Source: Eledone cirrhosa (Eukaryota). Taken from it: a DNA stretch of 64,000 bases. The notes under the pieces were generated by a model, which saw nothing but the letters and a program-made list of their open reading frames with translations, was not told the DNA's origin and did not search any database. The first letter of the stretch is position 1, and each line of letters starts with the position of its first letter. The translations under genes were made by a program, and so were the position numbers. Positions 1-64,000 of this stretch are shown here, piece by piece. The stretch lies in assembly GCA_964016885.1 (NCBI GenBank), contig OZ024740.1, positions 152,582,001 to 152,646,000 of the forward strand, written 5' to 3'.

Positions 1-407
1 ATGAAAATGCTGGTTGTAGTGCTATGATTGGTAGGGATGGTGGCTGTTTTCTTTTGTTTTGTTTTTTATTGCGGCCTCTGGTTTTAATATTCTACACGCA
101 GATGTCTTTACTTCGAGGTTACAAACTATGGCCTCAGACAATTCAAATAGGAGCATAAAAATAACTCATTCATGACACGAACGTATTCACACACATCACA
201 AACACAAACATACACACAGACATAAGCAAACACACACACACACAAACATCCATACATATAATATATTTCTGTATATAAATAATCACCCTCCCATGCACAT
301 AACATATAAATATATATATATATATGTATATTATACATACATACATACTGAGAAACGTTATCGATATATATTTTATGTGTATTAACTTATATATACATAC
401 ATATATA

Positions 408-661
408 TCACCTTGACCTTGACCGACCAGTCTGTCCGGCGCCAACCGGCGCCGCTGGTCACAGCACGTCGTGCTGTTTTAGCCATAAGATAACGTCATC
501 TCACTGGCTGGGCAGGTACTCATTTCTACAGGTGAGTAAACTGGAGCAACATGAAATAAAGTGTCTTGCTCAAGGAAACAACACATCACCCAGTCCGAGA
601 ATTGAACCCACAACCTTTCGATTGCAAGCCCAATGCTTTAACCACTAAGTCATGCGCCTTC
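408..661 (-). mobile_element. tRNA-derived SINE (CORE-like)
   Basis: Reverse strand reads ggcgcatgacttagtggttaaagc (A box) ... gggttcaattc (B box), then tccttgagcaagacacttta, which resembles the CORE-SINE central domain. Confidence 0.75.
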
Positions 662-663
662 AC

Positions 664-852
<189 letters not shown>

Positions 853-1287
853 TTAATTATACTATTTATGGTTATGTAAATACAAAAACCTTTTGCAGTT
901 ATATATATATTTTTATACAAACCCTAAATAGTGGTAGGCAGTAATGTATTACTACCTTATTATCAGTAAGTTAAGTAGCTCAATGTAAAAACATCAGATG
1001 ATTTAAAACACTATTAAAATCTCATACTCTACGACGCCTAACTTAGCATACCACATAGCTAGCAGCAATAAAAGTAAAATTAATTTTTACTTCCAACAAA
1101 CGAAATCACAACAGGAGGTAAACCTTCTAAATACCTCTGTAGCAAGCAACCATAGTAACGGCAGTAATAATAGAAATAACACTAGTATAAGAAATAACAC
1201 CGGGGTCGACAACCCGAATGTCCAAAATCCTATAGCTACCACCCAGGCTTCTGCACTGCATTATAACCAGCAGACTAACACACAGGA

Positions 1288-1722
1288 TAATTGTAACTGT
1301 AGAGCTAATAGAACCTGCCCTTTAGATAAAAAAATGCCTAACCAAGGATATCATATACTCATGCACCGTCACAACTGGCAACTGATCAGAAACCTATGTA
1401 GGCTCCACTTCTAACTGCTTCAAAATAAGATATAATTCGCACATCCACTCGTTCAAAAAGCACAGTCTAGCCAACTCCACCTCACTATCTAGCTACATAC
1501 ACTATCTAAAAACTAAAAATAAACCTTACACACTCAAATGGGAAGTGATAGGTAGCGCGACTTCTTACAAACCACCTAATAAATTTTGTAACCTCTGTAT
1601 ACTAGAGACCCACAATATTATCTTCTCTGACCGTAACCTACTTAACAAAAAATCTGAAGTGTTTGCAACTTGCCAGCACCGCTTCAGACATTCCTTCCAG
1701 AACTTTAAGCCCAATATATAGC
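1288..1722 (+). pseudogene. PLE GIY-YIG endonuclease remnant
   Basis: Hand translation with one frameshift and one stop: NCNCRANRTCPLD-KCLTKDIIYSCTV...ETYVGSTSNCFKIRYNSHIHSF...STSLSSYI...LKWEVI...KFCNLCILE...LLNKKSEVFATCQHR. The CxC/CPL/CL, CxLC and LNxxxE...CxH pattern is typical of Naiad-type PLEs. Confidence 0.85.
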
Positions 1723-3150
1723 AATGTCGGACTTGAACCAAACACCACCTCTAGCATCAAACACCAGGGGCACACCTTATACCACATACCCAACACTCAC
1801 TGATCTAATATAACACAAACCGCGACATCCCTCTAGAACCCTTCACAGGGGGAATACCCATTTGTACCTCTACTTTAGGTGTGACAACATCCACTCGCTT
1901 GAACTGCACTACACCACTTTATAGTTAATTTAAGCATTGAATTGATTGTCTTGTTGGTGCTGTGCGGAGGAAGTGTTATCGTTGGATAAATGAAAAACGA
2001 ATTAATCTAGTAACACTGATGAGCTGTATGACCGGTATGCTGAGTGCAGTGAATGAATGTATTGCAAGTGGCGTATGGTTTGTACATATATGTGTGATTT
2101 GATGGTCAGATTGGAGTCATGAGGACTGTGGATTGACCTCTGGTCGGCCCTGGTGATGATTATCTTTCGACATCCAATGTAGCAAGCGATGACCCAGAAC
2201 TTACCGGAGATCATTGTGTGTTGAAGTGATTCTGCAATCACCGTGCCTGGTCCTTTGAGTAGACTGCAACCACAGAGATCATTAATTTAGAATCCTCGCT
2301 CGTCGTGTATAATATTCATTTGTGGCACTCTACGTTGGGGGTTAATCACCATAATAAGAACACCTTCAACACAACTTAATAGACTACTCTATAGTTAAAA
2401 CACTTTAAATTTTAGAAATTTTTTAGAAATTGCGCATAACCATATAAGTAAGGGTCTATTTTGAGACACATTTTAATAGTTAGTAATAGAAACCACGGAG
2501 TTACCTCCCCTCATGCATTAACTCCCCTTAGCCACACACACTTCCGGGTAGTATTTCGATGTCGATTCTCGAAACGTAACATCCTCCTGTATTGAACTAA
2601 AGAACATCAGACTACGATTCTCTAACTGGATTGTCAAACGCCCAATGTCGAATCGTCGTGGATTATGTGAAGGGCATATAATCTGAAAAATACGCTCCCC
2701 AGACTATGAAAATGTCGAAGTGCATGAAGTCCATATCATCGCTTCGCTGCGCATTTCCAATATTTTTAATGCTTACACTATTTTTAATACTTATATTATT
2801 TCTCCACACACAGACTATAACAATCATATAAAGAATTCGTCACCAGATCAACCACCCTAACACTCTCGATTACCTGCTTAAGTGCTTCTACTACACGTAA
2901 CTCTCTGCCACACTATATAAACAGGACGCACGTGCTTGCCACACATATAACCTTTGCACCATATAACCGCTTAATATCATGTTGTATTTTAACCTGTATT
3001 TTGATTGTATCTTTTAATATGAATGTAATCTCTAAGTGTGTACTGCCACTCTAAATGCTGTAATGAATGTTGACCCACAATATTTGCATGTGTATCTGTA
3101 TGTCTCTTGGGTGAAAAGGAGGTCATATAAGTGTTCATTCAATAATAAAT

Positions 3151-3197
3151 TGCTCCGAAGAATCCAAACCTCGGTTTGGAGGAAACAGTTGTAAGCA
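3151..3197 (+). ncRNA. type I hammerhead ribozyme motif (core variant CCGAAGA)
   Basis: tgct-CCGAAGA-a tccaaacc tc ggtttgga g-GAAA-cagttg-TA-agca; stem I tgct/agca, 8-bp stem II. Confidence 0.75.
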
Positions 3198-3234
3198 TAA
3201 AAATGTTTTGAACAGTTCTTTGATTCTTATAATT

Positions 3235-4210
<976 letters not shown>

Positions 4211-4236
4211 TGTTGGTATACAACCAACATATACTC

Positions 4237-4459
<223 letters not shown>

Positions 4460-4959
4460 CTTAAGAGAGAATAATAAAACATTTAAATAAACTAAAGGAT
4501 ACAAGGGGAGAGAGAGAAAATTATAAGAGAGAGTATGGCGCAGGGGGGAAATATTGTTTTCTCAAACTTAAAACAAACTGACAAGAGGCGATATGTGAGA
4601 TATTCTTTTTTAGTTATATTTTTAACAACAAATGTCTTAATTTAAATTTTAAACAGTTCTGAGTTTGTTTAACATCTAAGATATTAATACTTCTTGTTGA
4701 AAATGTTCAATTAGGAAGCTAAAAAATAAAAGAAAAATTAATAAATAAAAAAATAATATATTGGTATCTAATTTAGGCACACGGCTAACAGTTTGATTTT
4801 TTTTTTTTTTTCAAATAAAGAGGTAGTAAGTCGATAAAATTGACAGTAATACTTGGCTAGTTCTTTATTGTATCGGAGTCGGTGTGACAGAAGACAAAGA
4901 TGATGTCGAGTGGCATTTAAAATGGAAACGTATAAAGCTTGATTCTGATTCCCTTTTGA

Positions 4960-6710
4960 AGACAATCTTAACACTGTCAAACTATCATACACTTTGTATA
5001 TAGGCCACATCTACTTTGGTCAAAGATCTGTGATAATGAGGTACAGCATAATAAGAAAACTGAATGACTGAAATAATTGAGGGACAATGAAACAAATATG
5101 AAGAAAAATTGATATTGGAAAAACTTTCCCAATTGGAAAGCTCCTCGATCTGATTGGTCCAGAGGTTTTGGTTTAAGAAGTTGATATCTATACATGAGTT
5201 ACTTGCAGCTCAAATGAATGATATGTTTGTTAAGTAAGTATGCAGATATACCCATATGGATGACAACGGTTAGGACTGTTCTCTGTCACAAGGACCCTAC
5301 TAAAAGCATTGTAGAAGTTCATTTTAGACCCACATCTTACTTGCCACTAATGTGGAAACGTATGACCGGAATCATCTCAGAGATCATTAAAAAAGAATAT
5401 TTCCGGTGAGTGAGACTTGTGATGTCTAAATTGAATCGAAGGAATAAGATCAAAGCAATTCATACATGGATTATATTTTTCATACGCTATGTTATTAAAT
5501 GGAGGAAAGATGAATTGGAAAGTATTAGTAGGAAACCTAAGAAATTGATGACAGTGAAAACAAGAAAGATGTTGAATATATATCGAGGCTTGCACTCCCA
5601 GACTGATGTTGATCGACTTTAAGTTAGAAGAGCAGTAGGCTGGAAACGACTGATCAGCAGCGAGGAGAGAGTTTCAGTTGAAAAAATATACTTGAGTGAG
5701 TTACTAGGAAAAAGATCAAAAAGAGTTGTTAAAGGGGCTCTTAAAGGGAAGGGTCTATGATGGAAAGAGTGATTAAAATCAACAAACGAAGACTGAAATA
5801 GCCACAGAACGGAAGGCCAATTTTGAAGCTAAAAACCATTGTCCTCAGTCTATGAAATGAATACAAGAGATGTCAGAAACGATAAAGATATGTGGACATG
5901 GTACGAATAGGATATCTGAAGAAGGAAACAGAGGATTTTATTATGGCTGCCCAACACCAGGCGATAAGGACAAATTGGATAAAAATCAATGTGGATTAGG
6001 TGGTTACATCACTATTTGTTGAACGTGTGGGAAGGTGAATGAGACAATTAGCCACATTGTCTCAGAATGCTCACAACTGGTTCAGAATGAATATTTTAAA
6101 AAATGGAAACATAATATAATGGCAGTAGTAATACATTGACGATTATGTAAAGAGTTTGGTGTCAATTGTAGTGGAAAAGGTTATGACCACTTGGTGACAA
6201 AAAGGAAGAAAATGTTGTAAAATGATAAAGTCAAAATACTATGGGATATTACAATACAAACGGAAACAAAGATCGATCACAGTAAACCAGATATCGTGTT
6301 GATAATCAAGAAAGTAATGAAGAGATTTATTGTGCTTGCTCTTTTAACACGAGAATTAACGATAAAGAAAAAGAGAAAAACACTACTACAATGACCTCAA
6401 ATAGGAAATTTTGAAAGTAAGGAAGACTGAAGAAAATAGGAATTACTTGTACCAATAATTATAGGAGCACTAGGGTGTATAACAAATAATCTTGCCAAAA
6501 GTTTGCAACAAATTGGATTTGATCTTAGTATTGAGCACGTAAAAACAGCACGCCTACTTGACACTACCAGAATGTTCACAAAAGTGATGGAAACCACCTA
6601 GAAGAGCGGAAAAGAATTCTTATTATCTTAAGCTTCAAAACAGAGCCTGGTGATAAGATGAACAATATCAGTAGTTAACATCAACAATGTGAACATTTTT
6701 CATAATAACA
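4960..6710 (+). mobile_element. R4/Dong-like non-LTR retrotransposon remnant (RT plus restriction-like endonuclease), internally deleted
   Basis: Fragments PNWKAP, FWFKKL, IPIWMTTVRTVLCHKD...FRP...LMWK..TGIIS, SKLNRRNKIKAI, C..CGKVNETISHIVSECSQL (zinc knuckle), KILWDITIQT...HSKPDIV (RLE PD motif) and VPIIIGALG. The RT catalytic core is missing; many stops. Confidence 0.82.
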
Positions 6711-7068
6711 ATGTCTATTCTCTTTATTTGTAACCAAGACCCATTCATATATCCAATAGAAAACAAACAGACATAATGTTTATAGACATATCGAAATGGC
6801 GTAATGATTATACAAAATTGTGGGGAGGGTCTGAGATGTTTTACAACATATATGAATTAAATAGATAATTATATAAAAACACAATTTAAAAATCTAATAA
6901 ACATGGAAAAATATCTAAAGTAACCCAACTCCACATGGATGTGAACCTACAAGCTAATCGGGTCAGAAAACCCGAGTACTCAGGTCACCAGGAAGCAGTT
7001 GGGGTTGGTGAGCATTCAGGAGCATCTGTACAACGAACAAGGGTCTTTTAGAAGTTTCTTCACTATTA

Positions 7069-7200
7069 GCGAGTCGTTAAAACTTTGGATAGAATGCTTC
7101 ATGGTGTTCGTTTCAGCTCTCTGCACTCCGAATTCAATTTCTGCCAATGTTAAGTTCACTTTTCTCTCTTTCGAGGTCGATAAATAAAGTAACAGTTCAA
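7069..7200 (+). mobile_element. degenerate SINE (family of 37265-37446)
   Basis: Contains ctttcgaggtcgataaataaagtaacag, similar to the SINE core at 37370-37400. Confidence 0.55.
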
Positions 7201-8663
7201 TTATGAAATCGATTCTTTTTTTATACCACTTTGTCGCTTCCTTTCTCTTGTTCTTTTTCTATGGTGTGTTCAGACCTGAAGAGGAATAGAATCTGCCAGG
7301 TATAAATGCCCCAAATCACTATGAAACCCCTACGACACAATCAGGAGATAAATACCCATGATTAGATACTGATAGCGCTTTCTTCGACCTATAACTGCTT
7401 CAGGTATTCACCCCCACACCCCAAGTACGCCATCAACATATTTATTGGTCAATAAATCTTTAAATCAAGCAGTAAGTTAAGCAGGTGCGTGTATGCATGT
7501 GCGTGTATGTATCTGCGTATGTATGTTTTGTTGGGGAGGGGGGGGGGGTGCGAGAGAATCCTAGTCTTCATTAAGGCATCTCTCTAGGAGAAGGTCCTCT
7601 GATATTAAACCTGTTACTTCGTTTGCATCCAATGATGTAGACCAGATCTTATTTTGGGGCAAATGCATTTGATGTTCAGAGAGTGGGATAGGCCCGTGCA
7701 AAGCCTTCTCTCACTTAAAAAAAGGTTCAAGCACAGACATCGCTTGATATGTGACATTTTTTGCGATGCTGCTAGCCATATGCAATCCCTAGCAGGACTA
7801 AAAAGCCAAGTCCGTGCTTAAGTATCAAGCGATGGCATTACTCGAAATCGAGTAGCACCCATCATCATATGTGTATAGGTATGTCTATGTGTTTGTCTGT
7901 CTCTGCGTGTGTGTACCTCTCACTATTTCTAGCTCGATGTCTGTTCCTCTTTCATGGTTGTTGGGTGTCTTTAACAGTCCACATTATTGATCTGCAGATG
8001 TTCATGCTAGCAATCTCCAACATCACTCCTATCTGTCTGAGAGGATCTTTACAAGTCATGGACACCCCCTTTCCTTCCATGACTAACACCTAACTTTGAT
8101 ATCCTTGGTATATTTACGTCTATTGTCGATAACTAGCATACTCTCTCTCTCTAAAGCTCATCAGAGATTTTGAGGAATCCAATTAACACATTTTCTTATT
8201 GACAATGTTTTATTTGGGAAGTCCTTTTTGGAGTTTAATTTGGGTTTATTTTGGAGATTACTTTCTTATTGTACACTAAATCATTATTTCATAACGGTTG
8301 CTTTCCCATCCAAAGCATCTCTCATAATTATATTTAACTTCACTGTCCAAGGCAGTCGAGATTATTGATGAAAAAGAAAGAACTATATATTTCCCCCTTT
8401 AAAACATTCCATTGAATAAAGTAATTAAACTGCTTATTTTTCTAATGAAGAAAAAATAACAATTTGATCTCATCATTCGACAGTGTTAGTTAGCACCCTG
8501 AAGCAATGGATCTAGTTCTGATCTTCTTGTAATTAATTACATGGTCGCTTATTGTTATTGTCTCCACTTAAAAAAAAAATGAATAACCAAGTATATCCCA
8601 CTCACCTCTTCTGTCGTCTGTCGTTCTCTCTCCCCCTCTCTCTCTCAGTCTCTTTCTTTCTCA

Positions 8664-8702
<39 letters not shown>

Positions 8703-8789
8703 ACGACAAGTAATTCTAAGCGATGACGCTTTTGTTTAGTTCAAGTATTTCCCTACCCAAAATAAAACATTCATCTAGGTATCTATTCC

Positions 8790-8925
8790 AGTTTTCTTTT
8801 AACGAACTGAAGACTTTTAAAACCCTCATCATTACTATGAACCCTGACATCCAATTGACTATGGACGTCAGTAACGAAGAACTCCCCTATTTAGATATAC
8901 TAATAACCAAAAGAAACACATTAGA
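8790..8925 (+). pseudogene. PLE reverse transcriptase fragment
   Basis: ELKTFKTLIITMNPDIQLTMDVSNEELPYLDILITK resembles the PLE RT segment IxFTxE....LPFLD. Confidence 0.7.
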
Positions 8926-9031
8926 TCCAAAGAAAACTATTGAGAGAACCAAAGTCAGTACTCGATGAAGAGCAGAGTGTATACAATAAGAACAAAGAGG
9001 AGGTGTTACATGGGAGATTTATTGCTCAATC

Positions 9032-9107
9032 CTGGTTACAAATGTTTCTCGTGATCTGGGTTTGGCATCCCAGACCAGACTCCAAGTCTACCTGATCCTC
9101 AGACCAG
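9032..9107 (-). ncRNA. type I hammerhead ribozyme with branched stem II
   Basis: Minus strand: ctggt-CTGAGGA-tc[aggt agact tgg agtct ggtctggg atgccaaa cccagatc ac]ga-GAAA-catttg-TA-accag. Confidence 0.75.
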
Positions 9108-9332
9108 TGTTAATACTACAAAAACCACATCAAATCTGTGGACGAACCACCAAAGACACAAACAACCATATAGATTGACCAATCACGGGCCTAGAATTCA
9201 ACGGATGCACTTATCCCGAGCATTACATGAGAAAACCGTTATAAACAAAAACAACCCTCACACACACACTCTCACACGTAAAAATTGTATATCTACATGC
9301 ATATACATACACACATCCTCACACGCAAACAT

Positions 9333-9588
<256 letters not shown>

Positions 9589-10450
9589 TACAAATACATA
9601 CATATACTTATATACATATCATAAAAATACACTCACAAAAATGCTAGAAAAAGGCTGTTGGTGCTCTGGGACGAGTAATGGGACTACCGTGGCAGGACAG
9701 GGTCGGTAGCTCACTAAGGAAGACAGCAGCCCCTCGCAGTGCGCCCACCTGTGATATGGGCGAACTGATTGGTCCTTCGATGCATACAATTACTCAGAAT
9801 CTCGAACCTAGAGATGATCGCCCGCGTAGCTTGAATCTCCACACTCTCACAGATACAGAGCCGACAAGAGGTGTTAAAGCGAATTCGCGTAATTCAAGTT
9901 CGCATAAAAGGCGAACAGACTGTATGTTTAGTGATTTAATTAGTTATCGCCGGAAATTATAATATATTTAATTTAATTATAAAAATTTGCATAACACTGT
10001 AGTCCTTCAATGCCCAATAAGGTATATTTCTGCGGTGTGCGTTCTATCTGTTTGCTTAGTTGTCCTTGCTGGTTGCACTGATCATGTTTATATCCTACCT
10101 TTCATTTTCAGTAGGGTAAAAAAAAATATTTTGACTAGAAGAGACTTAAAAACAGCTTCCATTTCAAAATTACTGCCTCACACAGATTTTACAACACAAC
10201 CAAAATTTGCTATTAAGGTGTTTACTAAGATATTTTTTTGAGTTTCGAGAAAACAAATGACACTTTTTTTTCATGGTACACTCACTCCGTTTGGGTTTTC
10301 AGGGGTTGGCAGGTCTGAAATCGTTCCTACATAGTGTGTCAATAATTTGCCAGCTCATCTTCGGATTCTAAAGTTTCTACTTTAATATGTTATACTTTTA
10401 AGAAATGGTGTATTTATATATAAAAGAAAAAACGTGTGTGTGTGTACATA

Positions 10451-10647
10451 CGAGGGTCGGCTGAAAAGTTCATATGCTGACCAAGCTACTCTCAAGGAAT
10501 GACCAAATGAGGTTTATTTCTCTACATAATCCTGGAAAGAAACAATGCAGTTATTAAAAAGAAAAGTTGAAATTAATGCATACAAGATTTCACATTTCTA
10601 CCGTCACTCCTTCATAGCCAGTCTATGAACTTTTCAGACAACCCTCT
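10451..10647. mobile_element. Tc1/mariner-type MITE
   Basis: Imperfect TIRs cgagggtcggctgaaaagttcata / tatgaacttttcagacaaccctct flanked by TA dinucleotides. Confidence 0.75.
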
Positions 10648-10649
10648 TA

Positions 10650-10662
10650 TATATATATGCGC

Positions 10663-10758
<96 letters not shown>

Positions 10759-10768
10759 GTGTGTGTGC
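10650..10768. repeat. (TA)/(TG)n microsatellite
   Basis: Direct reading. Confidence 0.95.
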
Positions 10769-12259
10769 TTGCGTACCTGTGAATTTCAAGTATCTTATCT
10801 AGAAGTGTGGAATTCGAAACCGGGGTCATGGACTCGGTTCACCCCTAACTCACCTCTCATTACTCTATGGCATTCATCTCTCCAATTGCTGCTGCGGTGA
10901 AATTGTCATTAATAACAGTTGTAAATATTTCATAAATTCATTTACCCGTTCATTCATTCATAAATCTTCCTCACCTTTTTTTACGTCCATTTTTTTTTCT
11001 TTCTTTGTCACATCTTATGTTAATAATGTTATCAAGTGGAGTGGAGTTTCTAATTTAATACTAAGAAACGCAATACTTTTACTAGCAACGGTTTCCGCTT
11101 CATAACCGGATATGCATTTTCATTTATTTATTTATTCATTTATTTAGTCATAATTTGCTTTACAAATGATTTATTCCAAGAGAGTTTCATATATATTCTG
11201 CCTGATTTCATTTTTTTTAAATAGAAAGAAAACAGCAAAACATCTCGCATGTTGTTGTTACTTAGAGCGTCGTTATTTGTTTCCGAATTTTATGTTCCCA
11301 GATCAAATTCCTCCGAAGTCAATTTTACTTTTCATTACTCTGGCGAGGTGACACTATAAACTACTAATCAAATATTAGGTTTTATTTAATTGACTCTGCA
11401 TCCCAAAAGTTGTTGGCCTTGTGCCTAAATTGTTGTTGTTGTTGCTACTTAGAGAAACGCACAGGACAAAACACCATATTTTATTTGTTGTTTCTTTGCT
11501 TCCTGGGTTCAGATCCTGTCAGAAGAAATGTTTTCCAATATTTAGTTATGTCCCTTTAACTTTCCGTTTCAAATTCCATCGAAGTTGCATTTATTTCATC
11601 TGTCTATGACTGATAAAAAAAATTTGCCAATAAAGTACTATGTTCAACTTAAAGCTATCTCCTCCTTCAAATATATAATTGTGAATATGTTAGAAATCAT
11701 TATTTTTATGATAATATATTTGATTGGCTGCGGTGGTTTTCGAAGCAATGTATCCTTTCAGAATACGGACTCTAAGTGGAATGTAATCATTCTTCTTCTG
11801 GATAACTACATCGTTTGTGCATTTCAATCGACTCCCATCACGGTGTGTAGGAATACTCTTTTGGAAAGACCTATAACTAAAAGGTCTGTGCAGCAGATAA
11901 GAGTGTTACCTGTGAGTATCTATCAAGGTGACATCCTAAAGTCGATTATTCGTTATTACCTGATATGCGTAGAACAGCAGAGGACCTTTCTGGATCTGTA
12001 AACATTACTGAAGTAAATTTACTCACGCTGAGATTATGTGGGAACAGTTGATAGAATATATAAAAATTCATGAAAGCTGTTGTATTTACTCAAACAATTC
12101 TTATTTTCTGCTAGATGTGAAATGATTTCCTCGAATATGATCACGTGAACCATTAGAAATCGGAGCAAATAAACTTGATAATACACAAACTTTTCATTAG
12201 ATTAGAACAAGCGTATGTTCCTAGAGATTCAAATAGTTGGCTATACAAACCTACACTTC

Positions 12260-12338
12260 GAGATAGATAGATAGATAGAGAGAGAGAGAGGGAGATAGAG
12301 AGAGATAGAGAGATGGAGAGATAGATAGATAGATAGAG

Positions 12339-12392
<54 letters not shown>

Positions 12393-12433
12393 TAGCTAGG
12401 TAGGTAGATATATAGAGATAGATTGATAGAGAA

Positions 12434-12480
<47 letters not shown>

Positions 12481-12520
12481 GAGAGAGAGAGGAGCAAAAG
12501 TGGAAATAGAGAGAGAGAAA
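12260..12520. repeat. (GATA)n/(GA)n microsatellite
   Basis: Direct reading. Confidence 0.95.
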
Positions 12521-12989
12521 GTGAGGGGAACATAGACATGCATTTATATAGACAGAATCATCCAAATCCAAATAAATACACATACAGGAATACATGTACA
12601 CATGTAGGGGAGTGAAAGAAAGAAAGAAAGAGAGAAAGAAAGAAGGAAAGAGAGAGAGAAACACGGAAAACTGAAAATGGAAGAGGACAGAGAGGAAGAT
12701 AGCCAAAGCCATGTGGAGTATTTTGTAATTGTCAAAAATATGTCAGGAATTAATCTATTGATTTCTGTAATATAGAAATGGTAAAGCTAAGATTCATGGT
12801 GTGCTGTATTCTTTGCTTGTATCTGTGTTGCCTTAGTTACAGAACTGCGGATTTAATTCCAAGAGATTAAAACACTGACCAAGTATGTAATATAAATGAT
12901 AGAAAGAATCTGGAATTGTGAAATTCACTAAAGAACAAAAGAACAAAACCTTTTTCTAAAATGTATATAGATATGTACATATATTATAT

Positions 12990-13477
12990 ATAGAGTTATA
13001 AACTCAAATAATCTTTTACAATTAATTAGCTCAAAGAAAGGAGTATTTCTGAGCAGTGTAATACAAATGAATATATGATAGGGATAAACACTGATACAAG
13101 TATACATGTGTTCGCATTGCAAATGACCAAGTTAGCTAGATTGAAAAATACTAATTATAATAATACAGTTTGCCTGTCTCGATTTAAAATAATAAATCAA
13201 TAAAAACAAACCTATATTGGCAAAAGCCGTGATACCTGGACAAATTTAAATTTCAAACTTCAAATTTGTTTCGCAACGATTAAGTGAAAGTTCCTATTTC
13301 TGTGCTCTTCTGCAGGTATCCAGAAATATAGTTTTGTTTTTATTGATTTATTATTTTAAATCGAGACAGGCAAACTGTATTATTATAATTAGTATTTTTC
13401 AATCTAGCTAACTTGGTCATTTGCAATACGAAAAGATGTATACTCGTATCAGTGTTTATCCCTATCATATATTCATT

Positions 13478-13482
<5 letters not shown>
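12990..13482 (-). mobile_element. pLTR-like fold-back unit containing an HHR
   Basis: About 13060-13210 and 13333-13482 are inverted copies with the HHR between them; homologous to 27175-27560. Confidence 0.7.
13231..13320 (-). ncRNA. type I hammerhead ribozyme (core mutated, CAGAAGA)
   Basis: gatacctg-CAGAAGA-gca...tgc-GAAA-caaatttgaa gtttgaaa tttaaatttg-TC-caggtatc; 8-bp stem I, long stem III. Confidence 0.78.
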
Positions 13483-13556
<74 letters not shown>

Positions 13557-13823
13557 GTATATGTATATATGTATATATGTATATATGTATATATGTATAT
13601 ATATATATATAAGAAACGAGAAACGAGTCTGTCTTTGAAAGCATCCGAAACTATAATGATCCCAAAAAAACAGCCGATGAGCGGGAATATTCCACATGCT
13701 TGTCTCTTTCGATTTTTATGTTTCCTCTATATGTTCCACGTGTTTTTTTTATTATATATAAATGTGTGTGTGTGTGTGTGTGTGTAAAGATAGATAGATA
13801 AGTAGATATATAGATAGATAGAT

Positions 13824-14745
13824 ATGTTTCTTTATTAGCCACAGGGGCACAAAAGAAGGGGACAAATACAAAGGGGGAAGTTTACATACAATAAAAACGT
13901 GTAAAATGTTATCACAAATGCAATTTAAAAAATTAGTCGATTTTCCCCAATAGGGGGAGACAGTTCATATGGGTAACACATACCCCGGAAAAAATGTACA
14001 ACCCTCATATCCAGGAGTACGAAGAGATTGTACTCCTTTCCTCTCCTCCTCCTTTTCCTCAATCTACAGGCTGATATAGAGAGAAGGCCCATTCACTCGG
14101 GCCATTCTCGCCACTTTCACCCACCATTCATAAAATTTGCTGGGGTACAGCACCTCTCTCTCCATCCTGATTCTTCTTCCAAAGTGGTATTTGAAAAACA
14201 GAATCAGTTGTTGGCCAGAGAGAAAGGTGTCTGACCTCAGCCCTTTTAACCTCGTCCACCATACAACCTCTTTCGCCATAGCTATCACGCAAAGGAAAAC
14301 CGCCTCTCCTTCGTTTTTGAAGGAGCGTGGCGGTTTGATCATGACAATGGACTCGGTGGTCAACCGGATTGGTCCCACCCGCGACAATAGTCGTTCTACA
14401 TAACCCCACAGGTCAGTGACGCCCGGGAAGTGTATGAATGCGGGCGCGACGGTTTCTTCGTTACGCACGCACCTCGGACAGATCTTTTTTGCAGGGTTCC
14501 TGCTCGGCGCCCATGTCTGTAGAGTTTGTCTCGAACTGGTAGAGCTCCTCGCTAGCACTGCCAGGCCAGGGACTTTTGGAAGTTGTCCATCGGCTCCGGG
14601 CGGAAGGTCCTACCGAACAGACTGGCCAGTTCATCTTCCTCTACGCCTAGAGTTTCACAGAGCGCGTCGTCGCACTTGCTGCGGATCAACCCTCTATAGA
14701 ATAACGAAGTGGAGTCTCCACTGATCGCCGGGTCCGCCTGCCAAG
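13824..14745 (-). mobile_element. Tx1-like LINE copy A (3' about 0.9 kb)
   Basis: ORF2 C-terminus (FQKSLAWQC, CPRC...ET...FIHF zinc-binding region, VVWWTR), 3' UTR with AATAAA, followed on the element strand by (TATC)n. Confidence 0.88.
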
Positions 14746-17700
14746 ATTTTTTTATTTGCCACAAGGGCGCACAAGAAAAGGGGACAATACAAATACATGC
14801 CGGGGATTTTACATACAGTCGTGTAAAAAATATAAAATAAACAATTACAACCATCGAAATCCCCAATAGGGGGGAAGCGCCACAAATGGGTTGTTTAATA
14901 CTCCGTCGATAGAACAACCCTCAACTCCAGGAGCGTATTGTGCAAGTGCTCCTTTCTTCCTTTTGCTCTCTTCTTCAACCTACAGGATTATAAACAGAGA
15001 AGGCCCAATCAATCGGGCCATTTTCGCTTCATTCACCCACCTTTCAGTAAATTTACTGGGGTGCAGTGCCTCTCTCTCCACTCTGATTCTCCTTCTAAAG
15101 TGATACTTAAAGAAGGGAATCAATTGTTGTCCGGAGAGAAAGGCATCTGTCCTCAGTCCTCTCAATCTCGTCCACCATATAACTTTATTCACCATAGCCA
15201 CCGTACAGAGGAAAACCACCTCTCTTTCGTTTTTGAAAGAAGCTGGCGGTTTGATCCTTACTATGGACTCGGCAGTCAACTGGATTGTCCTATACGCGAC
15301 AGCAGTTGTTCTGCATAGTTCCACAGGTCGGTTACGCCCGGGCAGTGTACAATTGCGTGCAGGACTGTTTCAATGTCCTGCGCGCATCTTGGACACGCCC
15401 TCTTGGAAGGATCCCTGCCGGGATGTCCATGCCTGTAGATCTTGTCACGAACCGGTAGAGCTCCTCGGTAGCACTGCCAGGCCAGGGACCTCTGGAAGTT
15501 GTCCATAGGTCCCGGGCGGAAAGTCCTACCAAACAGACTGGTGAGCTCATCGTCTTCGACGCCCAGAGTCTCTCCGAGCACGTCGTCGCCCTTGTAACGT
15601 ACAATCCCTCTATAGAATGTCGAAGTGAAGTCTCCACTGATTGCTGCGCCCGCTTGCCAGAGGACTGTGAGCGCCTGAGCGCATTCAATGTGCCAGGCGC
15701 CTATCGTGTTCGGTCTTTTCCTAACCCAGGACTTCAGCTCCGTGAGCGAGACGAGCTGTGGGAAAGCCTGTCTCACAAACGGTGCCCACAACGGTTGGGG
15801 GTCGGTGAGGAATACCTGGAGAGATGCCGCAGCCTCAGCGCATGTTTGCGATTCATCAGCCACGGCATTCCCAGCCCTCCGTTGGAAGGGTGCTGACAGC
15901 AGACGGATCTCCTCACTGCTTCTTCCACAGAAACTGGAAGAGCATGCGTTCCATCTTGGCGAGGTGTTCACGGGGACAAGGGACGACAGTCAAGCGGTAG
16001 TAGATGACGGATGCTATGAAAGTGTTCGCCACCTCCGCTCGACTTTTCAAGGACAGTGTGCACTCTGCCCACTTCTGGGTGAGTGCAAACACCTTGGCCG
16101 TCACCTCGTTCCAGTTTTTCTCCACCTGGAGGTCTGGACCGAGCAATTTCACCGGTCCGTCCGTCCAGCGTCTAACGACACTATCGGGCGTCATCGGTTT
16201 GCCTCTCCACGTACCGAGTTGCGAACCGACAGATTTGTCCGGGTTTAGTTTTGCTCCCGTCAGCGTTTCGTATTCTTTCAGTAAGTTGTCGATCACCCCG
16301 ATTTCCGACGTCCTCGACACCATTACCGTCACGTCGTCAGCATAAGCCGACGCTGCTTTGCGCAGTCCCGGTTCTAGAGGGATGCCCTGTAACAGCTCCA
16401 ATTTCCGAAGTAGTGGCTCTAGAATCAATACATACATAATGGAGGAGAGAAGGCACCCCTGTCGAATGGAACGCGTGATTGCGAACGGCTCCTATGGGTA
16501 GCCGTTCACCTTGACCCTCGAGCAGATGCTGGTGTGCATCGCCTCGATCCAGCCTCTGAAAACGGGACCGAAACCGGCCGCCTTAAGAACCGCTTCCAAG
16601 TATCGATGGTCGACCCTATCGAATGCCTTAGACTGATCCAAATTGATCAGAGCCCCACCGAAGCCGGGTTTACTACCCACCCTCTCTATGATGTATCGCA
16701 TGAGGTGCAGGTGTCGTGTATGGACCTGTTCGGGATTGCACACGTTTGCGCTTTCCCTACCAGGTTCTCGACGACAAACGCCAACCTCGTTGCTAGCACC
16801 TTGGCCAAAATCTTTAACTCTGTGTTGAGCAGAGTTATGGGCCTGAAGTTGTTAATTTCGCCCCCCTTGTTCTCGTCTTTCCTGATCAGCGTTATTACGC
16901 CCTTGCCTGCAGAACTGGGAATTCTACCGTTCTGCTGCTAATTGCGGTAGACGGCTTCGAGGACACCAGAGAACAAGTCCGGCATGCCTATGTAAAACTC
17001 ATAGGGTAGACCATCTAGACCGGGTGATTTGCGTTTCCCGCAGCGGCCCAGAGCGTCCCCTATCTCAGTGTCCGTGATTGGTCTATCGCAGAACTCGGCG
17101 TCCGTGTTCGAGAGACGCGGCAGGCCGTCGAGGTATGGACTAAAGTTCATTGACCCGTTCGGCTCACCGTCGTTCTGCTCAAACAGTCGCGCAAAGTGCT
17201 GCTGAAAGGCCGCGCACATTTGCTTGGGATCAAGTAGCACGCGTCCGTTTTGATCTTTCAAAGACCGAATCGTGGACTTGTTGCCACTTTTTGCCTCTGC
17301 CACTCGGGCCCAGCTGACAGCTTTCGCTCCTTCATTTCCTAGAGCACGTGTTTTGCTTCTGACCACGCAGCCTTCGTGTTTCGCATCGAAGAACTGGTCC
17401 AGTGCTGTTCTCGACACTAACTCTTTAGCCGCATTTCCTCTATCTTGGCTATTAGTTCTCTTTCTAGTTTGTTTTTCTCTAAGGCTAACCCTCTGCTAAA
17501 CCCTATCGATTCTATTCTAATTGCTTTCTTGAGAGAGTACCACCATCTATTGGTGACGATGGCTCCTGTTAACTGTTGCTTGACTAGTCTACTTATCCGT
17601 TCACTATAAGCTTTACGTGCCGGCAACGACACGTTCAGCTTCCAGTATCCGGGTCCTTGTTTATGTGTTCTATCACGGTTGACTAAGCAGACGACTAATT

Positions 17701-20110
17701 TGTGATCTGAATAGGCAACCATGTGCATTCGTGGACAGCTTAACATCTCCTAGTTCCTTTCTCTAATGAAGAACCTATCTAAATACGATCTAGATGTCCC
17801 GCTGCGGCTTGCCCACATCCACTGTGGTGCAGTCGGGAAATCCAGTCGATACCTATCGGCCAGTTGGAATTGGCCGATTAAACTTTTGAGGCTGTTTCTT
17901 CCAGGTTCGTCCAGGTTCTTCCGAAACATGACAACCACTCCACCCCCACCTCCTGGCTGACAGAGAGATGCGTAGATCTCAAAGTCGTCGAAGATGGGGG
18001 TTAGTTACTGCCTGTTGTGGATCCTGGACTCGGTGATGGCTATCACATCCATACCGTGTGAACTAAGGTCGTTTAAAAGTTGGCCCTGTTTCCAGGGCAT
18101 CCATAGGCCGCGCACATTCACGCTTCCAACTCGTAAACCAGCCATGTTGGTGAAGAAGAGTTGGAGAAAAAGGGCGAAAGATACACTTACCTTTCGTTTC
18201 CTGGATATCGGGTTGTTCAATCTCCATTTGGGTGCTGGATGGGTGTTGGGTGGGGTGGGGAAACATTTTAACAGGACGCGGTTGATGGGTTTCTGGCAGG
18301 GGTTGCCCACGTTCTGTGTATTTGTGTTTTTGTTGTGTTGTTTTAGTTTGTTGTTCGTCCGGGAGTTTTCTTTCTATGGTGGATGCTTGTGTTTGGGATG
18401 GTGTTGGTGTTGGTTTTGTTGATAGGGGGATGTTTGACTGTGGTGTTGTTTGTGTTGTTGTTTGTGTCTGTGGTTGTGTGTTGGTGTTGGTGATTGGAGA
18501 TTTGGGGGTTTTGTGCTGTCTCTTTTTTGTTTTTTTAGATTTCCGCGGCTCTCCCTCTTCTTCACTTAAAGAAGGAGAAGCAGTTTCATCCGTCGATGAA
18601 TAATCATTGTCAGGTGTGTGGGGTAGGGGTATGTTGTGTGTTTGTGGTAGTGTTTGATGGAGTGGCATGGGGTGGGGCTGTGTTCTTCAGGGGTGTTGTC
18701 TCTGTTTTTTCTGTTGTTGTTGGTTGAGTGTCTGTTTGTTTTGGTGTGGTTGCTCGTTTCGTCTGTCGTTTTACTTGTGGTGGTAGTGGTTGTTTTGGTG
18801 TTGGTATTGGTAATAGTGGTTTTTAATGATGTTGTTGTTGTGTGTTTGTGAAGGACAAGAGGCTTTTAGGTGTGCACAGCGAAAGCAATGACATTTTCGT
18901 CCTTCTACCGAAATGTTTATTTTGTTGTTATCATCGATGACGACTCTTTCGGGTATTTTGGAGATTCTCTCCGGCCTCATTTGCAACAGAATCTCCAAAT
19001 CAGTACCCGCCCACCTTTGTCGAATAGACTTTCGTATCGAAAGAATTATATCAGTTTCTGGCTCTACGAAGCCACCCAAGATCCACCAGATGTTAATGTT
19101 TGGGGGTATATTTTTTATTTTTATTTTTTGTGTCCTTTTTTCCATGTATGTAAGGGAAAAGGTGAATGCTTTTGACACCATTGGTGTCACAGAATATTTT
19201 TGGGCGAGTGCCTCGCTTTTAAACAGTACGGAAACAATTCCGTACTGTTTTCCTCGTTGGAGAAAATCGATATTTGCTAGATTTCCTTGAAAGTAGCTTC
19301 TATATCTGCTTGACTAACAAATATCGGCTTTCTCGTGGAATTGGACACAGTCCTAAAGGTGACTGGTCTTCGAACTGTGTCATCCTTTATTTCAAGGGGT
19401 GAGTTAATTCTAAACCCACCTTTCTCTTCGAAAGTTACAAATTTTCTCCCTTGCTGGAGCATATCTCTCGCATTGGAGATGTCAAGATTTATAAAATCTT
19501 GTTTTTTGTTCACTGTTTCAGCGAAAGACATTTTCTTTTTTTGTGTGGTGTTGCTGTTGTTGTTGTTGTTATCGTTGTTAACCTCGGTGTTGGAAATCTC
19601 AGTTCCTTGACGAGGTGAAACTTTATGTGTTGATGTATCTGTGGAGTTTTGGATGTCTTTTTCATGTGTATGTATGTTAATAGGTTTAATTTCTGTGTTT
19701 TCATGTGTGTTAGTGTTAATTTTCTCCGCTTCGACGGTAGAAAATGTACAATTTTCGAGTGGTAACATTTTTTCCTCTTTGTTGACAGTCGTATCTATGG
19801 CGACGTCCATAGTAGCAGAAGCAGATATAACGTTAAAATCTGCCTCTTTCTCTCTCTCTTTTCTCTATTGACGTTCTCCAGCGTTCCCTTCGTGTTATTC
19901 ATATTTTATAGTTTGCAAAATTTGATATTTTAAAATAATTTTTAAATTAAATTTTCGCCCCTAAAGGGGCGAAAAATGGGCTTATCACCCAGATGACGAT
20001 TCAGCTTGGGGGTTAATCTACAAAATAATATGTTTTTTCAAACAATTTGTTCTGCGTTTTGTATATAAATTTGCAAAAAATCTTACCGGCGATGTTTCAC
20101 GCGTCAGGCA
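14746..20110 (-). mobile_element. Tx1-like LINE copy B (near full length, decayed)
   Basis: 5' UTR; ORF1 about 19900-18190 (VEGR + C..C knuckle, T/Q/P-rich); ORF2 18145-14980 with NVRGL, YLDR, SDHK, GPGYWKLN, KSPGLDGL, LDQSKAFDRVDH, AYADD; short poly(A) at 14746. Confidence 0.92.
14980..18145 (-). pseudogene. ORF2 (APE endonuclease + RT) of copy B, frameshifted, with a deletion in the EN domain near 17900
   Basis: ORF-track fragments carry APE and RT motifs; the C and D copies have extra EN sequence at this point. Confidence 0.9.
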
Positions 20111-20124
20111 GAAAGAAAAATAGA

Positions 20125-23100
20125 TATCTTTCTTTATTAGCCACAAGGGGCACAAAAGAAGGGGACATTTATAAAGGGGGGAGTTTACATACAATAAAAA
20201 CGTGTAAAATGTTATCACAATTGTAAATTAAAAGTTAATCGATTTTCCCCAATAGGGGGAGACAGTTCGTATGGGTAGCACATACCCCCGAAAAAAATGT
20301 GCAACCCTCATCTCAAGGAGTACGAAGAGTTTGTACTCCTTTCCTCTCTTCCTCTTTTTCTACAATCTACAGGCTGATATAGAGAGAAGGCCCATTCACT
20401 CGGACCATTCTCGCCACTTTCACCCACCTTTCATAAAACTTGCTGGGGTACAGCACCTCTCTCTCCATCCTGATTCTTCTTCCAAAGTGGTATTTGAAAA
20501 AAGAATCAGTTGTTGGCCGGAGAGAAAGGTGTCTCACCTCAGCCCTTTTAACCTCGTCCACCATACAACCACTTTTGCCATAGCTATCACACAAAGGAAA
20601 ACCGCCTCTCCTTCGTTTTTGAAGGAGGGTGGCGGTTTGATCATGACAATGAACTCGGTGGTCAACTGGAATGGTTCCACCCGCGACAATAGTCGTTCTA
20701 CATAGCCACACAGGTCGGTAACGCCCGGGCAGTGTATAAATGCGTGCACGACAGTTTCTTCGTCTCGCACGCATCTCGGACAGATCTTTATCGAAGGGTC
20801 CCTGTCCGGGAGCCCATGTCTGTAGAGCTTGTCTCGAACTGGTAGAGCTCCTCGGTAGCACTGCCAGGCCAGGGACTTTTGGAAGTTGTCCATCGGTCCC
20901 GGGCTGAAGGTCCTACTGAAGACTGGCCAATTCGTCTCCCTCCACGCCTAGAGTTTCTCCGAGCGCGTCGTCGCACTTGCTGCGGATCAACCTTCTATAG
21001 AATGACGAAGTGGAGTCTCCACTGATCACCGGGTCCGCCTGCCAGAGGTTGTCCGGTGAGGAATACGTAGAGATGCCGCAGCCAGAGCGCGTGTTTGCGC
21101 ATCGTCAGCCACGGCACCCCAGCCCTCCGTTCGAAGGGTGTTGGCAGCAGATGGATCTTCTCACCAAAGGAGCCCGCTTCTTCCAAAGGAATTGGAAGAG
21201 CGCGCGCTCCTTTTATTGAGCGTTTTGGTTGGACAAGGCACGATGGTCAAGCGGTAGTAGATGACGGACGCTATAAAAGCGTTCGCCACCTCCGCTCGAC
21301 CTTTCAAGGATAGTTTGCACTCGGCCCACTTCTGGGTGAGTACAAATACCTTGGCCGTCACTTCGCTCCAGTTCTTCTCCACCTGGAGGTCCGGTCCAAA
21401 CCAGACCCGGAGTAGCTTCACCGGTCCTTCCGTCCAGCGTCCGACGACGCCATCGGAAGTCATCGGTCTGCTTCTCCACGATCCGAGTGGCAAACCGATG
21501 GACTTGTCCCGGTTCAGCTTAGCTCCTGTGAAACTTTCGTATTCCTTCAGTAAGGTGCCAACTTCCTCGATATGCGAGGTGCTCGACACCATTACTGTTA
21601 AGTCGTCGGCGTAGGCCGACGCCGCTTTCCGCAGTCCCGCTTTCTGCAATAGCTCCAACTTCCGCAATAGTGGCTCGAGAGTCAGTACGTACAGAGAGGG
21701 CATCCCTGCCGGATGGATCGCGTGATATGGAACAGCTCCGAGAGGTAGCCATTCACCTTGACCCTTGAGCAGATGTTGCTGTTGTGCATTGCAGCAATCC
21801 AGCCTCTGAATACGGGTCCGAAGCCTGCCGCCTCGAGCACCGCATCCAGGTAACGATGGTCAACCCTATCGAAAGTCTTAGACTGATCCAAGTTGATCAG
21901 GGCCCCACCTAAGCCGGGTTTACACCCTACCCTCTCTACGATGTATCGCATGAGGTGGCGGTTGTCGTGCATGGACCTGGTCGGGATTGCGCATGTCTGC
22001 GCTTCTCCCACCAAGTTTTCGACGACAAGCGCCAGCCTCTTTGCCAACACCTTGGCCAAAATCTGTAACTCTGTGTTTAGCAGAGTTATGGGCCGGAAGT
22101 TGCCTATGTCATTCCCCTTATTCTCGTCCTTCCTGACTAGTGTGACTACGCCCCTGGTCACAGAACTAGGAATTCTCCCGTTTTGCTGCCAGTTGCAGTA
22201 GACCGCTTCCAGGAGACCGGAGAACAAGTCCGACATTGCTACGTAAAGTTCGTAGGGTAGACCGTCGAGACCTGGAGATTTGCGTTTGCTGCATTGGCTC
22301 AGCGGCTGAAATCGGTCTTTCGCAGAACTTCGCCTCGCTGTCCGAGAGTCGTGGTAGGCCGTCGAGGTATGGAGCGAAATCCATAGCCATTCCCGGCGCG
22401 CCGTCCTGCCCGAACAGTTGAGCAAAGTGCCGCTGAAAGGCAGCGCACATCTGCTTCGGCTCACGTATCACGCGTCCGTCTTGGTCCTTCAAAGACCGAA
22501 TCGTGGACTTGTTGCCACTATTCGCCTCCGTCACCCGGGCCCAGCTAACAGCTTTGGCTCCCTCATTACTCAGAGCACGTATTTTGCTTCTGACAACGCA
22601 GCCCTCGTGCTTTGCATCGAAGAACTGGTCCAAGGCCGTTCTTGTTGATAGCACGCTGACTACGTTGCCACTTCTAATTGCCTCTTCTACTTTATCTACC
22701 AGTTCCTTCTCGGTCCTATTTCTATCTAATGCTAATTCTTTACTAAAGACTAACGAGTCTAATCTAACTTTCCTCTTGAGAGAGTACCACCATCTGTTGT
22801 TGACAATGGCCCCTGTCAAGTGCTGTTTAACTAAAGTGCTAATCCGCTTACTGTAAGTTTTGTTTGTCGGTAAGGACAAGTTTAGCTTCCAGTAACCCGG
22901 TCCTTCTCTATGGGTTCTATCAAGGTTGACCATTCCGGTCACCAACTTGTGATCCGAATAATCAACCATGAACATTCGTGGACAGCTTAATATGTCCCTA
23001 TCCTTGTTTCTAACTAGGAACCTATCTAGGTACGACCTAGATGTTCCACGTCCACAGTGGCACAGTCGGAAAATCTAGTCGATATCTATCGGCCAGATCA

Positions 23101-24790
23101 AATCGGCCGATTAACCGTTTGAGTCTGTTACACCCCCTCTATCGGGACATGCCCCTACACAGTCCCAACGTGCATCCAGGATACCATTCCAGTCCCCCAC
23201 TAAAAGCAAGGAGCGAGACGTTCCCAGAAAAGTCTCTAGGCGCTGGAAGAAGTCCGGTCGCGGTGTCCCAGATGGGGCATACACTTCCACCAGCCTGAAG
23301 GCTCCACCTTCGCTACTGCCGACGTCTAGAACCACCAGTCGACCCTCCAGGTCCAGGTGTACCTTCCGTGTTGCGAGGCCCAGGTGTTTTCGCAGCACAA
23401 CGACAACCCCGCCCCCACCCCCCGGCTGACAGAGAGATGCATAGATCTCAAAGTCGTCGAAGATGGGGGCCAGTTGGTGCTCGCTGCTGATCCTGGACTC
23501 ACAAATAGCTATCACATCCATTCTGTGCGACCTGAGGTGATTTAAGAGTTTGCCCTGCTTCCAGGAGATCCCCAGGCCGCGCACATTTAAACATCCAACT
23601 TTTATAACAGCCATGTTGGTGCTGAAGAGTTAGAGTGGAGAAAAAGGAAAAGACACCTACCTTTCCCTCTCCTGGGGACCAGGCTGCACACTCTCCATGG
23701 GATGTCAGAGGCGTTGTTTGGTAGGGTGGTGGTTTGAGATGTGGTGGGGACATCAGTGTGTGGTAGGGTGGTGGTGTTTGGTGGAGGAGTGGTGTCTGGG
23801 GTGGTGGTGGGGAAACATTTCAAAAGGACGCGATTGATGGGTCTAGTACAGGAGTTCCCCACGTCCTCGGGGAAGTTCTGTTTGAGCATTGCGTATAATT
23901 TTTAAATGCGGTTTAGTCGCCTCGTTGGTGAACATTTTCCCTTCGGTTTCCACCGAAGGGTCTTTGTCTATTGTTTGTACAAGTGTTTTGTTGTTTGTGT
24001 TGATGTATGTATACTGTTTTTGTTGTGTTGTGTTTGTTTGTTGTTCTTGTGTGTGTTTGCGTTTTGTAGTATGTGTTATGTTTTCGGGAGGGGTGTGTTT
24101 TTGTGTTTGTGACGTTTGTGATGTTTGTGCTGGTGGTTGTGTGTTTGTTGCATTTTTGTTAATGAGGTGCTTTCTTTTCTTTCTTTTTACTGGTTGAAAG
24201 GGTTCTCCCTCGTCGTCACTGGGTGACGTTGATAAGGGGTCCTCGTCCGTGTTGTTGGCGCGGGGTATATTTTGGGGTTTTGTTGTGGTTGTGGGTGCTT
24301 TTGTGTTTGTTTTAGGTGGGGAAGGGTTGGGTGGAACGGTGTCTTGTGTTGTTATTTTTTCGTGCTGTTGTGGTTGTTGTGGTTGTGGTGGTGGTGGTGG
24401 TGGTGGTGGTGGTGGTGGTTGTGTTGTTGTTGTGTGTGGGGTGGGCAGGAGCGTCTTTTTGTGGAGGGGGGGCATTTAAAAGGGGACAGGAAGTCCTCAG
24501 GTGACCACTTCTTGAACAGTGGTAGCATGAAGGCCGCCTGCCTTCGACAGAAATGTTTATGAAGGCAACTCCATCCAGGGACACCCGCTGCGGTATTCTT
24601 GCTATCCGTTCTGGTCTCATTTGGACCAGAACTTCAAGGTTATTGCCGCCGAATACGCCCCGGTGGATTCGCCTATCGAGAGGATTGTGTCCTCATCGTC
24701 TAAGAATCCCGTTAGCACCCACCAAATGCTCGCATTTGGCCTGATGCCCGAGATTCTTATCCTTTGAGTTATTTCCCCTCTTTCAGACAG
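20125..24790 (-). mobile_element. Tx1-like LINE copy C (5'-truncated within ORF1)
   Basis: ORF1 fragment VEGRRPSCYHCSRSGHLRTSCP (CCHC); ORF2 23614-20367 starting MAVIKVGCLNVRGL, with VGDWN, SDHK, FRPITLLN, AYADD; flanked 5' by (TATC)n at 24790-24850. Confidence 0.92.
20367..23614 (-). pseudogene. ORF2 (APE + RT) of copy C, frameshifted
   Basis: ORF-track fragments 23111-23614, 22166-22975, 21682-22464, 21161-21703 and 20534-20893. Confidence 0.9.
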
Positions 24791-25109
24791 AAAGAGAGAT
24801 AGATAGATAAATAGATAGACAGACAGATAGATAGATAAATAGATGGATATAAATATATATTTATACATGACAATGAAGATGAAGTTTACCTCATTTGCTT
24901 GTTACACAATCGTATTTTGATGGAAACTGTTATTTAACAGTTACAACATCCCCAGACAGCTATTACGTGATGAGAAATTTACGAGAATAAAATTGCAAAA
25001 AAGGTTACAAAAATAAAAATCACTCCTGCTGTTTCCACTCACTCCTACTATTTCTTTAATATATCTGTCTTTCTTGTACTCATTTTATTTCATTAATATG
25101 AAGACTTAT

Positions 25110-25420
25110 TGCTTATTAAATAGGGTGTTCGGCTTACAATCGGAAGATTATGTGTCGAATTCATGTTGTGCATTGTGTCCTTGAGCAGGACACTTTATTT
25201 CATGTTGTTGAAGACACCCCCCCCCCCCCCCCCTAACACTATAAAAAAAAACTATAAAAGAGTTCTATAGTGTGTCATGCTGAATTTCCATCAGAATTAA
25301 CGTGCAAGTAGCGGGGCATTCTGTTAATCAAAAATCTGGAATATTCGTCGTCGGAACTGATGGAGTTCCAGCACACATTTCATCACTTCAAAAAGGAAAT
25401 TGGTTTAAGAGGTGGTTTGA
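25110..25420 (+). mobile_element. degenerate tRNA-derived CORE-like SINE
   Basis: tgtgtccttgagcaggacactttatttcatgttg core, similar to 408-661. Confidence 0.55.
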
Positions 25421-25589
25421 AGTAAGTCTTATTGGGGAAGAGTGTGATGGGTGGCGTGCAGAAGGGCAGACACAGGCTTGGTTGTATGTTGGATCTGAGC
25501 ATTCCAGAGACACATGTACCCCTAACGCAATTCTCAGGGATATTCACCATGACACAATGTGCGACAAAGTTTAACAAATACAACGAATC

Positions 25590-25716
25590 TTTACCAATAG
25601 AGTGGACTGGAGAAGATGAAATAAAGTGCTTTGCTCAAGGACAGAAGGTGGCACCGTGATTTGAAAACATGACCGTTCGAGTGTGAGCCGAACACTCTAT
25701 CGCTGAGTCATGCATC
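25590..25716 (-). mobile_element. SINE head fragment
   Basis: actggagaagatgaaataaagtgctttgctcaagga matches the SINE at 540-575. Confidence 0.55.
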
Positions 25717-26099
25717 TTTCTAATTTCTCTTATATAAATACATACAAAGACACACACATTCGCACGCACGTGTGTATATATACATACATGACGTCTATGT
25801 AATTGGGATTTTTTACCATAATATATTGTTAATGTGATTGTAAAAATGATTTATTCTTTTCAGTCTTGACAGCTGAAGAGTGAAGTAAGGGATTCTTGAT
25901 GGGCATTAGCAGCTAATAGTGAAGTATGTTGAAACTACTCCAACATTCTTCACAGTTGGTGACGCTCTTGTTTTTTATCCACAAGTTTTATTTCCATAGT
26001 GAGAATAAACATTTATTTGCTAAAACTCTTTTATATGATTTCATACTGAAATTTATTCATAACCCGCCATAATAGTACTTTCGTTATACATATACATAC

Positions 26100-26107
26100 A
26101 CACACAA

Positions 26108-26168
<61 letters not shown>

Positions 26169-26213
26169 ACATATATATATATATATACATACACACACAC
26201 ACACACACACACA

Positions 26214-26286
<73 letters not shown>
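26100..26286. repeat. (CA)n/(TA)n microsatellites
   Basis: Direct reading. Confidence 0.95.
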
Positions 26287-26293
<7 letters not shown>

Positions 26294-26326
26294 GAATTGG
26301 CGCTCTGAAATAGCTATATATATATG

Positions 26327-26760
26327 AATGTATATATAGTGTATTTTGCAATACACTGTATGCTTAATTATAAGCATTTCGAAGACCTTATGCTATTGTT
26401 TTAGAGTAGTGACAGTCTCACTTACTTTAAATTTTCAGCAAACAGGGGAGATAAAGCTCTGACAGAGTTATTCTAATTTTCAATTTCTGCTTGACCGGCA
26501 ACCGCTCTGTATAATCAGTTTCTGATTATTACTAGAAATTCTATAAGAATCAAACATTCATGATTTTCAGCAAACAGGTGGAGTGCTTGGCTTTGATAAG
26601 TACCAATCAGTATGAAACATATCTCTGTCAGCTTTATCTCCCCTGTTTGCTGAAAATTTAAAGTAAGTGAGACTGTCAATACTCTAAAACAATAGCATAA
26701 GGTCTTCGAAATGCTTTTAATTAAGCATACAGTGTATTGCAAAATACACTATATATACAT
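26327..26760 (+). mobile_element. fold-back pLTR-like unit (about 130-bp inverted arms) with HHR
   Basis: 26327-26458 is the reverse complement of 26630-26760. Confidence 0.75.
26589..26633 (+). ncRNA. type I hammerhead ribozyme, U3-A8 core variant
   Basis: ggct-TTGATAA-gtac caatca gtat-GAAA-ca tatctc tg-TC-agct. Confidence 0.72.
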
Positions 26761-26846
26761 ATATATATATAAGTTTATCCCGGGTTCAATCGGGGGTAAC
26801 CACAGTAAGTAAGGTACTCAATACACAGCAGAGTATAAATATTTAG

Positions 26847-26897
26847 GGCTTCCTGATTATTTCTCCCGAATGAAACAGTTCTAGTCCTGTAGAAGCC
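26847..26897 (+). ncRNA. type I hammerhead motif (core CTGATTA, probably inactive)
   Basis: ggcttc-CTGATTA-tttc tccc gaat-GAAA-cag ttctagtc ctg-TA-gaagcc; same family as 57864-57914. Confidence 0.72.
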
Positions 26898-26900
26898 ATT

Positions 26901-26969
<69 letters not shown>

Positions 26970-27427
26970 AGGAAAAAAGATGAAATCGAAAATGCAACTG
27001 GAGTCTTTTTTCTTTTAATATATATTTATTTGGTTCCTTTACCGGTTTCGCAGTTCATCTGTATTTCTCAATTATACTTTCACTCGTGTAGGACACCTCG
27101 GTTATTTTTCATTTTGTGAAAAAAAAACAAAAAAAAACACACTTTCTAATAATACATATATATATATATACTATTAATAATGAGTTCAAAACTCAGGTAG
27201 TCCTTTACAAAGAAATAGCTCAAAGAAAGAAGTATTTCTGAGCCGTGTAATACAAGTTAATATAAATTAATATATTTGATAAACACAAATACCAACATAT
27301 CCATGTTTGTATTGTAAACGACTAAGTTAGCTAGATTGAAAAATACTAATTATACTAATACAGTTTGCCTGTCTCGATTTAAAATAATAAATCAATAAAA
27401 ACAAAGCGCATATTGGCAAATGGTCGT

Positions 27428-27557
27428 GGTGCTTGGACAAATTTAAATTTCAAAATCAAACCTGTTCCGTAGACTGGTTTAAACCTTAAAATCCAAATAA
27501 GTTTCGAAAAATGAAACAGTGAAAGAATACCGCATTTCTATCTCCTCAGCAAGCACC
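27428..27557 (-). ncRNA. type I hammerhead ribozyme with extended stem III
   Basis: ggtgcttg-CTGAGGA-ga...tc-GAAA-cttatttggattttaagg...ttttgaaatttaaatttg-TC-caagcacc; perfect 8-bp stem I. Confidence 0.8.
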
Positions 27558-27610
27558 AGAAAAATTGGTATGTTTCACTTCAAAATATTTAAAAAGACTG
27601 TTTAACGCAC

Positions 27611-27687
<77 letters not shown>

Positions 27688-28131
27688 TGAGTGTGTGCGT
27701 GAGGACACGGAAATACTCGGCCTGATATTCGAGCGCACGGTTAGACCACAGGAAGAGAAAGATTACTACTTCTTATTAGAACATCAATCTAGGAGGATAA
27801 CGGAGGTAAAACCCGTGACCCGATGACAGCCAATGATGTTGACCTGTTCTACTTTTTGTATAACTGTCACCGTGTTCAAAGAGTGGCTTTGGTCCAGTGC
27901 AAGTCCTATCTTCACTTATAAAAGCTTCAAACACTGGCATCACTTGATCTAAACGACTTTCACGTGTTATGTGTGAACAAGGCCTTTTCCTTTTCTCTTT
28001 CGCTGCAGCATATGCAGAAAAGAATCTAAGTCATTGAAGAGACTAAAAAGTTATGTTCGTGCTACCCATGTATGACAAAAATATTCAAGTATGGCAATTC
28101 TCGAAACCAAGATGCTGACATTATATATGTA

Positions 28132-28281
28132 TGCTTTCCAGCATAACTACGTCCCTTTACGATCTGAGTTCAAATCCCGCCGAGGTTGACTTTGCCTTTC
28201 ATCCTTACCGGGTCGATAAAATAAAGTACCAGTAATGCACTGGGTAATTGCTGGCCTTGTGCCTAAAGTAGAAACAATTAT
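28132..28281 (+). mobile_element. SINE (5'-truncated), young family
   Basis: gagttcaaatcc B box plus gttgactttgcctttcatcc...gggtcgataaaataaagtaccag; near-identical to 37300-37446 and to the reverse of 48840-48990. Confidence 0.8.
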
Positions 28282-28603
28282 ATATGTATGTATGTATTAA
28301 TCTATATATAAATGTGAATTGACAAGTGTTATATTATAGAAATATGCTTTATATGAGAATCGATATATATGTACACATATCTACACACACATACGCACAT
28401 ATAAACATATATGTATGCATTTACATATGTCTGGGTGTGTCGGTATGCTTGTATTTGGTTGTGTTGACAAATTTATTTATGCATCTGTATCAATATAAAT
28501 GTTTTGGTGATTTAAAATATATTTTTTCCATTAAATGGAAACGTACATGATTGTAGTACCAGTCCCGGTACATTTTTACGCACGATTCCATATAAATGCT
28601 TAC

Positions 28604-28634
<31 letters not shown>

Positions 28635-31600
28635 GTTGATTAGACGTGTATTACTTCGGCTGCAGCCTTTTTGGATTTGTATTACGTTTTTGTGAGTTTG
28701 TGTTTCATTTGTTTTATTTGTGTGACCTAACCTCCCGCCTGGACTTGCAGACGAGTGGTTATTTTATTTTTACCCTTTTGGGGAGTAAAAACTACTTTGA
28801 AAAATTTGTATACCAACTTACAATAATGGATACCATACATGAAAACACCACAGCCACGCCCCCCAGGGAAAGTGATAAAGAGCAACAAATAACTCAACCT
28901 ACTGAAGCTTCCCTTCTCTCGCTTTCGCATGCGAGTATGGAAGTGGATTTGGCGAACAATTGTAAAAACTTGGTTAATAACCCAAACAATGGAAACAGTA
29001 AATTGAAAGAATGTATAAATTACACTGACACCAACAACACAAATAACAAAGAAAATAACACAAACACACACAAAAGCGAAAACAGCAGCAACAATGACAA
29101 AGAAAACAACATAAATGTGAACTCAAAACACGAAAAAATGGGTGAAAACCCAAAAAACTGTACCGCAAACAACAACAACCAAAACGCAAACACTCAAGAA
29201 AACAGCAACGAAACACACAAAAAAAGACCCCACTACACGAATATCCTTTACCCAGGTCGTTAAAGAGACCGAAACTTTCACCCCAGTTGACATCAGTAAT
29301 GCAGCGGAATTGCTAAAAGAGGGGAGAAAACGAGTGAGCTTTGGTGAAAACGGTGAATTCACCATAATCTCCCCTAAGGATATTAAAGAGCCACTTGAGA
29401 GAGGGAAGTTATATGGGATTCTAATAATTTTGATGAAGGACCAATTGGTGGCCCCAAAATACTCGGTGTCGCCAATTGTGTCCAAATAGTACACTTTCTT
29501 CCCCACCTACATGGGGAAGAAAACTCAAACAATAACAATTTCCGGTATACACCCAAATAAAATATGTGGTGGATACTAGGAGGGATACTGGACGACGAAG
29601 ATGAACTCCTTAATATAGGCAAAGCCACCAGGGGCCATTTTGGCAGTATAGGCATACAGCTTCTGGTTCGAATGAAACCAGAACGTATCGCAAAGATACC
29701 CCAAAGAGTGTCCCTGGAAGGCTCCCAATTTATGAACATTCTAGTTGAGGGTAGGCGGCCCGCTTGCTACCTCTGTTGAGGCAGAGGTCACCTGAGGGCT
29801 GCCTGTCCTCAACAAACTAAAAAACCTTTACTGCCAACACCTCCAAATACAACACCACCACCACCACCACAACAACAACAAATACAACAAGTCAAGAAGA
29901 AAAAACTGAACACGGACCCACCCAAACACGGACCCACACCCAAAACAACTCCACAAACAAAAACACAATCACCACCACCACCACCCCAAAAACAACAAAC
30001 ACAACAAGTCAACAAAAAACTGAACACGCCCCCCCCCCCACCTAAAACAACTCTAACAACATACATAACAAAACCCAACATATACCCCTCCCCTCCAACA
30101 TGGAAGAGGATCACTTAACGTCAAAAGACGAGGGGGGAACCCTTCCAACAAATAAAGCGAAAAAAAAAGAAAACACACCGCACCCACGTAAAGAAAATTA
30201 ACCCCTCCTCAAAACAAAACACAAAAAAATGCAGAACAAAAACCAACAAAAATTACACAGACACAGCTATACACATACTTCAACACAAAAATATAAAACT
30301 TGTAAACAAAATTGAACAAAACCCTTCGGTGCAAACCGAAGGGCCAAATTTCAGGAGGGATACAGAGTACCCCTCTTTAAAAATGATTAAAACTCCGATA
30401 GACATTTATATAGAGCTAAAAGACAATTTTCCTGAGGACGTGCCCCCCCCCCCCCCCCCTCTGTGTAAAACCAATGGACCGCGTCCTCTTGAAAAATTTC
30501 CCCACCCCCACTCAGACACCCACACTACACCAAACACCCCAACCCAACCACATTCTGATGTCCCCAGACCACCACAAACCAACACCCCCACCCAACAACT
30601 CCTCCCTCACCCCCATAGAAGTTGTGCAGCCCGGTCCCCGGGACGTAAGGAGGTAGGTGCCTTTTCTTTTTCTTCCCCTTCGCCGCCAACATGGCTGTAT
30701 TGAGGGTAGGATGTTTGAATGCGCGTGGCCTGAGCTCACCTTGGAAGCAGGCAAAACTTCTAAATGACCTCAGGTCGCGCAGTATAAATGTCATGGCTAT
30801 TTGCGAGTCCAGGGTCAGCAGCGAACGCCAGCTAGCCCCCACCTTTAACGACTTTGAGATCTATGCATCTCTCTGTCAGCCAGGAGATGGGGGTGGGGTT
30901 GTCGTTCTGCTGCAAAAACACCTGGGACTCGAAACGCAGACGGTGCACATAGACCCGGAGGGTCGACTGGAGTACTAGACGTTGGCAGTGGTGAAGGTGG
31001 AGCCTTTAGGCTGGTCGCCGCCTATGCCCCTTTTGGGGCAGCGAGGCCGGACTTCTTCCAACGTCTGGAGACTTTTCTAGGGACGTCCCACTCCTTGATT
31101 TTAGTGGGGGACTGGAATGGTATCCTATATGCACGTTGGGACTATGTAGGGGCATGTCCCAATAGAGGGCGGTGTAACAGCCTCAAACGGTTAGTCGGCC
31201 GATTTGACCTGACGGATAGATATCGACTAGATTTTCCGACTGCGCCAACCTGGACTTGAACTAACCTTAGTGGATCAACTAGATCGTAACTAGATAGGGT
31301 CCTAGTTAGAAATAAGTTGTCCAGAGATGCGCATGGTTGGCTATTCAGATCACAAATTAGTGACCTGCTTAGTCAACTTTGATAGAACGCATAGACAGGG
31401 AACCGGTTACTGGAAGCTGAACTTGTCCTTACCGGCAAGTAAAGCTTACAGGGATCGGAACGATTGACGGGGGCTATCGTCAGCAGCATGTGGTGGGGCT
31501 CTCTCATAAGAGAGATTAGAGTAGTCTCGATAGTTTTTAGTAAGGAATTAGGCTCAGATAGGAATAGGAAGGAAAGGGAGTTGGTAGATAGAGTAGAAGA

Positions 31601-34240
31601 GGCGATTAGAAGCGGCAACGTAGCCAGAGTGCTAGCGTCGAGAACGGCCTTAGACCAGTTTTTCGACGCGAAGCACGAAGTCTGCGTTGTCAGAAGCAAA
31701 ATACGTGCTCTAGGAAACGAGGGGGCCAAAGCTGTTAGCTGGGCCCGCGTGACAGAAGCCAAAAGTGGGATTAAATTCACTATTCGGTCTTTGAAGGACC
31801 AGGATGGACGGGTGATCCTTGAACCTGGACAGATGTGTGAGGCCTTTCAAAGGCACTTTGCACGACTATTCGGGAGGGGCGGTGGGCCGGATGGGGATGT
31901 GGATTTCAGTCCATACCTCGACGGCCTACCGCATCTTTCGAACGAGGAGGCGAAGTCTTGCGAAAGGCCGATTTCGGCTGCTGAAATAGGGGACGTGCTG
32001 AGCCAATGCGGCAAACGCAATCCCCGGCCCCCGATGGTCTTCCATACGAACTTTATGTAGCGATGCCGGACTTTTTCTCCGATCTCCTCGAGGCGGTCTA
32101 CTGCAACTGGCAACAGAACGGGAGAATTCCCTGTTCTGTGACCAAGGGTGTAGTCTCGCTAGTGAGGAAGGACGAGAACAAGGGGGATGAAATAAATCAT
32201 TTCAGGCCCATAATTCTGCTAGATGCGGAGTTAAAGATTTTGGCCAAGGTGTTAGCAAAGAGGTTGGCGCTTGTCGTGGGCAACCTGGTGGGAGATGCGC
32301 AGACATGCACTTTCCCGTCCAGGTCCATTCACGACAATATCCACCTCATGCGTTACATCATAGAGAGGGTAGGGAATTAACCCGACTTTGGTGGGGCCCT
32401 GATCAACTTGGATCAATCTAAGGCGTTCGACAGGGTCGACCATGATTACCTGGATGCGGTGCTAGCGGCTGCAGGTTTCGGTCCCGTTTTCAGGAGATAA
32501 ATTACTGCCATGCACAGCAGCCGCATCTGCTCGAGGGTCAAGGTGAACGGCTACCTCGCGGAACCGTTCCAAATCGCGCGGTCCATCTGACAGGCGTGCC
32601 CTCTCTCCTCCCATCTGTATGTGCTGGCTCTCAAGCCACTGCTGCGGAAGTTGGAGTTGTTGCAGGGCATCCCCTTCGAACCGGGATTGCGGAAAGCGGT
32701 GTCGGCCTACGCCGATGACGTGACAGTAATGGTGTCGAGTACCTCGGAAATCGGGGCGATCGGTACCTTACTGGAGGAATACGAAAGGTTTACAGGGGCG
32801 AAGCTGAACTGAGACAAGTCCGTCGGTTTGCAACTCGGCGCGTGGAGGGGCAAACCGATGCCCTCCGACGGTGAAGCTGCTCGGGGTTTGGTTCGGACCA
32901 GACCTCCAGGTGGAGAAGAACTGGGGTGAGGTAACGAACAGGGTGTTTTCACTGGCCCAGAAGTGGGCCGAGTGCAAACTATCCCTGAAAGGTCGGGCGG
33001 AGGTGACGAACGCTTTTATAGCGTCCGTCATCTATTACCGCTTGACAGTTGTGCCTTGCCCAGGTGAAACGCTCACCAAATGGAGCGCGCACTCTTCCAA
33101 TTCCTTTGGAAGAAACGGGCTCCTTTGGTGAGGAGATCCATCTGCTGTCAACGCCCTTCGAAAGGAGGGCTGGGGATGCCGTGGCTGCTGACGCGTAAAT
33201 ACGCATTAAGGCTACGGCACCTCCAGGTATTCCTCACCGGTCGACCGGTGTGGGTCCCGTTTGTGAGGCGAGCCTTTCCGAGACTCGTCTCGCTTACCGA
33301 GATGCAATCTTGGGTCAAGAAAAGACCGAGAAAACTTGACGCCTGGCACACGGAGTGTGCTCAGGCGCTCACGGCTCTCTGGCAGGCGGATTCAGCTATC
33401 AGTGGAGACTCCACCTCGACATTCTATAGAGGAGAAGCCCTAGGCATGGAGGAGGAAGAACTGGCCAGCCTGTTCGATAGGACATTTGGCCCGGGACCGA
33501 TGGACAACTTCCAGAGGTCCCTGGCCTTGCAGTGCTACCGTGGGGCTCTCTACAGACACGGGCGCCCGGGTAGGACCCTTCGAAAAAGATCTGTCCGAGA
33601 TGCGTGCGCGACGAGGAAACCGTCGCGCACGCATTGGTACACTGCCCGGGCGTTGCCGACCTGTGGGGCTATGTGGAACGACTGCTGTCACGGGTGGGAC
33701 CAATCCGGTTGACCACCGAGTCTATTGTTACGATCAAACCGCCTCGCCCCTTCAAAAACGAAGGAGAGGCGGTCTTCCTCCGTGTAATAGCCATGGTGAA
33801 AGAGGTTATATGGTGGACACGTTTGAAAGGACTAAGGTCGGAACACCTTTCTCTCCGGTCAACAACTGGTCCTTTTCTTCCAATATCATTTCGGAAGAAG
33901 GATCAGGATGGAGAGAGAGGTGCTCCACCCCAGCCAGTTTTATGAAAGATGGGTGAAAGTGGCGAGAATGGCCCGTATGAATGGGCCTTCTCTCTACATC
34001 AGCCTGTAGGTGGAAAGAATAGAAGAAGGGAGCACCCTCTCTTTGTGCTCACGCGGAGAAGGGTTGCACATTTTTTCGGGGGGAGGGGCGACCCCCAAAA
34101 CGCCCCCTCCCTATTGAGGACTTGTTTTATTTTGTTTGTTATATTTTTGTACTCGTTTTATTGTATGTAAACTCCCCACCCCCACCCCCTTTGTATTTGT
34201 CAAAATCTTTTATGCCCTGGTGGCAAATAAATAGAAAGTT
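28635..34240 (+). mobile_element. Tx1-like LINE copy D (full length, decayed)
   Basis: Begins right after (TATC)n 28604-28634; ORF1 from ATG 28826 (VEGRRPACYLC*GRGHLRAAC); ORF2 30691-34009; AATAAA at about 34226, then (TATC)n. Confidence 0.93.
30691..34009 (+). pseudogene. ORF2 (APE + RT) of copy D, frameshifted
   Basis: MAVLRVGCLNARGL; FRPIILLD; AYADD; VKLLGVWFG; C-terminal zinc-binding ET..HALVHCP. Confidence 0.9.
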
Positions 34241-34281
34241 ATGTATCTATCTATCTATCTATCTCTATATATATATATTTA

Positions 34282-34342
<61 letters not shown>

Positions 34343-34386
34343 AAATAAAGATCCGGAGGCATGGTATACATTTCCAATCATTTTAA

Positions 34387-34460
34387 TCACGACACATGTT
34401 TCAATAAGAGATAGATCGATCGCGTAGCCATGATCGATTATCACTGATCTCGTCAGGTGA
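34387..34460 (-). ncRNA. type I hammerhead ribozyme
   Basis: tcac-CTGACGA-gat..gata atcgatc atggctacgc gatcgat ctatc..att-GAAA-catgtg-TC-gtga. Confidence 0.78.
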
Positions 34461-34639
34461 AAATGAATTGTCTTCAAATCCTTGATATGAGGGAGAAAAT
34501 TAACGGTGTACACTCACAGAGTTTAGTCCCTCATATGAAGATCAAGCAGTCAAAACACGGCGACTGCTATCGTCCTCAGTTAGGGTCATAAAACTATCAA
34601 GTCTTTATCTCCCAATAGCTGTAAAAGACGCTGGACATC

Positions 34640-34860
34640 AATCAAATCTGTAGAATTACAGTCGGTCACAGTTAATGTGAGTGGGTACACACACACTCAC
34701 ACACACACGACGCGAGGTCAAAGAAAAAAATATATATACATATACCAACATAGCATCAAATCTGTAGAGCTATAGACGGTCACAATTAGTGTGAGTGAGT
34801 ACACAAACACTCACACACACCGACACGAGGTTTAAAAAAAATATAAATATACCAACATAG
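34640..34860. repeat. two-copy tandem repeat of about 110 bp
   Basis: atcaaatctgtaga...ggtcaca...ataccaacatag occurs twice. Confidence 0.75.
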
Positions 34861-34994
34861 TATTCACCGAAAGTTAGTTTACAAAACAACAAATGTTATA
34901 TTGGTCAAATCTCAATTTGACGATATAAATTGGAAAAATTGGGTCAACCGCAACCCTATTTTTCCAATTTTTCAAATTTACATCGTCAAATTGA

Positions 34995-37252
34995 GATTCC
35001 TCGAAGCACTCTACTGCAACAGGCAGCAGAATGGGAGTATTCCCAGTTCTGTGAGTTGGGGAGTGGTGACGCTGATAAGGAAAGACGAGAACAAGAGGGA
35101 TACATTAGACAACTTCAGACCCATAACTCTGCTCAACAAAGAGTTTAAGATTTTGGCCAAGGTGTTAGCAAAGAGATTGGCGTTGTCGTCGAGGATTTGG
35201 TTGGGAAGGCGCAAACTTGTGCAATCCCAGCCAGGTCATACACGACAATCTCCACCTCATGCGGTACATCATAGAGAGGGTAGGTTGTAAACCTGGCTTC
35301 GGTGGGGCGCTGATCAATTTAGATCAATCGAAAGCATTCGATAGGGTCGCCCAACGATATCTAGAGTTTGTCCTCAAAGCAGCTGGCTTCGGCCCTGTCT
35401 TCAGAAGCTGGATCGCTGCAATGCACGCTCGATGGTCAAGGTTAATGGACCCCTCTCAGAACCATTTCGGCTCTCCCGATCGGTCCGTCAAGGGTGCCCT
35501 CTCTCTTCCCTTCTGTACGTATTGACTCTCGATCCTTTACTGCGGAAGCTGGAGCTGTTGCAGGGCATCCCGCTCGAACCGGGACGTGGAAAGCCGGTGT
35601 CGGCTTATGTGGACGACATCACCGTGATGGTGTCGGACACCTCAGAAATCGAGGTGGTCGGCACCTTATTGAAGGAATATGAAAGGTTGACAGGAGCCAA
35701 ACTTAACCCTGAAAAGTCGGTGGGCTTGCAGCTCGGAACCTGGAGAGGCAAGCCTATGCCGTCCAACAGCGTCGTGGGGTGCTGGACGGACGGATCGGTA
35801 AAGTTGCTCGGGGTTTGGTTCGGACCAGACCTCCAGGTGGAAAAGAATTGGGACGAGTTAACAAGCAGGGTAGTCAGTCTCCCCCAAAAATGGGCTAGCA
35901 GGAAACTATCACTCAAAAATCGCACCGAGGTGGCGAATGCGTACATCGCGTCCGTCATCTACTACCGGATGACCGTCGTGCCTTGCTCCCGTCCGCGCCT
36001 CGTCAAGTTGGAACGGCTCCTCTTCAAATTCTTGTGGAAAGAACAAGTTCCGTTCGTGAGGCGGTCCATCTGCTGCCAGCACCCTCTACGCGGAGGGCTG
36101 AGCATGCCGTGGCTAATGATGCGCAGACATGCACTGAGGTTGTGACATGTAAAGATATTCTGCCTAAACGGTGAACAAGTGTGGTCGCCGTTTATCAGAC
36201 GGGCCGTTACGCAGCTCGTTTATTTGACTGAGCTGCAGACCTTGGTCAAGAAGAGACCGAGACTGGGTGACTGGCACCTGGAATGTTGCTAGGCATTCAC
36301 TGCCTTTACCAAGCGGGCAATGCGATCAGTGGAGCTTCCACTCTCGAGTTCTACAGAGGAATAATGGTGGGCAAGTGCGATGACGCACTCGGAGAACTTT
36401 GGGCCTCGTCGAAGTGAAACTGACTAATCTGTACCGGAGGACTTTCGAGCCGGGGACGATGGACAATTTCCAGAAATCCCTCACTTGGCAGTGCTACCGG
36501 GGGGGCACTGCCGGTTCGGGATAAACTCTACAGGCACGGAAGTGCTGTCAAACGGACCTGCCCAAGATGCGCACAGAGCGACGAAACCGTTCTGCACGCA
36601 CTTGTCCAATGTCCGTGCATTACTGACTTGTGGAGCTATGTCGAACAGCTACTGTCGCGTATGGAACGGATCCGACTATCGGCCGAGTCCATAGTGAAGA
36701 TCCACCCGCAGCCTTCCTTTGGTCAGGAAGAGCAGGCAATTTTCCTGCCTGGTGGCCGTTGCGAAAGAGGTTATATGGTGGACCAGATTGAAAGGACTGA
36801 AGACAGACACTTTTCTCTTCAGCCAATCCCTCATCAACTTCTTCAAGTTTCACCTGGAAAGGAAGATGAGAGTGTGGAGAGAGAAGTGCTCCCCCCCCCC
36901 CTCCAGTACATTTGCTAAAAGGTGGATGAATGTGGCGAGAATGGTCCGTGTGAATGGGCTTATCTCATCATGCCCCTATAGGCTAGCTAACTTGAGGAGA
37001 GGGGTGCTCTCCCTGGGTACCCTAGAAGCGCAGGGTGGTTCAGGATTGGTGGGTACCTGAGTTACCTCTGGGTCGTCCACCCCCTATAGGGGAATATATT
37101 TTGTTATATTTATGCATAGTTTATTTGATATTTTTTATATCTTCATTGTTAAATTAGTCTTGCCATTGTGCACTTTTACTCGACCTTATTGTAAACCCCC
37201 ACTGTCGCTGTCTTTGTATTGTCCCCTACATGTTGGCCCTTGTGGCCAATAA
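34995..37252 (+). mobile_element. Tx1-like LINE copy E (5'-truncated, divergent subfamily)
   Basis: FRPITLLNKEFKILAK, LDQSKAFDRV, VRQGCPLS, AYVDD; 3' UTR ends gtggccaataa. Confidence 0.9.
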
Positions 37253-37264
37253 CTGGAATCATTG

Positions 37265-37446
37265 TGGATTGGCAGTATCAGTAGAAGGTCGGACGCCATG
37301 CCTTCCAGTATAGTTACGTCCCTTTACGATCTGAGTTCAAATCCCGCCGAGGTTGACTTTGCCTTTCATCCTTACGGGGTCGATAAAATAAAGTACCAGT
37401 AATGCACTGGGTAATTTCTGGCCTTGTGCCTAAAGTAGAAACAATT
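37265..37446 (+). mobile_element. tRNA-derived SINE
   Basis: tggcagtatcagtag (A-box-like), gagttcaaatcc (B box), conserved core and (ATT)n tail. Confidence 0.8.
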
Positions 37447-37449
37447 ATT

Positions 37450-37502
<53 letters not shown>

Positions 37503-37640
37503 TTTATGAGGGTCACCAAATTTACTTCTGCAAGCTCCGGCAACTACGTTTTCACTCAATAGGCTTGTAAGTAAGAAAATATATCTATGTATGTATGTAT
37601 GTATGTATGTATGTATGTATGTATGTATGTATGTATGTAT

Positions 37641-38100
37641 GTCAGGTCACCAGTTGGTGCTACTGGTAACATGTATCCCAGTACAACATGTCCCATGGTC
37701 GGATCGTTGGCGACTAAACTGGCAACCCCACCAAGGTTTCTTGGTGAGTAGGGTGACTTTGGACATCCTGCAGGACTAAAAACAAAACCTGTCAAAGGGC
37801 AAAGGAGCTCTTAAGAGTCAATGGCAATCCAAAATCACCGGGAGAGATGACCCCTTAGCCTTTGTCAAGGCAGAATTCTAGAAGGAAAACTCTGATATAA
37901 CACCTGCAACCCTGATGGTATCCAATGATGTTGACTTGTTCTTCTTTTTGGTAAACATCATCTTGGTTAAGAGAGTGGGACTGGCTTTGTGCAGTGGCTT
38001 TGCTCACTATAAAAGCTTCACGGCACAGGCATTGCTTTGTATCTGGAGATCTCTCTGCACTTGTCGTCACATGGTACCATGGGCCCAGCACTATGTGTCA
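37641..38100. mobile_element. unclassified interspersed repeat remnant (possibly RTE-derived)
   Basis: 37905-38045 is similar to 27820-27950, and 37870-37905 to 7580-7612. Family not established. Confidence 0.35.
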
Positions 38101-38244
38101 ATAATTGTCACAAGTGTAGTGTTTGTACCAGAGTTTTCAACTCGCTGGCTGGACTAAAAAGTCACACTCGTTCAGCGCATCGGTAGGGGTTCTCCTACAT
38201 GGATATAAAGTAGTGGCCGTACTCGAAAACGAGTTGGCAGCCAC

Positions 38245-38257
38245 CATGTATGTATGT

Positions 38258-38333
<76 letters not shown>

Positions 38334-38360
38334 GTGGGTAGGTAGGTACGTAGATAGATA
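38245..38360. repeat. (GATA)n microsatellite
   Basis: Direct reading. Confidence 0.95.
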
Positions 38361-38518
38361 GTTGAAACGGCGGATAAAGTTCCATAAAAATCAAAGATTT
38401 ATATATAAAAAGTAAAAGTGGAAACAGCACGGAAATATATTCAATGCATCATTTTTTCTTTGTTTCTTTAATCCGACAGAGTGAGAGTTTTTTTTTAAAA
38501 AAGGTTTCTTTTTATAAA

Positions 38519-38559
38519 ATGTTACCGGTTTCAATGAGTAATTACATCTTATCAAACAC
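38519..38559 (-). ncRNA. minimal hammerhead ribozyme, U3-A8 core variant
   Basis: gtgt-TTGATAA-gatg taattact catt-GAAA-ccgg-TA-acat; lies downstream of the PLE GIY-YIG remnant on the same strand. Confidence 0.68.
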
Positions 38560-38771
38560 TAAATTAAAAAAATTAAAAATTGAAAGTTGAAAAATTGGAA
38601 GGTGAAAAGGTCTCTTCATTTCTGTGTGATGAGAATATCTGGGTTTATCTAGTAGAATTATTCTTTATATATATTGTTCTGAGTGTGTGTGTGTGTGTGT
38701 GTAGTTGTGAGTGTGTGTGTGTGTGTGTGTGTGGTTGTGAGTGTGCGTGTGTGTGTGTATGTGCGCGCGCG

Positions 38772-38807
<36 letters not shown>

Positions 38808-39089
38808 TATTGTGTGAAGTGAATTAATAATGGCATATAGTATTCAAAAGTTCAAAGTTTTTTGTGTGTTGAAAGGAACAAAGGAAATCAGAATTTATCA
38901 AAGATCTATTTTTGGAGTAATGTTTGTGTTTGAAAAAAGATACAATTCTATCTCTTGCTTCGTGGTGTGTGTGGGAGAGCGTACGTGTGCATATGTGTAT
39001 GTGTGTGTATGTGTGTAAATGTATCGGTCCGCTTGTATATGTGTAATTGGTCTCTGGGTCCTTATGTATAACCTAATGGAGCGATTACA

Positions 39090-39720
39090 TATTTAATTCT
39101 GGTTTGTATTTGTTAAATTGTTTTTTTTTTATTTATCATCTGTGTTTGAGAAAGAGTCTGGGCGTTTGTAAAGGGGAAAAATGTTAAAGTTGAGTAAGTT
39201 AATTCCTGCACAACCAGCAATGTGGCTACTTAGGGAGATTTTACTAGCGTTTTCGTCATGGAATTGTTAGCGGTGGATGGTAATTTATTTGTGTAAGTAC
39301 ATGCCCGTCTGCCCTATGTAATTTCACTGGCATCCACTGCATGTCATTACGTAAATTAATGTTTCTTGTTGCAGGTTAAATTAGCTTTTACTTCTTTAAA
39401 TATGAAACCTCATCCCTCGGTTAAGTATAGGCATGTGCAACAATATTTCTTCTGCGTTTTATCACAGTAGGGTTGTGGAATTGTTTACGTATTTTTGTTC
39501 CAGTGAGAATGTGTTTTGGACTGTCTTTTACTTCTGATGATTTTGTGTGTTTCCAGGATTTTTTTCATTTTTCGTTGTCAAATAGAATGGGGAAGTTTTG
39601 GGGGAGGTAGTCAAACATTTCAATGTTTCTGGGTTTGAAAGTTGATACATATGGTAAGCTATTGTTCTTGATTCTGTTTTGATTCGCTAAGTGCCTGAAA
39701 ATCTGTGTGATTTGCCCTGT
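39090..39720 (-). pseudogene. PLE (Neptune/Poseidon-type) GIY-YIG endonuclease remnant
   Basis: Minus strand LIYVMTCSGCQ*NYIGQTG...ITIHR...SLSSHIAGC, with upstream LPYVSTF-like linker. Confidence 0.78.
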
Positions 39721-40094
39721 ATATTCTATTAGCTATTATCCCAAAGTTCATCACGATATTCTACCTAATCAGGTTTACAGTAGATATTAAGCTTTCAATT
39801 TCGTCAACGAGAAGGAAACGGAAATGGGAATGTGCGGTCGTGAAGTTTCCATGGAGTTTGTTGCGAGGTGTTTGATGTTTAAATTAAAAGTTTATTGAAT
39901 ACGAAGTAGCTTTCCTTAAGGGCTTCGACAGTTATAACGATTTTTAAGCTAAAGTTGAAAAGCGATATTTGTGGTAAAGGTGATTTAAAATCATTTTGTT
40001 CAGAAATTCATGCAGGTATTAAAACGATACAGCTACAGTTATTAATCTTAATAAAAACCATTAGAATTTATACATTTGTGTCAATAAGATATAT

Positions 40095-40990
40095 GTTTAT
40101 CTATTCTAACATAGAATTGTGATATTCTGGCGGCGATAAAATTTTTGCAGCTGTTTCATTGAGAGAGTTTGTCGAAAAGTTTGAAAAAGTAGAAGTTGCT
40201 AGGTGAAAAATCCGGAGAGTATGCTGGAGGAGACAGAGTTTTGTGGCCCATTTCATTTTACTTTTGGAGCGTTGGTTATGCGATGTGTGGTCGAGCGTTT
40301 TCGTGCAAGAGAACTGGTCTTTTCTATTAACGAATGCTGGACACAATCACTGCATTTTTTTATGCATTTCACCGATTTTGTGACAATATCTCCCCTATAA
40401 CTGTTTAGGCAGGATTCAAAAAGCTATATTGTAATAATCCGGCTGCGGACCAGCCAAGAGTCATCATAACATTCATTTAGTACAACTTCATCGTTGGAAT
40501 GTGTTTACGAGCTTCATCGCCGGCCAACCAGTGTGATGAATGTCGTCGGTTGTTGTATACGTCGAAATGTGACCAAAAATCAATCGTATTAGCTGCGCAA
40601 AAGAAGCGAAGAACAAACACCAAAAAGGTGATTGTTCTGGTTTTCGTTCAATTCGTGTGGCATCCATTTTTCAAGCTTCTTTCACTTTTCAATTTGGTGC
40701 AAATGTTCAGAAAAATATGCTTACATCTAGGTCTTCTGTAAGCTTACGAATAGATTTCTTTCCATCAATGCCTTCTATACATCGTCGTCAATTAAAGAAG
40801 GACGTCTTCGACCTTCATTATCTTCACGAGTAAATTCACCATGCCGTAATTTTTAAAACTAAATTTGCACTCTGTATTCACTAATAATTCCTTTGCTCCA
40901 AACTTCATTGGTATTTCTAGCAATCTGTGCTGCACTGCGGCCGACTAGAAATAAATTTTTTTGGAAATCCTATTTTGAAATCTAAACTTC
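40095..40990 (-). mobile_element. mariner transposase remnant
   Basis: Minus strand fragments EGRRRPSLIDDD, KKLEKWMPHELNENQ (WVPHEL motif), VLLHENARPH and PAYSPDFSP (YSPDLAP motif); stops and deletions. Confidence 0.85.
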
Positions 40991-41859
40991 AGAAATCTGA
41001 CAATTGACACAAATGCAATTTATATTAAAATTGGATTAAATGAAAATAGGACAGCATAAGATAAGATTATAAATTAAACATCATTTTACATACCTTTCAT
41101 AAGATTTTATTCTTTATAATATGTTGAAACAAATAAGAAATATTACACCTGTATTTTGAACAATATAATGCAAAGCATCGTAGCAAGTAAATCATATATA
41201 GGCACATGGTTGAATACGAGTTAGATACCTTGTTAAGTGTAATTAATAACATGCGAAGAAACATGGTGATATTAAGTGGCATTTTTATGACCTCTTGCTT
41301 ATAATTATTTTTAAATTAAAAATTAAATACGATATATTTTTAGTTAAGGTAATTTAAGCAAGTATAAAAATATATTTTTACATGGCTGAACACGAGATAT
41401 CCTGTTGCTTATAATTATCTTTAAATGAAAGTTGAATACGAAATCATTTTTTTAAGGTAATTTCATACAAAGTATCTTAGCGAGTAGAAACGTTGAATAT
41501 GAGATATCCTGTTTAGTGGGATTAAGGATATTAAGTTAAAAACAAGGTAAAGTCAGGGAACACCTTTCGGAAGTCTTTAGGTTTTCATCTATGGTAAGAT
41601 ATTTCCTGCAACAATTAATATCACAGAATAAGACTTCAATTGTAATTCGATTATCTTGATTATTCAGCTAACAATCCATACCACAGTGAAGGCGTAAAGT
41701 GTTCCGGATTGCAAGACAGCTTGCTATTGGAATTAGGGGGCTCATAGTTTGGGAAATGTGTGTTCGAAATTATAGTGAAGCACATGCCTGGATGGAGCCG
41801 AGAAGAAAGGCATGGAAATGGTAGTACGAAATATAGCTGAACGAAGAAAATAAATGGGT

Positions 41860-42560
41860 CAGTGAGATCCTAAACTATGATCGACGCACAAGATCTATAG
41901 TGAGATTTAAGCAGATTAACGAAGATGACTTCAAATGCAGCAGACGTGCAGGTTAAGTAAGCACTGAAAGTACACGTGAAATAGAGCCCTTCAATTTCCA
42001 GGGAGGGTCCCAGGATTTGTTGACATATTTTCTTGACTACGTGAACTATTCAACAGGGAGTGTGGAGGATGCTCAGAAACTATAGTTTCCAGAATAAAAA
42101 TGGAATGGAAGACGTTTTGGGAGCTAGTGTCTCTGCTGACAACAAAGCTCTTCTCTCGACAAGAAGAGTGGATGTATGATGCTCGTTTGTGAACTGCAAT
42201 TCTACATGGCAGTAAATCCTGGGCATTGGTTGCAGAAGACAGGCAAAGGCTATAAAGAAATTAGACGGGTATGCTGCGGAGGATGTGTAATGTTAGTATG
42301 TATGTACGACATAACCAAAGTGAGCTGAGAGTAAAGCTGTGTATAAAACGATTCGGATGTAATATACAAAGACAAGACTACGATGTGTTTGTGATGAGTA
42401 TGAAAATAAATAGAGAAATCTCAGCGGATGGGATTCATAGAAGCGGTAAGTTTAGGACGACTTATGATGACGTAGAAGACCGATTGTAGCAAGCTTAATC
42501 TCACGACAGAAATGATAATGGACCGCAAGGATTTCTGACATGCAGTTCTGGAGAAGGCTC
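41860..42560 (+). mobile_element. RTE-like LINE 3' remnant
   Basis: MLRRMCNVS...ELRVKL resembles the post-RT region of RTE elements; heavily decayed. Confidence 0.5.
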
Positions 42561-42750
42561 GCATACCATCGCTCCGCCATCGTTATTTGCACCCTCAGTA
42601 TACAATCTACCTATATCTTATCCATGATCATCCCACCCTTTGAATCTTAACTCGCATGTCAGTTGTTTTCAACATCACAATACCTCCAATCTATATGAAA
42701 TCACCTACCCTTCCCTCTAATCATACCTGTGAAACTTCACGACCCATTTG

Positions 42751-42866
<116 letters not shown>

Positions 42867-43785
42867 ACTCACACACGGCCTCTCTCTCGGCCAGGCCAGA
42901 AAATACATCCCATCAACAGGAGTTTGGTGAATACATTTTAAATAACACTATTGCATAGACAACATAACCTTATTACCTAAGATGCTGCCCGATGATGCTG
43001 CGTAAGTGGTTGCATGATCACAGCTTCCCGTAGCCACGAATGCCATTGAAATATCTAACACAGCTGGTTATGAATAAAGGAACTATGAATATTTACATAT
43101 GACGTTCGTAATTATCATTATTTTATATATATATATACTACTTCCCAGATCAACAGCATAATACTAGCAAGGAGAAAAACACAAGACACAAATCTATCAT
43201 ATATTTGTCACATCATTTCTCTCTCAACATGAAAACCAATTTCCTATACCTTTCCAGGTAAAACACTCAATTCGTATTAAGTTTTTAAATCTGCTCCTTT
43301 AAATCTTCTAACTTTCAATCATATTAATATTGTTACAACCCTTTCTTAATTACATTCATATAACAAGTCACCCTCTTAATATTAACTTACTTCCTTTCAT
43401 AATTAACTTTATTTTCTTTCTCTAAAGTTCTCTTCCCCTTATTTACTAGAACTCTTTTGTTCTCAACCGGAAGCTCCTATCTATAGTCATTGGAAAGCGT
43501 GTCCTATTAATTATGATTCTTTGTACTCTTTATAGTGAAAATTGATTATGTACATCACCGCACTAACACTCACACATACACCCCCCACACCCACACACCC
43601 ACATATATATGTGTGTGTGTATGTGTGTGTGTGTGTGTGTGCATGTATATACTCAAGCTCTTTTAAGTATATATGTATATATGTGTAAGTGTATCAGCGT
43701 GCCTGCAAGCCTATTCACTAGAACAGATAAAACACTATCTCTCTACACACACACATGCATACGCGCACACACACACACATACTTA

Positions 43786-43821
<36 letters not shown>

Positions 43822-45304
43822 CATACATAAATGCGAAAGCATATGTAATTTTCAATGTTATACAGAGAACTGATCCGGTAGAGAGTTTATTCAACAATAT
43901 ATATAAACGCATTGAAAGTGTATAAATTCCTTTATTGCTGTATATATTTCCTTGCTGTTAATGGTTTAGTATCCATAACGTACAAATACTTTTTTACCTT
44001 CTAAAACATGCTATGTACAGTTTTATCCGTTTATATACGCAAATTTATTGCATGCTACTTTCATAAGAGTATATGCATATTCATCGAAGATGACTCTTTG
44101 TTCAGGGACAGTGAATTAAAATTTGCAGTATGCTCTACGATAATATTCCAGTCAAAGCATTTTATTTTCATTCATGAAATTACCTTAGCTGTGATGATCA
44201 GGTCTTCTTAGTAGGTTTAACTCGTTCGTTTTGATACTATCATCTGCCTACTACGTACCATAAGTGGGTATCCATTCACTTAAGATTATTCAGCCCCTTT
44301 CATATTCAACCTTTTTCATATTCTTCTGCGGTTTTCTTATATTTACTCTGGACACCAATCACAGTAATTTAAGAAAGCTTTCAGTGTTCATGAGCACTTC
44401 TTTCTGCTCTCCTGTTTAGCGCATACATATAGACACAATTTAAGAATGTTGCATAGATTAACAATGGTGGCTATCAAACAAATCTGTCTGGATTTATATA
44501 ATTTGCTATTACCTACTATCTGCTTTCTGGCAAGAAATATGATTTCTTTTTAAATACAGCCATGTTTTCATATTTAAATCTTAACGAAACATTGTTGCAG
44601 ATTTACAGTTATCATCTGTAGAGAATGAATTATTATGCTGTGTTTTTTTTTCGAAGATTAGTTCGGCTATACTTTGATCGAGACAGAATAGTAGCTGGAT
44701 AATCCTCTTACCTCATATGAGTGGAACTGTGTCGAAGAAGGTTGAGGAATATAAACGAAACGTGAATATAACAGGTATTGCGTATGTGTGTGAATTTTTA
44801 ATGACTAAAATGTCTCTTCCATGATTTAATTGGAGTAGAATTTAAGGTTTGGGATTCAAGATCCTAAGGTTGTGGCTTTGATTGGTGAGCCAGGCGGCAC
44901 AGCATGTTTTTGTGTGAGATCGTTCCTTTCAATTTTTTTTCTTTTTCGTTAGAGGATTAGGAACGCTATCATTAAAACAGCTGAAGCGCCTCCTATGGGA
45001 TAATTTCTTCTGTCGCAACGAACAGCTCTCAAATCAAGACAAAAATACTATATAGATAGTTGTCTTACTCCTCTGATAATAGATCAAAAAAACAAAAATA
45101 TGTTTTGACCTCTGCAGTCAATCGGGAAATATGTTATGGTTATTATTGTTGGTGTATAGTTATTCATAACTAGAGATCTTGTGGATAGCTAGAACAGCCT
45201 TTTATTTTATTTAGATGACATATATGGTAGATTAAGTTGCTATTTCTAGAGGGTCAACAGAAAATGTACATGTTCTCTTTGTATCTTTGTATGCATGTAT
45301 GTAT

Positions 45305-45481
45305 GCTCAAGCCGTTTTCGATGGCTATTTCTGGACGGCTATTCAGTCCAGAAATAGCCGTCGAGACGGCTTGAGCTCTGCCGTCGGGGTTGAACATTTT
45401 CCTACTACCCACTCTATTACCCTAAGTATTGAGTACTCTGGTGCGTAATGGTCCACCTGGTTCCTTACCACACTTCCTTCG

Positions 45482-45483
<2 letters not shown>
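45305..45483 (+). mobile_element. 5'-truncated pLTR-like unit with the 3' half of an HHR and a fold-back end
   Basis: gtccagaaatagccgtc-GAGA-cggc ttgagctct gccg-TC-gggg; 45305-45335 is the reverse complement of 45345-45376; homologous to 58040-58205. Confidence 0.6.
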
Positions 45484-45541
<58 letters not shown>

Positions 45542-45600
45542 CAAGGCTCTGATACCATCAACACCATAAACACAGAGCTGGCATATATAAGAACTGACTA

Positions 45601-45656
45601 ACTGCCTGATGAGGTCATAGCCATTCAATGGCTATCATCGAAATATATATAGAAGT
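45601..45656 (+). ncRNA. type I minimal hammerhead ribozyme
   Basis: actgc-CTGATGA-ggtcatagccat tca atggctatcatc-GAAA-tatata-TA-gaagt; same family as 4037-4093. Confidence 0.8.
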
Positions 45657-45666
45657 AAATAAAGGA

Positions 45667-45990
45667 TTATGAGTCCCACCATACCATGAATAGGTTAGCT
45701 ATGTCGCCTGCAATGCTAACACCAATGGCTGCACCCTCCTCTTGGGCATATGTTTTTCCATTAAATTTGAACATATGTTCCTTAAGGGTTAATTTTATAC
45801 TGGCCCCCACCGCATGTGCAATCATTTTCTTTAGTTCATCGTGGTTTTCGGGGGTCCGTATGGCTCTGGTCCACCCATTCCATCTATCTGTGTGGGTTTT
45901 CTTGGCCATTGAGGTAATGGTAGGTGGTCTGTCTCTTGCTGGTCTTGTAGGGCACAGGTTGCTAAGGTCATATGTATCTAGATAATCATT
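45667..45990 (-). pseudogene. PLE reverse transcriptase fragment (motif B' region)
   Basis: Open frame KKMIAHAVGASIKLTLKEHMFKFNGKTYAQEEGAAIGVSIAGDIANLFMVWWD, matching the PLE F.FNG..Y.Q..G.A.G...AN..M pattern. Confidence 0.8.
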
Positions 45991-47117
45991 ACTATAGGTA
46001 AGTTTAAGTAGAAAACATGAATGGAATAGCAACATCATAACTTACAATTAAGGACAAAATGAAAACACACATAGAACAAACAACCAACCAGTGACATGTA
46101 AATAAGCAAATAAATAAACAAATATAAACACACACAGACACCCGGATGTAACACATGCGCAAAGTAAGCACACAACACACACAAAAACAAGATGGCGTAG
46201 GACAGAACAAAGGAGAGGCACAAAAACAAAAGAAAAGAATCCCCAGTCATTGAAGAGGTCACAGAATATATGACGAAAGAACTTTGACAATATATGAACA
46301 ACCGTCCGGTTGTGGAACCAACCAACCAACCGGAAATTTATAAATTCTTAAATTTATAAATTTAATTTATAATAAATTGGAGTGAAAGCACTGGTGCGTG
46401 TGTTTCTTATTGGCAACATGACCCTCCCAAAGCATAACAATATCGGTTTCAACACACGTTTTCAGATAAAGAATCTTGCTAAACAAATTCAGAAACGAAA
46501 CTCTCTATATATAATATATATATTGAGAAACCCACAGATACATGCGGACACACACATATACATGAATATATCCACATCCATCCTTGAGTTAATGGTGCCA
46601 ACCTTAACCGATGTTGCTCTATGAATAACTGGGACAAACCAATCCGAATGGATTAGACTGAAATGTTTCTTCTCTCTTCATAATGTACTTTTAGTTCTGA
46701 TACTGGTTCAGTCTAATCCATTCGGATTGGTTTGTCCCAGTTATTCATAGAGCAACATCGGTTAAGGTTGGCACCATTAACTCAAGGATGGATGTGGATG
46801 TATTCATGTATATGTGTGTGTCCGCATGTATCTGTGGGTTTCTCAATATATTGTTCATAACTCCCTCTGGTCGAGTAATCTTTGAAGTGTAGTGACTGCT
46901 AGAAAGCTGCCATTACTCATACTTCTCGCCTCCTTAACCACCTCTTCTACGGATTCGATATAAATACCCCCTCCGCCTCCGTGGTATTGTTTTCGGGGTT
47001 ATAAGGGGCTTAGCTCTGTTTCTTGACCGTTGTATCACGTGACTGTCTCCCCCTCCGCCTTTTGGGATTCTTTCTCACGTCATATAGACGCGTTCTTGAG
47101 GCTAGTAAAACGAGGTA

Positions 47118-47207
47118 TCCTCTTGATAAGTTGGCAGACCTCGCAAAGGCTCTATATCTATATGATGTATTGTTTTTGTTTATGCCACGAAACTACGTAG
47201 TCGAGGA
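47118..47207 (+). ncRNA. type I hammerhead ribozyme, U3-A8 variant (unit 1)
   Basis: tcctc-TTGATAA-gttggcagac...gtttatgccac-GAAA-ctacgtag-TC-gagga. Confidence 0.78.
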
Positions 47208-47711
47208 ATCTATAAGCAGTTTAGGTATGATACATCTTATTACTAATTATATCTAAATGTTTCTTCTCTCTTCATAATGTACTTTTAGCTCTGATACTGG
47301 TTCAGTCTAATCCATTCGGATTGGTTTGTCCCAGTTATTCATAGAGCAACATCGGTTAAGGTTGGCACCATTAACTCAAGGATGGATGTGGATATATTCA
47401 TGTATATATGTGTGTCCGCATGTATCTGTGGGTTTCTCAATATATTGTTCATAACTCCCGCTGGTCGAGTAATCTTTGAAGTGTAGTGACTGCTGGAAAG
47501 CTGCCATTACTCATACTTCTCGCCTCCTTAACCACCTCTTCTACGGCTTCGATATAAATACCCCCTCCGCCTCCGTGGTATTTTTTTCGGGGTTATAAGG
47601 GGATTAGCTCTGTTTCTTGACCGTTTTATCACGTGACTGTCTCCCCCTCCGCCTTTTGGGATTCTTTCTCACGTCATATAGACGCGTTCTTGAGGCTAGT
47701 AAAACGAGGTA

Positions 47712-47801
47712 TCCTCTTGATAAGTTGGCAGACCTCGCAAAGGCTCTATATCTATATGATGTATTGTTTTTGTTTATGCCACGAAACTACGTAGTCGAGG
47801 A
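47712..47801 (+). ncRNA. type I hammerhead ribozyme, U3-A8 variant (unit 2)
   Basis: Same sequence as 47118-47207, offset by 594 bp. Confidence 0.78.
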
Positions 47802-47839
47802 ATCTAGAAGCAGTTTAGGTATGATAGATCTTATTACTA

Positions 47840-47908
<69 letters not shown>

Positions 47909-48193
47909 AAAAAAGGAAAAGAATGACTTCACTTGTAGTTATAAATTAATTTAATTTTATATTATAATTTTATAATTTGGTTTTGTATATCTAGGGGAGA
48001 TTTTTAAAGATTCCTCGTTAACTTTCCTGGAAAACTTTCTCCCGTTCTTCGGTGGCGATTGTCAAACTGAGATCAGGTTGTCGTGTGATGTGTGACTCTA
48101 TATATAAGAGATTTTGGTGTGTCTGGAAGGGGGGGGGGCTAATTTGTGTGGGAGTGGAGTGTTGATGAAGATTTAAAGGAATTAAAGCATATA

Positions 48194-48254
<61 letters not shown>

Positions 48255-48286
48255 TAAAATCAAAAGATGGTTAAAAGAGTTCCATG

Positions 48287-48357
48287 TATTTTATTATGCG
48301 CATTTCAAAAACAAATATCATCATGCAATAACATTTGTGTTTTCATCAGATAAAATA
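48287..48357 (-). ncRNA. hammerhead ribozyme (inverted copy)
   Basis: Reverse complement of 48421-48491. Confidence 0.85.
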
Positions 48358-48420
48358 GGAAGACATGATATGAAGGTTAAAAAACACTTGTGGATAGTGC
48401 AGTTTTAAATCAACATTTCC

Positions 48421-48491
48421 TATTTTATCTGATGAAAACACAAATGTTATTGCATGATGATATTTGTTTTTGAAATGCGCATAATAAAATA
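48421..48491 (+). ncRNA. type I hammerhead ribozyme
   Basis: tattttat-CTGATGA-aaacacaaatgttatt gcat gatgatatttgttttt-GAAA-tgcgca-TA-ataaaata; 8-bp stem I, palindromic stem III. Confidence 0.9.
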
Positions 48492-48614
48492 CATGGAACT
48501 CTTTTAACCATCTTTTGATCTTATATATTATGTATACTCCAGTCCTACAAACTATTGAGTGCTTCTTATCCGATATCTGCATTGTTTTATTTTACTACAA
48601 TAAAACTCACCTCC

Positions 48615-48657
<43 letters not shown>

Positions 48658-48839
48658 AATAGTGAATGGTAACAACAAGATAATTGATTAGGAGTGGATG
48701 TTTAAGGAGTGTGAAAGGAGTTGTAAAAGTGCCCTCTACCTAGTTCCATTTCAAAACCAAAATGTAAAACCATAATATTATAAAATTAAAATAAATTGTT
48801 TAGAACTACAAATGAAATCATTCTTTTCCTCTTTTTAAA

Positions 48840-49028
48840 TAATTGTTTCTACTTTAGGCACAAGGCCAGCAATTACCCAGTGCATTACTGGTACTTAATA
48901 TTATCGACCTCGTAAGGATGAAAGGCAAAGTCAACCTCGGCGGGATTTGAACTCAGATCGTAAAGGGACGTAACTATGCTGGAAAGCATGGCGTCCGACC
49001 CTCAACCGATACTGCCAATCGACCGCCC
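48840..49028 (-). mobile_element. tRNA-derived SINE (full length)
   Basis: Reverse complement of the family at 37265-37446. Confidence 0.82.
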
Positions 49029-49076
49029 TTTTTAAATAATATACCTAACTGTATCAAGGATTTCATACATTTTCAA

Positions 49077-49243
<167 letters not shown>

Positions 49244-49352
49244 ATTGTTATAATTTGGGAGAATCATGCTGCCAATAAAGAAACACACGCACCCCATCGT
49301 TTTCACTTCAATTAATTACAAATTTCCGGTTGGTTGGTTTAATAACCGGATG

Positions 49353-49620
49353 TCTTAAGTCTAAAGTCTGTCTTGGCCAGTGCATATCCCGGGTCCATGA
49401 CGTGAAGTAACTGAAAGTACAAGACTCCCCCTGGACAGGGAGCCAGTCCATCGCAGGGTTAAACCCTCAGCTATTGCTAGTATTCATTTCCATCTGAGTA
49501 TACTGGAGTAACGTGAAATGAAGTGTTTTGCTCAAGAACACAACACGCAACTGAGGAATCGAACCGACCACATTATGGCCGTACGTCCAACACCTTTACC
49601 ACTAGGCCACGTGCCTCCAC
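49353..49620 (-). mobile_element. tRNA-derived CORE-like SINE with 12-bp target site duplication
   Basis: aataaccggatg at 49341-49352 and 49621-49632; minus strand gtggcctagtggtaaagg (A box) and ggttcgattcc (B box). Confidence 0.85.
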
Positions 49621-50064
49621 AATAACCGGATGATTGTTTATTTATTGTCAAAGCTCTTTCATCACACATTCTGTGACCCCCACAGCGACTAATTTGTTAT
49701 TTTATGTCTATCCTTTGTTCTGTCCTACACCAGCTTGTTTTCGTGTGTTGTGTGATGTGTTCTTGGTTAGAGCATGCATTATATCCGAGTGTGTGTGTTT
49801 ATTTATTTATTCATACGTTTATTTTCTTGTCACTAGTTGGTTCCTTGTTCTATCTATGTGTGTTTTGTTTAGTTTATTAGTTTGGTTCTTGTGTGTATAT
49901 ATATGTCTTAAAAACATACAAAGACACACAAGAACCAAACTAATTAAGGACAAGATAAAGATGGCCTGCCTAAACTCTCGGTGGCTGATGCGGAGTACTG
50001 CGAAAAGTCAATAACAGCAGTCGCTATGCAGGAAGCCCTACTCGGCCATGCGAGACACAAATGA

Positions 50065-50200
50065 TAATAGCTTTGTCTTTCATCCTTGCGGGGTTGATAA
50101 AATAAAGCACCAATATTGTACTGGGGTCGATTTAATCGAATTTCCCCTCCCCCAAATTGCTGGCCTTATGCCAAATGTAGAAACAATTATTATTATTATT
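50065..50200 (+). mobile_element. SINE 3' part
   Basis: ctttcatccttgcggggttgataaaataaagcacc...tggccttatgccaaatgtagaaaca plus (ATT)n. Confidence 0.7.
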
Positions 50201-50226
50201 AGCAGCAGCAGTAGTAGCAGCACTAC

Positions 50227-50287
<61 letters not shown>

Positions 50288-50480
50288 TGCAGCTTATCAC
50301 ACGGCGCTCGTATTTAAATTAAAATATTGTTTTCTTTTTCAATCAATTATTTTGTTAGTTATGATTTATCTGTATTTTTTTTTTTCGTTTTTTTATTCAT
50401 CATCATCATCATCATCATCATTACCATCATCACCACCATCGTCATCATTATTATTATTATAATCATCATCATCATCACCA
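50201..50480. repeat. (AGT)n and (ATC)n trinucleotide repeats
   Basis: Direct reading. Confidence 0.9.
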
Positions 50481-50983
50481 ACAATGGCGGCAACTACTTG
50501 CTACCTAGTGAATCGAACGTAGAAGGCGTGTTTTTGAAAACGTTTTCTTTTATTTCTCGTTTTATTTTGTGTGTGATATAATGCGTTGTATTGCCTACTT
50601 GTTGAAGTATGTTTAGTCTGCGAGAAAGCTTGGTAACTTTCATGTTTAATGGAAGAGCTAGTGACATAACATTTAAAAACTCCCATATTTGCATCTGAAG
50701 TGGTAAAATATTACAACATTCATCTGAAGTACGTTCTACAAATTATGACATTGTAATATGTTGGGTAATTCTTGGCGAGTGTTTAAGTTTTATGGTTTGT
50801 ATAATATATCATTAATGTTAATTTTGCATGGGATATTATATATATATCATGTTCTTTTTATTCTAATTTGGTAATATATTTCTCTAGTACCATATAATAT
50901 ACATTAATATGATCTATATTATACCATATATATAGATACGAAATTCCAATACATATCTGTATACAACTATGCCTGAAGCTAAG

Positions 50984-51017
<34 letters not shown>

Positions 51018-51260
51018 ATCCATATTGTATTATATATGAATATATATATATTGATCCTATTGTATTATATATGAATATATATATATATATATAAACAAGC
51101 AAATTATAAATGTAAACATGTAAGTATGTTTTTGAAACGGTGCGCGAGTTTGAAAATTAGAAATTAGAAATTATAAGCTTTCACCGTATTTTAGACTAAA
51201 GAAATTTCTAGCCTGATAGTGGGGTTTATAACCCTCGGAGAAATGGAAAAAGATGAGTGT

Positions 51261-51330
51261 TGCCGTACATGGGAGTCGAACCCACATCTTTAGTTATTCA
51301 GACCACTGTGCTACCATTACACCAATACAC
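51261..51330 (-). pseudogene. tRNA-like sequence (tRNA-Gln(CTG)-like pseudogene or SINE head)
   Basis: Minus strand tggtgtaatggtagcac (D arm, A box), gtCTGaa loop, gtggg ttcgact cccat (T arm); acceptor and anticodon stems imperfect. Confidence 0.55.
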
Positions 51331-51780
51331 ATTAATACTAAAATATAAGTATTAATAAAATAGATGTTCTTTTGATCAATTACATTTTATAATACATATT
51401 TCGGATGTACAACAATACGTCCTCATCAGACAAAATATGTATCATTATATTTTGTCTGATGAGGACGTACTGTTGTATATATGTTGTAATATGGATCATA
51501 ATATAAGTATTAATAAAATAGATGTTCTTTTGATCAATTACATTTTATTATACATATTTCGGATGTACAACAGTACGTCCTCATCAGACAAAATATAATG
51601 ATACATATTTTGTCTGATGAGGACGTATTGTTGTACATCCGAAATATGTTTAATAAAATGTAATTGATCAAAAGAACATCTATTTTATTAATACTTATAT
51701 TTTAGTATTAATAACTCCAGAAAATTATTTTTTTCGTTGAGTGCTTCCAATCTACTGTAAAACTCATTCTTTGACATAAT
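51331..51780. mobile_element. array of alternating-orientation HHR units
   Basis: attttgt-CTGATGA-ggacgta(t/c)tgttgtacatcc-GAAA-tatgta-TA-ataaaat on minus at 51384-51436 and 51542-51594, on plus at 51607-51659, and partial on plus at about 51449-51480. Confidence 0.82.
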
Positions 51781-51804
51781 CATTGAATATTGTTTAACAC
51801 TTTA

Positions 51805-52030
<226 letters not shown>

Positions 52031-52120
52031 TACATGACTAGAAATGTTTCATTCGAAAGAAATCGTAAGGAAACTCCTGATGATTTCATACGCAAGATTC
52101 AGTTCTAGTCATGTAGAAGT
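52031..52120. other. two degenerate head-to-head HHR copies of the 26847/57864 family
   Basis: tacatgactagaa / ttctagtcatgta inverted arms; plus-strand CTGATGA and minus-strand gaatGAAAcat. Confidence 0.55.
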
Positions 52121-52339
52121 TATATAAAATAAAGATGCCTATATTCTACTAACGTAGTGACTACTTTTTTTAACTGTGATCACCTCCACTACCCATCAAG
52201 AATCCACCCGGGATCATATATATATACGTGTGTGTGTGTGTGTGTGTGTGTGCGTGTATGTGTGTGTACTACAACTCAGCTCTAAGCACCAGCGGCTTCT
52301 CCCAGAGAATCTCTTACTCTCCAGATCGCCGTCTGTATC

Positions 52340-52720
52340 TAGCAAGAAATAATCTAGGTATAAAGCCTAAACGTGCTCAACGATAAAACTAATGTCGGTA
52401 GAAAGTTCTTAGGACGTTTAGATTCACACTTCCCTGTAAGCCATAAATACCAGCAAACTTTTAACCGTCACACAGTGAAAATAGGCTATTCATGTGGTAT
52501 AAACATGAAATCTTACATAAGCAACAAGCGCAAAAGCCTTCTACCTTCGTGATGCTCATTCAGAAGTCCAAAGGCATGCCCGTTCGTCCAACAGTGCAGA
52601 AGTGACCTCCTCCAACCAGAACCACCTAACAGAAGCCTGTGTGTATGTAGGAAAAAGCCGTTTCCTGAATGACGAAACTACATTCAGATATCAAACAACG
52701 TGTGGAACCTCAGAGAAAAC
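52340..52720 (+). pseudogene. Naiad-like PLE linker remnant
   Basis: IKTNVGRKFLGRLDSHFPVSHKYQQTFNRHTVKIGYSC, homologous to 55910-56030. Confidence 0.72.
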
Positions 52721-53979
52721 GACACAGAAAACGACACAGTTATGAAAAATGAAATTTAATTTAATTTATGAAAAATGAAATTTAACAGAAAAGTGAAATT
52801 TACTCTCACAACTATCTTCTTAAGAACACTGGCTAAATACATTTTGGATTTTTTAAATCGATGTCCCTACGAAGAGAAATTCGTTATGAAGCAATGTTCT
52901 AGGCCAGACCAATGTTGTTTCCTCTTTGAACATGAGTTATCCCATTTTCTCTTGTTAGAATTACCTTCCTGACATATGTAAGGTTTACCTTAATTTTATT
53001 TATTTAACTAATTGGTATGTTCAGGATTTCCTGTCCTTAAAAATTTCCTGTTGTATCAAGAATCTCCCAGGAGGTACACCATTACAATATGGCAGACTGA
53101 ATGAGTTCGGATAACAACTCAACGAAGCTTCTTCCGGCCAACATACTTCTGGAAATTGGTTTCTGTCCATTGAGGAATTTTGCTCGACGCTATCATTGAC
53201 GCCATTTGGCTATTTCAACAGCTATTCTTGCGTTGATTTTTCTCATTTTTTTCATTATTCTGTGAATTCTAATATACTTGCGCTCCATCTCGGGGCAACA
53301 TTGTTTATATTATATATATATTATATTATATATAGAGAGAGAAAGAGGGGGGGTATAAATATATATAAAGGCAAAGAGGAAGTTAGAGAGCTCAATAAAA
53401 GCCATTGACATCTATAGATTTTTCATTTTTGCTTGTGTGTTCTTGTGTGTATGATTTTACCATGTACATGTGTTTAGATATCTATTGATGTGTTTAGACA
53501 TGCGATATTCATACTTATGGTTTTGAATGCGTTAACAAAAACACCTAATTTCAAGTTAAAGATTAAAAACAATGCAAAGATTTCAGTAAATAGAAAATGA
53601 AAAGTATCAAAGCAAAACATTATGAAATCATCACGTGATATCAAGCCGTTGATCCAAGTTTAACTTCCAAGTTCAAATGTAATGTTAACACGTCTTGGTG
53701 GAAAAATTATATACTGAATAACATATGAATTATATTACAGTTTTTGATAATAGACTTATTGTTATTAATAATATTCTTAAATACATTTCTTCGATTCAAT
53801 ATAATCTCTATAGCACTCCTCTTTCTTTCTCTCTCTCCCATGTATATATATATATTTACACAAACGCACACACACACACACACGCACGCACGCACGCACG
53901 CGCACATATATATGTATATATATATATATACACAAGTATATATATGTATAAGTATATATATATATACGTATATATAGGA

Positions 53980-54035
<56 letters not shown>

Positions 54036-54059
54036 TTACATATATATGTGTGTGTGTAA

Positions 54060-54098
<39 letters not shown>

Positions 54099-54454
54099 CA
54101 TATATATGTGTGTGTGTAAGTATATATATATATATATATATATATAATGCATTGCAGGTATTTTATGTTTATTTTCTTCTCTATATATTTCCTATTACGT
54201 CTTTGATACGACAGGAAGAATAGTCGAAATATTCTTGCAGATCTCTTCTTATTATTCTCTTCTTTTCTATACAAATTCCAACTTTCCACTGAAAACATTT
54301 CTATTTGTTTCCTCGCATATTTTTAAGCTTAATTTCTCACTTTTTTCTTTTATCTTGTCTTTTTCTTCTATTTTATTTCTTTATCTTCGCTTTTTTTCCT
54401 ATTAGTTCTTTTATTTTTGTATATTGTGTTTTTTGTCTTTTTAATTATTTCTTC

Positions 54455-54640
54455 ACTACCACGACCAATATCATTAGCATCACAATTACTATCTCAACAG
54501 CAGCAGCATAATCAACTACAATAACAATAACAACAACAGGTGCAGCAATAACAAGAGATATAACAGTAATAGCAACAACAATCTCAGCCAAAAACTTCTC
54601 ACATTAACATTATCAAAAAATCCTATCAACATCCCCGCCT

Positions 54641-54680
<40 letters not shown>

Positions 54681-55411
54681 AAACAACAATATCAACAAAT
54701 ACTGTATCTGCAGCCACATTAACAACAATAATATAAAATATTAACAAAGAAAACAAACAAATGCAACATCATCCTAAACAGAATTACATTATAACAACAT
54801 GTAGTCAAATAACAACACCTCAACTGCCATTATAACTGTATTAAATCCTTCACAACAACACCTTATTAACTACTATTATAACAGACTACAATATTAACAA
54901 CAATCCATGTCAATAAGACGTCACCTCAACATCTCTCATTATAACTACACTACATTCTTCACAATACTGCATTTACAACAGTCACTACCAACGCAACAAT
55001 ACCTCATCAACTATGATATTGCCATTACAATATACACCACTATCTCTGCCATATATAACAACATCTAAAAACAAAACATCATTATAATATACAACAGCAT
55101 TGACAACAATCCCTGTCCCAACATAAAAACACATTAATGGACACTATAACTACACTACATCCTGCATAAAAACGATCAATATAACAAAATACAACCTTCA
55201 CAACTTCCAGTATACCAATAGCACATCAAATCCCATTATAACTGCTCTATAGCGATCAAAGCAAACTCTTCTATCATAACAGCCATTAGGAATACAGTAT
55301 AAAGAATTACATCAGACAATCTTCAAGTCTCCTGTCATTCAAACCTCAACAGCCACGACTGCAATTTTACCCACCACAAATTAAAACTACAGCCACCACA
55401 CCTTTCTATCG

Positions 55412-55468
<57 letters not shown>
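54455..55468. repeat. A/C-rich low-complexity tract ending in (CTA)n
   Basis: Degenerate (AAC)n/(ACA)n; pure (ACT)n at 55412-55468. Confidence 0.8.
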
Positions 55469-55469
<1 letters not shown>

Positions 55470-55624
55470 ATGGTGGCATGAAATAGTAACATATGGCTGT
55501 ATGGCTAAGGAGTTCGCTTTACATACATGTGGATTCACGGCCCATCGCTCGATAGTGCCATTTTTTTATAGCGTCAAATGAAAACTGTGCTGGAGCTCGT
55601 CGTGTATATAAATATATATTTAAT

Positions 55625-57845
55625 CTTCTTAGATCTATTAAGAACACTATTGTCAATAGTGTCCAACAACGGATTTCACGCATCTCTGCTAATAAAAATA
55701 TGTTTGATGATAAGGCTGAATATTATAATGAAGCTTTAAATAGAGCAGGGTATTCGAATAAAATTAACTACATTGACAACAATAACATGGCAAATCACCC
55801 TAGTATTAATTATAATAATAATAAACAATTTAACTTAAACTCTAAACCAAACAAAAGAACTAGAACTAGAAATATTATTTGGTAACCCCCCCCCCCCCCC
55901 ATTCTCATTAAGCGTTACAACACCTTTAGCAAAGCTTTTCTTTAAAGCACTAGACAAATGTTTTCCTAAAGCCCACAGATACCACTCAATCTTTAACAGA
56001 ATACTATAAAACTATTCTACTCTACTACTATGAACATAGCACAAAATAAAAATAGAATTAATAATAGAAACTTAAATTTAAACCCTAACCAAAATAACCA
56101 TAATAGTAATAATAATATTTCTAGCAATATCCAGTATAATAGTACCGTTCCGACCAACAACAACTCCGTAAAATGTAACTGCAGAATCAAATCAAACTGC
56201 CCTTTACAAAATAAGTGTTTAGATAAAAATGTAGTCTATAAATGCACAGTTAAAACTAGAGATAATATATTTAACTATGTCGTTGCCACTTCTACAAAAT
56301 TTAAAGATCGCTGGAATAACCATAATCATTCTTTCAGAAGATCTGATAAAAAATCTTCTACTTCTCTTTCACATCTTATATGGAACTTAAAAAGAAAGAA
56401 TATAGACTATTCAATATCTTGGAAAACGATTTCGAAAGCACCTGCGTACTGAAATATGGCTTTATCAAAATTCTGTAAATTGTGTATCGAAGAAATTTTG
56501 TATATAATTAACTGTAACAACTCTATTAATCTCAGGACAGAATTATTTTCTTCTTGCAGACATCGCCAAAATTCTACATTCAGAACTATGTGCAATTTAT
56601 AATATTCTTATATATCTTTAAAATGATCCTATCTTCGTTAACAATTTAAAATTTTAATATTTTAATATATTAATATTTCTAAATGGTAATATCTCTAATA
56701 TTTGTAGTACTTTCACTTTTCATCAAAAATTTCTTTCAATATATATATATTTATTTATATATATATATGTGTATAGATATTTATATATATTTATGTATAT
56801 CTATATAATTTTAATTTTAATTTTTTAATTCTTTAATTCTTACATTATATTTTTCCAATGACACCCTCTAAAGTTATTTTTAAACGTAGATTAAAAAACC
56901 ATTAACTGACATTAGAAAAATGTATCCTATTCAAGACGATTTTTAAACATACACACTTCTTTCGACTAAATAATTAATTAATCTCACACTAACTCTTTTA
57001 AAAAAATTATCGATTAACAAACAAAATTGGAGTTATCTTTCCTTTCTCAATCATATAAACTTATTACATTATTATATACGTAATTCCGTTAAATTAAAAC
57101 ATTCTCAAAGCCGACCAAGATATTCAAATATATAAATTCATAATTTTAGGTACCTATTTATTTACATAAAATACAAAATCAACTTCCCTCGTAACTTATA
57201 TTATACACAACCACCTAAAACTTGAACTACCTATTTATTTATTTATTTATCTACATAAAACACAAAATCAACAACCTTCGTTACTCATATTATAAACAAC
57301 TAATAATTGCAAATTATCTCTTTAATAATAATACATATGCTATTATTAAAATATATATAAATATTTATATAGTTAACCCACTACAAGATAAATACTTACA
57401 AACATAAGTCTCCATATAAATATATACATAATATAGGTAAATATTCAAATTTTTTCCACAAAATTTCTCTCCTATTAATATATCTAAACTTTCCATAGCG
57501 TTTAAACGGTTTTTCAATCATATAACTCAACCTCATTTACATATTCATTTGCATACTCATCCTAACAATTTTGAAAAATCCGTTTTCTAAATGCACTATC
57601 CAAGGAAAATTCAACTGGCTATGTCAAAATTTATAAAACACACTTTGCATTTTATCTGATGAAAGCGTACCAAAGTGTTTGGTACAATTGAAATATATAT
57701 AATAGAATAAATATGGTTTTATAAATATAGTTTCCATTTATTTAATATCATTGAATATTTACTCCAGAAAACTGTCGAGTGCTCTGAATCAGTTATAAAC
57801 ATTTATATTTGTTGAATTTCCAACAAATTAAATATCCTTTCTACT
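55625..57845 (+). mobile_element. 5'-truncated Naiad-like PLE (RT thumb, Asn-rich linker, GIY-YIG, AT-rich 3' region, pLTR with HHR)
   Basis: RISRISANKNMFD...YNEALNRAGY, RNIIW, CFPKAHRYHSIFNR, CNCRIKSNCPLQNKCLDKNVVYKC...YV...KFKDRWNNHNHSF...STSLSHLIW, CKLCIEE...NLRTELFSSCRH; HHR at 57649-57708. Confidence 0.88.
57649..57708 (+). ncRNA. type I minimal hammerhead ribozyme
   Basis: attttat-CTGATGA-aagc gtaccaaa gtg tttggtac aatt-GAAA-tatata-TA-atagaat. Confidence 0.85.
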
Positions 57846-57863
57846 TATATATATATATTTCAG

Positions 57864-57914
57864 GGCTTCCTGATGATTTCTCCCGAATGAAATAGTTCTA
57901 GTCCTGTAGAAGTC
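57864..57914 (+). ncRNA. type I hammerhead ribozyme
   Basis: ggcttc-CTGATGA-tttc tccc gaat-GAAA-tag ttctagtc ctg-TA-gaagtc. Confidence 0.75.
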
Positions 57915-58227
57915 TTTTGTATATTAAATATATATACTCTGCTTTGTATTGAGTACCTTACTTACTGTGGTTACCCCCCGATTAAACCCGGTATAAACTT
58001 ATATATACGAGTATATATATTTATATATATATATATATATAACGAAGGAAATGTGGTAAGGAACCAGGTGGACCATAACGCACCAAAGTACTCAATACTT
58101 AGGGTAGTAGAGTGGGTAATAAGAACGAGTAGGACCCCGACGGCTGAGCTCAAGCCGTTTCGACTCAAGTCCAGAATTAGCCGTCGAAACGGGGTCCTAC
58201 TCGTTCTTATATATATATATATATATC

Positions 58228-58695
58228 TACGATATATTAACAAATGGAAACTATATTTATAAAACCATATTTATTTCATTATACATATTTCAAGGACACC
58301 AAGTTAAATTATGGTGTGCTTTCATCAGATAAAATATAATATAGATCAGTTTTATAAATAAATATTGACATACCCTTAAAGAATGCGACCATTTCTGTTG
58401 GAAGCTCCCGGATATTATAGTACTATCCGGGAGCTTCCAACAGAAATGGTCGCATTCTTTAAGGGTATGTCAATATTTATTTATAAAACTGATCTATATT
58501 ATATTTTATCTGATGAAAGCACACCATAATTTAACTTGGTGTCCTTGAAATATGTATAATGGAATAAATATGGTTTTATAAATATAGTTTCCATTTGTTA
58601 ATATATCGTATTTTTACTCCAATAATTTGTTGAGTGCTTTATATCATTTATAAAAATATTTGCTTGTTGTATCCCAACAATTTAAATAGAACTTC

Positions 58696-58700
<5 letters not shown>
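58228..58700. mobile_element. near-perfect 380-bp palindrome of a pLTR with an HHR on each arm
   Basis: 58228-58416 is the reverse complement of about 58422-58610. HHR tattttat-CTGATGA-aagcacacca...tggtgtcctt-GAAA-tatgta-TA-atggaata on plus at 58502-58566 and on minus at 58272-58336. Confidence 0.88.
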
Positions 58701-58785
<85 letters not shown>

Positions 58786-59338
58786 ATAAACAGAGAAAGC
58801 CTTAAGCGATACTCCGACCAACTCCATCTCACTCAACAAACATTAGTATTATCCCAATTTAGTGTTTGGGTGCTAACTAATCAGTATTTCGTGGATAATT
58901 GGTTGTATTATTTTATATGAGACATTATTAAATAAATATCTCATTTCTTCCAGACGGCCATTTCGGTTTAAGATTTCTACAATTTGGGATATTTCCAGGT
59001 TATGTAGAAACTTGTATATAATCCGTAGTTTTATACACAAGCGGGCCCTTATAAACTCATCAGTGGATGCCCAGTCAATAACGATATAAGAATTATATCG
59101 ACATTAACAGAATGGGGATGGTCTCCCTCAGCGCTAAGAAGAGACTGGTAGATTAGAATCAAGCAGTTCTCTCAAAGAAAAAATACACGCTGTCCCCAAA
59201 AGGGTAAAGAGAGGTCATCTTAAAATAAAACAATATACACGGTGGTCAATTAAACCTGTTTGGTATTAACCACGTGTATAAGAACTCAATTGGAAATTTA
59301 AAAGAATAACCACATGCATACACAACTAATTCACACAC

Positions 59339-59386
<48 letters not shown>

Positions 59387-59999
59387 TATATATATATATA
59401 TGCAAAAGGCAAATAGAAATAACAAACCAAACGGCACAGTACAATGAAGAATTATATTGTTAGTTTTGTGCTTGATATAGTAGGAAAAGAGTGTTACCGT
59501 TTCGGACGCTAGTCCTTCATCAGAAGATAGAATGAGAAGTTAAGGAATAAATAGAACGATTGAGGAGACGGACAAGGCGGAAATGGAAAAAAAATGTTTA
59601 GAGAAAAATAGCTGGTACATTCATGTTTTTTTTTTTCGTTTTTTTTGCTTTTTTTTGTATTGAAAGAAAGTATCTGATAATAAAGAATTAAAAAAAAAAA
59701 ACGAATTACTCTTTGATAAAATATTACGTTTACAATTACACCAATTTGATACTCTTTACGGCATATATTTAAGAAAATTGAAGTTGTATGTTCAATATTG
59801 TTTATCGACAGCATTTTTTAAATTGATAATGTCTATGAATTAGTTACCACTTATAAAACTATAAATGTATATTCAAATTTCTTTTGTAATCTTTTTCTGC
59901 CAAAGTGTAATTTCAGCATTGAGAATTACATCTTCGATATGCTTTAACGGTGTTTATTAAATCTTTTTTTTTTCATAAGTAAATACTGATTTCTTATAT

Positions 60000-60100
60000 A
60001 GGCACAAGGCCAGTAATTTGGGGGAGGGGGAAGTCGATTAAATCGACCCCAGTACATTACTGGTGCTTTATTTTATCGACTCCGTAAGGATGAAAGGCAC
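60000..60100 (-). mobile_element. SINE 3' part
   Basis: Reverse complement of the SINE core (ttttatcgactccgtaaggatgaaaggca). Confidence 0.7.
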
Positions 60101-60524
60101 AAACAAGCTCTCCTTTTTGAAACAATAAATAATTCTCTTCTAAATAAATTATTTATTCCTAAAATATATTTTTCTGGAATTTGATACTTCTGGTTTATTC
60201 TCATTTTTCGGGATTTCAAAATTTGAACTTTGAGGTTGTAGTGTTCGTTATTATGATCCAAATACCATTTGCTGACTAGTTGAATAGTTCCGTTATTTAT
60301 TGAAAGTATTCTAGTATTTGGAAGGTGGTAGGAAGGGTAAAAGGAAATGGCATGGGAAGGATACAAATTATACTATATTAATAAAAGTCAGACTTTTTCT
60401 AAACTTGAAATTAAGTGTACAGCGGTGTTCGTCAATATTTCTTATTTCTTATTGCACGAACATAATATGTATATATATTTAGAGACACACAATATTCAGA
60501 GAAGGAAAGGGAGAGAAGTTGATA

Positions 60525-60555
60525 TATGTGTGTGTGTGAGTGTGTGTGTGTGAGA

Positions 60556-60645
<90 letters not shown>

Positions 60646-60657
60646 ACGTGTGTGCAC

Positions 60658-60745
<88 letters not shown>

Positions 60746-60775
60746 ACGTGTGTGTGTATGTGTGTGTGTGAGTGT
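60525..60775. repeat. (TG)n microsatellite
   Basis: Direct reading. Confidence 0.97.
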
Positions 60776-63467
60776 ACGCTCCCACTTCATGTAGTCTCGC
60801 ATGTATAGATAAAATGGTGTGAAATATTCATTATTAATATCAACGTAGAAAGATATATCTGCAGCTTTTGCACTGCATGCAAATGAGTATCATCAGCTAG
60901 TATTTATAAGCAAAAGACTATACACTTTCAGCTTAATTTTGTCTTGGCGGCAAGGGATAACGTCCTCTGAAGAAGAGTAATAATCCAGAAACAGTACCGA
61001 GAGGTTCTCTCTCCTTGTTGCTATGATAGTGGTGACATGGTCACAGCTGATTAAAAAGTCTCATAGCGAGACTAAAAAGATGTTTATTATACCTAAACCT
61101 AAGCATATCGTATATGCTTTCATACACACCCTATGTATGTATGTATGTAGATATATGTATGTATGTACACACACACACACACACATATATATATATCTAT
61201 ATATCAGGATTAAGAAGGGATCACCACACAATACCATTGCTATTTGTGGAAATAACACCAGATATTAAAAGTAACCATACCAACCCTATTTGCAATTGAT
61301 TATACCTAATTAATCTAGTATACTGCAGTGTATCTAGTATGCTGGGTGGATTACACGCAAGTTGAAAAAGCATATTAGCAGAACAAAAATGAATCGCCCG
61401 CGAAAACAACATTAATTGACATCAGAGATGATTCTTTCGTGTACAGTAAATATATAATGAGAATCGAGCGAACTTAAATACAATCCTGTCGAACCTATCC
61501 ACCTTATACATTCAGCCTTCGGGGAATGTTAGCTGAGGGATATTTCAATTAAATTAGGAAAACAGACCATTCTGACAGATAGACAATTACATCATTGCAC
61601 ATCACTGCACTTGCACTATTTACATCTGCCGTGGATTAATGAAACTCACAGAATTTATTCGACTGGTATTTTTTTTACATTTTATTTTATTTTATCTTTA
61701 TCACAACATAAACGTATACTGTACAGATAAATATATTGATAAACATCCTTAAGGTTGGTTAACGAAACATCATCTGTTGGTTACATAATTTACCTTTGTG
61801 AAAGAACAACGTTGGTCGTTGTCTCAGATATTATCGACCTAAATGTTATTCAGGTATTATTCAGTTTCTTCCAAACAGACCCAGGAGTGGCTGTGTGGTT
61901 AAGAAATTCATTTCGAAATGATGAATGGACGAGTTCTATCTCAATGTGTGCCATCTTGTGCAAGTGATTTTATATATATATATATATATATATAACAGAC
62001 TTGATTCAATCTAAGCTTTTTGGAAAAATATGTATTCGAATACTGTGATGTATAAGACAGTTGAATAGATGATACCTTTAATTCGAAAGCCAAGCCTTAT
62101 GTTTGGGAATTACATTAATGGCAAACGTGTCTTTGGAATACTCAGCCATTTACATGTTAATTTAATGGCTCATCATCAAAACTGATGAAGGATCCCGCAG
62201 TTTCTTTCATTTTCAACCTTCATAAAACAATTATACCCGCAACGTGCCAGTCTGAATTTAGTTCTCTGTATCCTTTCACTGAGAGCTTCTTTATACTTAA
62301 GTTGATAAAGTGTAGAACTGTCAACTGAGGTAAAGGCAACACAAGAACAACTGAGTCCTTGAATTAATTTCATCCAGTTAATATATCAGTTCTCCGTTAA
62401 ACTTTCATTTAACTGTAATTTTTAAGGAGTAAATCAAATACTTTTGTGTTGGTGGTAGTGGTGAAGTTATTCCAGATATTTCAAGTCAAAGATATCAACA
62501 GTCTTTACTGACAAATATGTAAGCATGTAACACTATGTATTATAGATCTGAGATGTGTGTGAACGTATGCGTTTGAGTTTGTGTGTGAGTGTGTATGTCT
62601 GTGCTTGTGAATGCGCATGTGCTTATGCACCTGAGTTTATGTGGATGTGTGTTTAGACAATGAAAGAAAAACAGGAACAATGGGAGAGGGTGAAGATAAA
62701 GTGTGAATGTGAGAAATATAACTTAGAAGGAGACAGATATATAGGGTGACAACGTGACGACACAATGTGAAAATGAATCACGTGAGTTTATCACGTGAGA
62801 AAATGGAAAGAGCAGACGACATATCACATGAACATAGTGAGAAGAAAAGAAAATGCATTATTTTGATTTGCGTGTTACTTAGGTTTTACTAGTAGGCCAA
62901 ATACGTAATTTAATGATGATATATTAGTAGCGCATTAAATATTAAATAAAATTAAGATTGATATAGTAAAAAGAAAATGGATATAATGCTGATAGGTTGT
63001 TGTGTGAAAAAGAAAAGAGAAACGTATTAATATTTATGCATATTAAATGATTTTAGGTCGACGTTAGTCCTCTGTTTTTAGATGCATATATATTAATGCA
63101 GTGTGTAATGTATATGTGATTATGCATCTGTACGTTTAGGACGGGCAGAAACTATACGAGTGAGAGTGAGTGGAGAAGAGAGAGTGTCATCGATGGGTTA
63201 GTGAGGCGGTGAAAGAAACAGAAACCTGAGACAGAGATAGATATTGACATGATAGATATATAGATAATATGACAATATGACTATAAGTTATAGTAGAGAG
63301 TTGAGATAGTTGACACTTCGAAATTAATGTTTTCTTCGTAGTTAGGTCATGAAATAACACAGGAAGCCAGTATGAAATAATATCCATCCCTGAACCTTGA
63401 ACTCCTTGAACATTTTAAACCTGGCAGAGCACATCTCTCTCCTGCTGGTACACAGAGAATTGTTTGC

Positions 63468-63586
<119 letters not shown>

Positions 63587-64000
63587 AGGGAGAGAGTAAA
63601 TTAAGAAAGTAGTGGACTGGTACTTTATTTATCGACAGCCGTAAAGAAGGAAGGCAAAGTTGTCCTAGACAAGAATTGCACTGAAGGTACAGAGAGCTGG
63701 AAGTTGTAAGGCATACCATTCTACGACTGTCAATTCACTGTCTTATACGAATTAATATCAGTTCGTAACATGAGTATCTAGAGAGGGGACAACTATAAGA
63801 GGAATATTGCATAAACGAATCCACTCAGGTTATTTAAGTAACGCCCAGACAATAATAATAATGACTTGTAAAATTCAAACCACCGGTAGATTTTTGGATG
63901 CAAGCGCACTTTTATCATTGTATGTCTGTGTGCATGGCTGCATGTATACATGTCTGTATGAATATATATAATAGCACCACCTGGCGAAGTCTTTCGAATC

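Follow-up and report, generated by a model that had tools for sequence, protein, structure and literature searches.

Insertion structures of a hammerhead-bearing retrozyme family in Eledone cirrhosa suggest copying of a single unit-length RNA by a borrowed PLE protein

How does a repeat without a reading frame of its own come to lie in a genome as ordered tandem and inverted copies? This question is raised by positions 46518-47845 of a stretch of 64,000 nt from Eledone cirrhosa (assembly GCA_964016885.1, contig OZ024740.1, positions 152,582,001 to 152,646,000), which is referred to here as the window. The window is AT-rich, with many microsatellites and LINE fragments, and belongs to a genome of 3.0 Gb. 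An initial inspection (the sequence-only reading) had described two near-identical units with a 594-nt period, an upstream inverted partial copy, a hammerhead fold with a palindromic stem III in each unit and a TATA-like word. From these features it had proposed a candidate retrozyme that is copied in trans by the RT of a PLE.

At a lag of 594 nt, the tandem blocks 46661-47251 and 47255-47845 differ at 11 of 591 positions (98.1% identity), and the 145-nt inverted copy is 99.3% identical to each of them. Both elements of the sequence-only reading were therefore borne out. Unit positions are counted from q1 = 47203, the first base past the predicted cut. In this numbering the insertion runs from an inverted q243-99 through q53-594, q1-594 and q1-49 into (TA)n (Table 1). 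The array comprises two periods, yet only a single complete cut-to-cut monomer. The end of its inverted arm is normal (+243), while its 3' end is odd (+49) and the sole such end among 130 classified loci. No ORF of 120 aa is present within 46518-47845, and neither protein coding capacity nor an LTR-type structure was seen in the repeat family (PBS and PPT lying outside the scan). The 594-nt monomer is predicted to fold more stably than shuffled sequences (z -4.6 linear, -4.2 circular). The period ceiling of Tandem Repeats Finder (500) lies below the 594-nt unit. Both copies of the TATA-like word are present as described, but no more than 16 of 63 matched copies of the family retain the word, and a reading as TATA-box promoter was dropped for this reason.

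Table 1. Positions of the repeat, its predicted hammerheads and the neighbouring PLE fragment in the window.
Feature	Position	Strand	Remark
Inverted arm, q99-243	46518..46662	-	Outer end = distal initiation site (+244 class), adjoins short TA-rich tract
First unit, 5'-truncated, q53-594	46661..47202	+	Head-to-head with inverted arm, overlap 2-4 nt
Complete cut-to-cut monomer, 594 nt	47203..47796	+	Internal initiation sites q79 (47281) and q244 (47446)
3' overhang, q1-49	47797..47845	+	Atypical end, 30 nt short of usual +79 site
(TA)n target tract at 3' end	47842..47905		Target-site duplication not readable
TATA-like word	46957..46966, second copy 47551-47560	+	Not conserved across family
Predicted hammerhead 1	47112..47207	+	Predicted cut after C47202
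Hammerhead 1, helix I	47118-22/47203-07	+	Predicted pairing
Hammerhead 1, core TTGATAA (U3-A8)	47123-29	+	Motif
Hammerhead 1, helix II with inner hairpin	47130-47188; pairing 47130-36/47183-88, one bulge	+	Predicted
Hammerhead 1, GAAA	47189-92	+	Motif
Hammerhead 1, palindrome, helix III	47192-47201	+	Predicted
Hammerhead 1, possible 5-bp pseudoknot	47112-16/47138-42	+	Conserved, without covariation
Predicted hammerhead 2, same as hammerhead 1	47706..47801	+	Predicted cut after C47796
Neighbour, separate from repeat: two-armed fragment of abundant autonomous PLE	45670..46500		On same TA tract as repeat
Neighbour, RT piece	45670-46014	-	PLE fragment
Neighbour, PLE 3' end	46004-46500	+	PLE fragment

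Each unit contains a predicted type I hammerhead fold with a U3-A8 core pair and a palindromic helix III of 10 nt. As a prediction, the fold proposed earlier holds at both cut positions, and the two hammerheads are identical (zero mismatches at lag 594 from 47033 to 47212). A bulged helix II encloses an inner hairpin of 37 nt. The 5' leader may pair with the helix II bulge over five conserved base pairs and form a pseudoknot. An Rfam scan of 40000-54000 returned no hammerhead family at E<=5, and the minimum-energy fold of the monomer is not the hammerhead, which lies 4 kcal/mol above it. Hence, the hammerhead call is based on motif, covariation and precedent. In local context a pseudoknot-free model predicts a pairing probability of about zero for helices I and III, and -12.9 kcal/mol is predicted for a duplex of the palindrome. 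Given this weak monomer fold and the stable palindrome duplex, cleavage, if any, is likely dimeric or protein-assisted.

In an alignment of 52 hammerhead copies from two families that are 75% identical, 97.5% of the cells are paired and 7 of 34 pairs show two-sided changes, counts which are inflated by the kinship of the copies and were obtained with an extraction pattern that demanded the core. Compensatory changes occur in all three helices across two subfamilies: C-G to U-A in helix I, U-A to C-G in helix II, and A-U (32) or G-C (17) in the palindrome. The U3-A8 pair is found in 52/52 copies, partly forced by the selection pattern, and covariation is weaker in a 16-row alignment. We take these changes as support, with no probability value attached, for selection on the hammerhead structure. 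The UUGAUAA core, described in the sequence-only reading as non-canonical, is indeed present but not novel. U3-A8 is a published PLE-associated variant, described for Schistosoma PLEs (PMC4209133) and reported to be active in vitro (PMC3088659). PLE-associated hammerheads, including the U3-A8 variant of Schistosoma Cercyon, have in common with the Eledone hammerhead the U3-A8 covariation, G10.1-C11.1, the helix II bulge, the palindromic helix III and the predicted cleavage as a dimer. The Eledone hammerhead differs in its longer palindrome (10 nt), the possible 5-bp pseudoknot and a helix II insert of ~45 nt with a covarying inner hairpin. It also occurs mostly in tandem and not singly.

The genome contains 7,156 exact matches to an 18-nt core pattern and two matches to the reversed control, so the motif does not occur by chance. 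A second hammerhead pattern gave 7,792 exact matches (control 0). The first 100 listed of the 7,156 matches fall into 52 loci, and extrapolation from this ratio gives a family of roughly 3,700 insertions. All 52 position-ordered loci were retrieved, and the sole bias of this set is toward copies with an intact core. At least two same-strand motifs ~590 nt apart are found in 21 of them; thus, the tandem copies that the sequence-only reading had suggested searching for are widespread. The unit length across the family is ~591-594 nt, and the longest arms have ~4.8 units plus ~3 inverted units (locus L215). A sister family, 75% identical, yielded 2,045 first-look candidates and has a matching layout. 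At L185:2473-6327 a whole two-armed insertion is present twice, 2,554 nt apart, probably by later segmental duplication; the second copy was excluded from the counts. At L027:1422-2338 both arms join exactly at the predicted cut site and form a perfect palindrome.

The family shows signs of retrotransposition, namely 5' truncation, inverted arms and fixed 3' ends at (TA)n. (TA)n is adjoined by 76 of 80 3' ends and by 19 of 24 free 5' ends. The termini of the arms fall at two fixed positions, +79 and +244, and 5' junctions are imprecise. Among the two-armed insertions of the position-ordered set, 25 of 28 combine +79 with +244 and three have one non-canonical end; none is homotypic. One-armed insertions use the two sites at a ratio of 11:11, with two other ends. 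For 78 loci picked by similarity, the combination is present in 31 of 41 two-armed insertions, one other end in ten, and again no homotypic pair. Wherever both ends are canonical, one of each site is observed (56/56). With an independent choice of sites about half of the insertions should be homotypic, and 25/25 heterotypic cases correspond to p about 6e-8. The abundant resident PLE, whose own two ends are 60 nt apart, has one of each in 10/10 complete cases; seven cases with one undefined end stand beside these, and nine rows cut by locus edges were excluded, one of which reads homotypic at the edge. The Eledone family combines partial tandems and inverted arms with a tail on one side that results from two initiation sites. 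A 'tail' delimited by two internal start sites is described as a PLE signature; such sites were reported for an anole PLE, for which cleavage of both strands and a dimer prediction have also been published (PMC11167929). A tail at a single end only has been noted for PLEs (PMC8557442). This anatomy, i.e. the ends, the inverted arms and the (TA)n target, supports the earlier suggestion of copying in trans by a PLE RT.

The template can be deduced from alleles within insertions. At diagnostic sites discordance within an insertion is 69/1,976 (3.5%) between tandem copies and 44/1,749 (2.5%) between inverted copies, as opposed to 54,034/187,401 (28.8%) between loci; the similarity-picked set gave a similar result. 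Seventeen insertions have at least three overlapping copies. There, rare alleles occur 20 times in all copies, 29 times in a single copy and once in a subset. Of the 20 all-copy alleles 17 are present in both arms, and seven come from one locus of a rare subfamily. In 12 of 33 multi-copy insertions, alleles that occur at no other sampled locus are fixed in every copy. Locus L215, for instance, has four insertion-private alleles in 7-8 copies that span both arms. Exceptions with alleles in a subset of units are L200 (one site) and L081 (sites 12, 101 and 102). Variants that seemed specific to single units, at q154-155 and in terminal segments, proved to be alignment artefacts and were discarded. 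Junctions across the cut site are free of indels in 99 of 99 matched cases, although the search pattern would miss larger disruptions. A pile-up of 5' ends at the cut, as expected from cleaved linear templates, was seen at 1 of 30 loci and at three loci among 30 hand-picked junctions, and is unconvincing. If both arms had read a heterogeneous multimer, paired alleles would be expected. The all-or-one pattern thus points to one monomeric RNA that was copied repeatedly per insertion, and a ligated circle would be its simplest form.

We therefore consider it probable that the repeat is an ORF-less non-LTR retrozyme with a predicted hammerhead, copied into (TA)n by a borrowed PLE RT/endonuclease with a single RNA of unit length as template, most likely in the form of a ligated circle. 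A transcript spanning two neighbouring hammerheads would be cleaved at each of them, probably in a dimer formed by helix III, and the monomer would be joined by a host ligase, for which RtcB is a published candidate (PMC7229834). The PLE protein, acting in trans and probably as a dimer, would cut the TA tract. Each of the two DNA ends would prime cDNA at one of the fixed internal sites, +79 at one end and +244 at the other, every polymerase could pass around the template up to ~5 times, and a head-to-head joint would finally connect the two cDNAs. More tentatively, and with somewhat less than even confidence, we propose that the insertions record a two-headed rolling-circle reverse transcription, in which both subunits of a PLE dimer circle several times on one circular ribozyme RNA. 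Priming would then start from both sides of the (TA)n break at two dedicated sites, one per subunit. If true, one mechanism would account for tandem arrangement, inversion and one-sided tails in all PLEs alike. Two reports call for caution regarding the circle. Hammerhead mutants of the anole PLE, the only one reconstituted in vitro, insert normally with uncut RNA as main substrate (PMC11167929), and eight of nine Xenopus retrozyme dimers were without cleavage in vitro (bioRxiv 10.64898/2026.07.22.740005).

The PLE could also act on another template, an uncut, terminally redundant transcript of 1.x units on which the polymerase would make repeated backward jumps guided by homology. The hammerhead would then trim or regulate the RNA, and no circle would be needed. 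We regard this as unlikely, though it deserves consideration. One haplotype per insertion and exact junctions are predicted equally by both templates, and the poor predicted folding of the monomer hammerhead agrees with jumps as well as the in vitro dispensability for PLE insertion (PMC11167929) does. However, up to ~8 precise jumps per event would be required, yet the 5' junctions of the family are imprecise. Moreover, hammerhead and palindrome are kept by compensatory changes, and other animal retrozymes were shown to accumulate as circles (PMC7229834).

It is rather improbable that DNA-level amplification produced a few homogeneous master arrays whose long linear multimer transcripts were then simply copied into the present arrays. 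Such transcripts would account for the inserts with fewer than three units, which are the majority, for the alleles common to subsets of units in L200 and L081, and for the few 5' ends at the cut site, which argue for a template that is continuous there. They do not account for the 12 of 33 multi-copy insertions with alleles private among the sampled loci yet fixed in every copy. Furthermore, the expected paired alleles, one per arm, are absent in the 17 insertions with at least three overlapping copies, and no master array was found within the sampled loci.

The layout of the copies is identical to that of truncated PLE inserts (PMC8557442), and they might simply be 5'-truncated ends (pseudo-LTRs) of an autonomous PLE. 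This is very improbable and is contradicted for the bulk of the copies. Up to four complete consecutive units occur without an intervening ORF, and truncated ends of an autonomous PLE are unable to yield such an arrangement. A PLE ORF is joined to the 5' end in 0 of the 52 position-ordered loci, with the main resident PLE protein and 89 ORFs from 30 GIY-YIG loci as queries, and no homology to the sampled PLE ends was detected. Hence, the repeat is an independent, ORF-less, non-autonomous retrozyme family. With its tandem units and dispersed copies this substantiates the candidate retrozyme of the sequence-only reading, against which that reading had itself held that copies might always be single or attached to a PLE ORF. 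A further reservation of that reading, a local duplication or an assembly artefact, is scarcely credible despite the near-identity of adjacent units, since it is contradicted by thousands of dispersed copies of the same period, by the 11 differences in 591 positions and by family variants in public contigs from three runs of one sample, whose independence from the assembly is uncertain.

A candidate source of the RT/endonuclease is the abundant resident PLE. It encodes a 1,240-aa protein with RT and C-terminal GIY-YIG, is represented by 12,967 candidates and targets (TA)n. The nearest named relative of this protein, among 138 homologs, is an Octopus vulgaris protein (68%); a Pfam match was not obtained for the ORF. 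Its RT motifs resemble those of the Hydra clade, yet a CX4CxxC linker and CCHH-like residues, which are said to be absent from Hydra PLEs, seem to be kept. A 65%-identical relative is also present in the genome. We take several PLE families of this genome to be Neptune-like, a clade label based on their motifs and on PMC8557442. Copies of the nearly intact family, with ORFs up to ~1,240 aa and 4.1 kb per unit, are located at L093:3107-7623 and, as a fragment, beside the repeat in the window (45670-46500). The terminal repeat of the resident PLE carries a minimal hammerhead.

Beyond simple repeats, no homology was found between the unit and the main PLE (blastn) or the GIY-YIG and RT loci (blastn and an nhmmer profile), in a search that covered 30 GIY-YIG loci, 29 main-PLE loci and one second-PLE locus and thus part of the PLE diversity. 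Direct joints of repeat and PLE without TA spacer (L103, L104 and L110) were rejected as evidence for a partner, as they may reflect a template switch or a nested insertion with target deletion. Since such joints are absent from the 52 position-ordered loci, they were not counted. The joint at L103:4653-7163 has three parts, an inverted repeat arm, q6-143 and a second PLE family that runs to its own 3' end and has an internal microhomology deletion. A two-armed end fragment of this second family lies at 3240-3736 of the window, with a hammerhead-like motif near 3489-3520.

With metazoan non-LTR retrozymes (PMC7229834; bioRxiv 10.64898/2026.07.22.740005) the family shares ORF-less tandem units with one type I hammerhead each, a low GC content, arrays that range from dimers up to multimers, copy numbers in the thousands and the presence of PLEs alongside; a circular template and a PLE driver were proposed there as well. 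The unit of ~590 nt exceeds the 170-400 nt of the invertebrates studied in 2020 (PMC7229834) but lies inside the range of 51-972 bp of the 2026 survey (bioRxiv 10.64898/2026.07.22.740005). In contrast to these retrozymes with their canonical hammerheads, the Eledone hammerhead is of PLE type (U3-A8, long helix II), and the insertions target (TA)n strictly, have inverted arms and end at two fixed sites. Kinship to a resident PLE pseudo-LTR was reported for 24 of 57 Xenopus retrozyme families (bioRxiv 10.64898/2026.07.22.740005), whereas no kinship to terminal repeats of the sampled PLEs was found for the Eledone family.

Endonuclease-positive PLEs (PMC8557442, PMC11167929) have in common with the family 5' truncation, partial tandems, a head-to-head inverted arm, a tail at one end and, downstream of the hammerhead, a pair of internal initiation sites. 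(TA)n is likewise the target of Hydra, Naiad and Neptune PLEs. Differences are the missing ORF, the arrays of many whole units and the tail, which measures 165 nt against 30-40 nt in such PLEs and 60 nt in the resident PLE. MRC1 and other non-autonomous Chlamys elements likewise depend on PLEs, have pseudo-LTRs and form head-to-tail insertions of multiple copies, but they occur in algae, usually have 3' sequence in common with an autonomous family and mostly lack canonical hammerheads (PMC8557442). An assignment to autonomous endonuclease-positive PLEs was rejected, as no ORF with RT plus GIY-YIG lies between pseudo-LTRs. The same applies to plant LTR retrozymes (type III hammerhead in LTRs, 4-bp target duplication), given the type I hammerhead, head-to-tail units and (TA)n flanks found here. 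The family is a non-LTR retrozyme by its tandem hammerheads, lack of an ORF, dispersal and apparently selected fold, and appears to work in a PLE-like manner without a PLE ORF.

Retrozymes, their PLE origin or link, U3-A8 and dual initiation are already published, and proposals that retrozymes and PLEs are copied from circular RNA date back to 2014 (PMC4209133, PMC7229834). The family type itself is ordinary; its value lies in unusually clear mechanistic signatures and in testability. The origin of tandem and inverted PLE insertions is named an open question in PMC8557442. This young and very abundant family provides two countable signatures, one haplotype across both arms and a strict one-each use of start sites. 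With an RNA of 0.6 kb and with PLE ORFs that are almost intact in this genome, circle versus jumps and the dimer model can be tested directly. Neither a cephalopod retrozyme nor a count of the one-each or one-haplotype rules was found in the literature covered, a scope outside which Repbase/Dfam, subscription journals and supplements may catalogue the family.

Decayed LINE fragments with RVT_1, zf-RVT and endonuclease/exonuclease/phosphatase matches occupy 14000-24000 and 30000-37000 of the window. Other small hammerhead elements with canonical cores are located at 51331-51712, 48242-48536, 58328, 4037-4102 and 45601-45666. Among them are a tandem/inverted unit of 158 nt that contains three motifs, one inverted pair, and a family whose helix III is a TA palindrome; these are likely further retrozyme or PLE-end families. 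Finally, L101:971-2897 contains five tandem units of 310 nt, each with a canonical hammerhead core, and an inverted arm. These units are 99.5-100% identical and represent a second, very young retrozyme family.
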